Shown here: positions 1 through 64,000 of the stretch, one piece after another
How positions within the stretch are numbered: position 1 is the first letter of the stretch
Layout: every line of letters starts with the position of its first letter
Origin: Styela clava
Lineage: Eukaryota
DNA: 64,000 nucleotides
Reading direction: 5' to 3'
NCBI RefSeq assembly: GCF_964204865.1
Contig: NC_135254.1
Span: 21,382,199-21,446,198, forward strand
Notes under the pieces: generated by a model
Told to the model about the DNA's origin: nothing
Databases searched by the model: none
Seen by the model: only the letters and a program-made list of their open reading frames with translations
Position numbers and translations under genes: made by a program

Positions 1-596
1 CGGTATTTATCACAGCATACATTGATTTCAATAATTGCATAGGACAAGCATATGGTGTTGCTGCGTTGAAGCTGTTTCATACTTCGGCTTTTTGCAGAGG
101 CTGTGTATACACTTTGTAACATCTTCGCATCGGTGGTGGATTCTGCTGAATCACAAACCTATGATACGCCACGAGTCAGAGACAAATTGGCGTAATGGCG
201 CATTGTAAAAACTATTATATATACATGAAATTGACTTTAGTTTCATGAAAAAAAGGGTTTGCGATCATAGATTACGAAAATCTGTCTATTGTGCTTAATC
301 TTTCGTGCCACCTACATTTTCATTCAAGTCTTTGAATGGCCTTTTCAGGGTAACTTGAAATAGCTCATGTAAAAGAGACTCGGGGAGATGACCGACAAAG
401 GGTGAATGGTATCGATGAGTATCAAGTTTATGTACCTGATCACAGGATGCAAATATTTTTTATTTATTAAGGCAACAGACTTTTTCTAAGCTTCTCTTCC
501 ATAACGAATGACTTCAGCGATGAAAATGCGATGGGTAAATACCTTGGATAACTTCGATAGCGAAGTAACTATGTATTGTAGAGAACTTCTTTAAGG

Positions 597-1069
597 CAGG
601 GTTTCCCAAACTGGGGTCCGTGATGACTGCACAGGGGTCCGCAATGATATGAAGAGTCTGATCGGTCTTTAATGATTGATTTCAATCAAAATGATATTGC
701 ATCTTTTTGGCTGAGCATTGCGGATGGATATACATTGCTGTCAGAAAAGGCAATTAAAATTTTATTGCCTTTTGCAATGACCTACATGTGTGAGGCAGCA
801 TTTTCAGCTCTTACCAACATCATGACAAAATACAGGTCGAGACCTTCCATAGAGTCGGACCTACGCTTGTCACAGATTGCCCCGTGAATTAAGAAATTGT
901 GCAGTGAAAAGCAACCCCCTCCATCACATCAATGTCGTATGTGTTGTACATGCAATATTGTCCTTCCTCGTTGGTTAAGCACAGAAATTGATACGGCATA
1001 TAATAGGGGTCCGTCAAAACTATGATTCACAAACAGGGGTCCGCGTCCCAAAAAGTATGGAAAACCCCG
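597..1069. mobile_element. internally deleted hAT-superfamily element (MITE-like) retaining a transposase dimerisation-domain fragment
   Basis: Terminal inverted repeats run CAGGGTTTCCCAAACTGGGGTCCG at 597 and the inverted copy ...GGAAAACCCCG at about 1069. Subterminal GGGGTCCG repeats lie near both ends. The internal ORF 672..887 has the hAT C-terminal dimerisation signature (LLPF..TY.CE..FS.L..I..K.R.R...E.DLRL.LS.I.P). Confidence 0.55.
672..887 (+). pseudogene. hAT transposase C-terminal dimerisation domain remnant (71 aa)
   Basis: The ORF translation matches the conserved hAT family dimerisation motif. The N-terminal transposase part is missing, so it is not an intact gene. Confidence 0.5.
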
Positions 1070-2203
1070 CTTCAAAGGTATTGTTAGATATCAGTGGCCG
1101 CTTTTGTGTGGCTTTGTTTGGAACAAAGGCACGAGTAAGCGTCGTATTACGTCTTTAAAAAAATGGACTGGCTACGGTCTTGTCAAAATCACGCTGATCC
1201 ATCAATCTGATTGTCAAAAGTCACAGTATTGATAAACTAACCCTGTGATTAGGATTTGTTTGAATTAATCGGGTTAAAGATATTGACGAGTTCAAATATT
1301 GCAATGGAGAGGATAACAGAAAATAGAGGTTCTCAGATAGTTATGGTCACTTTAGGCTTAAGGCACCAGAGGATCATAGTGACCACTGACCAGTCACAGT
1401 AGAAATTAACATGACAATAAATCGAATTCAAATGCGAATAAGCACTTGCGTGCATGTGCGTGGAGTCTGACTTTCTGAGAATCTAATTTTTAATTGCTTG
1501 CTTACGCCATGCCGATGATCAGGACAATGGCTGATCCCGTTTGGGTAATTAATACAGTATATTATTTTACATTTATTTTCCTTTCTATATATCTGATGAA
1601 TTTATACAGTGCATTAAGTTGCATCGTTGGTTGTGGATTTTAAGAAACATGCTTATAACTGTAATGTTTTGCTTTTACAAACCACTCATGAAACATATTC
1701 GTTAATATTTTGTTTTGCTTTTTTTCTTATAATATTTTTTGAAGTGTTTTGGTGTTTCATTAAATTTTTGTGCTCACTGACCTGAATCAGCGAGCTTTTA
1801 AGGTGTCGCTGCCTGAAGACCTTATGAGGTCCCTCGCGACTCCTGTCACACAACTTAAGTTAAGTTCATATTGTGTTTGAAACGTTTTTTTCCTATGATA
1901 TGTTTATTTTGTGCTGACGAATAAAATGATTATTGATTGATTGCCGGGCAGTACACATCTTTGCTTATTCCTTACCCAGTCCCTTGTTTTTGTTATTTTA
2001 AATATATACAGTATATGCAGTGGTGGGATTCAGCCGGTTCGCACCGGTTCTATAGAACCGTCTCACGGAATTTTATGAGATCAGCGAACCGGTAAGCATT
2101 ACTGGTTACTGTCAATGTTCTGTTTGTGACAGAACCGGCTGAAAAATATGACTTTTGTGAAGGAACCGGCTGACGAAAAATTTGATTTTCACCACGGAGT
2201 ATA

Positions 2204-2222
2204 TATATATATATATATTTTG
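2204..2222. repeat. (TA)n microsatellite
   Basis: A tatatatatatatatat run is visible in the sequence. Confidence 0.8.
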
Positions 2223-4689
2223 GGATGAATGTTATTGCATTTTGTCCTATCCCTGTTTAACAAGCTGCCATACCGCAACGAAGTACGTCGCACGAAGCTC
2301 CGCTCCCTTTCCACGTGGATGTGATTGATGCTACTTGGTTAAGGACCACTGATATATATACACTCTTTTGAAGGAATAAATCTTTACTAGCCAACATCTC
2401 AGAAGAAACCTTGGCATTAGTTAGGGCCCACGTCCCTCTTTTAATCCTCTCCTCAATCCTTTAGATGTGCTAAAACATAACAAACTTCCTTATGTCTCCA
2501 ACATTTTTATAGCTCTACCATTTATACCTCTATCATATTGATATCATTTATGTAAGTATCAGACGCCGCTTGAAATAAACATGCACGATTTTTTACACAC
2601 AAAATTATACAATTGCAAGCAATTAAATACTGAACCAATATGTGCAAAATAAAAAGAATAATAAAATGTTTTTTAATAAAAACTACTGTCGATTTCAATA
2701 CATCATGGTTACGTTGTGCGATTATATATCTGAAATTATATATCTGAAATTTGTCTTAGAATTATCATTCACAATCTGCAACACCTTGTCACAGATATGT
2801 TTTTGATTTTCTCCGATTCAGTTCACGACTAATATTACTTGTCTGTAAAAACTTCTATATATAGATGTTAAGACAATTATACTATTTACGATTATTTCGC
2901 ATATATTTTTAAAGTATTTCATAACAAGAGTGTGTTATGTACATTGGAGATCTAAAAAAATTACTCCAGTTTAATATGTAGCTTAATTGTCATTGAACTT
3001 TCTGTACATCAAAATATTTTTCAAAGTGTAACCAATTAAACAGTACGGACAGATTTTGTTTTTGTCTTTGGCGTTGTTGCCTTGCACAACACCGAAACCA
3101 ATCCAATAAATGCGAAGAGTACCAAAACTCCACCTCCAATATATAGCCATCCATACTGGTTGAAATCCAAATGCGTTGATTCTGGGTTCACATCTGTACA
3201 TCCTTCATCCGATGGTGACCACCAACAGCGGAAAACCGGAATACTTTCTGTTTTCTCTTCCATGCTTTTTGCTTTCTGAAAAAAACTTGAGTGAGGTAAC
3301 AAAAATGTCATCTAGGTATTATCTTATAAATAAATAAATAAAAAAAACACGGCATAGCTTTACACAACATGAAAAGGTGGTTATGCGATACGGAAAAGAA
3401 TGCGGTGGAGCTCCGTGCTCAAACTCTATAGCAAGTATTTCCTGATTCCAAGTCACAAAGTTTGTAGGTTATCGCCATCATTTCGATCAATAATGTATTC
3501 ATTGGAGCTCCTATCAAGACGCGTACAAGATGGCATGAGTTCCCATCGTTAATATATGTGTATTATATACACAACTGCTGAAACTGATAATACACCGTAA
3601 AACTAATACTGTCTTTAAAACATCGAATTCATGTTGTAATTCAGATGGACAGATTTTAAAATTTCAACAACAGAAGCTATGAAGCAAACTCGAAAGAAGA
3701 AGTTTTATGGTATGTCTCACTGCACTAAGGTGCTTGTTATATCTGTTGAATATGTTCAATGATAACCGATGACTGATGAATATTCGTAATCTGTACCATA
3801 ACGTACCTTGTGACTTTTGTCTGTTAAATATTCCAGTAGTTGAATAAAAACAGTTGACACTCAACCTCTCGTTTATGTCTGCTATAGCGACTCTATTACA
3901 ATTACTCAACAATTTTTCCAGTCGAAATAACGTAGATATATCGACATGGTTGAAGTAGCGTCGCTTAATTTTCCCTGTTAATATTTAATCTTGGGTGCTA
4001 TATAAATAAACCGTGATAACATTTTGAGACACATTCCTCTGGGCGTGGTCTGTCGTTTTGCGTATGAATTCTAGTGAGCAAGGTGGCGAGCACTAAAAGT
4101 CATTTTAGCATTCGTTTATTGAAAATGACACAACCGCGACTGTACCAAACTCGAAGACAATATTGGATACTCATGCGAGGGCGAATTTTGAATGTAACAC
4201 TCGGCAAACACTGTATTAATATTATGCCACATTTGAACTTTTAATGGCTTGTATACGTCACAATCTCTTGTGGTATGACGAACGGTTTCTTCTATTGCAG
4301 ACAGTAATGCTTGGCGGTATAGGGGACTATTACCCTATCTGCGTATCCACACTCCCGTGTTATTGAACACACGTTAACAGAGTGCAACTCCGATCTGAAC
4401 TCTTCAGAAGTTAATGAGCACACAATAGATTGAATGCCAAATGTTTTTATTTTGTAAAGATGCACAATCCAACTGATCCAAATAACAGACAAGAGAGCTA
4501 CGCACAAATATATGGACACGTTAGACCAGAGCGAATCAGTCCTTACCGGTAGCTTTGACGCTACCGGTACCCTCAAAAAAGTTCTGGATTTCTAGTAGCA
4601 AGAATTTTGCAGAATCAAAACGTACAGCCAGTCATGACACTGACTAAAATCCGTGTTCCCATGGATAAAAAATAATACAGCAAAATTTT

Positions 4690-4830
4690 AGACGAAATAT
4701 CAAATTTCATAGAATTCAAAATTTTGAAATAAATAAAAGTAATAGCCTTCTAGCGAAAAAATTAATCTTTAACCACACTGAAAATTTGAAAGCAATTGGT
4801 CCAGTATTCGAAGAGAGAAGCGACTTGAGA
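4690..4830 (-). repeat. repeat family R1 copy (inverted, partial)
   Basis: Reverse complement of the start of 14100..14560. Confidence 0.55.
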
Positions 4831-5344
4831 GAGAGAAACGTGTCAAAGAACAAGTACAACAACATAATATTGAAACGATCGTTATGTCCACTTCGTGTCC
4901 AATAACGAATTACACTTAAAACCTATTAATGCAGTGGCGGCGCGTGGTGATTTTGACAACCGGGCAAGCTACTGCGGGACCAAGTCACCCCCAACTACGG
5001 GGACAGGATGAGCGCTGTAAGTTCTCCCATCATTTTATGAGTATAAAAACCATTCCATCGGTAACAACCAATCGGCAAAAGCGACAATTTTTAATGATAA
5101 GAAAGTGTCTTTATAACCGGTCCAAGTCAAGGGATTAATAAATGTAGACATAGTTTATTTTGAAACCTCTTTCAAAAGGAAAGGCAATATTTACCCAGAT
5201 AAATACAATGACATATTAACAGAAACTTCGGGAAAGCAGACAAAACCTAAAATAAGGTTTAAAACGTTACTATGAAAAAAGGAAAGTTAATGCAAAGATA
5301 AGGACATGCGTCGCTCACTCATAGATATATATGCTGCTAGACTT

Positions 5345-6229
5345 CTACTGCTTGAACATATATGCAACACGCCGCGGTTTCTTGGAAGCAAAATGCTCAA
5401 TAACGCGCTTATTAAAGTCATGCATCCCAGAAATAACGTCTCTGTGAATGGATAAAACAGCCAAGGAATTTAATCTATCTTGCTTCATTGTGTTTCTGAG
5501 ATGCGTTTTAATACGCTTCAGCGTGCTGAATGTTCGCTTTGCGTCGGCGGAAGAAATAGGCGTCGTCAAAATGATGTCCAGAAATTTTGCAGACGCCGCA
5601 AAGGTAGTTACTAGAGTGTTATCTATGAGGAACCCATAGAGCGCGCAAGTTGATGTGATGTTCAAAAAAGTTTGATTGGTGTGTATACATCGCAATTCAT
5701 TTTCCAATTTACCCACGTTTATCATGGGGTAAAATTTGGAGACAGTAGCCAACAAATGGATGGGAAATTGACGTGCAAATTTTGGAAAATTTTTGAGGTT
5801 CATCAAAGAAAACGCGGCAAGGTGTTCAGTGCGCAGACGATCGCCTATTTGATTCACCAGAATGTCACAGCATTCCTTTGCAGACAAAATCAAACGCTGC
5901 GTTGTTTGCCCGCGGCGTAAAGAAGCACTCCATGTGTCGTCGTATTTTATTGTTTCCCGGATACGAGATATAGCATCGCAGAAGTCTGATATACACGACT
6001 GCACAGACGCTCCATCCATTAGCCTTGACTGCAATGCGCCGTATAATACATCCACGTGATAGAATATTGTGGAGAAAAAAGCGAGAAAAAATGAAAACTC
6101 ACCATCTTCTAGCAGACGCTTTAGACCTGCCGCCTCCCCTACAGAGCGTTCGTCCCAAACCGGAGAGCTCTGAATGCCATTGAAACACTCAATGAGCTCA
6201 GACCTAATTTCGGATACGCCCTGCACCAC
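5345..6229 (-). pseudogene. hAT transposase C-terminal half (hAT dimerisation domain; ...LKRIKTHLRNTMKQDRLNSLAVLSIHRD... motif)
   Basis: The family signature of the hAT C-terminal domain is present. The frame is disrupted relative to the upstream ORF 6300..7253, and further frameshifts occur upstream of 7253. Confidence 0.6.
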
Positions 6230-6299
6230 GCGTGATTGGAAGTTCCAACGTGTTGGTGCACAAGCTGGGAGACGGCGGCTACATATCTGGCGAAGGAGG

Positions 6300-7253
6300 T
6301 CAGAGCGCTTCGGCGAAACGGAAAAAAAAATGAAGAAAACCCCGAAACATTTGCAAAAAATATACGGACGAGAGGGGTATCAAGACACATATTTTAATAA
6401 CGAGGTTAAATTGGTGTGCATAACAATGTAAAAAATGCGCATGAGGAAAATCTTTTTTTATACAAACTTGAACACCATGTTTCGACCCACTCATGACTGC
6501 CGCGCCGTCATAAGTTTGAGCTATCAATTTTGACTTCGCGTTGTAAGGCTGTAACACTTCTTTCAGTACAGCCGATATCCCGCAAGTCGTGCGATCAACG
6601 ATTGGTACAAAGCTGTGAAATCTCTCGGTAGGTTTACCATCTTTCACAAACCGAAAAATCACAACCAGTTGGGAAACGCACGTGATGTCAGTTGTCTCGT
6701 CAGACTGAATCGAAAGGAACTGGCAATTCTCAATTTCCAGAGCCAAATGTTGTAAATAAATTTTATACATTGAGTCGAGCAAATCATTTTGGATATCCTT
6801 AGATGTCCCTTCCGAAACAGTTGCGGCATCAAGATGATCTCTCAATACTGTATCTAGGGATGCGGTGTATTCCACCATATCCAAAAATACCCCTCTATTA
6901 GAAGAGCCAGCCCGTTCATCGTGCCCACGGAGGGACAGCTCGTGACAACCAATGAACTTCAAAACATCTATCAATCGACCGAGAACATGGCGGTCTTTCT
7001 CGACGTTTTGATTGTGCCGACGAATAGAAACCGCGCGTCCTTCATCCAACTGTGCTGCAAAATTAACATTTCCGAATGTTCGGTATTTTACTGCATTGTC
7101 CGGTTGCTCCATAGAAGATTGATGATCCCTGGCACGCTCGGAAAGATGTTTAAGATCTCTAAAACCAAATTTACACCAACGTGAGTCACGGGCGGTAGCA
7201 AAAAGTAGGCAATAAAAACAAAAAAGTGCATTTTTGTCCTCGCTGTAACACAA
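6300..7253 (-). pseudogene. hAT transposase N-terminal/middle part (TTF-type / ZMYM1-like zinc finger and DUF4371-like region)
   Basis: A Cys/His-rich segment (CYSEDKNALFCFYCLLF...HLSE..RDH) is followed by a region typical of ZMYM1-like hAT transposases. It lies immediately upstream of ORF 5345..6229 on the same strand but out of frame. Confidence 0.5.
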
Positions 7254-8652
7254 CCATTCGTGTTTTTTATACCAAGTTTCTGCGCAGAATGTACGCCGAC
7301 GCTTTCCTCCGTCATGGGATTGTTCCAGTGAACAATTTTTTGGTTGATAAGGCCCAAGACGTTGTGCCTCTAATTTTTGTTCGGAGTGCGAAGTAGTGCA
7401 TCAACCTTATTCATTATGAGGTCTAAGGCTAAGAAATGCGAAGCCGGAAAGAAGTGAGGAGCTCAAAAGGAATGTGGAAAATCGAAAGCAAATGGACTAA
7501 AGGTCTCTAACTGATTCAAATAGCGAAACAAGCGACAAAAACGAAGGCGAGGAAACTATCAACTCTTCAAGCAACCAACGAACGAGAAGGAATGCGTGAA
7601 TATGTCAACACGTTGTTGTAAGAAACGTCGGCATTGTGTCGTCATAATTTCGGGGCTAGCCCCGATGATTTAGTAAAAGAAACAGAAAACAAACGAGACA
7701 AACGCGGCGAGTGGAAGATAAAAGAGAGAATACGATATACAATGAGCAAACCGGGGCAAATTCGGCGTCGCCCCGTCGACGTTCGGCGAAGGCTTTGCGA
7801 GCGAAAAATGAACCATGTCGGGAGAATATGGCTAGTGTAGACAGTCTGTGCAACCGATATTGAGGTATTTTTCGAATATTTTTTATTATACCGAAAAAAC
7901 AACCGGGGCATTGCCCTGGTTGGCCCTATTGACGCGCCGCCACTGCGAGTTTAAGTATAATATAATTAGCTTAGGGGATTGATACTGAGGTAGGTATTGT
8001 AATTTATTGGTTACGAAGGGTTAGAACAAGGATAAAGTAATGGGAGATGTTTTTTCATAGGATCTTTTGAGATTAATGCGGAAGATTCATCAGAGTCAGT
8101 CTTTGTAAACTTGTTCACATATTTCACGTTATTCGATGATTGTGACGTATTCTGAAAAACGATCTGCGAGTAAATGTTTAAAAGATATATGCATATATGG
8201 ATATATGTTGACCTATTAATTATTAGGAGATAAATGAAATTGTTAAATTGATTTTAGGAGGTATTGACCATTAAATTCTTATCACTTTTTATTGGTGTTT
8301 GAAGGATCCAAAAGCAATTTCTGTTAGAGACACAATAGTCACACCATGCAAAAACACTCAACTTTGATCATATCACACTATCTACACTTTGGTCAACAAG
8401 TCAACTCCACAGCAATAGCTTACCTAAACATAAAGTGCATGCCTACATTAAAAGGTAGAAAACCACATCAAATTAAAATCACCAACACAAAATTAAACCC
8501 CTCATGCAGAAAACAAGAGCCATACACGTGTAATAAGAATGATCCCACACAAAGAAAAGAAGCATGACCATGCAATTGTCAGAAACTGAACAGCTATTCA
8601 TAAAAAACACTATCCAAGTATGTCAGTTACCATCTGACAAAGCAAACAACAT

Positions 8653-8677
8653 ATATATATATATATATACACAGTGA
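8653..8677. repeat. (AT)n microsatellite
   Basis: An atatatatatatatatata run. Confidence 0.8.
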
Positions 8678-9339
8678 TAAGAATGCCTTCACCAGATTGC
8701 GATTGGAACAAAACTAATTACAATTTGAAGCAGGTATAAAAGAGCTACACATCACACCTAGTCACAGTAGTAACTAGCTGCAGGAACTATAACAGGATTT
8801 CTATAGCTGTTCATAGCTGACAAAAAAAACAAAGTGCAAGTGAGGAGTGCCCCGACTTTTTGTCATGGATCGTCAAAAAGATATTCATTTTCTTTAAAGT
8901 TTGATTGCTTCGAAACTATTAACACGTATGGTATCAGTGAGTTTTTGAAACAGTAATTTTTAATATTTGGAGACTAGATAAGACTTGACTTGGTTTTGAA
9001 AAGATTTTTTAGACTTCAATGTTTCAAATTTGAGGGAGGTGAGTTCCAAAGTTTGGAACCGAGTTCCAAAGCTTATAAAAAACTCTTTATGAACATCAAA
9101 TATTGGCAGTATATTTTGTACCAAACTAACAAAATTTCACGCCAAAACTCACATACATGCAGAAAAATGACTGTTAGATTAGGGTCAATTTTATTAATTT
9201 TGACAAAATGTATTTCAAAATGGAAAATACATTCTGAATGCACGATAAAATTTCCTTCCATTTGAAATGTCTCACAACGTGCTACCTATAATTGGTAAAA
9301 AGTTACAAGCGTGCCAAATAGCCAGTATTTAGACTTATT

Positions 9340-10953
9340 TTATTGTTCTACCAATACGGCGCCGCTAACCTTCAGGGTGAGCGAGTAACTTCGCTCAGAG
9401 CCGTCAGAGTTCAAAGAGTTGAAACACAGGGAATGCTGGCTCACAGATTTACTCATGAAGGGTAGGAACAAATCGGAGCTACTTATTCGGTTGGAGGTAT
9501 TTTTGATAAGTATGTCGTCGAAGCAGTTTGGTAGTGCGTTATTATGAAAATCATAAGCTAATGACAATACTTCAAATTTCATCAGATCTTCAACCTTAAG
9601 TATATTTAGTGATTTGAAGTAATGGTCTACAGTCTACACTTTCATATTTTTTTTTCTTGAAGACAATTCTTAAAAATTATTACTATTAAGTACTTTGCAA
9701 TTTTGAGACTCGTGTTTTGTTTCCATGGAGCCAAACTGAGCAACAGTATCGGATGTGGCTGAGTAATAATGATTGAAACATTGCTAGTAAAGCCGATTGA
9801 TTGACACACTGGGAAACCTTGGCAGCAATTGCCAAATTTCTTTTTGTTTTACCAATAACATGTGTGATTTGTGATTTCCAAGATAGTTTTTTATCAAAGA
9901 TAACTTTCAAGAATTTTATTTCACTCACTCTTTCAATTTCTTTGCCATTGAGTGATAAAGATTTTGAGCAATTCAAATTTCTATGCTGATTAGGATGGAA
10001 TAGACAAATTTAGTCTTGTTGGCATTAAGAGATAGTTTATTAACCAGCATCCAACTGTGAATGTTGGCTAGTTCTCGGTTTGCAACAGCGAATAGATCTT
10101 CCAGATTTTTCCCACAGAGAATCAAGTCTGTGTCATCAGCAAACATGATTGACACAGATGAGTCCAGACACCTAGGCATGTCGTTTATATAAGCTAGGAA
10201 GAATAATGGGCCAATTAAAGATCCTTGGGAAACTCCGTGCTTCATGACACAAATATTAGTAGGGAATGAATTGTCATAGTGTACGACTTGCTTTCTGTAA
10301 TGCAGGTAGCTCCGGATCCAATTGAGTGGAATCCCTCTTATTCCATTTTGATACAGCTTACTTAGAAGGATAGAATGGTCTATGGTGTCAAAAGCCTTAG
10401 AAATATCAAGAAATATTCTAATAGCATGTTGCTTTTTTTCAAACGTCTTTATTAATATATGTACCAAGACAAGAGCAGCCATAGCAGTGGAGTGTTGCTT
10501 ACGGAAACCAAACTGATGCGAATACAAAATATTAGTGCTTTCAAAATAATTTGACATTCTACTATAAATTATTTTTTCAAGGATTTTGGAAAACTACATA
10601 AGAAGACTGATAGGCCTATAGTTTCCATAATCAGAAACATTACCCTTTTTAAAAACAGGGAGAATTTTGGCTGCCTTGAAGCTTTCAATGAATAGTCCAG
10701 TGGATAGTGAGAGGTTAAATATATATGTCGGGATATCAATAATATGTTCTAGAATATATTTCAAAATTTTGAATGGAATACCATCAATTCCAAAGCTGGA
10801 CTTTGGCTTCAATTCGTTTATGATGTTTTTAATTTCTAATGATGTGATTGGCCTTAAAAACATAGATGAGCATTCTTGCTCCCCAAGATATAATAAGTGA
10901 TTTTTATCACAGTCTACAGGTTGCGGCATATTGCCAAGCAAGCTTTGTGCCAC
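9340..10953 (-). mobile_element. non-LTR retrotransposon (LINE) reverse-transcriptase fragment, frameshifted and truncated
   Basis: Three consecutive minus-strand ORFs cover this span. 10594..10953 carries the NYRPISLL motif of RT domains 0/1. 9973..10557 carries FGFRK.HST, ..LD.SKAFD.. and the FADDT (YXDD-type) RT catalytic motif. 9686..9976 carries the RT thumb/C-terminal part. Confidence 0.75.
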
Positions 10954-10979
10954 TTGGGAAAAGTGTTCATTATTTTTAT

Positions 10980-11185
10980 TTTCGGAGCTATTTTAAGAGT
11001 TCTTTTGCGAGTTGGCGCCTGTAAAATGGGATATGTGATTCAAACCATCCTTATGATTCATCGCATACTACATCTGTTTTTTAAATCTACCGGTAAAGAA
11101 TTTAGCCTAGTCTATCACAGCTATTTCTACTCTAATTTTTTGTTACTGCAATCAAATTAAAACTCGGACCTTTCCCCGACATCAG
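10980..11185 (+). repeat. unclassified interspersed repeat (family R2)
   Basis: About 80% similar to 57975..58200 (+) and, in reverse, to 13880..14100. The shared core is GCC(T/C)AGTCTATCACAGCTATTTCTAC(T/A)CTAA. Confidence 0.5.
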
Positions 11186-13879
11186 AACATCCGTATTTTC
11201 AACCAATCACAAGCGAGCAAATGTAAACAAACATTCTCCGCTGAAAGTCGCTCAGACAACTTTGGACGCGTTCCGCACAAGTTGGTGGCGGTTTAGGCAG
11301 ATCTTTGTACTTTTTTTCGCTTTTTGTTTTCTTCACAGGGCTGCGAGAATTTGAAAGCGGTAATACTGTATGTTACCGTACTTGTTGCAAATCACGTTCA
11401 CGAAATCTATATATCTATACTAAAAGGCTCTACCCGTTGCAAGCACCTTACAGGTACGGTACCGTACAGGTCAACCAACTGCTAGGCCTATTTCGAACCA
11501 AAAAATAGTAGACAGTTATGCTGATGCAATCAACGGTACCGGTAGCCTACCGTATGTCCGTACGGAAGAATTCACCTTCGATACGATGTTGCATTTTTAT
11601 TAACCAGAATCTACTAGTGAATTATTTTTTGAAAATAACTACGTGTAAACGCTGCGCATATGGTATTTGCCGGTCTGACAACCTGTACCGGTACGGTACC
11701 CCTGCCGTTCAAATGGAGTAAGATTTGTGCTACTTCCGAAGCCACATATTGACCACTAAAAGACAATGAGGTGGATGAAGGAATGCAACAGGCCTCACAG
11801 TCAAGTCAATCTAGGAAAAATCACCAGAAATACATACGTGTGTACCAAGGTAGGCCAACATCAATGTTGTTTTCGATACCTATGATTTATTCAATGTGTT
11901 AATTTTATATGAAATAAATTTTCATACAAGCAATGCGTTCCATCATGCATTTTCATGGAGGCAATGGACCAACTGATGAATACCCTGACCCTATATCAGA
12001 TTCTTATCACCCAACAAAAAGACACCATCAAATTGTGAGGTAAGGATCACTTATACCATAATTCAACTTTGGATCATAATTTAACAGGATCTGTCACCAG
12101 ATACTTCATTTGATACAGCGACGTGCGAATCTGACGAAAATGAGAAAGGATTGTCAAGGATCCAACCAGATATGCCCCCAAACTCTTTAGTTGAAACTAC
12201 CTCAAGCGCCACTGAAGAAAATGACAGCGCTTTGTCAGACAGCAGAAAATTGTAAGCAAGCATCATCATCATTTTATTTTGGTTCTCTGGCATGAAACAA
12301 CACAAAAAGTCAACATGCAAACAAAATGCAGAGAAAACTGGTAGTCGAGCATAACCTAAAATAGATTTTAAAAAGTACACGGCTACCTACCAGAAAAGAA
12401 ATAATAATAATAAAAGGGCACGGAAGAATTAACAAGATTCAGAATCGGGCAACACTTTTAACATAATTCAAAATGAGAAAACACATACTTCTTCCAGCAT
12501 TGGTGTCATATTTGCTAACTGTAAAAATGATGAATGAAGAAGGAAAATTAATATTGAAGACTTGTGACTTCATGCAGAATCTTTTAGTGCTCAGTGAGCG
12601 CAATTCTTCCATATTATCAGGAGATGAAACCAGGCAGCTCAATAAAATAACTCGGAAGTAAAATCATTGTGATACATTATGTCTGTGAATGGAATTGTGA
12701 AATGAATTTAATTCTAATATTTTGACGTTCCATTGCTTTCATGGTTTTTGTTTATTGTGCCCAAAAGCATATATGTGGTGTGTATTTTTATCCTATACAA
12801 CACAATATCTGGAAAACTGTATATTTTGTAGTAATTTTCTTGGATTTGCTTGTTCCTTCATCATATATTTTTTATAATCTGTTATATTCCATTTCTACAC
12901 TGAATGAATAAACTATATTGTAAAACCTATCAGATACCAGACTGTTTTTGGTTGAACCTGTATGATTGGAACTCTGGCTCGATCTAACTTTGTGGGCTTA
13001 GCACCAACTACAGACGACAAAACTGTTGGATCTATTTTGTTCCCTCCATATAGGTTGTTACCAATGCTGGGGAAGGCCTGTACACGCTTGGCTCAGCAGA
13101 AAATCTTTTATTCCCATCAATTTCATCTGTTGGATAGTCCTTGTTAGTTCAACGACATGGCAACAAGCACCAGTAGTTCTGATGAATATGTAACAATTTT
13201 AAACCATGTTTATCACTATAACATTATTGGTCTTGTAATTTTATGTGGTAAGTAATCAATCATAATACCTCAATAAACCTGTTGAATCTAATCTATCAAT
13301 AGTATATTTGCACCCCTCTTACTGAGCTAATAAAGACTCCGGCAGAGACTCCTGAACTTATCTATAGCATTTGGCTTTGAAATCTAGCGTTGAACCAAGA
13401 TTGACGACTGAACCATCATGAATGTATTTGAAAAAAATATTCATCTGTTCATAATTACAGATTGCTGTAGTTTGTGCAATGTTTCCAAGAATGTATTCAA
13501 AAGACATTTTTTAAACTGCCCCTGCATTTCATTTGCTTCTATACTAAATCCACCAATTCAGTCCTAACTTGGACGCTACCTATTAGTCTATGAACCATGG
13601 GATGCGGTACCGGTAGTCACGCAGGTCTCCCAGTCCTCTGACATTCTTCAACCATATAAGTTTAAATATCACCTTTCAAAGTTTTGTATCCCTCTCCAGC
13701 TGGGGCAAAGAAAAGGAGAACCAAGTCATAGAAAAGCCATCTCTGAGTGATTCCATTTTTGTATGTTAAATAGGCTTTTGGAACTAAGTTAGGTACGATA
13801 ACGACAATGTGAAGGCGGAATAACGTTAATAATAGATCACTTGACAATATGTTATAACTTCAGAAGCACGAAAATACCG

Positions 13880-14100
13880 CCATCGCCAGTAAATGCCATT
13901 CGAAGGCATTTGAAACGAGCAACGTACCACTTTATCGCCCTACACAAGCCTGAATATTTGCAATGTTTGTCTGAGCGAGCAAAATCAAAACAATAAAGGT
14001 CAAAGGTCGGGGAAAGGTCCATTGAATTATTGGACACGTTTAGTGGCCATAACGATTGTTTCAAAATTTTGTTGTTATTGTTATTTGTCTCCGTCTCCAT
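13880..14100 (-). repeat. unclassified interspersed repeat (family R2 copy, inverted)
   Basis: GGTCAAAGGTCGGGGAAAGGTCCATTCA is the reverse complement of the 57975 copy start. Confidence 0.45.
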
Positions 14101-14560
14101 ATTTAAAAAATCGCTTTTCTCTTCGAATACTGGACCAATTGCTTTGATATTTTCAGTGGTTAAAGATAAAATTTTTCTCCAGAAGGCTATTACTTTTTTT
14201 TCGCTATGACGTTATCAAAATTATTGCCACTGGGTGGCGCTACGTGTCCATATATTTGAGCATAGCTCTCTTGTTTCTTGATTTGAATTTAGGTTTCCGA
14301 TACACAACTGAAAACTAACGAATAGAGCTCAAGAACGCGAAAACGAGGTAATGTTTACGACCACGCTTGAAAATCTGTCTGGGTGAGAAAAGTGTCTGAG
14401 CGGATGCGAAAAGGGACCATTGTTACGTCACTTTTTGCATCTTCCTGATTGGCAAATGTCAAGATGTAAGCAAGGAAGTCGATGCTCTGGGAAAGGACCA
14501 TACTAACCACTTTTGAACCTGATATATAAATTGAAATAAGTAAAATTTTGGTCAAGAAAA
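14100..14560 (+). repeat. interspersed repeat family R1 (longest copy)
   Basis: CGCTTTTCTCTTCGAATACTGGACCAATTGCTTTGA...TTTTCAGTGGTTAAAGAT recurs at 40565..40860 (+) and 58195..58480 (+). It appears inverted at 4690..4830 and 24040..24140. Confidence 0.6.
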
Positions 14561-14721
14561 ACAGACTTAAAATTTCGACCGGAGGTTATAGTCCGGCAGA
14601 ATCGGGCCTTTACATTGTTTTGGGACATAAAGTTTTTTTCATTGTTTAGATATAATGTCGATGACATAAATAATGATACCCAGGTGGGTGTGGAGTATAT
14701 AATGTTGAGCAATTTTTTTAA

Positions 14722-14830
14722 ATGGATTTTAAGTATTCATACTAAGATGACGCACAGCCTGAATCCGAACCTGGTACACATGCAATGTTCAGGTTGTGCG
14801 CCATCTTGATACGAATACTTCGGGAGCACC
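14722..14830. repeat. foldback (hairpin) MITE, partial copy
   Basis: Carries the shared palindromic core CCTGGTACACA...CAGGTTGTGCGCCATCTTG...ACTTC.GGAGCACC. Confidence 0.5.
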
Positions 14831-16651
14831 TTTTCGTTAAAAACAATTATTTCATAACTACATGGGTTAGTTTTGAATACATATTAACATTGCATCTCCT
14901 TACAATGTCAGAAATTCAATTTCAGTAGAACAAATGGTAGTTTATTTCACTAATATAAGCCAAGATCCATCGACAGCATCTAGCCACTTTCTTTTGCGCT
15001 CGTCAAACTACATTTGTGTTGCTTCGGGCATTTCGTTTTCCTGCTTAAAGCTTAGGAACTTGGGAAATATTTTCTTAGTTGAAATGGATTGGAATATTCG
15101 ACCTCGTCTTTCACTCCGAACAAGGCCATGTAAAACCATCCACTGGTATCTAACGATGTGTAACGTGTTTTCTTTTGGAAGAACCGGAACCTTTCAGGTG
15201 CAGCATTGACTTTGGCCAAATTAATATATCCTTGTGGAGATAGAAGGTATGCGTGTGCGAAACCGAGATGTGCACCTGTTATTCCAACATAGTTGAGTCA
15301 AACATTTTGATCACTAGTACATCACACACATTTTCCTGCGTGCTTCGGTTGTATATACGTAGTAACGCGCACATTTTTGAGAACATGCATCAAACTCCAC
15401 TTGTTTATTGAGCTATAGGTTTTTGACGAGCTTTTGTGTATGATTTCATTTCATAGAATTTGTATGCTGTTTTAAAGAATACTAGTTTAAGCTTTTTTAT
15501 TCATTCAAACCGCGTGTTGGAAGTAAGTTATGAATACTGCGTGTTGGTTTTCAAATGGTTTATTAGTATCCATCACTTGACATCCTTAAATCGGTGACGC
15601 CAGTAAATCTTTAATACAAAAAAATCAGTATCATCTGCAATAAAAACAGCAGTACCTACTCAAATGACAGCTGGGGGATGGATACTCATATTATCTGCTC
15701 CATCGCGTGCCTCTTACTAGTTTACATGAGTGCCAATTGGTATCTAAGATCAGCCAGAGACAAAAAGTTTCGGACTGCGGTTGGCGAGACGAAATGTTTT
15801 AAAATATGTAGTCCACAATAAGATTATTTGATGCATATTACTGAAAGTTACGCCTTATATGTCATTTCCAATTGCACTATTTCTTTACTGATATTCAATG
15901 ATATGACGCTCATCTGACATAGTTTTTCAAGTGTGTAGATAGGTATAATCTTTTCCACGCTGTTCAGATGGGAATGCGCGAATATATCTGAGAATCGCTA
16001 ACATTGGTTCGCAATGCGATGAAATCCCACCTTGGCATTTATGCCTCTCGCAATTGCTGCGTATATTTATCGGGGAAGTTCTGTGGCGTGGTTATCAAAT
16101 GAAGAACACATGGGAGTATTTTTTCCACTTCTCTACTACTCTCAAACCTTGACATTTTGTCAAACCTTTTTTCCAGTGAACCTTTTTTCTTAAACATCCC
16201 CAACAACCACAATTAATTCTGTAATTAAACTTCCGAAACAAACAGATAAAATTATCAACAGATGCATATCACCAAGTCCTGAGTAGATATTGCTAAATTG
16301 ATCTTTATTTTACTATTTTCATGTAATGCTTTTTGGTAAACCTGTTATCTATCGTAAATGCAGCGCATTTGGCTATGTTGAAGTGTAACTATTTTGGCCT
16401 CACATTTTTGATATTTGATCTCTTGGCCTTGGTGCTCTGTCAAACAAAGTTACATACAAAATATTGGTTGTTGTACATGTTGTTGGAATAACTTGGCATT
16501 TTACCACCCGTATATATATCATTCATCGTCGAGAATAATAATGAAATCATAAAATCTAAAACCCGTTTTCGTGAATTTTTTGTTGTAGCTGAATTCGAGG
16601 GACAGCATGACAACAGGCAAGAGAAGCACTGTGGCCTCTTATACTTTTTGA

Positions 16652-16695
16652 CAGGGTTTCCTAAATTGGGACCCCGGTCTCCTTGGAGGCCACTG
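16652..16695. mobile_element. internally deleted hAT MITE remnant (both termini fused)
   Basis: CAGGGTTTCCTAAATTGGGACCCCGG is directly followed by ...GGAGGCCACTG. Confidence 0.35.
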
Positions 16696-17190
16696 ATCGG
16701 TTATCTGGGAGCACGAACAAACAGATTGAAATGCGAATATATAATAACAATGTATTTTTATAGAAGAGAAGAAGCAAAAGTGTTGAAAGTCTTTGGTAGT
16801 TTGGTAAAAAGCATTGAACATAAGAATGAACTACATTCTTTCTCAGGGATATACTATAAAATGCAGCAATTTTCTCATTCTTGTTTACGTGATAGCATTA
16901 TCTTTCTCTGCATTGTAGTGATCATCCTGCTACATAAAAAATCCTTTCCTTGCTAACAAATAATTGACTGTTCTCCACCGGGTGAATATCCACTTGAACC
17001 ACTGCCGACTGCATTAGCAGGCTTGTATTGTTAATTGCAACAAAAGCGGGTATTTTGAAATAGTACTCTTTAGTTTACGCGTATTTCAACAGTATTTCCA
17101 TATATATGGGTCGCGACTCAAAGCTGGGTTCAAAAAATGCCTAAAGTTATTGATTTTTATTTCCTAGTAAATTTCGTGCTTCCGTAGTTT

Positions 17191-17269
17191 GTGTACCAAG
17201 ATGGCGCACAACCAGAACATAGTATTGTAACAGGTTAGGTTTCAGGTTGTGCGCCATTATGGTGCACAG
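17191..17269. repeat. foldback MITE, partial copy
   Basis: The palindromic core GTGTACCAAGATGGCGCACAACC...GGTTGTGCGCCAT..TGGTGCACA is present. Confidence 0.5.
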
Positions 17270-17482
17270 ATTTGATGGAAAACACTAATACAAATATCGA
17301 GCCATAAAAAAAATTGCTCAAGGCTGCAAACTCCACACCCATGTAAAAATGATGGGCAATAACCCCAAGATGAATAATCACAAATAAAAAAAACTTTATG
17401 TCTGAAAACAAGGTTGGGCCCAAAAAGACCCCTTATCTGCCGGACTATTAGGAAACATTCAAAGTGATCGCTTTTTACTAGA

Positions 17483-18006
17483 TCAGTGGTTCCCAAACTA
17501 TTTGAAAAAAATTCCATGACGGACCCCTTGCAATTTTTTGAATGATTCCCGACCCTGCGCACTAAAACAAAACATTAAAAGATCACAACAAAAAATCAAT
17601 GCGCCGTTAAGTGAAACGAACAAAAGAATATAAAGCGCAACTCTTATGACATGTGTGACATCCAGCCTGTTCCGATATTTGGTAAACGTACAAAAGGGCA
17701 ACAACACCTACAGCCCTGCAGTTAGTAAACTCGTGGTAACATGAATTGAACTCTCTCTGTGATATCACAAGCACACAGCTATGTGACATCACAATGAGGC
17801 AGTGTGATCGAAACAGAAAGTGACGAATCAGTGTCTCCAACGGTGATTACGAAGCAGAAAAAGGCGACAAATGTGTATTTGTAAATTTAAGCACTTAATT
17901 TTTGTATTATCGAGCTATGAGTCATATTACAGATTTGTTTCGCGGACCCTCCGAAAGTACTTCACGGACCCCAAAGGGTCCGCGGACCCCAGTTTGGGAA
18001 CCACTG
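17483..18006. mobile_element. non-autonomous hAT element (MITE, about 520 bp) with perfect 8-bp TSD TACTAGAT
   Basis: The termini are CAGTGGTTCCCAAACT... and ...AGTTTGGGAACCACTG. Identical TACTAGAT flanks sit at 17475-17482 and 18007-18014. Subterminal GGACCCC repeats are present. No coding capacity. Confidence 0.8.
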
Positions 18007-19278
18007 TACTAGATTATCATATGCGGCTGCCACGCTTCAAGAAAAAAGTGTTCCCATGAATTCAAACGACAATAATTTATCAACACAATGGATCATATAC
18101 AAACAATACATAAATTTAATGGATTATAAAAACCTAGTTTGATATATCTTTCCACTTTTTTACGCGATCTCATTATGAGTAAACTAATAAAAACTCGTAC
18201 AAACAATTACGCAGTTGTGTCATGCATGACTACTTCCAGTGTAAACAATTCTTATCTCCTGACTAAGGGAAAACCCCCACAATTCAGGTTGCCTTGAAAA
18301 AAGTGCAGGCTGTGGGGCGATGTAGACTATAATAGGCGTACTTATAGAGTACATATTTGTGTTTTATTCGTTGACGTTTGTTTCTATATATTTGGTATTA
18401 CATGAAGATATGTTTTAGGGCGAAAATTCGTCGTTTATGTCGATTCCATAATCGGCAACTTAGGTACGCGTACCGTACCGTAACTAGCAAACGATAAAAT
18501 ATTTAATAAAAATAAATAAATGAAACTGATTACGGTACAATACCAGAACAGCAATCAAAAATATGGGTAAGATTTAAAACTTACAGAATTTGAATTAAAA
18601 GGTCTTTCCAAAGGGAAGTCAGTAAGTACCGGTACCGGTAATAAATTTATTTACACACCGGTCTTACTACTTACTGAATACAGCGCGAAACATCGCAAAG
18701 AGCGCAAAACAGCGCGAAAGAGCGCAAAACAGAGGGAAACAGTGTGAAGCAGAAAATTTTTTTGCAATGAGGCACTTTGTTTTGAATTGGAGTACCACGG
18801 CAGCAAATTAAAAACACAAACCAACGTTGTAGCCAGTAATGCTGTAATGCAGTAATGGCAGGTCTGCCCCTGCTGGTGACACATTTTGGGTATCATAATT
18901 TAGAACATTTTCCATATGGATATAGTTGGATTTAGGGTTAGGGTTAGGTAAAAAGCGGTCTTACTATTTACTGAATACAGCGCGAAACACCGCAAAGAGC
19001 GCAAAACAGTGCAAAACAGTGGGGAAACAGCGCAATTCAGCGCGAAAGAGCGCAAAACAGAGGGAAACAGTGTGAAGCAGAAAAAAAATTTGCAATGAGT
19101 TCGGGGCACCTTGTTTTGAGTCGGAGTACCACGGCAGCAAATCAAAAACAGAAACCAACGTATGTAGCCAGTAATGCTGTAATGACAGGTCTGCCCCTGC
19201 TGGTGACACATTTTGGGTACCATCATTTAGAACATTTTCCATATGGATATGGTTGGCTTTAGGGTTAGGTAAAAAGGG

Positions 19279-19394
19279 ACCTCCAGAAGTATGTGCACCA
19301 AGATGGCGCACAACTTGAAAATAGTATGTGTGTGTGTGTGTGTGTAGCGGATTCAGGTTGTGCGACATATTGCTGCACATACTTCTGGAGCACC
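19279..19394. repeat. foldback MITE with (GT)n loop
   Basis: CCTCCAGAAGTATGTGCACCAAGATGGCGCACAAC..(GT)n..GGTTGTGCGACATATTGCTGCACATACTTCTGGAG is a near-perfect hairpin. Confidence 0.65.
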
Positions 19395-19668
19395 AAAAAG
19401 GTAGATAAAATTTCGCATGATGACCTATAATCCGATACATAACCTTGTAAATATACCGGAAATAGCGCCATAAAACCATGGCGAGAGGCGCCGTGGTTCT
19501 TTCGTGGCAGGAAGTGGTAATGACTGCGTCTCCTGTTTTGCGCTGTTTCCCTCTGTTTTGCGCTGGTTTCCTTCTGTTTCGCACTGTTTTGCGCTGTTTC
19601 GCGTGGTTTTGCGCTCTTTGCGGTGTTTCGCGCTGTATTCAGTAAGTAGTAAGACCCGGTAAAAAGAG

Positions 19669-19795
19669 CCTCCAGAAGTATGTGCACCAAGATGGCGCAC
19701 AACTTGAAAATAGTATGTGTGTGTGTGTGTGCGTGCGCGCGTGTGTAGCGGATTCAGGTTGTGCGACATATTGCTGCACATACTTCTGGAGCACC
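19669..19795. repeat. foldback MITE with (GT)n loop, second copy
   Basis: Same structure as the copy at 19279. Confidence 0.65.
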
Positions 19796-20798
19796 AAAAA
19801 GGTAGATAAAATTTCGCATGATGACTTATAATCCGGTACATAACCTTGTAAATATACCGGAAATAGCGCCATAAAACCATGGCGAGAGACGCCGTGGTTC
19901 TTTCGTGGCAGGAGGTGATAATGACTGCGTCTTCTGTTTTGCGCTGTTTCCCTCTGTTTTGCGCTGGTTTCAATCTGTTTCGCGCTGTTTTCCTCTGTTT
20001 TGCGCTGTTTCGCGCTCTTTGCGGTGTTTCGCGCTGTATTCAGTCAGTAGTAAGACCCTCTACACATTCATGATAATACAAGGCTCGGCCATGTGGCGCA
20101 TCATGATAAGCGTTCGCACCCCTGATTACCATATGTGCCAGACTGGATTCTGTGGCAGGTGCACGTCTAGGTGTACGCTCGCAAAAACCAACTGACTATA
20201 GATAGACGAGGGTCTCGTGCAGTTTCGTACCTAACATACTTCTAGTGAGCGTATCGCAATAATTTTTCGAAATATCAATCCTAGCCCTCACCTGACTAGG
20301 CCATCCAAGACGTTAAATATACATACGATCGCCCGAAATGGCATTGGCGCCGACGATAAAGAACTGACTAATCTCAGTGATCTCACTCATATTGGGATTG
20401 TTGCGACGAGAAAACGAGAGAAATAGTTATTCGATTTGGGATGCTCGTCTGCGCATCTTGGACAACAGTTCGTATAGTTTGAAGGGCTCTATTACGTCAC
20501 TGTGACGTAATTTTTGGATGGCGTAGTCAGGTGAGGGTTAGAATTGATATTTCAAAAAATTGTTATGCTACGCCCACTAGAAGTGGATTAGGTACGAAAC
20601 TACATGGGACCTGATAGATAGACGATACACCTTTAAGCTTACACGAGCTTGAACATGTCAAAATCCATGTAGATAAACAATTAAATGGGCTTCTTTTTTT
20701 GTTATCTTCATCGCATCCTGTTTGTGCCAATTAATTGACCATTGACATATGCAAAAATGTGCATTGTCGCCATCGTTTTGCGCATAGGACTTTTTTGG

Positions 20799-20910
20799 GA
20801 CCTCCTGAAGTATGCGCACCAAGATGGCGCACAAACTGAACTCAGGTTGTGTACCAGGTTAGGGTTCAGGTTTTGCGACATCTTGGTGCGCATATTTCAG
20901 AAGTACCCTT
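20799..20910. repeat. foldback MITE
   Basis: Hairpin of CCTCCTGAAGTATGCGCACCAAGATGGCGCACAA...GGTTAGGGTTCAGG...TTGCGACATCTTGGTGCGCATATTTCAGAAG. Confidence 0.6.
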
Positions 20911-21540
20911 TTTTGTATTCAGCATTCGATGTAGATCAACAAATATAAAGAAAACAGACATGGCGAGTTAGCTCTCTCTCTCTCGCATCCAACGGCTGTT
21001 TAGAATAAAATGAGACTGCCGGTAGCGAAATAAAACTTTGTAACTAATAACTAGGTTAGATTGTATACTGTTGATTTAGTGCTCACACAATCAATTAATA
21101 TAATGATATATTTAGCGTTGAGACATCTTTTACGTGTCGAGTACCGTACGATACCGGTATGCCTTTCGGTACCGGTATATGAGCACGTTTTCTTGTCACT
21201 TTGTTATCCCTTGCACAGTATTCTAACCAAACACATTTGATTTAATATATTTATCCTAGCTATTGAAGTTGTAAGTAAAAACAGCCACCTTTCCATCTCC
21301 CATTACAAGAAGAGCTTTCGTGCAGTTGCAGGCATACCCGTTAACCGCCGTCGCATGGCGAGTGGTCCATGGCAAGTTATTCTACATGGCGAGTTAGCCG
21401 TCAGCCACTTCAACCATGCCAGTTCTTTTTTTATTTATCATCTTTGAGAACTCTGAAACTTCCTGTTTTTTTCCACTTCATCCTTTTCATGTTTTAGCCT
21501 TTTAGTGATGTCCAATCAAAATATTGAAGAGTTATATCGG

Positions 21541-21735
21541 CGCGGCGGTGTGGCTCAACGGGCTAAGCGTTAGGAATACGCTCGCCACCACACCTCTAAT
21601 TACTCTGCGTGGGTTCGCAGGTTCGAATCCCATGCAGGGATGGTTAAGTCCATGCTTCCGGAAACAAACAATATATAACTAATCCCATACCCGACTCGGA
21701 ATGGTAACCGGTTTCGCAATGAAATATTGGTGATT
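21541..21735 (+). mobile_element. tRNA-derived SINE copy
   Basis: A tRNA-like head carries an A-box (TGGCTCAACGG) and a B-box (GGTTCGAATCC). A family-specific body ...GTCCATGCTTCCGGAAACAAA...AATCCCATACCCGAC..GGAATGGTAACCGG follows. It is too long and too insert-rich to be a functional tRNA. Confidence 0.75.
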
Positions 21736-23017
21736 CATTATTACGATACTTGTTACGTTTGTGAGATTACCAGAAGCCTGCCCTGATTGTGAACAGCCGA
21801 TTTGGTGTAAATGATTCAGGGCAGAATGACATGATTATTCGACAGGAACTCATTTTTTACCGTACATTGTATTTAGCAGTTTTTGGGTTGGCATTGATTT
21901 AATGCATTTAGTTGTAGAAGCAGGGTTGAACTAGCTTGGCTGCAAGTTCCTTACCAATGGTTTTACATGGAAACACAGTAACAAGTCTGGCGAGTTCAGT
22001 TTTTTAGATGAATGCTTGATAGATACAAACATTTGGTGTTCATGACAAAATGTATGATGTATTGTTTTGCGCAGGTGGTTCGGGAATAGTGGAATAGGGC
22101 AGTACAAAAAATATGGCCATCTCCGAAGTAAATGCTGACTCATGACACACATAAACAATAAAAAATGAATAAAAAGAATTGACAAAGAAAACATTTTGCT
22201 ATAGGTTAACAATTGATTAGGAATGAAGTTATTTCAAAACTTTCCAGAATATTAAAAAAATCGAAGTGATTAAGATTTAGGAGGCAAAGTATATCATATT
22301 ATTCAAATGACATGGGATGATCTCTTGACGAAATGATTGAATTATAAATTATAATCTAATAACATTCAGTTTGTTCGCATCTATTAAAATCACAACTGAT
22401 TCACTACTATACTGAATTTTACATACTGTAAAATATTTTATAAATGATATTCATTACACTGCTAACAACAATGGAATGATTTAAATGCAATTGCAGTGCC
22501 GATAAAATGATCAAATCTTTTTAACAAAAAATGTGACTTTCTATTTTAAAAACAGATAACTAACTATACAACTTTATGTTTCATTTTGTTTGGTACTGAT
22601 TCCACCCCTACATTTTTCTATGAGCATAGGTATTGCTCATTATGGGGCTGAATAGATTAAAGGTGAGTAAAAATTTAGATTTTTGTTGGTGAGCTGAGTT
22701 TTATATTGGGTATCTGGCTATATCTTCATTTCATTGGCGAATTTGTACAGCCAAATTCAACCAACATTAAAAATGAAAGCTTAAAGCTTTTGAATTGGCA
22801 ACACATGATGGAATTTTGCTTTAGGTTAATAGAATTTTGAAATTTGAATTTATAAGCTTCAAAAATGGCTAATGATCTCATATTTTTCAGGAATTGGAGG
22901 GGAGAAGTATTCAAGCTCTTCCAACAATTAAAAAATCCCCAACCAATCGAAAATGCCTCAGGAATAATAGGTGAGTCATTTACTTTTTGCTCTATTGTTC
23001 GTTATCGTCGGAATTGG

Positions 23018-23250
23018 TGCGGCGGTGTGTCTCATCGTGCTAAGCGTTAGCCGTAGGATAGTTCACTTAACCGCTGGTCTGTTACGGCTTCCTCCACCAT
23101 CAAGTCCATGCTTCCGAAAAACAAATAACTAATTAATCCCATACCCGACATGGAATGGTATCCGGACGAGAGGCCGTGGTTTGCCATATGGTTAGGCCGT
23201 ATTATCGGCTTTTCTCTGTCCTGGGATAAATATGTAAATTCTATCCTATT
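23018..23250 (+). mobile_element. tRNA-derived SINE copy (B-box region deleted, full 3' tail)
   Basis: Shares GGCGGTGTG..CTCA.CG.GCTAAGCGTTAG, ..CAAGTCCATGCTTCCGAAAAACAAATAACTAAT.AATCCCATACCCGACATGGAATGGTA.CCGGACGAGAGGCCGTGGTTTGCCATATGG... and the tail CTGGGATAAATATGTAAAT.CTATCC. Confidence 0.7.
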
Positions 23251-24039
23251 CTAATTCTGGGATGCCGGTGTGAAGTTGTTTGGTTGACTTTTTGATTGTT
23301 GCTCGCTGAGCTGTGTGATTTTCTATTGGTTGACAGTTTAACTTGAATTCCCTGTTGTTCTTGTGTTGTCCCCAGTTTTGTTCCTCTCTCTAGCGACAGG
23401 CCCAACGGTTGATGGCCATTGTTTGTTTGTGTGCTGTCGTGTTGCTCGTCATGGTTAGGGCATCCTTGCGTTACATGCACGTGGATTCACTGTGCAAAGG
23501 TGTAGAGCAAGTAAAGGTCGGTAATTTTTATGGTTATCAATATCATATTTGCGATTTGTTTATAAAACAATAGTGGTGCTGGTGCTCGTTTTAAGGGTAG
23601 GCAATGAAGCAGGAAGCCATACATTAGGCGCGTTTTATAAGGCACATTATTTGATATTTAATAAAACTATTTTCAAATCCACTAAAATATTAGATTTAGC
23701 TTCCCTGCCCTATGTAGTGCATTGATTACCATACTCTATGCTTTCGATTATTCGGATGAAAGTGATGAGCCCCATTTACAGATTTAAATGAAACTAGCTA
23801 AATTGCTGTATTGTTGTGCACAAGTATTTTCACTAGAAACAAGGCTTCTCATTCTCATTAAACTCACACAAACTGTTTTGAATAATGTGAGAATTTAAGA
23901 TTATATAGCAGGGGTCACCAAACTACGGCAGGATCCGGCCCGCGTCGTCATTTTATCCGGCCCGCAATAACACACAAATGTGGCCAAATATTTTTCCAAG
24001 AAAAGTTTTCTCGAGCATGGTCTTCCTTATTTATTTCGT

Positions 24040-24140
24040 AACATTGGCCAATCAGCAAGATGCAAAAAAGTGACGTAATAATGGGCCTTTTCGCATCCGC
24101 TCAGACACTTTCGTCACCCTGACAGATTTTCAATCGTGGT
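24040..24140 (-). repeat. repeat family R1 fragment nested in the 23909..29258 transposon
   Basis: Reverse complement of 14390..14480. Confidence 0.45.
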
Positions 24141-25912
24141 TGTAAAAAATACTTTGTTTTTGCGATTTTGAATGCTATAGTAGTATATATTTACGATGTT
24201 ATTCGTTAGTTTCTGGTTGTATTTGGGAAATTTAAGTATGAATCAAATAAGTCAATCATCATTTGCCTCTTTAGGAGTTGTAGTTTAAATAGTAGTAATG
24301 AAAAATTAGTCTAGAAATAGCTGTGACGAAATAGGCTAAAATTCTCTACCGGGAGGCAACGTTTTCTGCGAAAGATGCACGCACCGAAACTGTTTACATC
24401 TTTGTGCTAAAATGAACTTCGAATGTGCATTTTGCGCTAACAGTACTGTAATCCCTCGCGTACTGCTCCAATTTCACAAGTCACACTAATTTTTGTACTG
24501 CTTAACTGATTCATGTAGGTAAGTTACAAAAAAATGAAGTTCATCCGATTTGAATAAAAACTGCGCGAGCGGATAGATCTGAGTGAAAATAAGAAAACAA
24601 TATCCAGTTTATAAAAAAGCGGTCGAGAAATAACGGAGATATCGGAATTTTAGTACCGCCCGACAGGCCATTTTTTTCTTAAGGATTGTGTAACTTTTTT
24701 GATAAGAACTGTAATAAATATGAAAAAAACACATATCAATCACTAACCTTTCAATCTGCGTCACATCTATGGAATATTGAGACTATTTCAGGATTTTTTT
24801 TTCTGGCAACGGTCTTGACACCCCCGACAGTTCGTCGCAAATAAACGCTGGAGTTGTGCATGATGTTTGACCGTAAATATGTTTGACAGTGGTTCATTAT
24901 GGGTAAAATAAAACGATGTTCTGATTGTACAAACTCCATAAAAATTGGTAAGTATCATGTATCAAGTTAGGAAAGAAATACACACGTCCACATAAATTTT
25001 ATTGGTGTCCATAGACAATATCATTAATTTGCACCACGAATGTCTTGGGCGTAATTTTAAAAGCTCCGAATGTTGGGAATTTGTGCCCTAATGATTAAAA
25101 ATCAAATACCAGATAATAGTTGTTTATTTTATCTAAATTATGTCGAAATTTCATGGAATTCCATGCTACAGCAGGCAGTCCGTAGTCGTGCAACGTTTTG
25201 ATAACAGCTAAACTCAGGATTGTCGTCTAGGGCTAGGCTATATATAGAAATTTTGTATATTTGTTTTCCTAGGATGTTCTCGATCCATATTCTGCAATAT
25301 ATATAGAATTTAATTTTCAAGTCTTCAGAAATGTAAAATATATCGCCGGATGAGAACAGAACAGGCCTAAGTCACATTTTTGAGTTTTGAGAAAATCGCA
25401 AAAAACAGTTTTGAATTTTATCATAGTTGAATATCTAGTTATGTATTCTCAGTGAAGATCTGAGCTTTGGCTAGGATAAGGTCCCTGATAATAGCTTTTT
25501 AATCAACATCTTTTGGCACTTCAACTTCGATTCGTTTTCATTTTTTACCCCCCTAAAGACATTTGGCCTATTCTGTTCTCAGTGATAATTGACGGACTTA
25601 GGCCCTTTCTGTCACCCATTGGTTCTTAGGCCCAATATACACTACACAAATTCCTATAATTGTGACTTAGGTCTGTTGGCCTAACATATCTCTGCTTGCT
25701 AATGCCAGTATGCCTCAGTTTTACAGCAGCCTTGTTGTTGTTTTTGTCTTGTGTATTGAATCAAAACAACAGAACAACTAACGAACTACAAAATTAGACC
25801 AATTTTGAATGTGAAGTTTTCAAAAAAGGAATAAAAAAGAAACTGAATATGAAAAATCAAAAAACAATTCAAAGGGTTTGAAACCCTGTGTCTTTAAAAC
25901 TGGTGAATCGAT

Positions 25913-27085
25913 CTAAATAGAGGAAGATTCATCATCACTGTCTGATTCATCTGTTTCATCATTTTGAATGGTGAGACTCTCGTAGAACGTATGGTATTGC
26001 GGTGGAATGAGATTTTTTTTACACAGCTTCATTAAGGCACCATATTTTTCCATTGTAATTCCCGGTTTTTTTTTGTAGCTTCGCCTCATTTCATTCATCC
26101 TGGGTAACATATCCAGGGTTCCTGAAATTCTTCGACTCAACCTCACTTTTTTTATGAATGAAACTTCCTGATATTCTTCTTCTGCATAAAGGTACTTGAA
26201 GAAAAACTTATCAGGTTTTTCACCAGAAAACTTGGCCTGCATGATCTTAGACCATTTGATCTTTGATCCATTCACTTTTAGGTTTGATTTGTAAACGTCT
26301 TGAAACATGGTGAGTTTTTCTCCAAATTTGAAATCCAGGATATCACTATGGGACATTCTAGTCATAGTTATATTTCTATTTTTATTCCCTTTAGTCAATG
26401 CTTGTACGATGACAGATTCCCACTGATCGGTGGTAAAGGTATGCAGCCGTTTTGACTCTTTTTCGATAAGAGAATGTGCACAGTCATTCTCGTTTTGGCT
26501 ATGCCCTGTAACAAAAAAGCTTAACGTTATATCTGAAAATCCAAACCAATTAAGGGCAAGGGATAGCATGATGTATACCATGCGGTTGCAATTTTGTCCT
26601 GCGCATCTGTCACAAAAAAGGTACACACTCTTCACACCCTTTTTTTGTAAAAACTTCAAGTAGAGCAACAGTGCAGACGCCACCTCATTTGAACCCTTTT
26701 TTGCTTCTTCCTCATTCCACAAGTAACAATGAACTTCTTTAAAAGACGAGATGTCCGAAACTGTGAAGTTGTAGTTTCGCAGTCTCATGCTATAGTAAAA
26801 TGAGGAACTCTCTCCTGCAGGTGCCAGGAGTGTTTTTTGAAAGTCAAATGCTGATGCTTGAATATGGCTATTGTCTTGTGCTTTTTCTTTTATTTGTGCT
26901 TTGAACACCCTGCTCAAGTTCTTTTCTTGATCATGTTCTGCCTTTGATTTTACTATTTCGGTAGTTCTCAATGAATCTTTTGTATTGTCCCATGCATCAC
27001 ATATGTCACATCGATCCTTTTTGGGTTGATGAAATTTTATATTAAAATTATCATGAAAAATGGACAAGTAAGCTTCGTATTTCAA
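25913..27085 (-). CDS. transposon ORF 2 (390 aa): putative DDE-type transposase catalytic region (family not recognised)
   Basis: Contains spaced acidic residues in conserved-looking blocks (YLFCDRCAGQN ... FFVTGHSQNENDCAHSLIE) and a C-terminal acidic tail. It does not match hAT motifs. It may be one gene with ORF 1 via frameshift, or a separate one (4-nt overlap). Confidence 0.45.
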   Translation of the reverse strand: MKYEAYLSIFHDNFNIKFHQPKKDRCDICDAWDNTKDSLRTTEIVKSKAEHDQEKNLSRVFKAQIKEKAQDNSHIQASAFDFQKTLLAPAGESSSFYYSMRLRNYNFTVSDISSFKEVHCYLWNEEEAKKGSNEVASALLLYLKFLQKKGVKSVYLFCDRCAGQNCNRMVYIMLSLALNWFGFSDITLSFFVTGHSQNENDCAHSLIEKESKRLHTFTTDQWESVIVQALTKGNKNRNITMTRMSHSDILDFKFGEKLTMFQDVYKSNLKVNGSKIKWSKIMQAKFSGEKPDKFFFKYLYAEEEYQEVSFIKKVRLSRRISGTLDMLPRMNEMRRSYKKKPGITMEKYGALMKLCKKNLIPPQYHTFYESLTIQNDETDESDSDDESSSI

Positions 27086-28536
27086 GGGATTCTCAATGTT
27101 ATTTGAGGCAAATATTGATATTTAGACTCCTTTCGAACATAGTGACTTTGAACTGTCTTAAACATACAAATATGTTCAATTACCTTTTCCACTTTTTTTG
27201 GATCAAATCTGTTATGGGGTACAGTTATACCACGCATATCATTTTCAACACTTCCAATAAATTCTTTTGATAATGCTGTTCTAACTTGTTTTCTTGAAAC
27301 ATCAAGAGTTGTGAGGAAAAATGTCTGACAAACCTCAAACTGATCTCCACTTTCCTTCTGAAGAAAATATTTGAAACTAACATCTCTTTTTTTGCGTCTG
27401 ACTTCAATATCTGGTCTCAATCTGCTTCTTTTAATTTTGCATTTTTCAATCATTTTCGTAATATAAATTCTTTTTGACAATATGTTATCTAATTTCCAAT
27501 AATTTTCAAATAAAACTTCTCTGTCCTTGGCAGAAAATATTTCATTGCACTTTTTTTTACATGAACTAGAACATGTTTTCTTTATTTCTCTTTTAGGCAT
27601 CAATCTAATTTCTTTATTTTTTGTTCTGTATTGGTAAGACTGTCCATGCATTCGAGCTTCCTTCCTAATATTTCTCTGCCACTTGGAGATATTTCTTTTT
27701 CTTTTTCTTTCTGTCAAAGGAGTAGGTGTTATCCAGTCTGTTGAACACTGTTCATTAACCTGATTTTCTGTTTGGTCACAAAGCTTATTTATGTCACACA
27801 GATTCCATGTGATGGCAGTACCTTCCTTGTGTTCTACAAGGTTAAAATATGGCCAATGGATCGCAGTTTGGAACACTTTAGTTATAAAAAAACTTCCTTG
27901 TCTATCCTCACAGTGAACACTTCTACACTTTGCTTTGAATATGGGATATCTTTCATAGCATAGAATTACTTCTTCACTTTCGACGACTGAAATGTCAACC
28001 TGGTGCTGTACTGTGGAATTTGATTTATCACTGTCAGATTCATTGTTTTGAGCCGTCCAATAACATGGCATAGACTGAGACTTTTCCTTCTCATAATTAT
28101 AAGTTGGATCTTTATCTGAATCATCATTATAATATTCAAAAGATTCATCTGATAAATTTTCTTCCTGGTCTTCGTTTTGAGAATTTTGAGCTTCAACAAG
28201 GACAAAATCTTTTTCCTCATCACCGATATCAAGTTTTAAAGCATTTTTTGGAACTGAAGTTGTTTGATTGTCAATAAAAAATTTGACTCGAACAGTGTTG
28301 GAGTAGACGCAAACTATCACTCCTTTTAACAGCGTCTTATCTTTATATGGTAAACTATTACTGTATTCACGCTGTTCATTATCGAAATATGTAGCAGGGA
28401 GATAAACTTCTTTTCCTGTTTGCAGAATCTGACTCTCAGTGCTATCCCAACTTCGTGTGCCACAGGGGAATTCAGATTCAGGACCTAACATTGCTTCACT
28501 GATAAATTGTATATAGCTTTGGGAAAAGTTAAACAT
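27082..28536 (-). CDS. transposon ORF 1 (484 aa): acidic Asp/Glu-rich protein with possible N-terminal Tudor/Agenet-like fold and basic Cys-containing middle region
   Basis: Long uninterrupted ORF inside the nested TIR element. It has an N-terminal W..G..V.A.Y.D....Y.G.I..V......V.F pattern, an acidic low-complexity stretch and basic KRKR/KKK clusters (putative NLS or DNA binding). Its stop overlaps the start of ORF 25913..27085 by 4 nt. Confidence 0.5.
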   Translation of the reverse strand: MFNFSQSYIQFISEAMLGPESEFPCGTRSWDSTESQILQTGKEVYLPATYFDNEQREYSNSLPYKDKTLLKGVIVCVYSNTVRVKFFIDNQTTSVPKNALKLDIGDEEKDFVLVEAQNSQNEDQEENLSDESFEYYNDDSDKDPTYNYEKEKSQSMPCYWTAQNNESDSDKSNSTVQHQVDISVVESEEVILCYERYPIFKAKCRSVHCEDRQGSFFITKVFQTAIHWPYFNLVEHKEGTAITWNLCDINKLCDQTENQVNEQCSTDWITPTPLTERKRKRNISKWQRNIRKEARMHGQSYQYRTKNKEIRLMPKREIKKTCSSSCKKKCNEIFSAKDREVLFENYWKLDNILSKRIYITKMIEKCKIKRSRLRPDIEVRRKKRDVSFKYFLQKESGDQFEVCQTFFLTTLDVSRKQVRTALSKEFIGSVENDMRGITVPHNRFDPKKVEKVIEHICMFKTVQSHYVRKESKYQYLPQITLRIP

Positions 28537-31075
28537 ACAAGATTATTAAGTAGAACACAATTTAATACATACAAGACTACTAAATAGCACACAATTTAAT
28601 ATTTATAATCTTTAAATTATTATGCAGTTATACTTAAAGCCTGCTATTCAATATACCAAGGCTCTTATCCCATTTAATATCTAACTTTCCAGGGTAAGCT
28701 ACCTCTAGTAACCTGTTTCCTGTAGCACATGCTCATAAGTATAACTGCAATATGCTTTATCAGTTGTCTTCATCACAATGAATAATTTGTTTCAGCCAAT
28801 CAGGACAATCATATTTATTTTTTCATGTTCTTTGGGACTACTTGATTCTAAACTTTGCCATAGAATGGGCCTATGTTCATTTTGACAGTAAATATGTGGG
28901 ACTGAAAGGGCCTAAGTCCAGCATATTGGACATAGGCCTGTTCTGTTCTCAACACCTCTATGATTATAGCATTCCTAAGTCCAGCTAAAATTTTTATTAT
29001 TGAGAAATTCAGGATTTCAAGACCACCATCTTGTAGAGCATGGCTCAAAACCCCAAAATATTGAAAAAAGTGAATTTTGCAAAAATGTGACTTAGGCCCC
29101 TTCTGTTCTCATCCGGCGATATATTGTTGAATAAATTGAATGGATTCCCCAATTTTTGTGAATTTATTGTATTGCATTAACAAAAATATTTGTCCGGCCC
29201 ATTTCAACATAGTTTGAGTCATACCCGGCCCACGGTCGAAAAAGTTTGGTGACCCCTGTTATATAGGAATAAAATAAAATCTGAATTTCTGGAAGGATAA
29301 ATTTTGGTATGCAATCTCGTTAACCTAACAATGACAGGGTTCGGGTTAGGAACAGAATTCTCTGAATTTTTTTTTGAGATCACACATTGAGCAAGTGGTA
29401 TCATGTACAAAAGGAGTTTAATGACGCATACCAAAGTAGCGTCCAAATTTTTTTACAATGTTTACAAATGCATAAATGCTTTGATAGTGATTTACTGGCA
29501 ACACAACTTTCTTAAAAAAAAATTAAAAAAATTTGTTGTTGTTTTGGTTACGTAAAATTATAAATGCAAAACAAGGTAACGAGCTATTGTGCGAATTTTT
29601 TTCCGAAATTTTACCAAGGAATTATCATTTGACTAGTAGAATTGCCATTATTGGTGTCAACAAAACTTATATTATTCACAGTTTTATTTTTAGTATTTTA
29701 TATTGCCGCTTTTCAACTTTTCGACATAGTTAATGCTTTGTTCTTTGCCCGCGAATTATGCTGGGCCTTGCACGAAATCAATAACGTGAAAAGATACGTC
29801 CAGCGGTGAAAATTGTTTATAACAACTTTAGATCTAGTTAATTTTTTAGCGATAATAATTAATTGTTGTAATGAAACACAGTTTGCCTCTTTCATTTCTC
29901 TCGCAAGTGCCAACAATAACACTATTGAAAGATTTTGACAATGAGAAAATCATTTTAAATTGTACAAAATGAATTAGTTGTGCAAAACCGTGGCGCGTGA
30001 TCGGCGGTGCGTTTGAAGACGGAGTATGACCCGTGCTGGCGCGCATTTTTCACGAAAATGTGAGGTGCTCCGAAGGCGCCCTGATCCACATTATTGTAAG
30101 AAAACAGTTATAATATCGGTAACTATTAACCGTTTAATTGCGTTTGACTATCGCACTTTTCGGAAATGGTAATTTTGTAAGGCGGGAACAACATGTGTTT
30201 TTGCGAAATTATTGGGGGGGCGACTGCCCCCCCTCGCCCCCCCGGGTGTCCGCCCCTGCTCTACCTGGTTTTACTTTGAAATGCTGAAAGTTTGTCGCGC
30301 ATTTGCAAGTCCCCACGGCGAAACCATTGGGAACCGCTACATTGCACCGTTTTTCTTTATCAATATAACCCTTTCATTTTTTGGTGTTCCGCGAGGAGAT
30401 ATAAAAACTGTGGCCGAAAAATGGAAACTTTCACGTATAGCAAAACAAAATATTTCATCATCTATCCGCTGAAAGGAATATGCGGTGCGGTAACCTAACA
30501 GTACCATACCTGTAGCCCTGATATTCGATCGCGGGACCGCCTGAAACAATTTAAAAACAGTGTTCCATGATTTTTGATGTCACAATCACTAACGCTTACA
30601 TTTATCCTAATACAGTGTAACCATGTTTCCCATGTGCCGAAACATCACTGTCCATCGGCTAAATGCTTGATTGAAACATCAGCGCAACAGTTAATACAAG
30701 ATAGAATTTTATAATATTGCACATCCCTAAACGTGTCGTTGGAAGTTAAGTTTCAGTAAACAGAAAGGTTGGTGATGAGCACAGACAATTTCAAAAAACT
30801 GGGAAATGCAATATTTCTTTGTTGAGCGTATGAGCATCCTGACATGTTTTATCTGCACAATTGAAGTTGCTGTGCACAAGGAATACAATTTAAACGAGTT
30901 GCTCAGCTTTTATTGTGGAAAACCTGATGTGGCCCGGACTCATTTGAGACTCTGCCCCAGCAAAGCTGCCCCAAAGAAGCTTCACGTACCGGCAGTTGGG
31001 AACCACTGTTCTAGTACATCGTTACATTACACCAGTTATACGAGTTGAATTTGGTTCAAATTTGGTTTGGAAAAA

Positions 31076-31252
31076 ATGGTTCAATCTTTGATATATTTTA
31101 GGAATAAGTTGGTAAACAAAAGCCTTCAGAAAAACATAGAAAACAAGAAAAAAGTTATTGTCCCCAATAAAAGATGGCTTCAACATTTCACTGACAAGGA
31201 TGCGAAGGTTGGTTGCCGAAACTTTAAGACCTTGATTCTAGACATGGGATAA
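31076..31252 (+). CDS. PARP4-like gene A, candidate first coding exon (start of PH-like domain, ...NKRWLQHFTDKDAK)
   Basis: An ATG at 31076 follows an in-frame stop at 31046. The exon ends AAG|GTTGGT (donor). The ...WL.HFTDKD.K end is conserved with gene B exon 43163..43222. Further upstream exons cannot be excluded. Confidence 0.4.
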   Translation: MVQSLIYFRNKLVNKSLQKNIENKKKVIVPNKRWLQHFTDKDAKVGCRNFKTLILDMG

Positions 31253-31570
31253 CAGTTCAATGTTGAATTTTTTATCAGGATTGGCAGATTTGAGACATAT
31301 TCATGGGTCTAAATATTTGTATGGGCATTTTTAAAAGCCATAGTTCACTGTTGTGAATAATAATTGCTTCAATATATAACATTGTACGGATAATTGTATA
31401 TGCAGGAAGTTTCTGGTTATTTTTCATATCTTATCCTATTTTAAATATTTGAAATGCTATCATTCACCATTGAATTTGAATTTCAAAGATGATAATAGCT
31501 TTAAGTACTGCAATTTTTATTACTGCTTAAATTATCAGATTGTATGATATATTATTTCTTTGCATGCCAG

Positions 31571-31648
31571 ATAAGGCGACACTTCTGGTGTATAGATGAT
31601 GACTATGTCACACTTTTCTTGACTGAAAGTGAATCACTATTTTTCAAG
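31571..31648 (+). CDS. PARP4-like gene A exon 2 (PH-like domain; IRRHFWCIDDDYVTLFLTESESLFFK)
   Basis: Flanked by acceptor CAG at 31568-70 and donor GT at 31649. It is 78 nt, phase 0. It is 24/26 aa identical to gene B exon 43376..43453, which has the same length and canonical splice sites. Confidence 0.6.
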
Positions 31649-32643
31649 GTAATAAATAGTTCTATAAGCAATTTTGTCTACCATATCCAACATTGAAGTT
31701 GTTTAAATTATCTATCATGATTCATGTCTTATCAATTTCATAATTTCTTTTATTTTGCTTTTTTTATTTATAAGAAGATACCGCATAAAAAAATCATGGT
31801 AATTAGCTGAAGCAATCAATGTATTCATTGTGTTATCTCATATAGAAAAGCAGAATTGCTGGGGCGTTAAATGAGTGCTCATAAGGAAGGAAGTGTTAGG
31901 CAACATATCAGACATGTGATGATTCAGTGTCAATCAAAATATACAGACCATAAACAAAGTAATAGACAACTTGGGAACCAATCTAAGTGGGTTGAAGCAG
32001 AGAATAAGAGGATGAAGCAGGCCATAATATTTACCTCATGGAATGAAATGACAAAAAAATTCATCTGGCAATAATCTGACAATGGCTTTATTGTGTTACT
32101 ACATGTGATCATTAAATTTTATGCTGTCTTGAAGTTGTTTAAGGAATTGTATAACATTAATACCCAAACTGTGTTAGGTATTCTACTAGTGGTTATGAAA
32201 ATTTACTGCAAGTGAATGAATATGTTTTTCTATGATTCCGTTGGTTTTACAATAATTATTATAAATTGTTCCAAGTTTCTGTCTTATCTTCCTTTGACTC
32301 AATACCACTCAGGAATGCTGTGTATAGTTTTTCTAACTCGAAATGCTAGTTCTCGACAATTTAATAATCATTGGGCAGGGATCATGTACCTATCTGTATA
32401 AGACATAACTTATAATGCGCTCTGAGTGATTTTGTACTTTAAAAAAGTCAGCTATTCTGTGGAGGTGATGGCGATTGTTAATTAATAATCGTAGTGCAAT
32501 TATAAGACCATTCTGTGGTTCAATCCGGCTTTATATAAGCAATTTTTTACGTCATTTTTTACGTCATTCAATTAATAACATTCAATGAAATTTGAAACTC
32601 AGTACCATACCTCATTTATGTCCATCGATTTTTCTTCTCACAG

Positions 32644-32774
32644 AAAATTCTTTTGACGGATATCATGTCAATCAATAAGGGCAAATGTTCTCAATCATTG
32701 AAATATGATTTCAAGTTAACTTTATCAAATTTGACTATTTTTGTCTTTGAGGATTTATCAAAGGATTTTGACAT
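32644..32774 (+). CDS. PARP4-like gene A exon 3 (PH-like domain; KILLTDIMSINKGKCSQSLKYDFKLTLSNLTIFVFEDLSKDFD)
   Basis: Acceptor TTCTTCTCACAG and donor GTGAGT. It is homologous to gene B exon 43703..43824, which is 9 nt shorter and in the same phase. Confidence 0.55.
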
Positions 32775-32909
32775 GTGAGTCTTTAATTGTTGTTGTATTG
32801 TTGGTTTTTAAATTCCTCGTATGTGTTACTATTTGTTAACATTTAGCTGTTATCAGTTGGTAAGTGTAGTTTGTTTCTATTTGAGCCATAACCTTGTCTT
32901 TGCTTCAAG

Positions 32910-32992
32910 GAATCAAGAAAAGCATTGGTATGACATACTGAAACAAGCGCATTCGTCTGCTGTAAATCATGAGAAGATTGCCAATGTGAATG
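32910..32992 (+). CDS. PARP4-like gene A exon 4 (PH-like C-terminal helix; ..EKHWYDILKQAHSSA..)
   Basis: Acceptor CTTCAAG and donor GTAGGC. It is 83 nt, identical in length and phase to gene B exon 44039..44121, and carries the conserved HWY..LK.AHS.AV helix. Confidence 0.55.
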
Positions 32993-33282
32993 GTAGGCAA
33001 TGGGTTTAAATGAACTATTTTATTGCTGTATTTTCATCCCAATGATAATATATATATATTTTATATTGCCAAGATAAAATTGGGAATTGGGTATACTTCA
33101 TAACACTTCAATTATCATTGTATATTGTAGCACAGCTGATGTTTGGTGAATAGAGATATACTTTTTATCTCATGTCAAAATTAAAAATTCACTCATAGTC
33201 TCTATGCTTCTTGCACTTCTATTAATTGGAACATTTTCAATTTAATATTGTTCACCAAACAAGTTTGATTTTGTATTGTCAG

Positions 33283-36200
33283 AAAATGAAAGAGTTCCAA
33301 AGAAGAAAAATATATTTGATAAACTTCAATTCGCCCTTGAACTTGGAGATGCATCATTTGAAACAAAGAAGACTTTACGTGAACAGATAACAAGTCATGG
33401 AGGACAAATCTCATACATATTGACCAGTAATACTGATTTTATAGTTCTTTGCAAGGAATTGATTGCCCAATCTATGCATTCATATAAAATTCGCAAAGCA
33501 GTTGCATTTGGCGTACCTATTGTTAGTGAAGAATTTCTCACAGAATGTGTAGGGAAGAATCAACTTGTCGATTTCATGGATTTTGCTCCGCAGACTGATA
33601 CAATTCACAATTTTTCGTTGGGAAAAATATCATCACAACCCATCAATGTAAAAAAGTTTGTTTCTAAAAAATTGGACCTTGGAAAAATTGTACAATATAA
33701 ATTAGAATCTGGTGACTGTCCTTGTTTTCCAAATAAATATGAAGTTCCCAAATTTTCGATTTTAACAAAAAGTTTTGAAGAGAATGGTGAAATTAATGAA
33801 ATGTGTTGTGTTGAAGCACAGGTTGGTATAACTGCAAATCAGAATAATCAAAAGATGTATAGAGTCATGGTTTCATATAACAATATTAGCACTTGCTCAA
33901 CTCATCACGTGTATCCATTAAATAATTCATTTGAGTTAGTCCAGTGTTATGAAAAACTTGTAACACAGTTCCTTGATGATGGAATGAAACGAGCTATTGG
34001 AATTTCAAAGGATCAATTCTCTGATATTGTTTCACCTTCACTCAACCTTGTTTTAACGGAAATGAAAATTTCATCAGGAATTCTCCATCCTGAAGTCGCA
34101 CGATTAGTCAAAACTATTTGGCTGGATTCGCTAGACGAAATAATGATGACATTTGGTGTCGGGCCATATGGTATTGATGTTGAACAAGTCAGAAATGCAT
34201 TGATTGTTCTGATGCAAATAGAAAAGTCCATCAAAGAGAAAGATTTCAAATCAGCTTTATCTGACAAATTTTACCACTTTATTCCACAGACAGATGATAA
34301 AAAAGAACCAATTGACAGCATTCAAAAAATTGCAAAGAAAAGAGAATTATGTCAGCTTTTAAAAGACATCACTTTAGTGAATGAGACTTCTTGGTTTTCT
34401 AAGGACTGTAATGATTCTTTATCACAATACACCGCATTGAAGTGTGCTATAATGTGGATTGACCCAAAAGAAAAAGAATATAAACTCATCAAAGACACAC
34501 TTCCTGACATCGATGGAAAAACATACAAATTGCAAAATATATTCAGAGTCAGTCGCTCTGTTGAAAACTCGCAGTTTAAATCAGATATTGGCAATACTAA
34601 ACTTCTATTTCATGCATCCCACCCTCATAATTTTGTTGGTATTTTATCGAGAGGTTTAATGTTGCCACTCACACTGTCTAGTGAGTATGGAGTCTCAAGG
34701 AGTGATGAAGGAAACCTTGGCGCTGGAATTTATTTCTCAGATTCATTTTGGATGTCTTCAAAATTTACCGCACGAAGCCAAAGTCGAGGTTCCAGAATAA
34801 TGCTTGTTAGTGAAGTAGCACTGGGAAAAGTATTCAACACAAAGGAACCTATGGCCCATTTATTGGCTGCACCAGTGGGTCACGATAGTGTGAAACGCAC
34901 GCATGCCACAGATGCAGTTAAATCTGATGCTTCAGAATATGCAGTGTATAACAAAAATCAACAGAGGATGTGCTACATCATTGAATTCACAATTGATGAT
35001 GATAGTTTGGTTAATCATGACAAAGTAGTGATACCTTTAAGTTTTAAGATGAATAAGAACACTACCGCTGAAATTGCTGCTGAGCGTGAGAATTTTGAAC
35101 CAAAAGTTGAGGAAGTTAGATATGGCCTGATCATGGAATCAAAAGATATTTCTGCAATATTAGAGGAAGTTCATATCAGAGCAAAAGTTATTGATTTGGT
35201 GTCAGAAGTCACTATTTTTCAGTCGTACATCAATACAACCAATAAAACTGTTGAAGCAAAATATGTTTTTCCTCTCACTGAAAACGCTGCTGTATGTGGA
35301 TTTGAAGCTTTTATAAATGACAAACATGTAATAGGAGAAGTTAAAGAGAAAGAACAAGCCCACAAGGAATATAAAAAAGCAGTAAGCGAAGGTCATGGAG
35401 CTTATTTGATGGATGAAGAGAAATCTAATGTATTTTCTGTTAGTGTTGGTAACATTCCTCCTGCAGCTCGCGTAATCATTAAAATTAGTTATGTTGCTGA
35501 GCTCGAAACTACTAACGAACCTGACAGTAATGTTTTATTTACATTACCAGGAAGCATTGCTCAATGGGAGGAAAAATCTGTGTTGCTTTCAAGTTCTGCT
35601 ACTCAAGAAGTTACGGAATCAACTTCTGTTTCAAATGAGAAAAAATCTTCAGTTATAATATCAATTGATATGCCGTTTGATATTCTCGATATCACTTCAC
35701 CTACTCATAAAATTGTAATGAAAAAGACATCTACAAAGGCTTGTGTAAAACTGCAAAAGTCAATTAACCTGGATGGAAACAATTTTCGTTTGCTGATCAA
35801 AGTAGCTGAAATTCATGTTCCTCGTATTTGGATTGAAAAGGAAAATGAAGAAAGCAAAGATCAAGTGGCAATGGTGACTTTTTTTCCTGAATTTGAATTC
35901 GATGCAGTAGAGAATTTCAATTGCACAGTAATGTTGGATATGTCGAATTCCATGAAAGGATCTGCTGCATGTCATTCTAAGCATTTATGTTCATTGCTTA
36001 TCGAAAATTTGCCAGATCAATGTGATTTTAATGTCATCTCATTTGGGTCATATTTCGAAGAGGTGTTCATTGGATTTGAAAATGTTTCAACTACTTCTAA
36101 AAAACAAGCAAAAGATTTTATTACATGTTGTAAACCATCTTTTGGAGGATCTGATCTTTTTTACATTCTTAATTCAGTCTTCCTACTTCAAAATAATTCA

Positions 36201-39200
36201 TACAATAATGAGTTACATAATATATTCCTCTTTTCTGATGGTCATTTGTCTGAAGAGGAAAGACTTTTCAGGCTTTGTAAGGAAATTTCAAAAACCAGTC
36301 ATTGTCAAACAAGAATTTTTACATTTGCTGTTGGAAATTCACCAGATAACCACACTCTACAGAGTTTATCTATATTAACTGGAGGGTCTCATGAACAATT
36401 CTTATCTTCGTCAAAGAGGACATGGAAAAGACAATTAAGCAATCAACTATTCAATGCTAAACAACCTGCATTAACTGATGTACATATTGATTGGTGCAAC
36501 TATGATAACAAATCCGATGGTTTTCAAGATTCAACTGTTTTGCAGGTTCCAGAAAAAGTAAAATGTGTGTTCAGTGGATCTCAACTTGTCGCATACAGTT
36601 ATGTTCCAAACTGTCTGAAAGCAACTCTTTGTGCTAATATTAATGGAAAAGAGTTCTCTACAATGGTAAATGCGAACGGATTATCAAAAATTACTGGAAT
36701 GACATTGCACAGACTTGCAGCAAAAGCTGTGTTCAAGGAACATGACTGTGGTAGACTTGCTGATGATGCTTTGTGTGATCAGATGTTGAAAGAGGAAAGA
36801 AAGTCAATTATTATTTCAATGAGTATGAAATACTCAGTTGTTTCAAAATATACAAGCTTTGTAGCTATTGAGGAAAGAAAACCTGGAGAAGATTTAAGCA
36901 TAACATGTGGACCATCTCTATCTAATCTTGTTGATGAATCTTTCATTGATATCATTTCTGAAGTAACATGGGGGGCTGAAGAGAAATCTGTGGAAGAAAA
37001 TGTGGATGAACTACTGAAGAAGTCTTTGCAAATTCAATCAAGTTCTATACTGCAATCTCGGGATTTAGCTCTGGAAGCAAAAGCATTGCATAGCACATTG
37101 GAAGAAAAAGATCCACTGAGGAAGTTACGAATATGTGCGACGTTATGTAAATTGGATGTGAACAGCGATCAACTTGATGCATGGCTTGATTTGAAAACCA
37201 TGTTGTTGAAAACTGATAAATCACTGAATTTTGAAGTGATGAACACGATCGCTAAATTTGACAATTCATCGCCCAGACATAATTTGTTGGATATTTTTAG
37301 TAGCTGTTTTCCTGAACACTGTTCAGTCCATCTCCAATCTATTCCTGAAATTTTTCAGCCACTTGCCATTGGAGGATACACTGAAATCTGTCATTTTTAT
37401 GAAACTGTGGGAGAATGTTTTAGAGATTTTCCTCTTTTTTGGGAAGAGTTTCATGATGTTTGTTGTTGTGATGATAAGAGTTATAAGGATGTTTCTTTGG
37501 CATTGAAAGTCTTGATCAGAGAATTGAAGTTTATAAATAAACCTCACAAAAAGAAAAAAAGGTACAAGCCCAAATTATGCCCATTTTCAATAGCCACCCC
37601 ACCATCATCACTACCTAGGCCTCTACAAGCTGTTCCACCACATCTAACACCAATACCAGCAAATTCATCTCTATTTGGATCAGCAAGATCAGGTATTTCA
37701 CCATTACCACCACAGCAATCTTTTCTCTTTGCATCATCTGGTCCTCCGCCACATCCACCACCTGGATCTGACTTTACACCATTACCACCACCATTACCAC
37801 CGAAACCATCTGTATTTGGATCAGCAATTCCACCACCACAACTACTACCTGGATCAGGTATTTCACCATTATCACCACAGCAATCACTTCTATTTGGATC
37901 ATCTGTTCCGCCACCTCCACCACCTGGATATGACTTTCCACTACCACCAAAATCATCTCTATTTGGATCATCTGTTCCCCCACCACAACCACCTCCGCCA
38001 CCTGGATCTGTCTTTCCACCATCACGACATCAACAACCACCAAAATCATCTCTATTTGGATCATCTGTTCCCCCACCACGACCACCTCCGCCACCTGGAT
38101 CTGACTTTCCACCATTACCACCACCACTACCACCAAAATCAGCTCTATTTGGATCATCTGTTCCCCCACCACAACCACCTGGATCTGCCTTTCCCCCATC
38201 ACCACATCGACAACCACCAAAATCATCTCTATTTGGATCATCTGTTCCCCCACCACGACCACCTCCGCCACCACTACCACCAAAATCATCTCTATTTGGA
38301 TCATCTGTTCCCCCACCACGACCACCTCCGCCACCACTACCACCAAAATCATCTCTAGTTGGATTAGATGTTCCCCCACCACGGGCACCTACACCACCTG
38401 GATCTGCCTTTCCACCATCACCACCACAATCATCTTGTTTTGGATCAAGTCCTCCACAACCACCGCTTCCAAAATTTAGATCTGTCATCCTACCACAATT
38501 GCGAAGTTCTGGATTTGTATCAGCCACTCCAATATCGCAACAGTATCAAACTGAATCTGCCATACCACCTCAATATCATTTAAGCAATATAACTTCTTCA
38601 TTTCTTTCGATGACTGACCCACTAGTTCCATCGCAATCTTCAGTCCAATCAGCAGCAGGTTTTTCATTTGGTTTGGCCAGGTCTTTTGCATCGCGAAATT
38701 CAATGCGGTCAGTTGCTTCATTTGGATATTCGTCCACTTCCAGGCAATCAAACACCCCACTACCTACACAAGCTGCGTGCATGGTATCAAATGCTGAACT
38801 CACTTCAGATGATAGTTTTGACACTAAACCATCATATCATCATTCTTCTGAGGTTGCTAGAAGTAATTTTTATGAAGAGTGTGAGGATTCATATTTGTTA
38901 CCAAAAACGAAAAATCTATTATCCAGAAAATCCGAACAATCTCAAGATATTGAAACCAAACAAATTTTTGGTGGAAGATCTAAATTTGACAATTCACATG
39001 AACCACAGGATATTTATGAGAGCTTGGAGGATCTTAAGTCACAACAATTAAAGACCAGTGGAAAAAGAAGAAACCCACCAGTAGTTCTTACAAGGTCTTC
39101 TCAAAGTTGTGAAGTTATGTTTGATTCACTTGAATGTGTTCAGACAGATACATCTACATTAAACTCTGAAAGTTCATCTGATATGTATGAAGATATAATA

Positions 39201-39230
39201 TTGTTAAATCAACATTATGACCTGGTTATG
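33283..39230 (+). CDS. PARP4-like (vault-PARP-like) gene A giant exon: BRCT, PARP helical regulatory domain, PARP catalytic (ART) domain, VIT, vWA, Pro-rich repeat region, Ser-rich tail
   Basis: A 5.9-kb open frame with a splice acceptor (TTGTCAG) at 33276-33282. It has a BRCT-like N-terminus. An HD-like block (..ALSDKFYHFIPQ..) follows. The ART motifs are LLFHASHPHNFVGILSRGL, GAGIYFSDSF, LVSEVALGK and ASEYAVYN, giving an H-Y-E triad. VIT spans KYVFPLTENAAVCGFEAFIND...VIIKISYVAELE, then the vWA MIDAS motif DMSNSM follows. The donor GTAAGT sits at 39231. Confidence 0.85.
37660..38460 (+). repeat. intragenic tandem repeat, about 10 units of 90-96 bp, encoding (K.SSLFGSSVPPP[RQ]PPPPPGSDFPPLPPPLPP)n
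   Basis: Recurrent TCTCTATTTGGATCATCTGTTCCCCCACCAC(G/A)ACCACCTCCGCCACC units are visible. Poly-His, Gly-rich and Val-rich ORFs in the other frames and on the opposite strand are by-products. Confidence 0.85.
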
Positions 39231-39581
39231 GTAAGTTATTTTTATGAACTATTTTACTTGATTACCGATGAATATATCTAGACCTGCCGTGTTACTTCCC
39301 AATTATATCTATCTGCCTGAACTAACGCAGACAATATGCCAGGAATTTAATATTTTATGAAATGTCTGTACTATTTGCAATAATTTGTTGAATGGGTTGA
39401 AGAAATGTAAATTTAGCTTTGTTTTTTGACACAAAAAACACTTCATATTGAGTGTTCATTTCATTATTTGTTTGTTCATTCTTATTTCTATACAAATCGA
39501 TTTATTGATGAGTAAAGCCATCCACATTTATGAAGTAATGCTGAAAGTGCATAAAATTGGTAATTCACATTTTATCAACAG

Positions 39582-40121
39582 ATTGAGGACGAGGATGACG
39601 AATTAGAACAGTCTAGCGGATCCATCAGTGCTGCATGGGATGATGATTCTGAATGCACGGAATATGAGTGGAAAATGGTTAAAGCTATGATGAAACTCCT
39701 TAACCTCACAGTTAGTGAACTAATGGAAATTTTCAAATCTGGATTAAGTCCAGATGGCTTTTGGAAATTTCCTAGCAATGAAGCCATCATGTCTGAAGAG
39801 TTTTCTGAAATTGAAGTTAAACTATTGAAAATTTATCGAGAAATAGTCATTTCTGCTGGTGCGCTATCTTTTGGTAGCAAAGTTTTGTCCACAGTGTTAG
39901 ATATGCTGTATACAGCGATTATCATAAAAATTCTTAAATTTATTAATGAATCAAGTAAAGTGTATGACATGATAAAAGATGCTGAAAACTGGTTGAAATT
40001 AGCTGATGCGAAGCAACCATTTTTATATGAACGGCTAGAGTTAGGATCATCTTGGGAAATGGCTGCAAATGCAGTGATTGTCAAAGTGTCTGAGGCTGTG
40101 CTCAATTCTATCTCTGGTTAG
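39582..40121 (+). CDS. PARP4-like gene A terminal exon (conserved C-terminal module; stop at 40119-40121)
   Basis: Acceptor TTTATCAACAG at 39571-81, in frame with the donor at 39230. The translation IEDEDDELEQ...GFWKFPSNEAI...VISAGALSFGSKVLSTVLDMLYTAII...LELGSSWEMAANAV is about 55% identical to the C-terminus of gene B (GFWRFPDEETI...VISAGAQSLGSQVLSLVTDMLLTAIV...LELGSSWEMAAKLV). Confidence 0.7.
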   Translation: MEDEDDELEQSSGSISAAWDDDSECTEYEWKMVKAMMKLLNLTVSELMEIFKSGLSPDGFWKFPSNEAIMSEEFSEIEVKLLKIYREIVISAGALSFGSKVLSTVLDMLYTAIIIKILKFINESSKVYDMIKDAENWLKLADAKQPFLYERLELGSSWEMAANAVIVKVSEAVLNSISG

Positions 40122-40564
40122 ATTAAGTGGAGTGGAATTTTCAATGTATTCAAATGTATCTGCTCTAGTAGGTTTTGAGTAATACACATTCCCAAATATA
40201 GAAATCATGCTTTTAAAAATAATTTAGATTTTGAAGTTTATTTGCGCTGATTTTCATACACATAGATTGAATACTTACAATTGTAAAGATGATTTTGTTG
40301 TGAACTTTATCTATACATCTTTGTTCTATATCTATGTTATTTTGTCTATTGTATTTGCAATGTCGAGTCTATAAACTCATATTTCATTTTATACAAGTTA
40401 TCTCAAATCAAAGTAGAACACAATCAAAGAGGACAAAATTTGGTGATCAAGTTTTAGTATTTATGAACCTGGGGATACTTTCTAAGTATCTGAAATCGTT
40501 CATGGTCACGAAGACCTATGGATCGTTTTGGTATTACCGTATGTTGTTGTTTTCTTGTTTCTCA

Positions 40565-40860
40565 TGAAAATTTCGCTTTTCTCTTCAAATGGACCAATTG
40601 CTTTGAAATTTTCAGTGGTTAAAAATTGTATTTGTTGCTAGAAAGCTATTACTTTTATTCAATTAAGAATTTCTGTGGGCCCCATGAATTTTTGTGTAAT
40701 GCTGTCATCAAAATGAAAAATTGTGCACCCTGTGGCAGTTCCCCTTTCTGGTTGTCAGTTAAAGTCCGGAAGTGTATGTATCGGTACTGCTAAAGATATC
40801 ATACTTGTATTACTTGGCCTTTGTGTCCATATATGTGAGCATTGGTTCCTTTTGTTATAT
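40565..40860 (+). repeat. repeat family R1 copy
   Basis: Shares the CGCTTTTCTCTTCAAATGGACCAATTGCTTTGAAATTTTCAGTGGTTAAAAAT start with the other R1 copies. It lies in the intergenic spacer between the two PARP-like genes. Confidence 0.55.
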
Positions 40861-42195
40861 ACAGATGACTATTGTCATTTTTGAGAATAATCTATTTTTC
40901 AAAATATTTGATATATTCTAACAAATATGTAAACACAAAATACAGTGAGTAAAAAATGTTGACCTACATTCTATTTATTGCTTATGGCAGAAGAAATCTT
41001 ACAACTATAGTTTCTATTCTCTCAAACTATTCTTTGGGTCAGTTTCTAATATTTTTCTGTGGTCAGTGATTTTGTTAATGTCTGCTAAAGAGTATTAACT
41101 TTTTTGAGATCAGTAACAATGTACAGTTTTGATTTTCACGTTTGATATTGATTTAATTCTTAATTGGTGATAGTGTTATTAGACTATAAGTCATTTTGTA
41201 TTACTCAATTGCTATTCAGTTATTGTTCATTTCTGCGCTTTGATAATTTTTCACTTTTAATTTTATTATTAGCCAAGAGAATACCATGTTATTCTACAGG
41301 TTTTTAAATCCATTTCTATTCTCTTTCTTTAAGATATTCACATATCACTTCTATTCCTCTGTTTTTGTATACAGTTCTCTTTCTCTTGATGATTCTATAG
41401 TCAAGTTCCGGAAATGTTGAATTATATTATTCTTGTGTTCTTTGTGAAATATTATTTGTATCATATATTATATAAAAGTTTCTGTATGCTGTAGTTTATA
41501 CTGTTGTTTGGGAAGTTGAGGTATTCTTTGCTAATTGAGTATTAAACTGCTCAGTCATAAACTTTCTATCATTATGTTTATGAAAAACAAAATTTAATGT
41601 TATTACTTAATATATTTCTTGTTGTGATTTAATTAGTATCTATTACTATTAAAATATTTTATCCATGTTGTTTTGTCTGTAATCAAGTTCCAATTGTTGG
41701 TAATATACTTTGATATTATTTGAAAGTCTGCATTCTTCCATCAAGTTGACCAACAAATTATTTCATTAGAAAAATAACTCCACCTGAGTTGGCTATCTCT
41801 GAATCATGTTTGTGGTATTTAAAAATTTTTTTTCCTGATATTTGCGGGGGATATTAAATGATGATTCTTGTATATTCTAATTGCTGAACCTATTTGTTAT
41901 ATTCAGATTTTTATGTAAAATAATAATATATCAGGAAGGTATTATGGAGTTTGACTATTTATGGAATATTAGCTATCTGATATAGTAACCCGATCTTGCA
42001 TGGCCTTACTTTGTGGATTAATATTAGCCAAGATATAAACTACTGCCTACATCATGGGAATAAATAGATTAGAGGTTAAGTATAAAGTCTTTGTCTTTAA
42101 ATGTTTGAAAACTAGTTTTCTTATGTTTCATTGATAGCAATTATGTTGCATCTTTTTAATTATATAATTTTTAATTTATAATCCGAATTTCTTGA

Positions 42196-42490
42196 GTAAA
42201 TGCTCAGCAGTGTGGCGCATTGAGCTATGCGTTAAATTTACGCTCGTTACCGCACCACTGATTACCCTGTGAACCCAGGTTTGCAGGTTCGAATCCTGTG
42301 GGGAAAAATTATGTAAGAGAGGATTGCTGGATTCCTTCTGGTTCACGGGATCCCATACACGACATGGACTGCGGTTCATGTGATCCCATACTCGACATGG
42401 ACTGGTAACCGGACGAGAGGCCGTGTTTCACTGTGATTAAGCTATCTTATTGGTTTTTCTCTCCCGGGATAAATAAATAAATCTTATCCT
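42196..42490 (+). mobile_element. tRNA-derived SINE copy (intergenic, between the PARP-like genes)
   Basis: The tRNA-like head has GGTTCGAATCC. The body contains ATCCCATAC.CGACATGGACTGGTAACCGGACGAGAGGCCGTG and the tail CCCGGGATAAATAAATAAATCTTATCC. Confidence 0.75.
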
Positions 42491-43162
42491 TAATATGTGA
42501 ATTGTTTGTTTTACAGGACTTTGAAGTGAAAAGTAAGCATATTTGTCATAAACTGAAGAAGAGCAATTGCAGATTGAAGTCTTGTAGTGAAAAAATGTGA
42601 GTCTGATATCCCCAAGAAAATCAAGCTCTAAATTTTTTTTTGATTGAGTGTATTGAAATTGTGGGGCCATTACCGTGTCAATGTTTTCAAGTTATAGTAA
42701 GATACAAAATCATTTGAAGGGTTTAGGATATATTTTAATACCTAATCTCGTCAATTTCCTATTAATATTCGATCGCAAAATGGATATTTTACAACTAAAA
42801 CTATAAGAATTATTATAGTGAATGTGTCATATCATTCTGGTTTGTTTTGTGATTTTAGTGTATGCTGAAAGCTGTGACGACACATTTCTAAACCTACCGT
42901 AATTTGAAACATGGTTATAATAACCTTAAAGTTGCACTTGTGTTTTGAACTGAAAAAATAATTTTCCTATATTATTAGCATCACAAATTTGCCGATTATT
43001 ATTTATCATTGGTTAGCATATCCCTCCACATGGCTATCTGATAGGTGATACTATAATATCGAAAGCACTCTAAAACCAACTTGAATATACTCTTTGTTGT
43101 TGTTTAGGAAAAATCTAGTACTGGATAGTACTGGATCTCTGCAGAACAGACATGAAAAGGAA

Positions 43163-43222
43163 ATGAACCTCATTGATTCTAATAAAGGATGGTTGTATCA
43201 TTTCACAGATAAAGATCCAAAG
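43163..43222 (+). CDS. PARP4-like gene B candidate first coding exon (MNLIDSNKGWLYHFTDKDPK)
   Basis: An ATG at 43163 lies in an open frame. A possible acceptor TTGTTTAG sits at 43099-43106, so this may be an internal exon. Donor AAG|GTTTAT. It is homologous to the end of gene A exon 1. Confidence 0.4.
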
Positions 43223-43375
43223 GTTTATAAATAAGTAATTTCCACCCATGATATTTATATATCGAAGACTAACTGAGAGACTTTGAATTTGTAAACTGAA
43301 TAGGAAGGTATTTCTCAAGACCAGATTTCTAAATATAAATTATACATGATTTTGGAATATTTTATTGATTGTCAG

Positions 43376-43453
43376 GTACGACGACACTTCTGGTGTGTTG
43401 ATGATGAATATGTCACAGTTTTCTTGACAGAAAGTGAATCATTGTTTTTCAAG
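43376..43453 (+). CDS. PARP4-like gene B exon 2 (PH-like; VRRHFWCVDDEYVTVFLTESESLFFK)
   Basis: Acceptor TTGATTGTCAG and donor GTAATG. It is 78 nt, paralogous to 31571..31648. Confidence 0.6.
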
Positions 43454-43702
43454 GTAATGTGGATGAAGTTCATTGTTTAATATTCAGATACATCTGCCAT
43501 ATGTAATCTGAAAAGAAGAATAGGTATCGAATATTTAACATGCTATCTGAAAGTTTAATTAATGCAAATGGTATTTAAAATGAACTGAGAAAATTGGGAA
43601 TGTAATGTAAAGCATTAAAGTAGCATTCTGTTAGTTCTTTCAGTATAAAATAGTATTTTACATTTCATGATAGAGTGATGATATATGTTTTCACCTATTA
43701 AG

Positions 43703-43824
43703 AAAATTTCATTAGCAAGCATCAAATCAATCAAAGAGAGCAAGAAGTCCAAGTGCTTGTTCAAGCTGGTTCTATCCAACATGACTATTTTTGTGACTAG
43801 CAGTGATTCTGAAAAGTATAAAAT
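43703..43824 (+). CDS. PARP4-like gene B exon 3 (PH-like; KISLASIKSIKESKKSKCLFKLVLSNMTIFVTSSDSEKYK)
   Basis: Acceptor CCTATTAAG and donor GTAAGA. Paralogous to 32644..32774. Confidence 0.55.
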
Positions 43825-44038
43825 GTAAGAGTTTATGATTATACCAATCATAATTTTGTTATTGTAAAAATCTAGGATTATTGTGAACATAAAATTACAT
43901 ATTAATTCTACTGATTTGTGAATTTACTTTTTGATAAATAAAATTGTAAAATTTAAAATACCTTAACCGGTGTTTCACTGTGGGATAATATTTTAGATGC
44001 ATTTGATTTTTAAGTTGAAGTATATGATTTTTGTTAAG

Positions 44039-44121
44039 GATTCTGATGAACCATTGGTATAATATGCTTAAAGAGGCCCATTCTGCCGCAGTAAAACGGG
44101 AGAATACTGTGCTACCTCTTG
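44039..44121 (+). CDS. PARP4-like gene B exon 4 (PH-like C-terminal helix; ..NHWYNMLKEAHSAAV..)
   Basis: Acceptor TTTTTGTTAAG and donor GTATGT. It is 83 nt, paralogous to 32910..32992. Confidence 0.55.
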
Positions 44122-44701
44122 GTATGTTGTGTGACTGTTATTACAAATAGTCTTAGTCAATGTATTATAAATGAGAAAACAGCAGATGCTTTTAAATATT
44201 AATCTTGTTGCTAACAAAAAAGTCAATAATTTTATATTTACTCTTTTGTTAATAATTAACTTTACCAGATTTTTGAAAATGAATCATTATATTGAGTATT
44301 TCCAAGTGTCCAGCAATGCTATTTGTTTACTTAATTTTGCCCATTTTGCTGACCATTAATTTTGATTATTATTAAAGATGTTTGTTAACATCTGCATACC
44401 CAAGAAATATCAAACTATCTGTTCATTTAATATTTTAATTTTAAATTATTTGATTCTATACATTGCAACTGTATCTATGTTTGAATATATATTTGGATAT
44501 CTTGAAATAGCAATAGAAAGATTTACATGATTATTTACATGACTTACATATGATCGCTTTTGATTATAAACTGAAACAAACAATATGAACATTGTGCAAA
44601 CATGAATTTGTGGTTGTGATTTATTTCATACCCGAACAGGATTGCTTTGTGATACAGTTTGTTGTTGATTCAAGAAAACTTATATAAATACGTCTATCTT
44701 T

Positions 44702-44996
44702 CAGTGGTTGTCAAACTTTTTAATCCGTGCCCCCTTTTTGAAATTTGTCAAGTCTCGCTCCCCATATAAAAAATAGCTTACAATAGGCTACGAATAACAG
44801 ATAGTAAGGCGAAAATATGTTATATCCAAAAAACATGTTGAAAGTGCATGGACGGAAAGTAACTAATGAAAAGTTTTGAAATGTAAATATCCAAAATAAG
44901 ACGGGCAAGATCAAATCTAACAAACTAGCTTCACGCCCCCTCAAAAAAGTATCTACGCCCTCTTGTGGGGTGCAGCCCACCGTTTGAGAACCACTG
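44702..44996. mobile_element. non-autonomous hAT element (MITE) inside intron 4 of gene B
   Basis: Termini are CAGTGGTTGTCAAACTTTTTAATCCGTGCCCCC and ...CCCACCGTTTGAGAACCACTG. It ends 77 bp upstream of the giant-exon acceptor. Confidence 0.6.
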
Positions 44997-45073
44997 ATTT
45001 AGACAACACTAATCCCAGTTGCAAAAAAAAAACAGTTCTTAGGGATCATTTTTTACCTATTTGTTGTTTTCAG

Positions 45074-48000
45074 AACAAAAAAAACTCTCAAAACATGGAA
45101 GCATTTTCAAGAAACTTCAGTTTTCTCTGGAACTAGGGGATACGACGTATGAAGCAAAGAAACATTTGCGTGAACAGATCACTAGTAATGGAGGACAAAT
45201 TTCCTATATTTTAAATGGAAATACTGATTATCTGATTGTGTGTGAGAGAAAAACTTCCACATCGAGTAAGTCCTACAAAATTCACAAGGCAAGAGAACTA
45301 GGAATACCCATTGTGAGAGAGATCTTCATAACAGAATGTATTGAAAACGATAAAATTGTTGATTTTCTGGATTACGTTCATGGAAAACCAATTGTTGAGA
45401 GTTATTCTGCTGGGAAAATATTGGTTTCTAAGGCAAAGCCGAAGGAGCCTTCTGAAAGATTCGAAGTAGAAAAAGTCATTAAATATAAAGTTGATGCTGG
45501 AGACTGCCCTGTTTTTCCAGATAATTTCCAAGTAGCCAAATACTCTATTCTCGCAAAAATTACTGAAGAAAGAACACCAAATGATATGTATTGTGTTGAA
45601 ACACAGGTTGGGTTACACGATAACTGCAAAACAATATTTCGCGTCATGGTTTCCTATAAAAATGTCAGTGGTGTATCATTTTGTCATGTTTATCCTGTGC
45701 AAACTTCATCAGAGGTGGTTCAGTGTTATGAGTCCTTGGTAAAGCAGTTTATCGCTGATGGATTCAAGAAAGTCATTGGAATTCCTGGCGATGGGTTCTC
45801 TGGAATTGCTTCTGCTCCACTGAGTTTGCTTTTAAATGAAATGAAAATTTCATCTGGAATTATTCATCCCGAGGTCGCTCGATTGGTAGAATCTGCGTGG
45901 TTAGAATCTCTTTGTGAAATAATGACAAATTTTGGTGTTGAACCTTTTACTATACATCATGAACAAATTAGGAATGCAATGATTGTTCTGATGCAGATAG
46001 AAAATTCAATCAAAAGAAAAAGTTTTAAATTGGAATTATCAAATAAGTTTTACCAGTTTATTCCCCAAAGAGATGGTAGGAAGGAACTGATAGACAACAT
46101 GCAAAAGATCGCAAAAATGAGGGAATTATGCCAGCTTTTGAAAGACATAACCTTGTCCAATGAAACTTCTTGGATTTCTAAAGACTTCAATGATCGCCTG
46201 TCACAATATACCGCATTGAAGTGTGCTATAATGTGGATTGACTCGAAAGAAAAAGAATATAAACTCATCAAAGACTTACTTCCTGATAATATCGATGGAA
46301 AAGGATACAAAGTACAAAATATATTCAGAGTCAGTCGCTCTGTTGAAAACTCGCAGTTTAAATCAGATATTGGCAATACTAAACTTCTATTTCATGCATC
46401 CCATCCTCACAATTTTGTTGGTATTTTATCGAGAGGTTTAATGTTGCCACTCACACTGTCTAGTGAGTATGGAGTCTCAAGAAGTGATGAAGGAAACCTT
46501 GGCGCTGGAATTTATTTCTCAGATTCATTTGAAATGTCTTTGAAGTTTACAGCTCGAAGCCAAAGTCGTGGTTCCAGAATAATGCTTGTTAATGAAGTAG
46601 CACTGGGAAAAGTATTTTATACAAAGAATCCCATGACTGATTTGATAGTCGCGCCAGAAGGCCATCATAGTGTAAAAGGTACAGGTCTAACAAAATTTGA
46701 TGATGTTGACGACATTGCATCTCATGCTTCAGAATACGCGATATATGATGCAAGGCAACAGAAGTTACGCTACCTTATTGAATTTACAACGACTGATGAC
46801 ATCATGACTATTTATGACAGAGTTCCAGTCCATTTACCTTTTAAACAAAAAGAGGATAAGCAGGTGAATGAAACAGTGGGTGATAATGAGAATTTTGAAC
46901 CAAAAGTTGAGGAAGTTAGATATGGCCTGATCATGGAATCAAAAGATATTTCTGCAATATTAGAGGAAGTTCATATCAGAGCAAAAGTTATTGATTTGGT
47001 GTCAGAAGTCACTATTTTTCAGTCTTACATCAATATGACCAATAAAACTGTTGAAGCAAAATATGTTTTTCCTCTCACTGAAAACGCCGCTGTATGTGGA
47101 TTTGAGGCTTTTATAAATGACAAACATGTAATAGGAGAAGTCAAAGAGAAAGAACAAGCTCAAAAGGAATATAAAAAAGCAGTAAGCGAAGGTCATGGAG
47201 CTTATTTGATGGATGAAGAGAAACCTAATGTATTTTCTGTTAGTGTTGGTAACATTCCTCCTGCAGCTCGCGTAATCATTAAAATTAGTTATGTTGCTGA
47301 GCTCGAAACTACTAACGAACCCGACAGTAATGTTTTGTTTACATTACCAGGAAGCATTGCTCAATGGGAGGAAAAATCTGTGTTGCTTTCAAGTTCTGCT
47401 ACTCAAGAAGTTACGGAATCAACTTCTGTTTCAAATGAGAAAAAATCTTCAGTTATAATATCAATTGATATGCCGTTTGATATTCTGGATATTACTTCAC
47501 CTACTCATAAAATTGTGACGAAAAAGACATCTACGAAGGCTTGTGTAAAACTGCAAAAGTCAATTCACCTGGATGGAAATAATTTTCATTTGCTGATCAA
47601 AGTAGCTGAAATTCATGTTCCTCGTATTTGGATTGAAAAAGAAAATGAAGAAAGCAAAGATCAAGTTGCAATGGTGACTTTTTTTCCTGAATTTGAATTT
47701 GATGCAGTAGAGAATTTCAATTGCACTGTAATGCTGGATATGTCGAATTCCATGGAAGGATCTGCGGCATCCCATTCCAAGCATTTGTGTTCATTGCTGA
47801 TCGACAATTTGCCAGATCAATGTGATTTTAATGTCATCTCATTTGGGTCATATTTCGAAGAGACGTTCATTAGATATGAAAATGCTTCGACTACTTCTAA
47901 AAAACAAGCAAAAGATTTTATTACATGTTGTACACCATCTTTTGGAGGATCCGATCTTTTTTACATTCTCAATTCAGTATTCCTACTTCAAAATAATTCA

Positions 48001-50802
48001 TACAATAATGAGTTACATAATATATTCCTCTTTTCTGATGGTCATTTGTCTGAAGAGGAAAGACTGCTTGGGCTTTGTAAGGAAATTTCAAAAACCAGTC
48101 ATTGTCAAACAAGAATTTTTACATTTGCTGTTGGAAATTCACCAGATAATCACACTCTACAGAGTTTATCTATATTAACTGGAGGTTCACATGAACAATT
48201 CTTATCTTCATCAAAGAGGACATGGAAAAGACAATTAAACAATCAACTATTCAATGCTAAACAACCTGCATTAACTGATGTACATATTGATTGGTGCAAC
48301 TATGATAAGGAATTCGATGGTTTTCAAGATCCAACTGTTTTGCAGGTTCCAGAAAAAGTAAAATGTTTGTTCAGTGGATCTCAACTTGTCGCATACAGTT
48401 ATGTTCCAAACTGTCTAAAAGCAACTCTGAGTGCTAATATTAATGGAAAAGAGTTTTCTACAATGGTAAATGCAAACGAATTATGCAAAATCACTGGAAT
48501 GACATTGCACAGACTTGCAGCAAAAGCTGTGTTCAAGGAACATGACTGTGGTAGACTTGCTGATGATGCTTTGTGTGATCAGATGTTGAAAGAGGAAAGA
48601 AAGTCAATTATTATTTCATTGAGTGTTAAATACTCGGTTGTTTCAAAATATACAAGCTTTGTTGCTATTGAGAAAAGAAAACCTGGAGAAGATTTAAGCA
48701 TAACATGTGGACCATCTCTGTCTGATCTTGTTGATGAATCTTTTATTGATATCATTTCTGAAGTAACATGGGGGGCTGAAGAGAAGTCTGTGGAAGAAAA
48801 TGTAGATGAACTACTGAAGAAGTCCTTGCAAATGCAATCAAGTTCTATACTGCAATCTCGGAATTTAGTTCTGGAAGCAAAAGCATTGCATAGCACATTG
48901 GAAGAAAAAGATCCCCTGAGGAAATTACGAATTTTTGCAACTTTATGTAAATTGAATGTGTTCGAGGATAATTTCAATGGATGGACTGAAATGAAGAATT
49001 TGTTGTTGACAAGAGGCAAAGTGTTGAATTTTGATGTGATAAATGCTATCACAAATGCTGAGGATTTGACTTTCCTACAAGATTTGTTTGTTGTATTCAA
49101 GAGTTGTTTTCCTGAACACTGGACAATCCAACTTAGTTCTGTTCCAAAAAAGTTTCAAGCACTTTCTGTTGGCGCTTTTTCCGAAATTGTTGGTTTTTGT
49201 GAAGATTTTCCAGACTGTTTTGAAAAGGTCTCCATATTCTGGGAAAAGTTTCGCAAGATCTCATGCCATGATGAAAAGGCAGATAAATATCTTTATTTTA
49301 AAACAAAAGAATTGATCAGAACATTCAAATCTTCCATTCTCCCGCTGCAACTATCAGATATATCTGAATATATTGAAAAAGAGAAGACTGTCGTTGGGAG
49401 ACTGTGTGCAAAATCAAGGCGTAGTTCTTTCCTGCACAGGCCTCATAAAACTTCTTTGATGTCTGAATCAAGTGCTAAAAAATCATCTGCACCAAAAGTA
49501 CATTCTGATCAAACAGATCATTTCGGGGGTATTCCCACTGGAGTTGAAGGCACTGTTAGCGATGATATAAATAGGAATGTTGGTAAAGCTGTTATTTTTT
49601 CTCCACAGTCTCCATTGAAAACAGTTTCCGTTCGACGATCGAGATCTATGAAGAAGAGAGTTATTAGTAAATACACTCCAATGCGTAATGATTCAGAACT
49701 TAGTCCTACATCACCAGTTATCAGTGAGAAAGCACAATCTTCAGCTTTCCACAATATTTCTTTAAAGTCAGCTCAGTTTAAAGTTCAGCGAAGACCAATT
49801 GCATCTATAGATGACTGCTTGTGTCTGCCAGATGTGACTCAGACATCTTTTCAAGACCTCCATCATGACCTAAAATTGTTATCCAATTATGATGATCTTT
49901 TGTCTGCTGCTTCAAAGTCTGACGATGCACAGCAACAACTTAATTATGAAGACTTCTTTTCAGATCCATGTACTCAAGAAATTGAAAGTATCAGTGTGAG
50001 TGAATTTTATGGATTTCCAAGTCAGTTAGAGGTAAAAACGGACTCCATTGGAGTGTTGGAAAAAGAAGAATTAAAATCATCGTATAGTGAAACGATGCAA
50101 TCCTCAAAATCTAGTTCTAATGGTAGCTGGTTATCTAGGTGCGATGATGAACATAAACAAGTTAATAATGTTTCACATGGAGTTCGTTATGTACCGGATT
50201 ATTTATCTGAAGAGATGGAACCAGACGAAAATGAAGAATATTTTGAAGATTTTCTTTCTCCAATAAGCACAAGTTCGTTTTGTGATACATTTTATACTGA
50301 TCTTGAGCATGATAAATATGCCGATGCATCCAACATTCTCGGAACAATAATGAAACGATTTAATCTCTCTGAGAGTAAATTAGTGGATGGTCTTGAACAT
50401 TGTGCAACACTTGGTGGATTTTGGAGGTTTCCAGATGAAGAAACAATTTCTTCTAATGAGCTATCTCCAGCTGAATATCAAATGCTTTCATTATTTCGCA
50501 ATGTTGTAATCTCGGCAGGTGCTCAATCTCTTGGCAGTCAAGTTTTATCATTAGTCACAGACATGTTGTTAACTGCAATTGTTTTGGAAATTCTTAAGCT
50601 TGTCGACGATGGAAATAACATGATTGTGAAGAATATGCTTGAGCGTGGCAAAAAATGGTTAAAATATGTCGATACATTAAACCCATCTCTGTATAAACGA
50701 CTTGAATTAGGTTCGTCTTGGGAAATGGCAGCAAAGTTGGTGATCAATCAATTATCTGAGAAGCTGCTGGAAGTAACAGATATAGCAATGCAGTCCAAAT
50801 AG
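45074..50802 (+). CDS. PARP4-like (vault-PARP-like) gene B giant terminal exon: BRCT, PARP HD, PARP catalytic, VIT, vWA, long Ser-rich divergent region, conserved C-terminal module; stop at 50800-50802
   Basis: A 5.7-kb open frame follows the acceptor TTGTTGTTTTCAG at 45061-45073. It has the same ordered domain motifs as gene A (LLFHASHPHNFVGILSRGL, GAGIYFSDSF, LVNEVALGK, ASEYAIYD, VIT block, DMSNSM). It lacks the Pro-rich repeat array and the 3' intron of gene A. Confidence 0.85.
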
Positions 50803-51368
50803 TGAACGGAAAATTATTTTTGTGTAGATTGCAGGGTTACTTTTTATTATTTCGAAGTTCCCATTTTGTGCAAATTGGCTATGGACTCTTGTGATATGAA
50901 TGGAGTACGGGATATTATTTTCGTTGCCCATATATTTTATTATTGGATAAATTGTAGAATTTTTAATGAAAGTACCAGCAATTTCTTTTAATTTTGTCTT
51001 TCTTATATAGCATGATGTAATGTATCAGTATTTTAATTTAAATGCCATGTTTGATGCCTTAATTAACACTGTTGTGCATATAACTGTCTTCGTACTTTTT
51101 TCTAGATGAGGAGGGCTTTGTGTAAAGCTTGATCTTTCTGTCTGAGCCTTTTTGTTATATTATCTGCAAACGAGAACCTCAAGCTGCCACTGCCTCTCTG
51201 ACCTATAACACTATTCGGTGCATCAAGGCCCGGATTACTAAACTATGATGCTAACATTAGGCCTGATTACAATCAATTACATGTCCATCAAAATCAGCCC
51301 AGCGAACCGGTTCGGTTAGGAGAAGTCAGTAGTCTCGGAGACCACTTAGCGCCCTCGATTACTGTACC

Positions 51369-53074
51369 CAGTGGCGCAGCCAGGGGGGGGGGGGAACCCC
51401 CCCTTTTGAATTATTTTGAAAACAGAAAAAGTCGCCGATTACGCTTGCAATTGCTTTCTGCTGAAATCTCCGTATGTTTTCATCAAGGCGGTGTGTTATT
51501 TAGGCCGTAAACGCCTTCTCGTTGGTATTTATTCTCTCTAAATCACAAATTTGTGCCACGGGAACAATTATAATTATTTTATTTTTGTACTCGCACGGAA
51601 TTGTGAAAACTGAAAAAGGGTGCAATTGCCTTCTGCTAAAATCGCCGATTGTTTTCATCAGTGTTGTATTTAGGCCGTAAACGCCTCTACGTAGGTATTT
51701 ATTCTCTCTAGATCACAAATTTGTGCCACGATAAACACGATGATTATTTTATTTTTGTACTTTGCAAGGAATTGTGAATTCGGTGAGAGTTATTATACGT
51801 TCATCGGCGGCGAGGTTCTGAAGACAAATGAAGGAGTAAACCCGCGATCTAAATTTGACTGAAAATCGACAATATAAAATACTGAAAACAAAACCGTAAA
51901 CAATAGGCTATGAGATTTGTTGAGTCCCGCGACAGTCTAAAAACGCCTTTCTACTCTAAAAACGCTTTTGAAAATCGCAAAATTTCGTGTGCCCACGGCA
52001 CACATTATGTTTTCTCTCTGTTTAGGAACATACCGTCATTAAAATCGAAACACGGTTAATTGTGGGTGGGAAACATTACTTTAAAATTGTCGTCGAAAAT
52101 TTTAGTATTATCATTAAATTAAACAAGGTTGAAAACGCGATTTTTTCCGTTAGTGATGATACATAAGATAATTAATCTGAAGTATATCCATCAATTTTTA
52201 TTCTGAATTTTACTCCATGAGAATTTACAGCAGATTTACGGATTTTTCGAAAGCTTTTATCTTTAAAAATAATCGGAGTGGCAGCATTGCGATTGAACGG
52301 AGTCAATGTTACAAGCACATCTCAAATTTGTCGAATTCGCAAAATAGAAAAAATACGGATCAAAACAATATATAATAGGGCAGTTTACCACACATTTTTA
52401 TGCGGAATTCCGTGGTGTTTTAGAGTGGCTCTTGTTTTGTCGGCGCAACCGCAGGTTAAATTGAAAACAATTAAATTAATAAAGCAGGACATTTTAAATA
52501 TGCCCTTATCGGTCATGGATTGGTTACCTTGCGCAAGAGAAAAATCATTTTTCGTTAGAAAAGTCGGCTCTTTTAACAAGTGACGTAATCGCGGCGACTG
52601 TTCGGCGTGGATTTCGAGGCGGTGAATTTGTATTTTTGATTTACTGGTATACTTTATATCTATTTTCATTGTATGAAGTAAAATTGTACTGAACGTGATT
52701 TTATATCAAATATCGAGATTTTACTAACGGCGATAACGAGGTCACAAGATTGCAAAGATACGTATCAAAATTAAATATCTCAGGCAGCTTATCTCATTGT
52801 TTTATGTCCACGGCAGTAATGTTATTATTTTGACGTAGAAAGTCGAGACCGCGAGTTGCGTTGGGGACAATAAAATTAATATATACGTAAAAGACATTTT
52901 AGAATCTCGTAGTTGTCATGAATTGAATATTTTACGCGTCAGAAGCTGAAAAGGCGGCTCTATCAACGAGCGCGTGATCGCGGTGACTGTTACGTTACAG
53001 ACGGCATTAGTAATTTCCCATTTTGAAACACCCCCCCCCCCCCTCCCCCTTTAAAAATCCTGGCTGCGCGCCTG
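51369..53074. mobile_element. non-autonomous hAT element (1.7 kb) with perfect 8-bp TSD ACTGTACC, poly-G/poly-C subtermini and internal tandem duplications
   Basis: Termini are CAGTGGCGCAGCCAGG(G)n and (C)n...CCTGGCTGCGCGCCTG. Identical ACTGTACC flanks sit at 51361-51368 and 53075-53082. An internal direct repeat of about 190 bp lies at 51440..51620 and 51620..51800. Short direct repeats lie at 52555..52605 and 52945..52995. There is no long ORF. Confidence 0.8.
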
Positions 53075-53454
53075 ACTGTACCGGTACATGTCTAAACCAA
53101 CAAGATGAAAAACGTTTTAGGGTTTTAAGACTAAAGCAAATACGTCATGATTTGCAAACACTGCGTATATATATTTTATCTTCAATAAATTCAATACACG
53201 TTCTTGATTGAAGTTCTGTGAAGTTATTTGCAGAATATGACGAGGGGTTGCTTTCCCGTGGAAATTTGTCCATAATCTAAGAACAAAACGTCAAATTAAT
53301 AAAAGGTAGACGAGTTAGATCATTTTGGCCGACCATTCAGCGTTCAACGTTGCGGAGTAGTGGCACCTTACGCCACACGACCCATTCAAAAAATTACGGT
53401 AGGCCTAGAGTTACCAGTAGTCTACTGGAAACCAAATTAAAACAGTTAGAATAG

Positions 53455-53770
53455 GATTTACCTATTTATCCCGGGGGAGAGGAAAGAAGGCTTATCCATA
53501 TGGCAAACCACAGCCTTTCGTCCGGTTACCATTCCAAGTCGGGTATGGGATTAGTTATATTGTTTTGTTTTCGGAAGCATGGACTTGGTGGTGGAGGAAG
53601 CCGTAACCGACGAGCGGTTACGTGAACCACCCAACGACGGCGAGGAGTCCAGCAATCCTCTCGCACATAACCATCCCTGCATGGGATTCGAACCTGCGAA
53701 CCCACGCAGAGTAATTAGAGGTGCGGTGGCGAGCGTATTACTAACGTTTAGCCACACCGCCGCGCCGTTA
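53455..53770 (-). mobile_element. tRNA-derived SINE copy (inverted)
   Basis: Its reverse complement matches the other copies from GCGGCGGTGTGGCT through GGTTCGAATCCCATGCAGGGATGG to the tail CCCGGGATAAATAGGTAAATCCTATTC. Confidence 0.75.
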
Positions 53771-55464
53771 CATTTTATCAACCAAACACTTTGTGTGAAG
53801 TGAGCTCATCATATGTAAACAGAAGCCGACACTGAAGCTTCGAATTTGTGTCGGTACCGGTATGCCTATGTATAGTAAGGGTACGGTACCGGTGCCAGCT
53901 AGGATGAGGTATGGCTGTATGGTGAAATCCCCAAAAAATTTTGAATGCAAACTGAAGTTTATCAACAGAAGTCGTACTGCGCTCAGTTTATATCAATGAA
54001 TCTTTGGACATTAAGAATTGATTCTTAGTCCTCTTATTGACTCTTGAATGGACATCTTGTAATAACTGTTGCGCTGATGTTTCAATCAAGCATTTAGCCC
54101 AGTGATTCCCAAAGTGGGCGATATCACTTCGCTTCACTCAATGACATTAAACAACATGATGCGCAACTCCGGCATTTTTGTCCGAAGATCGTATTCGATA
54201 GCACGCTCCAATGCACATACTTGACGAGACGAAAACGAGCGGATGTGTGCTGTATTCAAGGCGTAGCACGAATGGTGTTCGTGCCTGCTTCGACAGTTGT
54301 TGTCGATTTTAATGATATTTTAGAAAGTTAAGGTAAAAAGAAATCGGAAAAAGGTAAGGTAAATACTATTGTGGTATATCACACCCGGGCATCGCACTGT
54401 TAAGTACATGTGGGAAAGCCAGCCTTTGTCAAATACTACGAAGTTATTAATTCAGTACGGTACGTAGTTGCCCATTTTCCAAATTACATATTTACTTACC
54501 CCTTATGCCTGGTTTCAAAAAGTTCATGCACCTCCAGTTAGATTTTTTTAATCAGTGAGGATATTTACTCATTGTTGATTGCTGCTCATTGTAACATACT
54601 ATTGCGCATTCACTTATATTTGCGTATTGAATCAAAGTGTTAACAAGTTCACCTAACATTTCACTCATACCGGTCTATCTTGTATAGTCTGATCTCTCAA
54701 GAATTTGGAGCCGCGAATGCTTGTAATTTTCTGACTAAACCCTTTTAATAGTTGGTTTATATACCAAATTCAGTAAAATATGAGATATTGGATTTATTAG
54801 CTTTTCCATTCTAAATCATATAGACTGTTTTATTTATTCTTAACGAAAATTAATAAATCTACTCTCTTTCTTCAGATGTGAAAGTTGTGGACAAACCTGT
54901 CTAAGCATTGTGAGACTCCTGCAGCACAAGAGGCAATAGCAGAAATAGTAAGTATATCAATCAAGAAATTAATCCGACATAAAGCAAAACTTTCAACTAT
55001 TCGTCTAATCTTAATTTCCTATTATTTATTCACAGGACAACTATAGCAGAAGGGGAGATATCAGAAGTCTGGCGACATATCAGTGACAGTGTGATTCCAA
55101 GAAATATAATTAGAGTACTCCATAAATGTTTGCAATAGAAAAACAACCTATGGAGGCATGCAAAGACATTTGACCCTCCGGTAGAGTTGTGTATGGCCCC
55201 CACATCCTGCAGGGCTTGAGGAAAAGAACTAAAAATTCTAAAGCGTAAGATTGCATAAGCGGTCTTATTTGTAAAAAGGCACAAAACACGCCAGACATAC
55301 TTAAAACAGCTTTGGAAAATGAGGATTACGGGTAACGCACTGCACCTGTGTTATATTTGGTTCATCAACTTTTGGTAGTACTATAGAAGAAATTACGGAA
55401 GGGGTATAATCATCATTCATGATAAAATACTATCATATATTTTTTGGACAACTTCAATCTAGAC

Positions 55465-56661
55465 CAGGGATCTCAAACTCGCGGCCCCAGAAAACTTACA
55501 GTGCGGCCCTCGAACGCTTAACAATAATTGTAATAGTATTTTGGAAGTTTTTTTTTTTTATCTAAATGTAATAGATTTTTCAAACCTTTTAAAGTGAGAT
55601 TGATTATCCACACAGAAAACAGTTTACTGAACGTAGTTTTGGAATATTAATTTTTTTTTGTCCTCATTTTGACCCAATTAAGAATACACATCAAGCTAGC
55701 AAAAGAATACTTGAATAAAACACTTGAGTGATTAAATTAAACGCAAAGTACATGAAGAAGTTGGCATTTTCGAAGAAAATGGGAGTAGCAATATTTCTGC
55801 TTTCCACAAAATTTTGAAGAACATTGTTTAATTTGTCATATTTCCATCAATACAATGAAAAAACACAATAGGCTCAGAGGTCAATATGACAAATTCGAAG
55901 ACCAACTTCGAACAGAAAATTTCCATGTGTTTGTATATTAATATAATTATACAACGACTTGGTTACTAAAAATCAATATCAATAATAATTCAAGCAATCC
56001 TATGCCACGCAATGTGGTGCGAAATGTCTTGTCGAAAAAATCTGTCATTTGTTTTTTTACTGATCTATACATGAAATGCTAAAAGTAACTTTTTTGCATT
56101 ACTGGAATTAATTAAACATTCGCAAAGATCCAGATTAACTCATGATCATGTGGCCTCGTTAGTTAGAGTTGGTACTATAAAATAATTTCAGCCTGGCCTT
56201 AGTATGCTGGTGACACAAAAAAAAAAGATGCCAAACGTCAGGACAAATGAAATTATTAAAACGTTGAGTTTATACTGTAGTATTTTTGTTAATTTTAAGT
56301 TCATATATTTAGATTAAGTTATTTTTAGTGTATGTATTATTCTTTCCTTATCCAAAGCTTGTTCAAAAATGATTTTGATGGTTGTACATAGAATTTTATG
56401 ATTTTTTATATATAATAAATACAGTAACTTGCAAATGTTGCAATAATAGTGGAATGCAAATATTAATATGTAATTGCATTTGAAATTGAAGAAAATAATA
56501 AAACTTAATCCAACCGTTTAGTTGCATCACAATATATGTCACAAACTAAAACTATCTTAAAAATATCTTTCAAGTATACATTATCAAAAACTGTTTGCGG
56601 CGCTTTTTACAATTTCCAAAATGCAATGCGGCTCTCGAAAACCCATGAGTTTGACACCACT
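55465..56661. mobile_element. non-autonomous hAT element (about 1.2 kb) with decayed 8-bp TSD (ATCTAGAC / ATCTATTC)
   Basis: Termini are CAGGGATCTCAAACTCGCGGCCCC and ...GGGTTTTCGAGAGCCGCATTG..GAGTTTGACACCACTG. The interior is AT-rich and non-coding. Confidence 0.6.
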
Positions 56662-57974
56662 GATCTATTCTAGACGATTCAAGCATTGCTTTGGGAAATA
56701 ATATCACTTCAATTAAATTGAAATAATCTCGCTATATTAAATACAAAATCGTTGCTATCATAAAGGTAAACCAATTCAGCCACTCGAAATATATTGGCCT
56801 TCACAAAGCAATGGAGGCAAAATTGAGAGTTCATGAGCTATGAACATTTGTTCTTTTCTTTGTCTTGAACTTTTCATACTCCACAGCCCCTATTAATTTT
56901 TTATAATTTTAATTACCATGTAATGGTCATACATATCTTTAACTTGTATTTTCTGTCATGATGTATTATCTCAATGTGCCAAACTATTAATTAGTGTGCA
57001 TATTTTGCTTCCAGATGACATAAATGTATTGTCTTGTTTATTACCTCAGCTTGGAGTATTGACAAGAAAAGGTGCCAGTAAATTAGGTAAAAAATTTTTT
57101 AACTCTTTGTTATAATCAGAATTCACAATCAATAGGAATTATAAACAGCCAACAATCAATGAGAATTATATGCGAAATCCCTCAAAATAAATTTGTCTAA
57201 AATCGGAGGAAGGCAAAAAATATAGGTAGTTTCCACTTTCCATCCACACAAGCATTTCAAGAAGACTTGCTCGAGCCAAACTAAATGAGCATCGTCAGGT
57301 GATCGGTAAGGCTGCAAGTTGAATTCAGCCGCCCTGCAACCTCCTGCATAGAAGATAATATTAATTAGTGGGCTATGAGCTAAATTCCTAAATTTAAACA
57401 AACCTATCTACGATGCATTATGTACCAGCAATGTTACCTACGATTAACTGAATATGTAATATGTCTAATAAATTCACCTACAAAAGCAAGTTCGATAGGT
57501 GCAAACTTTGTGTTATGGAATTGTATCACAGCACAGTTTTGTATGACACCCTCTTTAAATGAAATTTCAATGATTAAGCGCAAACATTAAAATTACTAAC
57601 TTTGAACTTTGTCATTATCTGCAAAATGTTCCACACAAATCTTTCCGCTATCGCGTTTGTAATCTTCTCTGATAAAAAAAACGTCTATGATGTCCAGAAT
57701 TGCTCTTTACAGCTTGCCCGCCATTCCAGCTTTCCAAGTGAGCAAAACTTCTTAGATATAGAGATTATTTTGTTTCGTTACAGGCGCAAAAATGCAGGTA
57801 CTACACGTAAAAAAGACGCCGAGTAGCAAAAGCGAGCGGAAAACGGACGCGAAAGGCGACGAGAAATATGTGCATTGGAGCGTATCATGAAATACAATCT
57901 CTCGCCTGTAGTCTTATGGAGTGACGTCAGAGTTGCCTATCATGTTGTTCAATGTCATTGCTTCACTGAATGGA

Positions 57975-58200
57975 CTTTTCCCCGACCTTTGACCCCGGAA
58001 AAATATTCCCATACTTTACCATTCTAAAATTTTCGGTGCTTATTTTAAGAGTTTCTCGAGTTGTTGCCTATGAAATGAAGTATTTGTTTCAAACTATCAT
58101 TCTATTTATACCATTCAACGATCTGTTTTTTGAAAGTACCGTAAAGAATTTTAGCCCAGTCTATCACAGCTATTTCTACACTAACTTTTGGTCACTGTAA
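57975..58200 (+). repeat. unclassified interspersed repeat (family R2 copy)
   Basis: Matches 10980..11185. It is contiguous with an R1 copy, as at 13880..14560. Confidence 0.5.
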
Positions 58201-58480
58201 TTAAACTGAAACTCCTAGGAGGACAAGGTGATCATTGACTTATTTTATTTAAATTTCCGAAAAACAACTAAAAACTAACGAATATAATTCTAAATCGCGA
58301 AAATGAGGTAAAATTCAGTGTTCACGACCACGCCTGAAAGTCTGTCTTAGTGAGGAATGTGTCTGAATGGATACGAAAGGGGACATTGTTACGTTTATTT
58401 TTGATTCTTGCTGATTGGCCAATGTCACGAAGTAAACATGGACGTCTATGCCAGGGGAAACATCCAACCGGCGTTACTCC
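58195..58480 (+). repeat. repeat family R1 copy
   Basis: Matches 14270..14480 (..AAAACTAACGAATA...CACGACCACGC.TGAAA.TCTGTCT..GTGAG....TGTCTGA..GGAT.CGAAA.GGGAC.ATTGTTACGT..). Confidence 0.55.
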
Positions 58481-58587
58481 TGAAGTATGCGCCCTAAGAT
58501 GTCGCATAACCTGGTCCTGAACCCTAACCTGGTACACAACCTGAGTTCAGATTGTGTACCATCTTGGTGCGCATACTTCTGGAGGTC
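58476..58587. repeat. foldback MITE
   Basis: Hairpin of CTCCTGAAGTATGCGCC.TAAGATGTCGCATAACC...CCCTAACC...TGTACCATCTTGGTGCGCATACTTCTGGAGG. Confidence 0.6.
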
Positions 58588-58989
58588 CACAGAATTTATC
58601 GTGAGACACGTTTAGACTAAATTTTGACCTTTTGCCTTTATTCTTTAGAATTACTTGTTTGTCTTTAACAAAACCAAAAGAAGTGCTGTAAATTTGTTGA
58701 TGAAATTAACAGTCAAGAGCTAAATCGACGGTTAACGAAAATGCCACTACCCTAACTTAGTTAGTTCACTTTAGGCCGACGGTGACGCAATTTTAAACGG
58801 TCAGTTGGGCAACAACTTCATGATTCTCAGATCGCCATGGCGACCAATTTAGATGTATTTTTGATTCCTTTCCCACGCAACACTCGGAAGATGCTCGCGG
58901 AACATTAGTGTTCAGCGGAACACAGTTTGGGAAGCGCTGTTGTATTGAAAGCCTTAATCATGCTAACTGAGCTAATTGACTTGCGGGCC

Positions 58990-59059
58990 GCACTAACATT
59001 AAACTTTAATACCAAAGCGGGGGCCACAAACTATCATCCTGCGAGCCGCGAGTTTGAGA
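58990..59059. mobile_element. hAT terminal fragment of the same family as 55465..56661
   Basis: GCGGGGGCCACAAACT...GCGAGCCGCGAGTTTGAGACCCCTG is a 3' terminus only. Confidence 0.4.
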
Positions 59060-59879
59060 CCCCTGTTCTGGACCGATAGTACGGATTTGAATCGCAGGCG
59101 AACCACTGAAGCGTGAATATGTGGTCTGCTAGACCGGTTCCAGCGGGCATGTAATCAGGCCTATAGTCTCTTTCGTTGCTATAACGACTAGCTCGGATGG
59201 AGAGGGTACTTAAATATCGTTGTAAATTTGTGAAAGGCTATCTACTCAAAATCATCGGATATAACGGCTCAGCACCATACGATGGCGATGTGCTCGTTAG
59301 GGTGATTGGAATAAATAGATCGTACAGGCACTTTATTTTTAATGACGCGGTTCTGTCTGAGTTCCTGAGTTCGAAACGATTGTCCAAAGATGTTTATTGT
59401 TGAGTCAAAATAGTAGTCAAATAATGATGAAATAGTTAACAAACAGTAATCCGGTAAAATACAGTGCTATTACACAGGAAGGACCAATAATAACTATATG
59501 AAACAGGAAAATAGAATTATATGATGTAAATTTAAACTACGCCTAATTAATAATACCAAAGGCCCCCCGATTGATTAAGATACAAATTTATACGTCCTAC
59601 CTCCAAGCGGCTCACACCGAAAGAGATCCCGCCAACACCAAAATGGTCAGGGTTCAATGCCCTAAGTTACTGTTGCCAGTTCAGTTACAATAATAGCGGT
59701 CACCTTTTAGAATCATGGCCGCTACATGGCTCCCCAAATCAGTTCCTCTCGTATGGAAGTACAAGGGGGACTGATTTCTACTCAATAAAAACAAACAAGA
59801 ACCAACAGTGAAAACCAAAGTGAAGCTTCGCCGCCGGTGCACCAATAAGCATTTCAAATTGAATAACGTCGAACATAAC

Positions 59880-60040
59880 GATTGGCTCCACCGTCGGGGA
59901 AACCCCACAAACAAGTAACAACAAGCGAAAATGAAAAAACACTTTATGAAGTTATAAAGGTTACAAAACGATTGGATCCACCGTCGGGGAAACCCAAATA
60001 CAAGAAAAACAAAAATCACTTTATAAAATTACAAAGGTAT
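59880..60040. repeat. tandem duplication of an about 80-bp unit (GATTGG.TCCACCGTCGGGGAAACCC...), probably in LTR/UTR of the adjacent retrotransposon
   Basis: Two adjacent near-identical units. ORF 59681..60019 (-) shows the corresponding repeated FPRRW peptide, a frame artefact of the duplication. Confidence 0.6.
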
Positions 60041-60447
60041 CAAATTGTGAGAAAAGTTGTAAACTCGTCAATTACGTTCAATAAAAACATACAAAACATA
60101 TGCAAATAGCAAAACACTAACACAATAAGAACGTAGGCTAGTGATAAAATTAATCAACTACTAACACAGTAAAAAAGTAAAATTAAATTACTGACACAAT
60201 AAAGGTGTAATGCAATCAATCCTCTACAGACCTGGAACCCTCATTGGCAATTAAAAGAACAAGCTTGTGTACAGGCCGGTCTAAATAAGCTGTGACCCCA
60301 ACCCGCTTACCATTGGTTGTTAACAAACTTGTGGCAAGCTGAAGTCTTACTTTACGTACTAGCCCATCACCACTGGGGAAAACCTCAACAACCTTTCCTA
60401 ATTTCCATGAATTTCTAGGAGACCCATCCTCAATAACATGGACAACA

Positions 60448-61104
60448 TCACCCAGAGCAAGATTTCTCTTTGGAAAGACCCATTTCTGTCTTTCTTGCAA
60501 AAGGTGAAGACATTCTCGTCGGTACCTGTACTAAAATAAATTCATTAACAAGATATTGTACACGTCTCCATCGATTTAAAAGATACTGATCAGACTTTTG
60601 GAAATTACCTGGAGGTGGCAACAAAACCTTGGGCTTGAGTGTTAAAATGTGGTTAGGAGTCAGTGGCTCAGGTGCCAGAGGATCACTCAAATTAGCAACC
60701 GCCAATGGTTTCGAATTACCAACCTGATCGGCCTCCACTAACACAGTGCGAAATGATTCTTCGCATAATATGTGACCAAACTGTAAAAACAGGGGCTCCA
60801 AGGCAGAACGAACAGTTCGTATCTGCCTTTCAGCAAAACCCTGCATATGACTCGAATTTGGCACCCCAAATTTGAAATCCACCCAGTCACATTCACCCTG
60901 TAAGAGAAAATTTTTGATCTTGACTTGATCAAATTTCTTATAAGCCTTTCTTAATTCGTTACTTGCACCAATGAAAGTGCTACCCCAATCACAGCGTAGC
61001 TGTTTCACATGGCCTTTTCGAGCAGTGAACCTACGCAAAGCATTGATAAAAGAGTCTGTGCTCATAGAATTCAGAGATTCCAGATGTAGGGGAAAGTGGG
61101 GCAC
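60448..61104 (-). pseudogene. integrase catalytic core (rve-like) of BEL/Pao pol
   Basis: ..LRCDWGSTF...DQVKIKNF..GECDW.. pattern. It follows the HHCC finger ORF 62235..62624 on the same strand. Confidence 0.55.
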
Positions 61105-62713
61105 GTTGGGACATGGGGCACAGTGGAAAATCAGCTCTCACACTGATACTATATCCGCAATCCTGTCCGCGGTTCGATGTTTCAATCCGCCCTTTGGTGA
61201 GTTACAACGTCCCCGCGAACAGACAACGGAAGGGTAGTGCGGCGCAAGCTATGAAGTGAAATTGGTTTTGGAAGGTTGAAACTAAAATTTCACCGTTCCA
61301 GTTTTTTCTCTTTTCGACATTGGACTTTCCAACATGACAAACCACCGTCTGATATTTTTCAGCTTTAGTCCACTGTAGAATATTCATAACGTTGGCGAGT
61401 GGATGTGCCTTCCAGATTTCGCTGTGGGATAGTCTGAAAATATTTGTTGCCTATGAGGAACAATGGACCGGGGCACAGTGGGACTTGCCCTACAGTGCAC
61501 AATTCGACATTGTTTGATACAATAAGTGCTTAGAGACCTAGATATGCGGTATATTAGGTGTAATATTATGGTTTCTTTTGACCCATGGCCCAATATGGAA
61601 TATATTCGAGAATCAATAATATTTCCAGATTTAGATTCGAGGGAAGAAATAATCAAATTTGTTTGCGAAACTTTTTGTCTGATATCTGAACTATTTCAGT
61701 TGAACATTGATTTTAAAAATATTAAAGCTTCAAATTTGAAGTCTCCCTGTTCTTTAGACGATTATGCTGATTAATTGCTTATTTTTAAGGGCATACTTCG
61801 TTGAATTTTGACGGACTGACCCATGGGGCCCCAGGGTCTGTCCGAATGTGCCCCACAAGTGGGGTACAGTGGGACACTTGACAGACGTTTTTCAAAGCAT
61901 TTTGGTAGTAAGATGTGTGTCGCAAGAAAATTTCTTATTCGCTGAATGTAAACTACATTTACATTACCATGCATTAGTCCCGCCAACTTAAGGGAATATG
62001 CAGAATTAAAGGCTCAAAATATGCAAAAGAAAAAAAGTCTCCCAACCTTCCCCACTTTCCCCTACAGCTCGTGATGACAAGCAAATGAATAAAATTACCC
62101 ATCGTTTCAACATGGACTTTTTTTCTTTAATAAAAAAATGCCCAAAGATATTCATGCCACAATATGTGAAAGGACTGTCCAAATCAAACCTATCTTTTGG
62201 CAGGTCAGCCATCTTCTGGCCATGTGGGCTACTTCTATTTTTTTTTACAAGAAACACAAGCATGTATTTGCTGAGAAACAGCAGAAGTGCCTTCCAAAAT
62301 CCAATTACCAGATTGCCATATAACATTTAGAGTCATATAACGACCCATGTGGCCACCACGGACATGAAAATGGTGAATAATAATACTTGTGACATGACCT
62401 TTTCTAGGCAAGACAACAGGGTGTTTTACCTTAAACTCCTCTTGAGAGTTTCGAATTCGTCCCCCAACTCTGACAATGCCAGAGTTATCAAGGAAGGGGT
62501 CTAATCTTAAAAACCGGTTTTTAAATGAGACTTGCTCTGAGCAATCAGAATTCTTTCGTACACTTAGATCTTCACTAAAATATGAACGCTGAAGGGAAAT
62601 ATAATTAAATTTTCCGCCTGGCACAAGTCATCAGAAGTAACTTTCTGAAAGGCATATTTAGGATTCTTGAGCAAATCCTTGTTCCTGTTAGTACAGTTAG
62701 TAGTAGGTACCTG

Positions 62714-63595
62714 TTAGTAGTTAATACAGTTTGCAACTGCACGTTTTGCTTTAAACTGAGATGAGAAAACATTAAGTCTATAGATATCAAAATCTTTGCC
62801 AGAACAGTCAGCTTTGAAGGCGATGGTGCGATGCACAGAGCATCCCTTCATCTCCTTCTGCACTTCTAAAATTACTTCATCATTCTGTTCAGACTTTACT
62901 AGTGGAGGAACAAATTTTCCTTCACACCACAAAAACTCTGGCCCGTTCAACCACCTACAACCAGCATTTAGCTGGTCTGCTTGCAAGCCTCGACTCGCAT
63001 CATCACTTGGGTTTGCCTCGGTAGGTACATGATGCCAGGATGATGGACTAGAAAAATTATGGATAGTTTGCACCCTATTAGCCACAAAAACATTGAAACG
63101 TTCGCTCTCATTTTGTATATACCCCAATACCACCATACTATCGACCCAGAAAAACTCTGTGGCGTTTTTCAATTTTAGTTCAGTTTTAACCAAATTACTT
63201 ATTCTGGCAGACACCACTACTGCAGTTATTTCCAACCTGGGAATTGTACCATGTTTCAACGGAGCAACTCTGGCCTTACCAATTACAAGGGCACAATGTG
63301 CTTTGCCACAATCATTAACCAGACGTAAGTATGTACACTGGCCATAACCACTTTCAGAGGCATCAGAAAAGTGATGCAGTTCCACATGCTTGACATTACC
63401 AAAATTTACCGGCTTATAGCAACGATCTACTTTCAAATTCACCAAATGACAAAGATCCCTTTGCCATTTTTCCCATTTAACCCTGAAAATCTCAGGAATG
63501 GGTTCGTCCCAGTCATAACAATCCTTGCACAAGGCTTGGAGGATTTTCTTACCCTCGAGAATGGCTGGCAGCGAAATAAACCAGCACTCGAACAC
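62714..63595 (-). pseudogene. RNase H / connection domain of BEL/Pao pol
   Basis: DASESGYG...Y.R motif and BEL-characteristic downstream block. Confidence 0.6.
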
Positions 63596-63997
63596 AAATT
63601 TGTGCTATTTTTTATCAACTCAATAGCTTCCTCTGCATTTGGCTTTAAAGTCAGACCATCATCAACGTAAAATTCATTACGAATGAAGTCTGCTGCTTCC
63701 TCACCAAAGGAAGACTCACCATCATCTGCAGCATGCTTTAACCCGAAACTTGCACAGCCAGGTGATGAAATTGCACCAATTAGGTGAATTTTCAATTTGT
63801 AATGGCATAAGTACAGTCATATCACTATTATACCACCATAAAAAACGTAACAGATCACGGTGCGGTTCATCAACTAAAAATTGATGAAAAAATGCTTCAA
63901 TATCACACTTCACAGCCACTCTCTCCATACGAAATCTGAGCAAAATACCCAAAAGACTGTTCATCTGGTCAGGCCCATGAAGCAAATAATCATTCAA
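63439..63997 (-). pseudogene. reverse transcriptase fragments of BEL/Pao element
   Basis: The FYVDD motif is present. Two overlapping ORFs in different frames indicate a frameshift. Confidence 0.65.
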
Positions 63998-64000
63998 ACA

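Follow-up and report, generated by a model that had tools for sequence, protein, structure and literature searches.

Two transposons, one lying within the other and each present in a single copy, were located in a 64-kb window of Styela clava DNA, the window being the whole stretch analysed (64,000 nucleotides). Their features are listed in Table 1. The inner unit has TIRs and a TSD of its own, and the arrangement is therefore very probably a nested insertion of two known kinds of element, a Sola1 transposon inside a non-autonomous hAT-type element.

Table 1. Coordinates of the two nested elements and their component features, numbered from the first nucleotide of the window
Feature	Position	Strand	Basis or remarks
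Outer element, non-autonomous, hAT-like	23909-29258		5.35-kb composite; TIRs and 8-bp TSD
Outer TSD, left copy, TTATATAG	23901-23908	.	Same as 29259-29266; fits nTnnnnAn
Outer TSD, right copy, TTATATAG	29259-29266	.	Adjoins outer right end
Outer left TIR, CAGGGGTCACCAAACT	23909-23924	+	Exact inverted match to 29243-29258
Outer left arm, non-coding filler	23909-25339	.	CCGGCCC at 23935 and 23957
Unrelated interspersed repeat fragment inside outer element	24013-24349	.	Similarity to other window sites
Outer right arm, 136 bp	29123-29258	.	Right TIR 29243-29258 (-); CCGGCCC at 29194 and 29225
Sola1-superfamily DNA transposon (by homology), defective copy, 3,775 bp	25344-29118	- (gene strand)	TIRs; transposase homology
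Sola1 TSD, left copy, ATAT	25340-25343	.	Same as 29119-29122; fits AWWT
Sola1 TSD, right copy, ATAT	29119-29122	.	Adjoins right end
Sola1 TIR, gene 3' end, CGCCGGATGAGAACAGAACAGGCCTAAGTCACATTTTTG	25344-25382	+	37/39 positions match other end
Sola1 TIR, gene 5' end	29080-29118	-	Pairs with 25344-25382
GGCCTAAGTC-type subterminal repeats, left	25364-25673	.	25364 (+), 25595 (-), 25664 (-)
GGCCTAAGTC-type subterminal repeats, right	28909-29098	.	28909 (+), 28929 (-), 29089 (-)
ORF1, 484 aa	27082-28536	-	N-terminal 460 transposase residues, then six out-of-frame codons and a stop
Clade-specific N-terminal module, about residues 26-81	28249-28416	-	Predicted small SH3/Tudor-like beta-barrel
52-nt deletion junction	27104-27105	-	Residues 461-478 (PTLDVATMHRMYIRFCAE) lost and frame shifted, relative to paralogue P0001
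ORF2, 390 aa, TTG start	25913-27085	-	C-terminal 402 transposase residues; DDD core

The outer element is bounded by exact copies of CAGGGGTCACCAAACT, which form a perfect 16-nt TIR; with up to three mismatches allowed, the chance expectation for this sequence is 0.33 matches in the window. The first 5 nt (CAGGG) fit YARNG, in the duplicated TTATATAG the second letter is T and the seventh is A, and all four exact copies of CCGGCCC in the window fall within the outer arms. An 8-bp TSD and a YARNG terminus are typical of hAT elements (PMC3014272), and their target pattern is nTnnnnAn (PMC10368747). The DNA belonging to the outer element only carries no gene, no ORF of more than 62 aa being found there, and the outer element contains no hAT transposase sharing its termini. 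A first-pass annotation of the same DNA had claimed hAT termini with a perfect 8-bp TSD and no hAT transposase inside, and both claims were borne out. The repeat fragment in the left arm is 72-84% identical to window positions 14329-14487, 58141-58451 and 11087-11165. A second MITE in the window, at 17484-18006, ends in much the same way and is flanked by a perfect 8-bp TSD.

The boundaries of the inner element were set with the help of two related elements (L001 and L002) and of published Sola1 MITE TIRs. The raw inverted repeat extends over 46 nt (25337-25382 and 29080-29125, 96%) and was refined to termini at 25344 and 29118, which gives 39-nt TIRs matched at 37/39 positions with ATAT on both sides. 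As ATAT lies within a palindromic AT run, a TSD of 2, 4 or 6 bp would fit the window copy equally well, and 4 bp is preferred because of L001 and the literature. L001 has a non-palindromic 4-bp TSD, ATTT, and a TIR beginning CGTCGG, which fixes the boundary register of the inner element; in L002, read in the same register, the flanks mismatch (TTAT versus AATT). The AWWT target has been described as "a hallmark of the Sola1 transposons" (PMC3845634). The first-pass annotation had placed a long-TIR element at 25334-29128; it was right that this is a separate transposon, and of its two readings the nested insertion is supported, with the ends refined here. Its description of subterminal repeat arrays also holds, since with at most one mismatch GGCCTAAGTC occurs seven times in the 64-kb window and six of the seven copies lie within ~330 bp of the inner ends. 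TAAGTC occupies TIR positions 25-30 both in the inner element and L001 and in the Sola1_NA TIRs published for B. mori and H. melpomene. Its fixed position from insects to tunicates points to a conserved site, likely one at which the transposase would bind.

Transposition of Sola1 into the hAT element is the simplest history of the locus. A ~1.57-kb non-autonomous hAT-type element would have inserted at TTATATAG, duplicating 8 bp; being non-coding, it would be movable only by an outside hAT transposase recognising the CAGGGG... termini and the CCGGCCC repeats. Sola1 would then have inserted at an ATAT site 136 bp inside the right hAT terminus, with duplication of 4 bp. An unlikely alternative, differing only in the order of events, is that Sola1 entered a hAT copy elsewhere and that the 5.35-kb composite was subsequently moved here by a hAT transposase, making the TTATATAG duplication, in which case the hAT shell would spread the Sola1 copy. 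Such a course would suit the perfect outer TSD and TIRs and a Sola1 ORF free of amino-acid substitutions relative to its paralogue, observations that make both events recent, whichever came first. The copies are young, in keeping with the recent activity proposed in the first-pass annotation. There is also a precedent, as non-autonomous hAT (hobo) elements of Anolis were reported to carry and amplify other TEs as filler (PMC3014272), and the outer element resembles these hobo-type elements in that its interior consists of unrelated filler, other repeats among it. However, the TE carried here has a TSD of its own, which shows that it arrived by transposition and not as filler taken up in gap repair. 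The right arm outside the insertion is only 136 bp, whereas Hermes needs ~220 bp per end (PMC10368747), although MITEs of 256 bp with the outer termini evidently move. The window holds no second composite copy, and a single insertion in place is the more economical account.

The outer unit fits a non-autonomous hAT element, sharing with these elements and with hAT MITEs the 8-bp TSD, the CAGGG terminus, the nTnnnnAn target, the subterminal repeats and the lack of a transposase gene. Its terminus also resembles the ends of Charlie-type hAT MITEs. The first 20 nt of the outer element were found exactly in >120 metagenome contigs, where they bound MITEs of ~256 bp that have 8-bp TSDs and carry CCGGCCCGC repeats. 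Seven perfect 8-bp TSDs were identified among these MITEs, six of them fitting nTnnnnAn. No cognate hAT transposase was found in 785 kb of the terminus-carrying contigs, in which tblastn with the hAT protein of the window gave a single weak match. The element encoding that protein (4932-7945) has different TIRs, and no autonomous partner was identified. A non-autonomous element would not be expected to encode a transposase of its own, but as no matching hAT transposase was found, the outer element is assigned to hAT by inference from its termini and TSD. The same missing transposase, the single weak tblastn match and an assignment made from TSD length and terminal motif would also suit ends of another superfamily with a TSD of ~8 bp (P, Merlin, Novosib or MULE), but this is very unlikely in view of the YARNG fit, the short 16-nt TIR, the short subterminal repeats and the nTnnnnAn target, seen both here and in 6/7 of the related MITE insertions.

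Within the inner element, ORF1 and ORF2 overlap by 4 nt; the gene start in the NCBI model is at 28491. An intact 874-aa paralogue is present in S. clava (P0001, NCBI LOC144432013). ORF1 matches residues 1-460 of this protein at 460/462 positions, the differences amounting to one 2-aa indel, and ORF2 is identical to residues 479-874. Outside the frameshift region there are no substitutions, and the two sequences are otherwise separated by an 18-residue gap at the junction. The two-ORF appearance is therefore due to a 52-nt frameshifting deletion in this copy, which takes out the conserved motif MHRMY; the lost segment includes the family-conserved residues M468, H469, M471 and Y472. All the relatives examined have a single ORF in which the 18 lost residues are present. 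By alignment with the paralogue, ORF1 and ORF2 are two halves of one transposase gene and this copy is defective. The first-pass annotation was accurate as to the ORFs (484 and 390 aa) and their 4-nt overlap, but not in reading them as an intact two-ORF architecture. It is extremely unlikely that the overlap serves programmed frameshifting or coupled translation, with ORF1 as a DNA-binding protein and ORF2 as a fused or separate catalytic protein, for although the ORFs overlap by 4 nt and both halves are otherwise undamaged, the overlap arose when 52 nt still present in the paralogue were lost, the four family-conserved residues went with them, and TTG is the sole start of ORF2. Translational coupling of this kind is, to our knowledge, not a mechanism of eukaryotes.

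With 18 residues gone, MHRMY among them, and the frame shifted by the loss of 52 nt mid-gene, this copy cannot make full-length transposase. Both of its termini are preserved, and it could still be mobilised in trans by an intact paralogue, LOC144432013 for instance.

The Sola superfamily was described in 2009, and the original Sola paper, by Bao et al., reportedly gave a DDD triad and 4-bp TSDs. BLASTP of ORF2 against the RNase H-like core of Sola1-1_AP, an element of the pea aphid named in Repbase, gave 53/128 identical residues (41%, E 2e-32); the core sequence came from the supplementary data of Majorek et al. 2014 (PMC3985635), where the Sola1 group is RNase H-like group E.10. The match to Sola2-1_HM was limited to a 50-aa stretch about the second Asp (E 0.005), and ORF2 had no match to Sola3-1_HM. 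Blocks shared with the Sola1 group include AFDLxK, SFYYxxR, NFT, GSNE, DxCxGQN and GH(S/T)QNExDxxHSxIE, and the two also have in common three invariant Asp residues, one long transposase ORF, a 4-bp TSD fitting AWWT, and long TIRs with TAAGTC at positions 25-30. D565, D643 and D685 were invariant in 50 diverse relatives, and their codons are intact in the window (26843-26845, 26609-26611 and 26483-26485). We infer that these are the catalytic residues from where they fall in the alignment of Majorek et al. and from the description of Sola as DDD. ORF2 also contains a zinc-binding-like motif, KKDxCxxC, besides the RNase H-like DDD core, and in the region of ORF1 Cys305, Cys309, Cys313 and Cys386 are invariant among relatives and ESHYxR is conserved. 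The full-length AF2 model was poor (mean pLDDT 55.6), so the RNase H-like fold is weakly shown, and no solved structure was related by sequence to the transposase. On this homology the inner element is a Sola1-superfamily DNA transposon with a DDD transposase and does not represent a new superfamily.

The first-pass annotation, in whose list of candidate superfamilies Sola1 did not appear, had held ORF2 to be unassignable and had suggested an uncharacterised transposase family; the clear assignment to Sola1 disposes of both points. In Pfam, ORF2 matched DUF7869 (PF25273) above the gathering score (E 3.6e-10), as did 47 of the 50 relatives scanned. This entry is labelled "unknown function" but appears, from these matches, to correspond to the catalytic core of the Sola1 transposase. 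A transposase profile retrieved 18,516 cluster representatives at E<=1e-3. A previously unknown superfamily with a true two-ORF organisation, to which the bare DUF7869 label and the lack of a sequence-related solved structure might lend colour, is scarcely credible and was rejected, given the clear homology to Sola1-1_AP, an element named in Repbase, a TSD and TIR architecture of Sola1 type, the single ORF of the intact paralogue and of every homologue, and the more than 18,000 cluster representatives in the family.

Sola1 elements encode a single transposase of ~870 aa, in which DNA binding presumably falls to a Cys-rich N-terminal region and the RNase H-like core carries the putative D-D-D triad, here D565, D643 and D685. 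By homology, the enzyme would recognise the 39-nt TIRs and the GGCCTAAGTC repeats, cut the element out and insert it again at AWWT sites. In contrast to the Sola1 group, the S. clava protein has a clade-specific N-terminal extension of ~170 aa, predicted to contain an SH3/Tudor-like barrel. Residues 1-105 had no Pfam match (Tudor, Agenet, chromo or PWWP) at E<=10, so that the Tudor/Agenet-like N-terminus suggested in the first-pass annotation finds no profile match. The predicted SH3/Tudor-like barrel may form there.

The S. clava Sola1 family looks young from these comparisons and may still be active, since the intact 874-aa copy and the window copy are separated by two indels and no substitution. 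A broader proposal is doubtful as a whole, namely that the family is active now, that its clade gained N-terminal SH3/Tudor-like barrels which would tether integration to particular chromatin, and that the hAT shell moves the 5.35-kb composite as a unit. The locus itself is an ordinary case of one transposon inserted into another, with little bearing on biology in general. Its consequences are chiefly for annotation: DUF7869 and the many matching "uncharacterized protein" models appear to be Sola1 transposases, and two-ORF calls of the ORF1/ORF2 kind are best read as frameshifted copies. We know of no Sola element that has been shown to transpose experimentally. With a seemingly very young Sola1 family and at least one intact gene, S. 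clava could supply the first Sola transposase to be studied functionally and, if the family is indeed active, would offer a tractable first example of Sola transposition.

The S. clava element differs from the known Sola1 group in that the tunicate host and the family are new and in the 52-nt frameshifting deletion of the window copy. The Sola1_NA MITEs of Bombyx mori, Rhodnius prolixus and Heliconius (PMC3845634) resemble it in their 4-bp target (AWWT/AWDT) and in TIRs of ~36 nt, in which ...TAAGTCCATTTT stands in the same register as ...TAAGTCACATTTTTG of the window TIR. These MITEs are non-coding derivatives of 250-700 bp, whereas the window element is nearly full-length and has retained its gene. 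The terminal bases are also different, being CGCCGG in the window Sola1 and GGACCG in the insect MITEs.

All the sequence features reported in the first-pass annotation were present: the outer TIRs, the 8-bp duplication, the inner inverted repeat, the GGCCTAAGTC repeats and the overlap of ORF1 and ORF2. The finding is real but ordinary: a young Sola1 family is represented here by a defective copy, which lies nested within a non-autonomous element of hAT type.

A homologue search in which ORF1 was joined to ORF2, the two reading frames of the inner element, retrieved the NCBI entry 'uncharacterized protein LOC144432013 [Styela clava]' (P0001, 874 aa), an intact paralogue. When this protein was aligned to the window by tblastn, residues 1-460 matched ORF1 at 460 of 462 positions, the sole difference being one 2-aa indel, and residues 479-874 matched ORF2 with zero substitutions. 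Residues 461-478 (PTLDVATMHRMYIRFCAE) had no counterpart in the window; in the DNA, 2 nt stand in place of 54 nt at 27105-27104, a frameshifting deletion of 52 nt. Apart from this the match to P0001 is exact, which makes S. clava, or a very close relative, almost certainly the source of the window. The related proteins P0002-P0004 are each encoded by a single ORF in which the MHRMY block, missing in the window copy, is conserved. Given the gap relative to P0001 and the single-ORF relatives retaining MHRMY, the two-ORF layout represents damage to the window copy rather than design, and the two-ORF transposase architecture proposed earlier is an artefact of the deletion. A small intron linking ORF1 and ORF2 (GTAATT...TTTAAG, ~27150-27182) was rejected, as the paralogue shows a plain 18-residue gap. 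Two tandem 34-bp repeats, 88% identical, are present at 28533-28600; they overlap ORF1 by its first 4 nt and otherwise lie upstream of it, in the Sola1 gene's 5' untranslated/promoter region.

The Pfam search of ORF2 suggested in the first-pass annotation yielded DUF7869 (PF25273) only, with an E value of 3.6e-10. The material in the supplement of Majorek et al. 2014 (PMC3985635) includes the RNase H-like core of the Repbase element Sola1-1_AP, and ORF2 was compared with each Sola core (Sola1-1_AP, Sola2-1_HM and Sola3-1_HM). The Sola1-1_AP core was identical to ORF2 at 53/128 positions (41%, E 2e-32), in an alignment passing through the blocks AFDxxK, SFYY, NFT, GSNE, DxCxGQN and GH(S/T)Q. 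For Sola2-1_HM the match was confined to 50 aa surrounding the second Asp (E 0.005), and the Sola3-1_HM core gave no match. By the criterion set in the first-pass annotation, a clear assignment of ORF2 to a known superfamily, the match to Sola1-1_AP refutes the proposal that the transposase family is unclassified.

When 50 diverse relatives were aligned, the putative catalytic residues D565, D643 and D685 (P0001 numbering) proved invariant, as did H448, Y449, R451, D508, C510, C513, H535, C309, C313 and C386; the window retains all three Asp codons intact (26843-26845, 26609-26611 and 26483-26485). Word-indexed homologue searches returned just 5-6 proteins; the size of the family was visible only by exhaustive profile search, in which 18,516 cluster representatives passed a threshold of E<=1e-3 and 2,857 passed E<=1e-30. 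DUF7869 was matched by 47 of the 50 relatives and, on these sequence comparisons, is evidently the Sola1 catalytic core. Literature searches returned nothing on DUF7869 and nothing on Sola elements from Styela. A profile search of PDB sequences gave no meaningful match to a solved structure, and the full-length AF2 model was of low confidence, owing to an alignment of 7 sequences only.

Approximately 170 N-terminal residues of P0001 are missing from its closest relatives, P0002-P0004, and follow a pattern common to the related proteins P0009 and P0012. An SH3-like barrel, specific to this clade, is plausible in the N-terminus. Membership of Tudor or Agenet, as considered previously, was not established, Pfam returning nothing on these residues. 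Residual interest lies in this plausible barrel, in the equation of DUF7869 with Sola1 and in the S. clava Sola1 family, which may still be active. The spider gene model P0005 (Oedothorax gibbosus JTE90_028125) combines SATB-type ULD/CUTL domains with the N-terminal half of a Sola1 transposase, which could be a chimera produced by annotation or possibly a case of domestication or fusion.

A 46-nt inverted repeat (96%) was located at 25337-25382 and 29080-29125. L001 and L002, copies of one related element that encodes P0002, are alignable only over the stretch bounded by their 51-nt TIRs, which begin CGTCGG; L001 has the non-palindromic ATTT on both sides, and the flanks of L002 differ (TTAT vs AATT). 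Under this register the window termini lie at 25344 (CGCCGG...) and 29118, defining a 3,775-bp element with 39-nt TIRs (37/39 matching) and ATAT at 25340-25343 and 29119-29122. The flank is AT-palindromic and, taken alone, the window allows a TSD of 2, 4 or 6 bp. A 4-bp AWWT/AWDT target is a hallmark of Sola1, and the TIR of Sola1_NA is GGACCGTTTATTTTGAAAGTGGTGTAAGTCCATTTT (PMC3845634). TAAGTC lies at TIR positions 25-30 at both ends of the inner element, in L001 and in the published Sola1_NA sequence. The subterminal GGCCTAAGTC repeats have TAAGTC as their core too, so this motif is probably the transposase-binding site. Of the seven GGCCTAAGTC occurrences (up to one mismatch) across the 64-kb window, six fall within ~330 bp of the inner ends. 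The DNA anatomy of the inner element, as read here, fits Sola1. L003, the locus of P0004, was rejected as a source for the TSD: the copy there is degenerate or truncated, and its TIRs could not be clearly paired. The 5' subterminal region of L001 and L002 holds a variable array of tandem repeats of ~151 bp, and a piggyBac transposase gene adjoins one of the two copies.

The outer element begins with an exact CAGGGGTCACCAAACT at 23909-23924 (+) and ends with its inverted copy at 29243-29258; with up to three mismatches permitted, CAGGGGTCACCAAACT gave 0.33 matches in shuffles. The 8-bp duplication TTATATAG flanks the element directly at both ends. The CAGGG terminus conforms to YARNG and TTATATAG conforms to nTnnnnAn, the target of the hAT element Hermes, for which binding of subterminal repeats by the BED domain is described (PMC10368747). 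Exact CCGGCCC was found four times in the window, all within the two outer arms. The outer-only DNA contains no ORF >62 aa, and the interior is filler that includes a foreign interspersed-repeat fragment. On its ends and TSD, the outer element is best called non-autonomous and hAT-type. No cognate transposase was found for it. The hAT-coding element upstream in the window was rejected as autonomous partner on its TIRs (CAGTGGCGGCGCGT vs CAGGGGTCACCAAACT). Its two ORFs have matches to DUF4371 and to the C-terminal dimerisation domain of hAT; the transposase, split over the two, is therefore frameshifted. The element shows no matching 8-bp TSD.

JGI metagenome contigs were scanned for the exact first 20 nt of the outer terminus, which were detected in >120 contigs (L004-L123). 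In those contigs the terminus, followed by CCGGCCCGC repeats, bounds highly repeated MITEs of ~256 bp; seven have perfect 8-bp TSDs, of which six fit nTnnnnAn, and the TSDs are close to nTCTAGAn. The MITE-bearing projects were JGI24021J15306, JGI24022J15233, JGI24158J21664, JGI24159J19872 and Ga0210059 ('metagenome'), and animal host DNA is evidently present in those assemblies. Similarity to the window element is limited to the first ~58 bp, therefore the ~256-bp MITEs are a sister family and not copies of the outer element, of which no copy was found among the contigs scanned. A second hAT-like MITE in the window carries subterminal repeats of the GGGTCCGCG type, and its terminus matches that of the outer element at 13/16 positions.

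The Sola1 element has a Sola1-type TSD of its own; its presence inside the hAT element is therefore due to transposition rather than to capture as filler. Excision of 25344-29122 restores a continuous hAT element of 1,571 bp (23909-25343 + 29123-29258) reading ...GTAAAATATATATTGTTG.... Sola1 either inserted into a hAT element that had already landed here or arrived with it as a composite unit, and both insertion events look recent. Movement of the composite by a hAT shell, as previously envisaged, would not be new in kind, since hAT elements carrying and amplifying other TEs have been documented in Anolis (PMC3014272).

Features of the window and of related loci (positions refer to the window unless a contig is named)
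Feature	Position	Strand	Details
ORF1, inner element	27082-28536	-	484 aa; 4-nt overlap with ORF2
ORF2, inner element	25913-27085	-	390 aa; TTG start
hAT-coding element	4932-7945		15-nt perfect TIRs (G)CAGTGGCGGCGCGT
ORFs of hAT-coding element	6300-7253, 5345-6229	-	
Second hAT-like MITE	17484-18006		523 bp; perfect 16-nt TIRs CAGTGGTTCCCAAACT; perfect 8-bp TSD TACTAGAT
Interspersed repeat, ~430 bp	24013-24349 (inside outer element), 58029-58460, 14287-14494, 10978-11165		copies 72-84% identical
Tandem paralogous uninterrupted ORFs	33276-39281, 45061-50802	+	2,001 and 1,913 aa
Non-LTR retrotransposon reverse-transcriptase fragment	9973-10557	-	judged by eye
LTR (BEL/Pao-like) retrotransposon integrase/RNase H-like ORFs	60448-63595	-	judged by eye
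Related Sola1 copies, ~5.9 kb	L001 3486-9404; L002 3032-9404		ENA ERZ25072740; 99% identical
~256-bp MITEs, examples	L011 3138-3394; L028 3984-4271; L065 3464-3719		JGI metagenome contigs

The window is a TE-rich stretch of tunicate genome. A CCAAT box (GGCCAATCAG) together with a TGACGTAA motif gives the ~430-bp repeat a promoter-like look; no tRNA-like part was found in it, and the window as a whole yielded no tRNA-derived feature. The two tandem paralogous ORFs resemble PARP4 (vault PARP) by eye, with a BRCT-like N-terminus and PARP-catalytic-like and VIT/vWA-like regions, and the first ends in a long tail of proline-rich repeats. Both are strikingly intron-free for their size.

Follow-up and report, generated by a model that had tools for sequence, protein, structure and literature searches.

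To our knowledge, PARP4 is the sole enzyme of the vault particle, and it is not understood how PARP4 is regulated or what the vault does. In the human protein, the MINT domain comprises residues 1562-1724 (PMC12280208), Arg1689 is a conserved residue of the MVP-interaction domain (PMC10450202), and K1618 has been described as a residue that forms a salt bridge with MVP (PMC12280208, PMC10450202). A second system that bears on this work is protein kinase D (PKD), in which the PH domain is autoinhibitory and the DAG-binding C1 domains recruit the protein to the membrane (PMC6768651). Here a stretch of Styela clava DNA (the window, 64,000 nucleotides in full) was analysed, which contains two tandem, same-strand PARP4-like genes, A then B. 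Both were already named PARP4-like by RefSeq, and their best protein matches were Styela clava PARP4-like proteins (100% and 97.6% identity). What had gone unreported is the fusion of a PH domain to PARP4, and this fusion is real.

Gene models and the PARP4 core

All positions are counted from the first letter of the window, and all features lie on the forward strand (+). Gene A (22642..40121) encodes 2328 aa in eight coding exons (22642-22662, 22891-22970, 31102-31207, 31571-31648, 32644-32774, 32910-32992, 33283-39230 and 39582-40121), with GT-AG at all junctions and a single terminal stop. Gene B (42054..50802) encodes 2075 aa in seven coding exons (42054-42074, 42517-42596, 43108-43222, 43376-43453, 43703-43824, 44039-44121 and 45074-50802), also with GT-AG at all junctions. 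The spliced translation of gene A was the same as RefSeq XP_077968685.1 (2328 aa, no differences). The translation of gene B differed from XP_039269913.1 (isoform X1) by five amino acid substitutions, both being 2075 aa long, and its residues 125-2075 were identical to the current RefSeq model XP_039269916.2, which begins at a Met within the PH domain.

An earlier annotation made from the letters only (the sequence-only reading) had proposed one exon plan for both paralogues, each with a giant uninterrupted exon, and this plan was borne out (33283-39230, 5948 nt, in A; 45074-50802, 5729 nt, in B). Beyond the four short 5' exons that it described, each gene has two further 5' coding exons, and the start of the locus was thus corrected from 31076 to 22642. 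Its first exon of gene A (31076-31252) lacks a GT donor and introduces an in-frame stop into the spliced product; the true donor is at 31207. The ATGs from which it had started the two genes (31076 and 43163) are not annotated starts, as the third exons begin at acceptors 31102 and 43108. Its model of gene B has canonical AG/GT sites and was spliced cleanly without an in-frame stop. The transposon-rich setting was also recovered, with TE-derived ORFs found in the flanks and in one intron.

Both copies share one architecture, consisting of a short leader, PH, BRCT, a WGR-like linker, a helical domain, an ADP-ribosyltransferase (ART) domain with H-Y-E, an ITIH-like VIT-vWA block with MIDAS, a long disordered tail and a C-terminal MVP-interaction domain. 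The proposed PARP4 (vault PARP) architecture was therefore confirmed in both copies, with the PH domain as an N-terminal addition. In the Pfam HMM search, BRCT, PARP_reg, PARP, VIT and VWA all exceeded their gathering scores in both copies. In gene A, BRCT was located at 33303..33575 (BRCT_2 1.7e-7, BRCT 7.5e-7), the helical regulatory and ART domains at 34083..34988 (PARP_reg 1.8e-7, PARP 1.8e-25), and VIT plus vWA (ITIH-like, with DxSxS) at 35160..36389 (VIT 1.9e-37, VWA_3 2.5e-18). The corresponding features of gene B are BRCT at 45097..45375 (BRCT_2 1.7e-8), the helical and ART domains at 45811..46788 (PARP_reg 4.6e-9, PARP 5.1e-26; human PARP4 catalytic fragment 8sx1, 3.9e-46), and VIT plus vWA (DxSxS) at 46960..48189 (VIT 9.1e-38, VWA_3 3.8e-15). 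The alignment with human PARP4 was continuous over residues 5-1222, from BRCT to past vWA (E 8.5e-189), and WGR falls inside it. The triad motifs LLFHAS (H), GIYFSD (Y) and SEYA[VI]Y (E; SEYAVY in the translation of A) align with H, Y and E of human PARP4, as had been proposed, and the DxSxS motif is present as LDMSNSM in both copies. The second nicotinamide-stacking Tyr (SIKY of human PARP4) is replaced by Phe in both. N-myristoylation of the conserved MG[LI]NRL start was considered and dropped, as Leu at position 6 is off the consensus of the PROSITE pattern.

The C-terminal domain was identified with a profile built from four C-termini and searched against the PDB. In gene A, the MINT/MVPID-like domain occupies the last exon (39582..40121); its profile matched human PARP4 1578-1704 (E 5.2e-10), and the equivalents of S1614, K1618 and R1689 are kept. 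In gene B, the same profile search placed the domain at 50335..50769, where the equivalents of S1614 and R1689 are kept and K1618 is changed to Gln. The RLELG motif, which contains the Arg1689 equivalent, is conserved in both. The disordered tail of gene A also carries proline-rich FG-like tandem repeats at 37938..38398, with units PPKSSLFGSSVPPPRPPPPP and TRF periods of 63, 93 and 177 nt; this array scored 27.7 bits against Pfam Nucleoporin_FG, under the cut-off of 32.2.

Identity, origin and distribution of the PH domain

In both genes the PH domain is encoded by the end of exon 3 together with exons 4-6 (31166..32992 in A; 43181..44121 in B). The Pfam check did not support it directly, since no hit was obtained for A, and B alone scored 20.8 bits against the 25.1 bits required for PF00169. 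The isolated B domain did match PF00169 at E 5.8e-4, over profile positions 4-102 of 105. Of the PH pattern given in the sequence-only reading, the GWL motif is present in B but is RWL in A. The N-terminal PH call was instead upheld by sequence matches to PKD PH domains and by structure prediction. A profile of the A and B domains searched against the PDB matched the PH domains of PKD3 (2d9z, 2e-9) and PKD2 (2coa, 1e-7). AlphaFold2 with an alignment of 15 sequences modelled the gene B domain at pLDDT 89.8 with seven strands (8-15, 22-28, 32-36, 44-49, 53-58, 66-70 and 74-78) and a C-terminal helix (83-110), although the alignment consisted mostly of PKD sequences and biased the model to the PKD fold. 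Single-sequence AlphaFold for gene B residues 1-217 reached pLDDT 46.7, with a suggestive topology but too low a confidence for the model to be used. Foldseek returned 107 PDB matches for the B model at E<=0.001 with the PKD3 and PKD2 PH domains on top, and all 50 matches listed were PH-domain structures or PH-containing proteins. The gene A domain, which is part of the A and B profile, shares 57-60% identity with the B domain that was modelled. Moreover, the Trp of the C-terminal helix is kept in at least 90% of the aligned PH sequences. These results show that the module at the N-terminus has a genuine PH fold and that it is of the PKD type. In a HMMER search of 1.84e9 representative proteins, all non-Styela matches that were checked (by Pfam domains or source name) were PKD, with the order Ubl-C1-C1-PH-kinase.

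The gene structure within the domain points to its source. Of the three introns that interrupt the Styela PH, two lie at exactly the positions found in a stingray PKD3-like gene and in Ptychodera PKD, and together these two bound a 78-nt phase-0 exon, which lies at 31571..31648 in A (IRRHFW...SLFFK) and at 43376..43453 in B (VRRHFW...SLFFK) and agrees with the PKD PH exons in length, phase and alignment columns (locus positions 39681-39758 in stingray; 70387-70464 in Ptychodera, isoform X1). The intron positions of a copepod PKD gene differ from those of the Styela PH, so the match is to deuterostome PKD genes and not to all PKD genes. From these shared exon boundaries we conclude that the PH domain was captured from a PKD gene at the DNA level; copies of three or four PKD exons entered an ancestral PARP4 gene at its 5' end. 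The module occurs in both copies and synonymous divergence within it is saturated, which places the capture before the tandem duplication.

The locus itself is not a PKD, because Ubl, C1 and kinase are absent and only the PH module is present. When PKD protein was compared with the window by tblastn, the 78-nt exon of gene B was the only part matched; no C1 or kinase exons were found in the window by this search, and no C1 or kinase domains in the A and B proteins by Pfam. The possibility that the PH exons are a PKD pseudogene was rejected, because no other PKD-derived exons occur in the window and the PH is under purifying selection (A vs B dN/dS 0.19, dS about 1.5).

It must also be asked whether the PH exons belong to the mature protein at all, as they might be a relic of a partial PKD duplication, a separate small gene or 5' UTR that gene prediction has joined to PARP4. 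Two observations fit such a view: RefSeq now starts its gene B model within the PH, and Pfam makes no PH call. However, the six small exons have open frames, canonical sites and compatible phases in both paralogues despite saturated synonymous sites, the dN/dS of the PH given above is low, exon 6 ends without a stop and runs into the giant exon in phase 1 in A and B alike, and the PH is included in RefSeq's current model for A and in its earlier X1 model for B. We therefore consider it very unlikely that the PH exons stand outside the protein. Their joining to the giant exon is predicted from the RefSeq/Gnomon models, conserved phase and purifying selection; full-length A and B proteins, when looked up in assembled public runs, gave no match. 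As XP_039269916.2 starts inside the PH, some or all of the gene B product may lack an intact PH.

The sequence-only reading knew of no described PARP fused to a PH domain, and this agrees with the literature and with the proteins of other organisms. Among 1.84 billion representative proteins, a PKD-type PH in a protein of PARP4 length was found only in Styela PARP4-likes, and the PH profile matched 0 of 120 other PARP4-like proteins ranging from sponge to mammal. No PH-PARP4 fusion was found in the literature, nor anything relevant on tunicate PARP4 or Styela major vault protein. In the closest non-Styela relative (Logan contig SRR10746997), no PH exon was present in the 332 bp 5' of the ATG, a flank too short to exclude one, and in-frame stops lie 4-5 codons before this ATG. 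The fusion seems confined to this one ascidian lineage.

Selection and gene conversion between the paralogues

Pairwise dN/dS between A and B was 0.08-0.47 over all segments, which shows that purifying selection has kept both copies. The suggestion that both are functional is in line with their intact frames, with dN/dS below 1 in every segment and with the RefSeq models for both, and on these sequence grounds both look functional. Two gene-conversion tracts were located, the main one at 46897..48930 on the B side (partner in A about 35088-37190) and a shorter one at 46201-46605 (partner in A about 34359-34808). Inside the tracts nucleotide identity is 93-99% and dS is 0.06-0.18, whereas dS outside is 0.9-2.7. 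The near-identical region comprises the N-half of the ART and the entire VIT-vWA block (~800 codons), and such identity at such low dS points to gene conversion, not to diversification. Homogenisation has affected the catalytic N-half and VIT-vWA, and divergence is seen in the N-terminal regulatory part and in the disordered tail; only the tail is strongly diverged between A and B.

These values do not bear out the description of the pair as rapidly diversifying. PARP4 is reported to be fast-evolving in primates, where the sites under selection fall in the disordered linker that precedes the MVP-interaction domain (as summarised in PMC10450202). In the Styela pair, too, divergence is greatest in this linker, with indels, a repeat array in A only and dN of about 1.07. 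An antiviral arms-race module, in which duplicated PARP4 copies diversify fast under positive selection, would account for this. Against it, no segment reaches a pairwise dN/dS of 0.5, although a two-sequence comparison is blind to site-specific selection, and gene conversion keeps the catalytic N-half and VIT-vWA nearly identical. We regard the arms-race explanation as rather doubtful, and the role as an innate-defence module as speculation.

Proposed function and comparison with known systems

Taken as a whole, the data are probably best explained by tandem PARP4-like genes with a PH captured from PKD, kept by purifying selection, whose products dock to vaults and use the PH as a regulatory or docking module. 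The A and B proteins are predicted to be active ARTs that dock inside vault particles via the conserved C-terminal domain. By analogy with PKD, the captured PH may be an intramolecular regulator or a docking site for proteins, by which the enzyme is gated or positioned; this regulatory role is transferred from PKD, where the partner of the PH is the kinase domain, which is absent from the Styela PARP4-likes.

It had been suggested that the PH brings a catalytically competent ART to membranes or phosphoinositides. The fold is indeed that of a PH domain, its good structural neighbours include the inositide-binding PH domains of ARAP3, TAPP1, DAPP1 and PLEKHA7, and in copy B the domain has a net basic charge (+5). 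In Dictyostelium, moreover, vault particles have been observed on membranes of the ER and the nuclear envelope (PMC13100048). However, the inositide signature K-Xn-[KR]-X-R is missing in both copies (GWLYH-FTDKDPKV-R-R-H-FW), where His stands at the first Lys and the last Arg in A, B and the aligned PKDs. These His sites correspond to Akt K14 and Akt R25 (Btk R28; the corresponding Arg of TAPP1). The Arg represented by Akt R25, Btk R28 and its TAPP1 counterpart is essential for inositide binding. The nearest relatives are PKD PH domains rather than lipid-binding ones, and in copy A the domain has a net acidic charge (-3). Furthermore, it is the C1 domains that recruit PKD to membranes (PMC6768651). 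The claim is weakened by these observations, and a membrane-directed PARP is an unlikely reading. Since the domain carries the H...R-R-H-[FY]-W beta1-beta2 motif of PKD, it is probably not a high-affinity phosphoinositide anchor.

A bolder extension of the regulatory reading is that capture of an autoinhibitory PKD PH turned Styela PARP4 into a signal-gated ADP-ribosyltransferase, rewiring the only enzyme of the vault in a chordate lineage. We hold this to be improbable. If it were true, the enzyme might respond to inputs of the PKD PH (tyrosine phosphorylation, G-beta-gamma, PKC docking) or reach membranes, and the two paralogues, which have a converted catalytic/ITIH core in common but differ in their PH/BRCT heads and their tails, could be vault PARPs with distinct regulation or targeting. 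A natural PARP4 variant that carries the PH of PKD, with known provenance, also offers a way to ask which partners the domain binds and whether the activity or the location of the enzyme is gated by it. Exon shuffling has here left a clean, datable case of domain gain, in which introns kept their positions and phases and which preceded the tandem duplication and the mosaic gene conversion. Practical impact is limited, as the fusion seems restricted to one ascidian lineage and the genes were annotated as PARP4-like before.

Compared with other invertebrate PARP4-like proteins (Lineus, Owenia, Acropora, Ephydatia and Logan SRR10746997), the Styela proteins share the order BRCT-HD-ART-VIT-vWA-tail and the LELGSSW C-terminal domain. 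The Lineus protein has FG-like SLFG repeats, as does Styela copy A with its own FG-like array, whereas the Lineus and Logan proteins start directly at BRCT. The PH domains of PKD (PRKD1-3; 2d9z, 2coa) are the best match in both sequence and fold and share GW[LM]xH[FY]T...[KR]RH[FY]W, the invariant Trp of the helix and the 78-nt phase-0 exon. The Styela domain differs from them in a shorter loop before the C-terminal helix, with an extra intron, and in standing at the N-terminus of an ADP-ribosyltransferase without Ubl, C1 or kinase. With vertebrate PARP4 (VPARP, PARP clade 5) the Styela proteins share the course from BRCT through WGR/HD/ART to VIT-vWA, H-Y-E, the DxSxS MIDAS, and a long disordered linker followed by the C-terminal MVP-interaction domain with its Arg1689 equivalent. 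They differ from it in the short leader and PKD-type PH ahead of BRCT, in Phe in place of the second active-site Tyr, in a tandem duplicate subject to gene conversion and in the proline-rich FG-like repeats of copy A.

Gene models and flanking sequence

Two very long open reading frames were found on the + strand of the window (33276-39281 and 45061-50802), and their best database matches were proteins of the ascidian Styela clava named 'protein mono-ADP-ribosyltransferase PARP4-like' (97.6% identity for the first ORF and 100% for the second). The window is thus tunicate nuclear DNA, with both genes already present in RefSeq. Two extra 5' coding exons in each gene were indicated by the RefSeq proteins and placed by tblastn and motif search. 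Predicted gene A (+ strand; 22642-22662, 22891-22970, 31102-31207, 31571-31648, 32644-32774, 32910-32992, 33283-39230, 39582-40121) encodes 2328 aa, and predicted gene B (+ strand; 42054-42074, 42517-42596, 43108-43222, 43376-43453, 43703-43824, 44039-44121, 45074-50802) encodes 2075 aa, with GT-AG introns throughout. The translation of gene A was identical to XP_077968685.1, and that of gene B differed from XP_039269913.1 at 5 residues. The anatomy proposed in the sequence-only reading was largely kept, and its exon model for gene B spliced cleanly, but its 5' exons had to be corrected: two more were needed per gene, and its first exon of gene A (31076-31252) has no GT donor and adds a stop, the true donor being at 31207.

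The current RefSeq model of gene B, XP_039269916.2, corresponds to residues 125-2075 of our 2075-aa model and therefore starts within the N-terminal PH domain, at the Met of 'MTIFVTSS' in exon 5 (43703-43824). The earlier isoform X1 carries the whole PH domain; given the later start of the current model, a PH-less isoform of gene B may exist.

Transposon-derived ORFs, all on the - strand, were located at 5345-7253 (hAT dimerisation domain and DUF4371), 9973-10557 (reverse transcriptase), 62714-63595 (Pao retrotransposon peptidase) and 25913-28536, the last being a pair (DUF7869 and an adjoining 484-aa ORF without Pfam match) within the 8.1-kb intron 2 of gene A. ORFs of 182-218 aa at 18964-19973 and 60448-61104 (- strand) had no Pfam match. 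Just 3' of the gene B stop codon, at 51446-51778, a unit of about 170 bp is repeated in tandem (1.9 copies, 84% match).

PARP4 architecture and the N-terminal PH domain

The BRCT, PARP_reg, PARP, VIT and VWA domains named in the sequence-only reading all exceeded Pfam gathering scores in both proteins. Human PARP4 residues 5-1222 aligned as a single stretch (E 8.5e-189), with the H-Y-E triad and DxSxS motif of that reading in register. The C-terminal ~170 residues of A, B, a Lineus PARP4-like protein and the closest non-Styela relative (from Logan run SRR10746997) aligned around an invariant LELGSSW, and the sole match to a profile of these four C-termini among PDB sequences was human PARP4 residues 1578-1704 (E 5.2e-10). 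The MVP-interaction domain of human PARP4 has been placed at 1562-1724 (MINT; PMC12280208) and at 1570-1724 (MVPID; PMC10450202), and the C-terminal domain of A and B is assigned to it by this match. The equivalents of the MVP interface residues S1614 and R1689 are conserved in both copies; at the K1618 position A has Lys and B has Gln. On all sequence criteria, A and B qualify as PARP4 orthologues or co-orthologues.

Pfam PH gave no match on full-length A and B, and the isolated B domain scored 20.8 bits, below the cut-off of 25.1. However, phmmer with B against PDB sequences matched the PH domains of protein kinase D (PKD), namely PKD3 (2d9z) and PKD2 (2coa), and E improved to 2e-9 and 1e-7, respectively, with a two-sequence profile of A and B. 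When 1.84 billion representative proteins were scanned exhaustively with HMMER for the PH domain, 48 matches were returned, only two of which were of PARP4 length, both from Styela; the remaining matches checked had all or part of the Ubl-C1-C1-PH-kinase architecture, or were named protein kinase D. AlphaFold2, run on A and B aligned with 13 PKD PH segments, predicted seven strands and a C-terminal helix (pLDDT 89.8). Foldseek against the PDB ranked the PKD3 and PKD2 PH domains first, and all 50 matches listed were PH domains or PH-containing proteins. Because of this PDB, HMMER, AlphaFold2 and Foldseek evidence, the earlier PH call is right and can be refined to a PKD-type domain.

A search with the Logan relative yielded 474 PARP4-like proteins across animals as distant as sponges, cnidarians and mammals. 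When the best 120 of these and six Styela entries (126 proteins, each >1200 aa) were searched with the PH profile by hmmsearch, only the six Styela entries matched. The Logan relative has an ATG immediately ahead of BRCT and stop codons upstream, in a flank of 332 bp that is too short to exclude a PH domain. No paper connecting PARP4 with a PH domain was found in the literature searched. Because of these negatives in the survey and the literature, the fusion is unreported and, within the reach of the data, limited to Styela or close relatives. Among the best 120 of the 474 relatives no tunicate PARP4 (e.g. Ciona) was present besides Styela and the Logan relative; PARP4 may be lost or highly divergent in other sequenced tunicates. 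Five invertebrate PARP4-like models (P0074, P0075, P0077, P0080, P0081) carried unexpected additional Pfam domains: 14-3-3 (Owenia), actin (Ephydatia, Actinia), HSP70 (Logan protein) and ubiquitin (a Mytilus protein of 3322 aa). Either gene models were merged here, or PARP4 gained further domains in particular lineages.

Evolution of the pair and putative function

Nucleotide identity between A and B is a mosaic: about 60-75% across PH, BRCT, WGR-like and HD, 85-96% in the N-half and 59-72% in the C-half of ART, and 93-99% over VIT, vWA and on to about residue 1400, after which it falls to very low values in the disordered tail and stands at about 60% in the C-terminal domain. Since Nei-Gojobori dS was 0.06-0.18 within similar blocks and 0.9-2.7 elsewhere, the pattern points to an old duplication followed by gene conversion. 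The sequence-only reading linked the pair to rapidly diversifying PARPs, which finds no support in these converted blocks or in dN/dS (0.08-0.47 across all segments; PH 0.19), a two-sequence estimate that indicates purifying selection on both copies, PH exons included, and cannot test positive selection in the linker. The strongly diverged part is this disordered linker, where gene A carries an array (37938-38398, + strand; 63/93/177-nt periods) encoding PPKSSLFGSSVPPPRPPPPP units that B does not have. It has been reported that the same linker is under positive selection in primate PARP4 (PMC10450202). The copy number of this proline-rich, FG-like array varies among RefSeq versions of gene A (2036, 2067 and 2328 aa), and in older models the frame shifts near 38905 and the protein lacks the MVP-interaction domain at its end; these differences reflect either assembly or haplotype or real polymorphism.

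Homology predicts that both proteins are active ARTs, held in the vault lumen by their C-terminal domain. The beta1-beta2 segment of the PH domain reads GW[LM]xH[FY]T......[KR]-R-H-[FY]-W in A, B and the aligned PKDs, so the residues corresponding to Akt K14 and to Akt R25 / Btk R28 are both His; loss of that Arg abolishes inositide binding. The net charge of the domain is -3 in A and +5 in B. A phosphoinositide or membrane anchor, as proposed from sequence alone, is not absurd, as vaults attached to the ER and to nuclear membranes were recently observed in Dictyostelium (PMC13100048), but these histidines and charges make it improbable, and PKD itself is recruited to membranes via its C1 domains, its PH domain being autoinhibitory, with kinase activity rising on PH deletion (PMC6768651). 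For the same reasons, a regulatory or protein-docking role is favoured as the inferred function of the captured PH domain.

Origin of the PH exons and comparison with known systems

The PH domain of A and B is interrupted by three introns each. PKD proteins were mapped onto their own genomic loci, and interruptions of the form '...DS[LM]|RKRHYW...K[FY]YK|...' were found in a stingray PKD3-like locus (L002) and in PKD of the acorn worm Ptychodera flava (L005). The Styela junctions, '...DKD[AP]K|[IV]RRHFW...LFFK|K...', fall in exactly the same alignment columns, and in all four genes they bound a 78-nt phase-0 exon, common to one vertebrate and one hemichordate PKD gene (L002 39681-39758; L005 70387-70464). 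The copepod (Lepeophtheirus) PKD gene has a different intron pattern in its place (L003 1028-1543). In the simplest reading, duplication carried three or four exons from a chordate PKD gene into the 5' part of PARP4. The finding, a PARP4 that has captured the PH domain of PKD, is real, and the origin of that domain is unusually clear; relative to the sequence-only reading, corrections apply to the exons at the 5' end, to the mode of selection and to the probable role of the PH domain.

Compared with PKD, the Styela genes have an additional third PH intron, 5' of the C-terminal helix, without counterpart in the stingray and Ptychodera genes, and no C1 or kinase exons were found within the window, whereas the 78-nt phase-0 exon has the same boundaries as in both PKD genes. 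Compared with vertebrate PARP4, both copies share the BRCT-to-vWA alignment and the C-terminal MVP-interaction domain of the human protein.

Follow-up and report, generated by a model that had tools for sequence, protein, structure and literature searches.

Probable interlocus gene conversion in a tandem pair of PARP4-like genes of the tunicate Styela clava

A tandem PARP4-like gene pair

The window analysed here is a stretch of 64,000 nucleotides of the Styela clava genome (contig NC_135254.1, positions 21,382,199 to 21,446,198), and all coordinates are positions within it. It harbours a tandem pair of PARP4-like (vault-PARP) genes, A and B, which lie on the same + strand, 11.8 kb apart. Each is dominated by an uninterrupted long ORF (A 33276-39281, +; B 45061-50802, +), and the ORFs, Pfam domains and, for gene A, splice signals delimit the following exons.

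33283..39230, + strand: gene A giant exon, XP_077968685.1, PARP4-like; by Pfam it comprises BRCT, PARP_reg/HD, PARP catalytic, VIT and vWA domains and a Pro-rich disordered repeat region
39582..40121, + strand: gene A last exon; conserved C-terminal helical domain, 46% identical to the C-terminus of B
45074..50802, + strand: gene B giant exon, XP_039269916.2, PARP4-like, which reaches the stop codon

The translation of the gene A giant exon is found exactly inside protein P0121. The exon is bordered by an acceptor AG at 33281-33282 and a donor GTAAGT at 39231, and a 3' intron of 351 nt (39231-39581) precedes the last exon. In gene B the domains follow this order too, and there is no 3' intron. 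Pfam recognises BRCT, PARP_reg, PARP, VIT and vWA in both genes, that is, the BRCT, helical regulatory (HD), ART, VIT and vWA domains in PARP4 order, while an N-terminal extension of an extra ~165 amino acids, encoded by small 5' exons, has no Pfam match.

A search of solved structures returned human PARP4 as the best match for both the catalytic region (E=2e-45) and the segment described below as the core tract (E=5e-122), which matches human residues 621-1222. Compared with the human PARP4 structure 8SX1, the H-Y-E motifs pair as FHAS/LHGS, GIYFSDS/GIYFSDS and SEYAVY/DEFVVY, and gene B carries the same motifs as A. The C-terminal helical domain is conserved in A, B and the outgroup introduced below and has no Pfam match; its similarity to residues 1666-1704 of human PARP4, the MVP-interaction domain, is non-significant (E=0.3), and vault docking through a C-terminal MVP-interaction (MINT/MVPID) domain is unproven. 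An initial protein search yielded A and B of S. clava, a Logan sequence with 45% identity to them and distant PARP4s of tunicates and vertebrates; A and B are the only S. clava PARP4-like genes among its matches. No further PARP4 fragments were found in the 64-kb window, and a literature search found no description of PARP4 duplicates in tunicates.

A mosaic of old and younger divergence

A and B were compared in a codon alignment, with segment edges placed at maximum-likelihood change points. The alignment falls into segments of two very different kinds.

33283..34421 (B 45076-46200), + strand: 5' flank of old divergence; BRCT, WGR-like and HD regions
34422..34834, + strand: block 1 (the second tract), A copy; change points at both ends
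46201..46616, + strand: block 1, B copy, from the codon alignment
34835..35086 (B about 46617-46886), + strand: island of 252 nt between the tracts, outside the putative conversion
35087..37132, + strand: core tract, A copy; the whole ITIH-like VIT-vWA module, amino acids about 605-1286
46887..48932, + strand: core tract, B copy, aligned to A 35087..37132
37133..39230, + strand: 3' flank of old divergence; end of the structured region and disordered linker

In the core tract the two copies share 96.0% of their nucleotides, with ~80 differences, a dS of 0.12, a dN of 0.021 and an omega of about 0.18. Its change points lie at 35087 (support 35087-35092) and 37132 (support 37122-37161), so that the left edge is pinned to within about 5 nt. 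Block 1 takes in the last part of the helical regulatory domain and continues over the first two thirds of ART, where the His and Tyr motifs lie; it is 94.4% identical (dS 0.16). Between the two tracts, the island spans the C-terminal ART sequence, catalytic Glu motif included, together with the linker that leads to VIT; here identity is 61.8%, dS 1.47 and dN 0.41. The outer flanks resemble the island rather than the tracts. The 5' flank is 66.7% identical (dS 1.51, omega 0.20), and in the 3' flank only 37133-37520 can be aligned (identity 63.8%, dS 0.87, omega 0.49). The disordered linker of A is built of tandem Pro-rich units of 63 and 93 nt, is Nucleoporin_FG-like in composition and is essentially without match in B. 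A blastn comparison of both loci confines similarity to coding exons, introns and intergenic DNA giving no alignment, from which it follows that the locus-wide duplication is old.

An earlier note on this DNA had drawn much the same map from the sequence alone. The change-point and identity analysis bears out its core coordinates (35083-37120), and the second high-identity block that it saw in the 5' half of the catalytic domain is present. Its figure of about 70% for N-terminal identity was roughly right. Its estimate of 97-98% identity with a handful of differences in 2 kb was too high: over the same interval identity is 95.9%, or 84 differences in 2038 nt. The C-terminal halves, said to be barely alignable, are so beyond 37520, with the exception of the C-terminal domain (46% amino-acid identity). 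The note had also proposed examining whether dS is uniform along the alignment; there is a ~ten-fold contrast, with sharp boundaries on both sides.

Permutation test and fine structure of the tracts

The significance of the mosaic was assessed with a GENECONV-style permutation over the polymorphic A/B sites (10,000 permutations). The maximal A=B fragment (A 35087-37114, B 46887-48914) scores 456 against a null mean of 21 and maximum of 51, and the second (34538-34834) scores 71, again above the null maximum; neither score was equalled in any permutation (0/10,000 each). The result is again 0/10,000 when the permutation is restricted to third positions of codons for the same amino acid. Both tracts thus pass the kind of conversion test that the earlier note had called for, even at synonymous sites alone.

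Within 35087-37154 there are 86 differences, 55 of them at third positions. The third-position differences in the core are evenly spread (dispersion 0.8, p=0.47). Taken over all positions, differences are mildly over-dispersed (p about 0.007), and nested younger sub-tracts were considered on this account; since third positions are not clustered, the clustering comes from non-synonymous changes and not from additional conversion events. The synonymous divergence of block 1 is indistinguishable from that of the core (Fisher p=0.68), which is consistent with a single age for the two. A GC3 excess in the tracts was not found (core 0.24-0.25, flanks 0.26-0.34). Such a GC-bias signature is often linked to conversion, though it is not obligatory.

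Alternative explanations

Tandem genes with near-identical 2-kb blocks are a classic site of mis-assembly, and repeat collapse, mis-joining or polishing might have filled one core copy with the sequence of its partner. This is exceedingly improbable, as the ~80 differing sites carry the codon-position bias of evolved coding sequence (55/86 at third positions, omega 0.18). Moreover, while the newer RefSeq models match the window exactly, the older RefSeq protein models derive from a different sequence version, ~1% different from the window, and reproduce 32 of the 33 core A/B amino-acid differences. At the protein level the mosaic therefore recurs in an independent set of models, evidence that the tract is probably a true part of the genome rather than an artefact of assembly. 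Comparison of the two RefSeq protein versions also gave one candidate for a polymorphism shared between A and B, residue 1253 of A (I/M), for which a new mutation in A is the simpler explanation, M being present in B as well as in the outgroup.

Stronger constraint or a lower mutation rate in the core and block 1, extending to synonymous sites (as codon bias or a nucleotide-level element embedded in the sequence might bring about), could in principle have slowed divergence after a single duplication, and no conversion would be needed. The outgroup allows this to be judged: a PARP4 protein (P0003, Logan run SRR10746997) that is 45% identical to A and B alike. The two tracts are indeed the segments most conserved against it, with a dN of 0.34-0.40 as compared with 0.55-1.0 elsewhere. 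Yet these differences in constraint amount to 1.4- to 2.5-fold (about 1.4-fold for the core versus the N-terminus), but dN between A and B falls about 13-fold and dS about 10-fold. Normalised by the mean dN to the outgroup, dN between A and B is 0.056 in the core and 0.073 in block 1, and 0.51, 0.41 and 0.47 outside the tracts; the island, at 0.41, behaves like the outer flanks. Even where core windows are poorly conserved, with 23-40% identity to the outgroup, A and B agree at 87-100%, and the boundary is sharp, to about 5 nt. Finally, dS against the outgroup is saturated throughout, core included, so that synonymous sites are not frozen; together with the small difference in constraint, this means that neither constraint nor low mutation explains the block, and we regard such a reading as very improbable. 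An inverted polarity is slightly harder to dismiss, though still very unlikely: A and B would be young duplicates (dS about 0.12), one of which acquired its three diverged segments from a distant third PARP4 paralogue. Two sequences by themselves give no polarity, and a mosaic would formally be produced in this way too. However, at least three separate replacements and the full divergence of introns and intergenic DNA would be required, no third PARP4-like gene of S. clava appears among the protein matches and no other PARP4 fragment in the window, and in each diverged segment the outgroup is about as far from A as from B. The same outgroup polarises some of the changes within the core, 4 as derived in B and 9 as derived in A, with 19 left without polarity, a tally that does not point to either copy as the donor.

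A different kind of alternative keeps conversion and questions its history. Conversion may have evened out the ITIH-like module and the ART part time and again since the genes duplicated, perhaps favoured by selection, in long-running concerted evolution. Other segments would have escaped once divergence, or selection for difference, stopped their pairing, and the dS of 0.12 would then date the last round only. Conversion needs high similarity (bioRxiv 10.1101/135152; PMC3966223), and the flanks imply about 30% nucleotide divergence by that time; the converted segments are also the most conserved ones, and lasting islands of divergence are known in converting paralogues (PMC3728101; bioRxiv 10.1101/2025.10.29.685298). 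Set against this, third-position differences are even across 2 kb, without younger nested sub-tracts, as predicted by a single last event with no conversion afterwards. Repeated homogenisation is thus a possibility to be taken seriously, albeit a doubtful one. Earlier rounds of conversion leave no trace in two sequences.

Proposed course of events

The A/B mosaic is very probably explained by an old duplication that was followed by interlocus gene conversion. The permutation test, the dS contrast, the outgroup-normalised divergence and the independent protein set agree with the earlier note that a single duplication date does not account for the pattern and that conversion does. A PARP4-like gene would have been duplicated in tandem long ago in the Styela lineage; the saturation of synonymous sites in the flanks and the loss of any alignment of introns and intergenic DNA indicate that this duplication is ancient. 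Much later, non-allelic conversion between the direct-repeat copies, 11.8 kb apart, would have replaced about 2.05 kb, the segment encoding the ITIH-like VIT-vWA module, one copy being overwritten from the other. A further 0.41 kb of the catalytic domain would have been replaced then, or in a separate event of comparable age, with the 252-nt island spared. About 4% differences would since have gathered between the copies, most of them synonymous; the omega of about 0.18 since conversion implies that both copies are still under purifying selection. We infer conversion rather than a double unequal crossover, in one event or several. As to the boundaries, homology-dependent recombination could have been limited to the two most conserved protein segments, the only ones similar enough to pair.

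The setting is a favourable one. Interlocus conversion is most frequent between tandem copies in the same orientation and at short distance (PMC3966223; bioRxiv 10.1101/135152), as are A and B. On the other side of the balance, an even tract of 2 kb is longer than the mean lengths reported for other animals, which are a few hundred bp (bioRxiv 10.1101/135152), and conversion is expected to be inefficient between copies whose flanks are already about 30% diverged. Earlier rounds of conversion, which left no detectable trace, may have kept the core similar beforehand.

Some of the interpretation in the earlier note has to be revised. Conversion was called recent, which holds in that it is younger than the duplication, but the term is no more than relative, a dS of about 0.12 being ~7 times as large as the heterozygosity of 1.72% reported genome-wide for S. 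clava (PMC7540406). The description of the tract as a substrate-facing core has no basis; the tract is the ITIH-like VIT-vWA module. Nor is diversifying selection on the flanks needed, because saturated dS and an omega of 0.2-0.5 point to old divergence under purifying selection.

Implications

The A/B mosaic is a real, clean and, on this reading, textbook case of gene conversion, a phenomenon known already, and knowledge of gene conversion itself is unchanged by it. Its practical consequences are more immediate. Any dating or phylogeny of the S. clava PARP4-like pair needs to handle the converted segments apart from the unconverted ones. The 2 kb of near-identity entails multi-mapping of short reads, and may have helped to cause the initial annotation of A and B as isoforms X1-X4 of one gene. 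The pair also documents a lineage-specific duplication of vault PARP in which the structured ITIH-like module is common to both copies and the disordered linkers are completely different. The latter echoes the fast evolution of the linker in vertebrates and could interest those who work on vaults and PARP4.

A more far-reaching idea, which we consider a long shot, is that recurrent conversion, tolerated or favoured by selection, keeps the VIT-vWA module and the ART part alike for a single partner, such as the vault interior, while the N-terminal nucleic-acid-binding region, the catalytic end and, most of all, the linker are held apart. If true, S. clava would possess two vault PARPs with a common chassis and differing target-recognition parts, like a small diversification module of tunicate innate immunity.

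Comparison with known systems

Both S. clava copies share with vertebrate PARP4 the order of BRCT, HD/PARP_reg, ART, VIT and vWA domains, the retained H-Y-E motifs and a disordered, highly variable linker that separates the ITIH-like module from the C-terminal helical domain; in primates this linker is the fastest-evolving part of PARP4 and is under positive selection (PMC4038475; PMC10450202). Vertebrates, however, have one copy where S. clava has two in tandem, and the ~165-aa N-terminal extension from small 5' exons is an extra in S. clava. The exon layout differs as well: nearly all of the S. clava protein is encoded in one ~6-kb exon, whereas in human PARP4 the variable region alone makes up exon 30 (PMC4038475).

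Mosaic divergence through interlocus conversion between paralogues has been described for the tandem HMA4 copies of Arabidopsis halleri (bioRxiv 10.1101/2025.10.29.685298), for col-12/col-13 and fog-2/ftr-1 of C. elegans (PMC3966223) and for the GOT1 paralogues of Tigriopus (PMC3728101). The S. clava pair resembles these cases in its tandem copies of the same orientation, in sharp near-identical blocks, synonymous sites included, amid old divergence, in the island of divergence left between the converted blocks and in the location of the putative conversion where similarity is highest. It departs from them in showing no detectable GC-bias signature and in a tract of about 2 kb and uniform age, as opposed to means of a few hundred bp (bioRxiv 10.1101/135152), and it would extend the phenomenon to a new gene family and a new lineage, that of a tunicate.

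Organisation of the PARP4-like locus

The window has a GC content of ~36% and long ORFs are scarce in it, two very long ones being found on the + strand at 33276-39281 and 45061-50802. They belong to gene A and gene B, two PARP4-like (vault PARP) genes arranged in tandem and in the same orientation with a spacing of 11.8 kb. Both products share the Pfam domain order BRCT, PARP_reg, PARP, VIT, vWA, and their nearest database proteins are Styela clava 'protein mono-ADP-ribosyltransferase PARP4-like' models, of which XP_077968685.1 and XP_039269916.2 contain the translations of the A and B giant exons exactly. The locus is surrounded by transposable element-derived ORFs, and the window contains hAT, Pao/BEL and reverse-transcriptase remnants; its overall make-up is in keeping with DNA of animal origin.

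Features of the window
5345-7253 (-), hAT transposase ORF (DUF4371 and hAT dimerisation domain)
9973-10557 (-), reverse-transcriptase fragment
22885-22971, 31100-31210, 31568-31654 and two more before 33006 (32632-33006) (+), gene A small 5' exons
25913-28536 (-), DUF7869-containing adjacent ORF pair
33283-39230 (+), gene A giant exon
39231-39581 (+), gene A 3' intron, 351 nt, GTAAGT...CAG
39582-40121 (+), gene A last exon
42511-42597, 43136-43225, 43373-43453, 43700-43825, 44040-44120 (+), gene B small 5' exons
45074-50802 (+), gene B giant exon, without 3' intron
62714-63595 (-), Pao/BEL retrotransposon peptidase

In both genes a single ~6-kb exon encodes nearly the whole protein (~1,900-1,980 codons), introns being kept only among the small 5' exons, whereas in human PARP4 the variable region by itself makes up exon 30. 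The outgroup contig L001 (333-6032), which may be a transcript assembly, is likewise free of interruptions. The 3' intron of A directly precedes the exon for the conserved C-terminal domain and B is uninterrupted at the equivalent point (50300-50500); the presence or absence of this intron distinguishes the paralogues. The small 5' exons of both genes encode an N-terminal extension of ~165 aa before the BRCT domain, with shared motifs such as RRHFWC[IV]DD[DE]YVT[LV]FLTESESLFFK, and a Pfam search of this extension gave no match.

A mosaic of old and young divergence

Overall, A 33321-37372 and B 45112-49172 are 83.8% identical by blastn, which detected no similarity between the loci beyond the exons; one 87-nt 5' exon is ~85% identical. 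This average conceals five segments, delimited by maximum-likelihood change points in a protein-guided codon alignment with Nei-Gojobori distances.

Segments of the A/B alignment (nucleotide identity; synonymous divergence)
A 33283-34421, 5' flank: 66.7%; dS 1.51
A 34422-34834, block 1: 94.4%; dS 0.16
A 34835-35086, inter-block island: 61.8%; dS 1.47
A 35087-37132 / B 46887-48932, core: 96.0%; dS 0.12, dN 0.021
A 37133-37520, 3' flank: 63.8%; dS 0.87

On its left side the core is sharply bounded, almost all codons differing through 35086 and the first later difference falling at 35225. Past A 37520 the proteins cannot be meaningfully aligned as far as the C-terminal domain, where amino-acid identity is 46%. 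The earlier note had placed the core at 35083-37120 with a second high-identity block upstream, and both tracts are borne out by the change points; its estimate of 97-98% identity with only a handful of differences was too high, this interval containing 84 differences (95.9% identity).

Chance, constraint and artefact

The mosaic was assessed with a GENECONV-style maximal-fragment test (10,000 permutations) over the 2122 sites variable among A, B and the outgroup, a 1899-aa PARP4 protein (P0003, locus L001, Logan run SRR10746997) with 45% identity to A and to B. Fragment A 35087-37114 scored 456 against a permutation null with a mean of 21 and a maximum of 51, and a second fragment, 34538-34834, scored 71 and exceeded all 10,000 permutations. 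Both are significant, in line with the conversion proposed in the earlier note, and the result is unchanged when only third positions of same-amino-acid codons are considered.

The tracts are somewhat more constrained than the rest, since block 1 and core show an outgroup dN of 0.34-0.40 compared with 0.55-1.0 elsewhere. Slow evolution is nevertheless ruled out as the cause of the mosaic because A/B divergence drops in the tracts even when normalised to the outgroup: dN(A,B)/dN(outgroup) is 0.056 in the core and 0.073 in block 1, against 0.51, 0.41 and 0.47 in the flanking segments. In addition, every segment shows saturated dS against the outgroup, and core windows with 23-40% outgroup identity keep 87-100% A/B identity.

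The evidence also speaks against an assembly artefact. The core copies differ at ~80 sites, and third codon positions hold 55 of the 86 differences in 35087-37154 (omega 0.18), as is typical of two genes that, once homogenised, evolved separately with purifying selection acting on them. The older set of RefSeq models (XP_039269913-916.1) departs from the window at ~25 A residues and 6 B residues and therefore derives from a different sequence version; it reproduces 32 of the 33 core amino-acid differences between A and B.

In the older gene A models XP_039269914.1 and XP_039269915.1 the frame shifts near 38912 (~38905-39048), and these proteins stop prematurely and lack the C-terminal domain. 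The reading frame stays open in the window and in the newer model; the discrepancy reflects a frameshift polymorphism or else a mistake in the older assembly. The older annotation named the products isoforms X1-X4 with consecutive accessions, as if of one gene (B as X1 and X4, A as X2 and X3), perhaps in part owing to the near-identical 2-kb block; the newer one lists separate PARP4-like proteins.

Mechanism and timing

Across the locus, saturated dS and unalignable non-coding DNA signal an old duplication, and the two internal patches are ~10 times younger with old divergence on either side of each. Such a mosaic is the signature of non-reciprocal transfer, by interlocus gene conversion or its equivalent, a double unequal exchange. 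In the core, differences at third positions show an even distribution, and synonymous divergence in block 1 and core is statistically indistinguishable (Fisher p=0.68). The simplest history is a single event, or a pair of similar age, whose discontinuous tract skipped 252 nt. The core dS of 0.12 is ~7 times the reported S. clava heterozygosity of 1.72% (PMC7540406); although young compared with the duplication, the event is not recent in population terms. No other part of the protein is as well conserved as block 1 and core. This agrees with what is known of conversion, which depends on the similarity and proximity of the sequences, and suggests that earlier rounds of conversion perhaps kept the tracts similar. 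No GC3 enrichment was seen in the tracts.

Content of the tracts

Block 1 encodes the last portion of the helical domain and the section of the ART domain that carries the His and Tyr motifs. The Glu motif lies in the unconverted island, together with the linker leading to VIT, and both A and B retain the three motifs. The core matches residues 621-1222 of human PARP4, and its ITIH-like VIT-vWA module has been described as a single structured unit (PMC10450202). The label 'substrate-facing', attached to the core in the earlier note, is unsupported because cargo or other macromolecules are proposed, putative binding partners of this module (PMC12280208).

Downstream of the core, A encodes Pro-rich tandem repeats and B an unrelated Ser- and acid-rich stretch. 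The A units (37938-38398; periods 63, 93 and 177 nt; motif PPKSSLFGSSVPPPxPPPPP) lie in a disordered linker, give Nucleoporin_FG-like Pfam matches and vary in number, the older RefSeq A model being one unit short of the window; B has nothing comparable.

Relation to known systems

These results are of use chiefly for correctly dating A and B, placing them in a phylogeny, mapping reads to them and annotating them, and the pair also offers a minor lead for vault-PARP biology. The diverged downstream stretch occupies the same position as the disordered linker of primate PARP4, which is under positive selection (PMC4038475). PARP4 duplicates in tunicates were not mentioned in the literature searched. 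Mosaic divergence of tandem paralogues via interlocus conversion is already well described, and the A/B pair is a new example of this known process, unusually clean and rather long.

Follow-up and report, generated by a model that had tools for sequence, protein, structure and literature searches.

An SLFGS-polyproline repeat array in the linker of a Styela clava vault PARP and its relation to an old PARP4 linker motif

The roles of vaults and PARP4 have long been in question, and to our knowledge the linker that joins the ITIH-like region (ITIHL) of PARP4 to its MVP-interaction domain (MVPID) is the only part of the protein known to evolve adaptively. This linker is disordered (Suskiewicz et al. 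2023, PMC10450202), and in vertebrates its length and sequence are hypervariable and it has undergone positive selection (Daugherty et al. 2014, PMC4038475); in human PARP4 the hypervariable region is exon 30, residues 1223-1582 (PMC4038475). The human MVPID comprises PARP4 residues 1570-1724. The C-terminus of PARP4 attaches close to the vault waist, and the remainder of the protein reaches into the lumen via long disordered regions (PMC12280208). We describe here a tandem repeat array in the corresponding linker of a Styela clava gene, located in a window of 64,000 nucleotides, which is the whole stretch of DNA that was analyzed. In assembled vaults the array would, by analogy, sit in the lumen, as the linker that holds it immediately precedes the vault-anchoring domain. 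It is probably an exon-encoded, recently expanded and copy-number-variable repeat within the predicted disordered linker that runs from the ITIH-like (VIT-VWA) body to the MVPID.

The translation of the gene carrying the array (gene A) was exactly identical to residues 167-2328 of the S. clava RefSeq protein XP_077968685.1 'PARP4-like', and all of its top database matches were PARP4 or PARP4-like. The domain order was BRCT, HD, ART, VIT, VWA, a long linker and, in the last exon, the MVP-interaction domain. Pfam matches above cut-off were obtained for BRCT/BRCT_2 (aa 20-110), PARP_reg (280-386) and PARP (411-581), together with matches to VIT (128.5 bits, aa 639-749) and VWA_3 (67.2 bits, aa 896-1048). 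The ART motifs LLFHASHPHNF (His), GAGIYFSDS (Tyr) and ASEYAVYN (Glu) were present in the translation; we take these to be the H-Y-E triad, placed by the PARP1 motifs HGS, GIYF and NEY, and the domain is predicted to be catalytic. The original prediction had attached the array to an ART enzyme; this stood, and the Pfam matches, the best database matches and the identity to XP_077968685.1 identify the enzyme more exactly as the vault PARP (PARP4 paralogue A) of S. clava, a gene which was already annotated.

The upstream exons were placed by a tblastn search of the window with the N-terminus of P0001 (blocks at 22888-22971, 31100-31210, 31568-31654 and 32632-33006). The large exon, which has an acceptor cag at 33279-33281 and a donor GTAAGT at 39231, encodes BRCT through VWA, the remaining ITIH-like region and most of the linker including the array. 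The splice junction across the intron that follows, joining HYDLVM to IEDEDD, was found in P0246, and the stop codon TAG lies at 40119-40121. A profile of tunicate C-termini (n=4, including window positions 39582-40118) matched human PARP4 residues 1575-1704 (E=6.1e-8), with an RLELG..W motif kept between the tunicate C-termini and the human MVPID; by this homology the last exon is the MVPID, the putative anchor of PARP4 to the vault wall. Coordinates of all features are collected in Table 1.

Table 1. Features of the PARP4 locus and of the repeat array, in window coordinates.
Feature	Coordinates	Strand	Description or basis
Upstream exons of gene A	22888..33006	+	N-terminal extension, residues 1-166 of XP_077968685.1
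Large exon of gene A	33282..39230	+	5949 nt; splice signals, Pfam, translation identical to P0246
Tandem array	37659..38486	+	11 units, 276 aa, 37% Pro, 18% Ser
Older 5' units 1a, 1b, 2, 3	37659..37946	+	unit alignment, identity matrix
Unit 1a	37659-37712	+	54 bp
Unit 1b	37713-37799	+	87 bp
Unit 2	37800-37877	+	78 bp
Unit 3	37878-37946	+	69 bp
Young central units 4-8	37947..38342	+	DNA identity 88-100%
Unit 4	37947-38039	+	93 bp
Unit 5	38040-38132	+	93 bp
Unit 6	38133-38216	+	84 bp
Unit 7	38217-38279	+	63 bp
Unit 8	38280-38342	+	63 bp
Degenerate 3' units 9, 10	38343..38486	+	unit alignment
Unit 9, SLVGLD variant	38343-38423	+	81 bp
Unit 10, SSCFGSS	38424-38486	+	63 bp
Linker remainder 3' of array	38487..39230	+	translation; alignment with gene B and P0003
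Phase-0 intron	39231..39581	+	351 nt; GTAAGT ... cAG
Last exon, MVPID	39582..40121	+	profile match to human PARP4; alignment with gene B and P0003
Gene B, tandem PARP4 paralogue	45043..50802	+	domains as in gene A, MVPID present

The array had been predicted at 37660-38460; its limits were refined to 37659-38486, and it is read in the same frame as the rest of the 6-kb gene A exon. In the open reading frame it occupies aa 1472-1747, after the end of the homology between genes A and B and before the MVPID. Its frame is continuous with the conserved flanks and its translation is exactly identical to the RefSeq protein, which bears out the earlier view that it is coding. The argument originally offered for this, that no stop occurs over about 800 bp, was a weak one: three other frames are also open across the array (plus strand, 37648-38355; minus strand, 37777-38388 and 38033-38545), and an open frame is therefore poor evidence of coding. 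Given these frames, the open frame alone does not speak against an intron or exitron that is spliced out of the mature product, and in one older predicted isoform, XP_039269915.1, precisely the 93 nt of unit 4 are missing, as splicing would leave it. Such an arrangement is nevertheless highly improbable, as at least 221 aa of array are kept in 3/3 RefSeq models, the array shares a single 5.9-kb exon, and its reading frame, with conserved coding sequence to either side, counterpart arrays are coding in many species, and the absent segments are whole repeat units, as expected of copy-number alleles.

While about ten repeats of 90 bp had been reported, the array consisted of 11 units of 54-93 bp, with a length of about 90 bp in two only. 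Units begin with (P)K/Q-S-S-L-F-G-S and continue into a polyproline stretch. Tandem Repeats Finder (TRF) returned a period of 93 (3.6 copies, 85% matches, 37943-38272), a period of 63 (3.0 copies, 93% matches, 38213-38398) and a 177-bp super-unit. The older 5' units form two diverged super-units, in which xSSLFGSA..SGISPL(P/S)P is followed by QQS(F/L)LF(A/G)SS..PPP..G(S/Y)DF..PLPP. Near-identity at the DNA level, as originally claimed, held for units 4-8 but not for the edge units (60-85%); units 7 and 8 are identical in DNA, each being unit 5 minus 30 bp. The repeat peptide of about 30 aa (31 aa) that had been quoted is true of unit 5 alone. The same unit is the only one to carry in full the three motifs at fixed spacing that had been described for the array; units 1b and 3 do so in part. 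The GSDFPP module is missing from units 7 and 8 and is replaced by VFPPSRH in unit 4, AFPPSPH in unit 6 and AFPPSP in unit 9.

A window-wide search for the 23-nt core TCTCTATTTGGATCATCTGTTCC gave 6 occurrences with at most 3 mismatches, every one inside the array, where none was expected (100 shuffles); at this tolerance the core was absent from gene B and from the rest of the window. No match to the array region was obtained in a PDB sequence search, and an exhaustive phmmer search with the array, covering 1.84 billion representative proteins, yielded nothing beyond the S. clava protein, the metagenomic protein P0121, which has a similar unit, and P0122, a spurious repeat protein. Because so few matches were found in a search of this size, the array unit is not a widespread domain.

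The three RefSeq versions of the array measured 273, 252 and 221 aa; the shortest comes from a predicted isoform and could reflect an artefact of transcript alignment instead of an allele. The differences are whole units of 21 aa (unit 7 or 8) and 31 aa (unit 4), and these whole-unit differences support copy-number variation of the array, in agreement with the polymorphism originally proposed. When two S. clava versions were compared, the linker (aa 1431-1888) differed by 12 substitutions and a 21-aa indel (2.6%), and the folded part (aa 13-1430) by 11 substitutions (0.8%). The prediction of a young or homogenised array was borne out for its center, units 4-8, and growth may have proceeded by unequal crossing-over or replication slippage. 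Besides the proline and serine given in Table 1, the array contains 7% Gly and is 75% disorder-promoting residues; from this composition and from the homology of its position the array would be expected to be disordered.

With respect to motif content, counts over the 276-aa array were compared with 500 shuffles, bearing in mind that shuffle tests on repeats overstate significance. The SLFGS-type motif hFG[SAG] occurred 9 times versus 0.1 by shuffle and, together with one LVG and one LFA variant at a spacing of 18-31 residues, was the sole near-invariant element of the units. The original prediction had named SLFGS but left it uninterpreted; it is an ancient PARP4-linker motif. An SSLFGS-type motif was present in the linker of 51/203 PARP4 homologues versus 2.0 expected, these homologues not being phylogenetically independent, and its range covered tunicates, fishes, frogs, a lizard, birds, mammals and rotifers. 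The mammal form reads QSSLFGSxxxPKQF and the Styela form PKSSLFGSSVPPPRPPPPP. A stricter expression, FG[SA].{1,3}PP, was tried as a universal PARP4 motif, matched 6/64 full-length homologues (0.7 expected) and was dropped for the SSLFGS core. In the Styela linker 3' of the array further FG motifs were present (GFSFGL and ASFGY).

Tandem arrays were found in the linker region of 28/120 PARP4 homologues, and 26/28 were built of FG and/or PPP. Arrays of FG and/or polyproline at the linker position occur in frogs, fishes, birds, turtles, murid rodents and ruminants, among them SLFGSAIPPPPPPGSG in Bufo and five copies of LFGSTQPPPPPPPP in Apodemus. The array unit is thus rather likely to derive by amplification from an ancient short linear motif of the PARP4 linker, SSLFGS with a proline-rich tail, and as judged from these comparisons the Styela array is a lineage-specific amplification of an old motif, not a new kind of protein. 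Independent SSLFGS arrays were seen in Styela, anurans, murid rodents, fishes and rotifers, and a similar module in a protein family on large-DNA-virus-like contigs. Among the top-ranked papers of a non-specific literature search, none dealt with repeats of either kind, FG or polyproline, in this linker. An array of Ser-ADP-ribosylation acceptors, with KS at the unit starts, was considered but rejected as the main explanation, since other species do not keep the K (QSSLFGS).

Gene B provided a comparator within the same window. Homology between the two genes stops at aa 1428 and their linkers are unalignable; that of gene B is Ser/acid-rich (17% Ser) with 0 hFG[SAG] motifs and 0 PPP runs, and these counts bear out the claim that the array is restricted to gene A and that gene B has a Ser-rich linker instead. 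The tandem pair is a natural comparison, with about ten motif copies in gene A and none in gene B, where the motif was lost. Since gene B and many orthologues carry no array at all, the array is dispensable for basic PARP4 function.

The absence of arrays from gene B and many orthologues also fits a neutral by-product, in which the linker needs only length and flexibility and slippage-prone DNA expands and contracts without sequence-specific function. So do the whole-unit gains and losses between versions, the highly variable linker length and sequence across vertebrates (PMC4038475) and the near-identity of the central units, which are hence too young for selection to be visible. We regard this explanation as possible if somewhat unlikely. 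The arrays of many separate lineages share the same two ingredients instead of being arbitrary low-complexity stretches, the SSLFGS core is retained far above chance in a linker that is otherwise unalignable, and positive selection, not drift, has been published for this region in mammals (PMC4038475).

As originally proposed, the array would be a multivalent ligand for profilin, Ena/VASP EVH1 and SH3 domains and would make PARP4-A a scaffold to actin regulators. Enrichment over composition was observed, modestly, for PPLP (6 versus 1.2 by shuffle), for polyproline runs of at least 5 (5 versus 1.2, a run of at least 6 occurring once only) and for class II SH3 motifs (P..P.[KR]; 5 versus a shuffle mean of 2.2, with 34/500 shuffles at or above the observed count), and two acid-flanked DFP..P sites were present versus 0.1 expected. 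FH1-like GGxxPPPPPLPGG arrays occur in turtle, flamingo and ruminant PARP4 linkers, and several PARP4 homologues have a precomputed Pfam formin-FH1 match. Mouse Parp4 and Mvp were among the inhibitor-sensitive candidates in a GST-VASP-EVH1 pulldown from mouse dendritic cells, flagged as unverified by its authors (PMC9581539); PARP4 is not mentioned in a 2025 EVH1 paper.

This proposal was nonetheless judged unlikely. The EVH1 expression of ELM ([FYWL]PxPP or [FYWL]PP[ALIVTFY]P) matched 2/11 units (3 and 5) versus a shuffle mean of 2.7, with 387/500 shuffles at or above this count, so that EVH1-type motifs, to which the DFPP..PP stretches had originally been likened, show no excess over composition; class I SH3 motifs ([RKY]..P..P) likewise gave 1 match versus 2.3. 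The polyproline richness originally noted holds for runs of at least five, but neither Pfam FH1 nor FH2 was matched in gene A at E<=0.01. Most runs are of five residues, broken by R or Q. Five-residue runs are short for profilin binding. Moreover, the most conserved element, SLFGS, is not known as a ligand of these domains, and the linker is luminal in assembled vaults (PMC12280208), which would limit access for cytosolic actin regulators. Formin FH1 regions share with the array proline runs with short G/S/L spacers in a disordered, or for the array probably disordered, segment beside a folded effector domain, as well as PPLP and P..P.K motifs, but an FG motif at the head of each unit is foreign to FH1 logic. 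With the EVH1 class I ligands of ActA, zyxin and vinculin the array shares a fit of DFPLPP and DFPPLPPP (units 3 and 5) to the motif, but it lacks the acidic C-terminal flank typical of strong ligands.

The hydrophobic-FG motifs invite comparison with nucleoporins, in which case the array would be an FG domain of the SLFG/GLFG type that either forms a cohesive phase inside the vault or at its openings, or binds transport receptors or the pore mesh and so ties vaults to nucleocytoplasmic transport. About ten such motifs are regularly spaced, at 21-31 residues, in a low-charge, Ser/Pro-rich and probably disordered setting, and Nucleoporin_FG was the sole Pfam repeat family to match the array (E=1.6e-6), at 29.3 bits, although this is below the gathering cut-off of 32.2. 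The same family matched Apodemus PARP4 and P0121, and FG-rich PARP4 linkers in which polyproline is scarce or absent occur in Ciona, gull, auk, plover, lizard and rotifer. The spacers of the Styela array, however, are polyproline, whereas those of nucleoporins are rich in Asn/Gln/Thr/Gly, and the array is hosted by a vault enzyme and not by a pore component. As most PARP4 linkers, including the human one, hold just one or two FG motifs, a discrete motif fits better than a phase-forming domain, and we consider a nucleoporin-type domain quite improbable.

A host-pathogen interface, with the linker as target or bait for pathogen factors and unit turnover as the signature of an arms race, was given an equally low standing. 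Human exon 30, which is under positive selection, corresponds to the region that holds the array, such an interface has been proposed for mammalian PARP4, and within-species amino-acid variation and indels are raised in the linker. A protein family on large-DNA-virus-like contigs, that of P0121, carries 4-6 copies of KGSLFGATVPKPPPLPP, a repeat 69% identical to units 7 and 8, and this could be mimicry. The viral assignment, however, is drawn solely from the neighboring genes of a homologue without the array, the single low-complexity match (E=1.2e-6) could be convergence, and P0121 itself has only a sub-threshold Nucleoporin_FG match in Pfam; support for such an interface is entirely indirect.

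Returning to the amplification of an old linker motif, which we prefer, the Styela array is genomically ordinary, being a coding repeat prone to slippage in a gene already annotated, and at the same time a natural amplification pointing to the unit that matters. It may lengthen and stiffen, via polyproline-II, the tether from the vault-wall anchor to the catalytic head, and by displaying about ten SLFGS-polyproline modules it could raise avidity for a reader of the single-copy motif. More speculatively, and with rather low confidence, SSLFGS with its proline tail may be an ancient linear motif, kept from rotifers to mammals, with a conserved partner, the arrays marking a key contested surface of PARP4. 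Candidate partners would be a nuclear-transport receptor or FG phase, an Ena/VASP-profilin module, or a vault component (MVP, TEP1). If true, this would provide a tangible lead to the function of vaults, and a transport receptor or an Ena/VASP-profilin module as partner would tie vaults to a known cellular machine. The SSLFGS core, conserved across Bilateria and often amplified with polyproline, offers a defined peptide for partner searches.

Within PARP4 itself, two systems come close to this locus. With the vertebrate PARP4 hypervariable region the Styela linker shares the protein family, the slot between the ITIH-like region and the MVPID, a low-complexity or disordered character with variable length and sequence, and a small conserved island of SSLFGS type amid a fast-evolving stretch. 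It differs in that the region in primates and bats is described by positively selected point substitutions and not by a tandem array, in that the Styela linker lies within a giant 5.9-kb exon, and in that only one of the two Styela tandem paralogues has the array. Database sequences provide the LFG-polyproline arrays of other species: Bufo bufo (SLFGSAIPPPPPPGSGPP), Apodemus sylvaticus (5x LFGSTQPPPPPPPP), Mastomys (TLFGGTHPPPP), Gouania, Ictalurus and Adineta (SALFGSS...PPPP). As with the Styela array, these have a hydrophobic residue followed by F-G-S/G, two or three residues and a proline run, lie in the same linker and are amplified in tandem with units near-identical within species. Unit length, however, ranges from 12 to about 38 aa and the flanks vary by lineage, which argues that the amplifications were independent, and the Styela units are set apart from the others by an extra GS(D/V/A)FPP...LPP tail and a basic K at their start.

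The array is a coding, copy-number-variable element, made of polyproline and a motif conserved in PARP4 linkers, and is situated in the probably disordered tether of a vault PARP. [quoted passage not shown] Used as a profile, the domain encoded by the last exon matched the MVP-interaction domain of human PARP4 (residues 1575-1704, E=6.1e-8). The spliced translation was exactly residues 167-2328 of RefSeq XP_077968685.1 (P0246), so both the gene and its array are already annotated as coding. The original argument for coding from the absence of stops fails, as a second forward frame and two reverse frames are likewise open across the array. The upstream exons encode an N-terminal extension of ~166 aa (P0246 residues 1-166) which was not found in vertebrate PARP4, and whose gene B counterpart is shorter (43781-44120). 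In both Styela paralogues nearly the whole protein, ~1900-2000 codons, lies in one giant exon (33282-39230; 45043-50799). The largest human PARP4 exon was numbered exon 30 by Daugherty et al., which means that the human gene has many exons. The whole 1899-aa ORF of P0003, the related protein used in the gene A/B alignment, is uninterrupted on its contig (L002), although this contig may be a transcript and is thus uninformative.

Features of the window and their coordinates
Feature	Position	Strand	Remarks
Gene A upstream exons	22888-33006	+	several, small; encode N-terminal extension
Gene A large exon	33282-39230	+	acceptor 33279-33281, donor GTAAGT at 39231
Tandem array	37659-38486	+	same frame as 2011-codon stop-free stretch 33246-39278
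Gene A phase-0 intron, 351 nt	after donor 39231	+	between large and last exon
Gene A last exon	39582-40121	+	aligns with C-termini of gene B and other tunicate PARP4s
Gene B	45043-50799		tandem paralogue, same domains as gene A
hAT transposase ORF (Dimer_Tnp_hAT, DUF4371)	among 5348-7400, 9976-10593, 25916-28542, 60451-63604	-	transposon-derived
Reverse-transcriptase fragment, DUF7869-containing ORF pair	among the same four regions (5348-63604)	-	transposon-derived
Pao/BEL-type retrotransposon peptidase ORF	among the same four regions (5348-63604)	-	transposon-derived

Tandem Repeats Finder called a period of 93 (3.6 copies, 85% matches) at 37943-38272, a period of 63 (3.0 copies, 93% matches) at 38213-38398 and, additionally, a 177-bp super-unit. 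When unit borders were set by anchoring on the xFG motif, 11 units were obtained (1a, 1b and 2-10, of 54, 87, 78, 69, 93, 93, 84, 63, 63, 81 and 63 bp), which bears out the predicted count of about ten. A 90-bp repeat with three motifs at fixed spacing, as had been proposed, essentially describes unit 5 alone. Unit lengths span 54-93 bp; units 7 and 8 have no GSDFPPLPPP module, and units 4, 6 and 9 carry VFPPSRH or AFPPSPH in its place. Near-identity at the DNA level holds for the centre (units 4-8, 88-100%) but not for the edges, where the 5' units 1a-3 and 3' units 9 and 10 are 60-85% identical to other units. Unit 7 equals unit 8 in DNA, and both equal unit 5 minus 30 bp. A young centre with decayed edges is the usual pattern when growth is by unequal exchange. 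The 23-nt core TCTCTATTTGGATCATCTGTTCC occurred 6 times in the window with at most 3 mismatches, all within the array, and was absent from gene B and the rest of the window (0 expected from 100 shuffles); within the window the array is thus specific to gene A, as predicted.

Motif counts in the array, made with ELM motif expressions, were compared with 500 composition-preserving shuffles, which overstate significance for repeats. The hFG[SAG] motif was observed 9 times against a shuffle mean of 0.1, and SLFGS, which the original prediction had named without interpretation, is the dominant regularity of the array. Weak support was obtained for the FH1-like (proline runs of at least 5; 5 versus 1.2), PPLP (6 versus 1.2) and class II SH3 (5 versus 2.2) readings, while EVH1 (2 versus 2.7) and class I SH3 (1 versus 2.3) counts were not above the shuffle mean, so those ligand readings are unsupported by motif statistics. 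With respect to Pfam, the sole repeat match on the array was Nucleoporin_FG, below cut-off (29.3 versus 32.2 bits); engagement of transport receptors or FG-FG cohesion remains one alternative. Binding of proline-recognition modules, as originally proposed, remains another. It has indirect support from mouse dendritic cells, where Parp4 and Mvp were inhibitor-sensitive hits in a pulldown with GST-VASP-EVH1, a result its authors flag as unverified (PMC9581539). The linker is luminal in assembled vaults, which makes it less likely that cytosolic actin regulators reach it freely, although part of PARP4 is not vault-bound.

The linker that holds the array joins the inter-alpha-trypsin-like body to the MVP-interaction domain. 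Its human PARP4 counterpart, for which intrinsic disorder is predicted (PMC10450202), corresponds to the 'largest exon', exon 30 (residues 1223-1582), of Daugherty et al., who found this exon to vary strongly among vertebrates in both sequence and length and to have been under recurrent positive selection (PMC4038475). A pathogen factor as the binding partner, which is Daugherty's hypothesis, remains a further reading. By cryo-EM the PARP4 C-terminus is anchored near the vault waist, and the remaining chain reaches into the lumen via long disordered regions (PMC12280208). The composition of the Styela array (37% Pro, 18% Ser) would fit a disordered, polyproline-II-prone segment. We propose that the array may lengthen and stiffen the tether between wall anchor and catalytic head, and that its ~10 SLFGS-polyproline copies could raise avidity for a reader of the motif that is single-copy elsewhere. 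A neutral spacer which binds nothing specific remains the alternative to such a reader.

RefSeq has the array in three lengths (221, 252 and 273 aa, the last as in the window), which differ by exactly one 21-aa and one 31-aa unit. These whole-unit differences support the predicted polymorphism in copy number. The shortest version, a predicted isoform, could be an artefact of transcript alignment. Relative to XP_039269914.1, the window has 12 substitutions and an indel in 458 linker residues (2.6%) and 11 substitutions in 1418 residues of the folded part (0.8%). An A-run (ccaaaaacgaaaaat) at 38900-38912 differs by one base in length from the older models XP_039269914.1 and XP_039269915.1. Downstream of EDSYLLPK those two models are frameshifted, and they lack the MVP-interaction domain; XP_077968685.1 and the window are in frame through the A-run. 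This difference is likely a homopolymer error of the older assembly, with a truncating allele possible.

The A and B proteins share 76% identity as far as residue 1428, beyond which no alignment is possible until the MVP-interaction domain. Their DNA identity is mosaic (33246-37560 versus 45043-49360), being ~65% in 33246-34134 and again from 37114, 96% in 34435-34731 (ART core) and 93-98% in 35314-37113 (VIT-VWA and ITIH-like region). The mosaic suggests that gene conversion has homogenised the folded core in a pair of old duplicates, and the putative tract stops ~550 bp upstream of the array. Elsewhere, in the gene A intron between the exon at 22888 and the upstream exon, a 401-bp unit is repeated twice (18680-20058, 92% matches) and holds (ACAGCGCAAA)n / (CTGTTTTGCG)n decamer microsatellites in both orientations and a (GT)n run.

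The only non-Styela match in an exhaustive search with the array was P0121 (E=1.2e-6; L001 6001-7053, cluster members P0123-P0126), of a metagenomic protein family with tandem KGSLFGATVPKPPPLPP (4 copies in P0121, 6 in P0126), a unit 69% identical to Styela units 7 and 8. Its homologue P0244 (L003 35-760) is without the array and has the N-terminus KGMFGS. P0244 and its neighbours, a family-B DNA polymerase, an SNF2 helicase and a DUF5906 protein, are packed compactly and without introns, as in a large DNA virus. These repeats may reflect viral use or mimicry of the SLFGS-polyproline module, or convergence.

A SSLFGS-type motif, defined as [STAQGP][STAL][LFCVM]FG[SG], was found in the linker of 51 of 203 PARP4 homologues, which are not phylogenetically independent, versus 2.0 expected from shuffles, with the same overstatement of significance for repeats. 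Carriers include tunicates, teleosts, frogs, a lizard, birds, many mammals and rotifers; QSSLFGSxxxP(K/R)QF is common to mammal linkers, and human PARP4 has ASFGSAAPPRQF. P0003, the closest outgroup at 43% identity, has single-copy, proline-poor counterparts (FGAALPAKADIDF; PPPSLFLPGDGSS) in the aligned stretch, and gene B has TSLMSES there. This suggests that the motif was amplified in gene A and lost from gene B, although the alignment is uncertain here. The annotation of gene A and the hypervariable PARP4 linker are already known. Bilateria-wide conservation of the SSLFGS core and its repeated amplification with polyproline may be new: no paper on these was among the top matches of a loosely specified literature search, which does not establish absence. 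The module provides a defined peptide for seeking the linker's partner.

A recognisable tandem array was present at the linker in 28 of 120 homologues (counts again not phylogenetically independent), and 26 of the 28 were made of FG motifs, PPP runs or both. Because unit lengths and flanks differ between lineages while units are near-identical within species, we infer that the amplifications were probably independent and the SSLFGS seed old. Murid linkers (P0148, P0142, P0143, P0145, P0139) carry LFG(S/G)T(Q/H)-polyproline arrays and ruminant linkers (P0211, P0234) FH1-like GGIVPPPPPLPGG arrays; the sole Mus musculus entry retrieved, P0144 (1587 aa), is without the array region. Precomputed Pfam lists already place FH1 and Nucleoporin_FG matches on some PARP4 entries. 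Among arrays very similar to the Styela unit are those of Bufo (SLFGSAIPPPPPPGSGPP), Apodemus sylvaticus (5 copies of LFGSTQPPPPPPPP), Mastomys (TLFGGTHPPPP) and Adineta (SALFGSS...PPPP), whereas those of turtle, flamingo and ruminants are pure polyproline, formin FH1-like, and those of gull, auk and Ciona pure FG.

Follow-up and report, generated by a model that had tools for sequence, protein, structure and literature searches.

The window analysed here, a 64-kb stretch of the genome of the ascidian Styela clava, contains two tandem PARP4-like genes, A and B. Each is dominated by one long open reading frame (ORF), 33276..39281 in gene A and 45061..50802 in gene B, and the translated ORFs share 76% identity across their first ~1420 residues. 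The Pfam domain order is the same in both: BRCT, PARP regulatory, PARP catalytic, VIT, and vWA. Among solved structures, the closest match is full-length human PARP4 (E=7e-189). Searching 1.84 billion representative proteins with a profile, together with cluster look-ups, identified the gene A product as RefSeq XP_077968685.1 (P0080, 2328 aa) and the gene B product as XP_039269916.2 (P0009, 1951 aa). Both genes are on one 24.9-Mb chromosome record. The features of the pair, numbered from the first letter of the window, are as follows.

22642-22662, + strand: further first exon of gene A (exact P0080 peptide match).
31100-31207, 31571-31648, 32644-32775, and 32911-32991, + strand: small upstream coding exons of gene A (exact P0080 peptide matches, boundaries accurate within 2 nt).
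33283..39230, + strand: giant coding exon of gene A, encoding the BRCT domain, the two PARP domains (regulatory and catalytic), VIT, vWA, and an extended, disordered tail rich in proline; its acceptor is ...tgtcag before AAAATG and its 3' end is a donor site.
38903-38907, + strand: A5 homopolymer run in gene A as read in the window sequence (A4 in an older S. clava assembly).
39231..39581, + strand: gene A intron, phase 0, GT-AG, 351 nt (GTAAGT ... TTTATCAACAG).
39582..40121, + strand: terminal coding exon of gene A, 179 codons and a TAG stop at 40119-40121.
39690..40100, + strand: core of the gene A MINT-like domain, module residues about 37-173 (HMM match to P0080 2186-2322).
42054-44120, + strand: gene B exons homologous to the small upstream exons of gene A.
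45074..50802, + strand: giant terminal exon of gene B, running from BRCT through the MINT-like domain unbroken (ORF and RefSeq mapping).
50350..50766, + strand: core of the gene B MINT-like domain, in the same exon as the rest (HMM match to P0009 1802-1940).

The small upstream exons of both genes encode about 165 extra N-terminal residues ahead of the BRCT domain. This extension appears PH-like by eye and has no Pfam match. Unlike genes A and B, the ORF of the outgroup contig L001, described below, has its ATG directly at the BRCT domain. The first intron of gene A is ~8.4 kb long and has transposon-like ORFs at 25913-28536 (- strand), one of them with a DUF7869 match. Transposon remnants also lie around the PARP4 pair, at 5345-7253, 9973-10557, and 62714-63595 (all - strand), and their types are a hAT dimerisation domain with DUF4371, a reverse transcriptase fragment, and a Pao/BEL retrotransposon peptidase. 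Segments of ~100 nt at 42239-42490, 5' of gene B, match 53448-53737, 3' of it, in inverted orientation at ~75% identity (n=2). These are probably copies of a dispersed repeat.

The divergence between A and B is a mosaic. When 33283-37400 is compared with 45074-49200, differences at four-fold-degenerate sites are 0.5-0.6 in the first ~300 codons and only 0.02-0.2 over codons ~350-1250, which encode the PARP catalytic, VIT, and vWA domains. This pattern indicates a long and fairly recent gene-conversion tract within an old duplication. Farther along gene A, tandem DNA repeats at 37938-38398 with periods of 63, 93, and 177 encode proline-rich 'PPKSSLFGSSVPPP(R/Q)PPPPP' units, which carry FG-like motifs and give a weak Nucleoporin_FG match in Pfam. 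The number of repeat copies differs between the window and older gene A protein models, and gene B has none. FG-type motifs are also found in the PARP4 tails of Ciona and the outgroup.

The feature of interest is at the 3' end of the pair. In gene A the coding sequence reaches ATG at 39230 and is followed by GTAAGT from 39231; the acceptor, ...TTTATCAACAG, ends at 39581 and the next exon starts with ATT at 39582. An initial reading made from the letters of the window had placed a 351-bp phase-0 intron with this donor and acceptor, and its coordinates are exact in the window sequence. The intron is in phase 0 because 39230-33276+1 = 5955 = 3x1985. GTAAGT at 39231 is the sole consensus-like donor near the end of the ORF, and the acceptor at 39581 is the first AG past the last in-frame stop. 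Alternative GT/AG splice sites near these boundaries were rejected, their context being poor or their phase wrong. The intron holds 10 in-frame stops, the first a TAG at 39279 and the last a TAA at 39561, and neither AATAAA nor ATTAAA is found inside it. Its GC content is 0.288 versus 0.40 and 0.37 in the flanking exons. The length of 351 nt is a multiple of three, which occurs 1 in 3 times by chance. If the frame is read unspliced it does run into a stop, as the initial reading had it, although only 16 residues are added (VSYFYELFYLITDEYI) and not 17. The GTAAGT donor, the AACAG acceptor, and a joined ORF that runs into a conserved domain are those of a U2-type GT-AG intron. Judged by these signals, gene A has an ordinary U2-type GT-AG intron at 39231..39581, and the same region of gene B is continuous.

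The public annotation agrees. Residues 165-2150 of P0080 map to 33276-39233 and residues 2150-2328 to 39582-40118, at 99.8-100% identity, with the intron as the only interruption in that stretch; RefSeq therefore uses the predicted junction exactly. The proposed restoration of the frame into 39582..40121 is borne out in XP_077968685.1, which reads ...LLNQHYDLVM IEDEDDELEQ... across the junction. Likewise, residues 43-1951 of P0009 map continuously to 45073-50799 at 100% identity, in line with the claim that gene B reaches the same module without a break: there is a single ORF, and the XP_039269916.2 model is contiguous. RefSeq thus models A as spliced and B as continuous, and the structural difference between the genes is already in the public annotation, XP_077968685.1 being an automated RefSeq model. 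Older models of gene A are different. XP_039269914.1 and XP_039269915.1 (P0013 and P0081) end in ...LLPKRKIYYPEN...SHNN, a tail obtained by reading this DNA in the +1 frame from window position 38903 onward. With A4 in place of A5 in the older assembly, these models therefore stop before the intron and have no C-terminal module. The A4 run may reflect an assembly mistake in a homopolymer or a genuine allele without the MINT domain. The finding is mainly an annotation check: the current NCBI model of gene A is consistent with the sequence, and the older tail-less model is traced to a single-base homopolymer difference.

What does the terminal exon encode? Its product consists of an acidic linker and a MINT-like domain. 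In BLASTP the 179-aa translation of 39582..40118 matches residues 1759-1903 of gene B far better than chance would allow (E=3e-39, with 46% of 145 aligned residues identical), which upholds the homology claimed for the two C-termini. Between the vWA region and this module no alignment of the A and B tails was found, and the sequence-only reading was also right that constraint on the tails is obvious only in the module. Over the module A and B differ with pN 0.33 and pS 0.66, giving a pN/pS of about 0.5 and a dN/dS of about 0.27. By these codon comparisons the C-terminal module is under purifying selection.

The same reading had suggested, by analogy with PARP4, that the module might be a docking domain, and had proposed aligning it with the regions of PARP4 that interact with the major vault protein (MVP). 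In human PARP4 the MVP-interaction (MINT) domain comprises residues ~1562-1724; it is Pfam PF26156, PARP4_MVP-ID, and is represented by structures 9bw6, 9bw7, and 11jf. A profile built solely from the A and B modules matched just 8 proteins at E<1e-3 out of 1.84 billion: the gene B RefSeq protein, a 1899-aa PARP4 (P0002), a Phallusia sequence named PARP4, and five short proteins. All 8 matches are at or near the C-terminus of the protein. When a nine-sequence MINT profile, comprising A, B, and 7 non-vertebrate relatives with vertebrates left out, was run against the PDB, the sole match was human PARP4 at residues 1568-1704 of 1724 (E=7.3e-16). With a local HMM, matches of 38-90 bits were obtained in the last ~130 aa of about 50 PARP4s from metazoans and Capsaspora. 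In each Styela protein the module occupies the last ~140 residues of a BRCT-PARP-VIT-vWA protein.

Structural comparison gives a similar picture. The AlphaFold (AF2) model of the gene A module has a pLDDT of 82.4 and 8 helices, and its top Foldseek match in the PDB is 9bw6_B, the human vault cage-PARP4 structure (E=6.9e-3, prob 1.00, TM 0.48/0.61). The match is moderate rather than tight; the runner-up has E=0.16, more than 20-fold worse. The profile, HMM, and Foldseek results indicate that the resemblance to the PARP4 docking domain is one of real homology. On this combined sequence and model evidence the module is a divergent but genuine homologue of the PARP4 MINT domain and not a mere analogue.

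How divergent is it? A 2025 cryo-EM study of vault-PARP4 names S1614, K1618, Q1682, and R1689 as MVP-contacting residues of human PARP4 (PMC12280208). The equivalents are S, K, K, and R in gene A, S, Q, L, and R in gene B, and S, R, N, and T in the outgroup protein P0002; two of the four named contacts are thus unlike human in gene B. S1614 is invariant in the sequences compared, and the other three positions vary across invertebrates. Gene A keeps 6 of the 6 columns that are invariant in the nine-sequence MINT alignment, and it retains the widely conserved positions W1586, S1614, G1616, G1693, and W1696. The Pfam scan gave no match for the A or B module, nor for a mammalian PARP4 C-terminus, and PF26156 seems to be absent from the Pfam copy scanned. 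In precomputed Pfam lists PF26156 is present in many PARP4s and missing for the gene B protein. Tunicate PARP4 tails carrying this divergent MINT domain, which goes unflagged by Pfam, are candidates for vault association.

The MINT-like domain is also found at the end of short non-PARP4 eukaryotic proteins (P0003 and P0005-P0008). P0003 combines it with a WH2 actin-binding motif and P0006 with a G-patch. From these arrangements it follows that the vault-docking module may, in some eukaryotes, be a portable tag of other cargo proteins. Some of the short proteins could be gene-call fragments.

Is the terminal exon truly part of the gene A product? Gene A might instead mostly end at the 39279 stop or earlier, with 39582..40121 left as a remnant of the ancestral C-terminus that is decaying or seldom used. 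The older RefSeq models, which end upstream of the terminal exon through the frameshift at the A-run 38903-38907, fit such a state of affairs; the current RefSeq model includes the exon. A 312-aa peptide spanning the junction likewise had no match in an index of 5.8 billion proteins; a full-length query later found both the A and B proteins, so this null result reflects a limitation of the index. From the acceptor the reading frame runs without a stop for exactly 179 codons and ends where proteins of the family normally end, the invariant and widely conserved MINT positions are intact in gene A, and the pN/pS and dN/dS values of the module likewise speak against decay. The donor and acceptor are strong, and the intron has no poly(A) hexamer. 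We therefore consider a relic exon highly improbable.

If the exon belongs to gene A, then either gene A gained an intron or gene B lost one. Polarity was judged with one outgroup, a 7985-bp contig from SRR10746997 (L001) in which a single ORF (333-6032), complete from ATG to stop and including MINT, encodes P0002. On the minus strand of this contig are two beta-galactosidase domain fragments in different frames, with ~135 nt between them, GTATGT...AAG. The contig is genomic and not a spliced transcript because this beta-galactosidase-like neighbour retains its GTATGT...AG intron. Identities were compared in regions without gene-conversion homogenisation. In the N-terminal 300 residues A and B are 52% identical versus 41% to P0002, and in the MINT domain 45% versus 37%. 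Since A and B are closer to one another than to P0002, the latter is a valid outgroup to the duplication.

Intron positions in other PARP4 genes provide a second line of evidence. Exon junctions were mapped in Trichoplax sp. H2 (L003), the teleost Neosynchiropus (L004), and the annelid Owenia (L005). These three have two MINT introns in common, one in phase 0 right before [DE]G[FY]W and one in phase 1 within SL|G, and both are missing from A, B, and L001. The gene A intron is in phase 0 and lies 52 codons 5' of DGFW. The variable introns upstream in Trichoplax, the fish, and the annelid are in phases 1, 2, and 1 and lie 20, 24, and 37 codons from DGFW. In Ciona PARP4, the stretch that is a single exon in Styela is divided among about 30 exons. 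Ciona was rejected as an outgroup for the MINT region: no MINT is detectable in its model, in the gene, or in 3 kb downstream, so the locus is uninformative on the intron position. The annotated C. intestinalis PARP4 (L002; 2188 aa, ~30 exons) has no MINT domain at its end, and the Phallusia PARP4 fragment has one.

Neither the paralogue nor the outgroup genomic DNA has the gene A intron, and it does not sit at an ancestral position, as expected of a lineage-specific gain and with polarity resting on that one outgroup. These comparisons favour gain in A over loss in B, though not decisively. Could the intron instead be ancestral to A and B, retained in A and lost independently in gene B and in the outgroup lineage, for instance by cDNA-mediated conversion? 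This lineage has been efficient at removing introns, given about 30 exons in Ciona versus one giant exon in Styela. Metazoan PARP4s do have some intron 20-37 codons upstream of DGFW, and the linker has diverged too far for positional homology to be judged exactly. However, two losses are needed versus one gain, the genomic outgroup ORF is unbroken, and the upstream introns of Trichoplax, fish, and annelid differ from that of gene A in phase and in distance. Reverse transcriptase (RT)-mediated intron loss is 3'-biased, and a lone surviving 3'-most intron is not what such loss would be expected to leave. We regard an ancestral intron as unlikely.

The preferred reading is that of two tandem PARP4 paralogues in which the intron of A was newly gained ahead of the MINT docking domain, and from the sequence comparisons we hold this to be probable. 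The fuller order of events (loss of the ancestral body introns, then duplication, then one new intron in gene A) is put forward with slightly more reserve, as rather likely. In the ancestral stolidobranch PARP4 the introns from BRCT to the stop would already have gone, probably through 3'-biased cDNA-mediated loss. That the 5' exons kept their introns while the BRCT-to-stop portion lost them fits such a mechanism. The A/B duplication would have come next, and gene A would then have acquired an intron in the acidic linker just 5' of MINT. The A/B pair and its intron-free outgroup form a fairly clean candidate for intron gain at a domain boundary, and this candidate case could be used in studies of intron turnover in tunicates.

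Where might the intron sequence have come from? One suggestion is an inserted mobile element, introner or MITE-like, that brought or made the splice sites. In agreement with this, the intron is AT-rich and non-coding and shows no vestige of earlier coding sequence, transposon remnants are abundant in the window, and weak inverted matches of 11-13 nt (I8 and I9) are present near the intron ends. But there is no second copy of the intron within the 64-kb window, neither a target-site duplication nor convincing terminal inverted repeats were found at the intron, and the short AT-rich matches are no better than chance. An inserted element is on balance very unlikely. There is no duplicated AGGT either, because exon 1 ends in ATG and exon 2 starts with ATT. 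Intronised old coding sequence was rejected as well: blastx of the intron against a three-sequence database of the A, B, and outgroup tails gave no significant match, the best E being 0.08. Repeats, copies within the window, and coding remnants, when checked, identified no source or mechanism for the gene A intron.

In human PARP4 the MINT domain anchors the enzyme to the inside of the vault shell, at MVP repeats 3-5. In gene A, splicing would join ...HYDLVM to IEDEDD..., and the predicted protein so joined carries the C-terminal helical domain. The spliced gene A protein and the gene B protein would, we infer, dock inside vaults via MINT, as human PARP4 does. With the intron retained, the protein would stop 16 residues on, without the docking domain. 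A search for homologues of human MVP returned only vertebrates among the best 120 matches listed, and a literature search found nothing on MVP in Styela or other tunicates. Tunicates are among the closest invertebrate kin of the vertebrates, and it is there that the tails are of interest as candidates for vault association.

Might the young intron then act as a switch? The spliced product would be docked in vaults, the product of intron retention or of the A4 allele would be a free PARP4 without MINT, and the paralogues would split these roles. Were this true, vault-bound and vault-free roles would be divided between A and B. We think this quite unlikely. In sum, the feature is an ordinary annotated intron before a known, though divergent, domain. 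Neither the divergent MINT nor the intron gain alters current understanding.

Like the human MINT domain, the Styela modules are C-terminal in a BRCT-PARP-VIT-vWA protein, and the gene A module is predicted to have a helical fold. The motifs DGFW, AG.xSLG, xAT, and W...P.l..RLELG..W are common to the Styela modules and human MINT. Among the contact residues, both genes keep S1614 and R1689 of human PARP4; K1618 is kept in gene A and replaced by Q in gene B, and Q1682 is conserved in neither. Identity between the Styela modules and vertebrate MINT is ~20-25%, and the vertebrate insert at 1645-1664 is absent in Styela.

The canonical PARP4 genes of Ciona, Trichoplax, Neosynchiropus, and Owenia encode the same protein architecture, with MINT at the 3' end in Trichoplax, the fish, and the annelid. 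Whereas canonical metazoan PARP4 genes are intron-rich, Styela A and B and L001 each have one giant exon, and A alone has an intron at a new position. For the gene A intron no duplicated AGGT, no transposon hallmarks, and, within the window, no homology to another locus were found. It does resemble known intron gains after duplication in being present in one paralogue only and absent from the outgroup, at a non-ancestral position, with GT-AG ends and an AT-rich, non-coding sequence.
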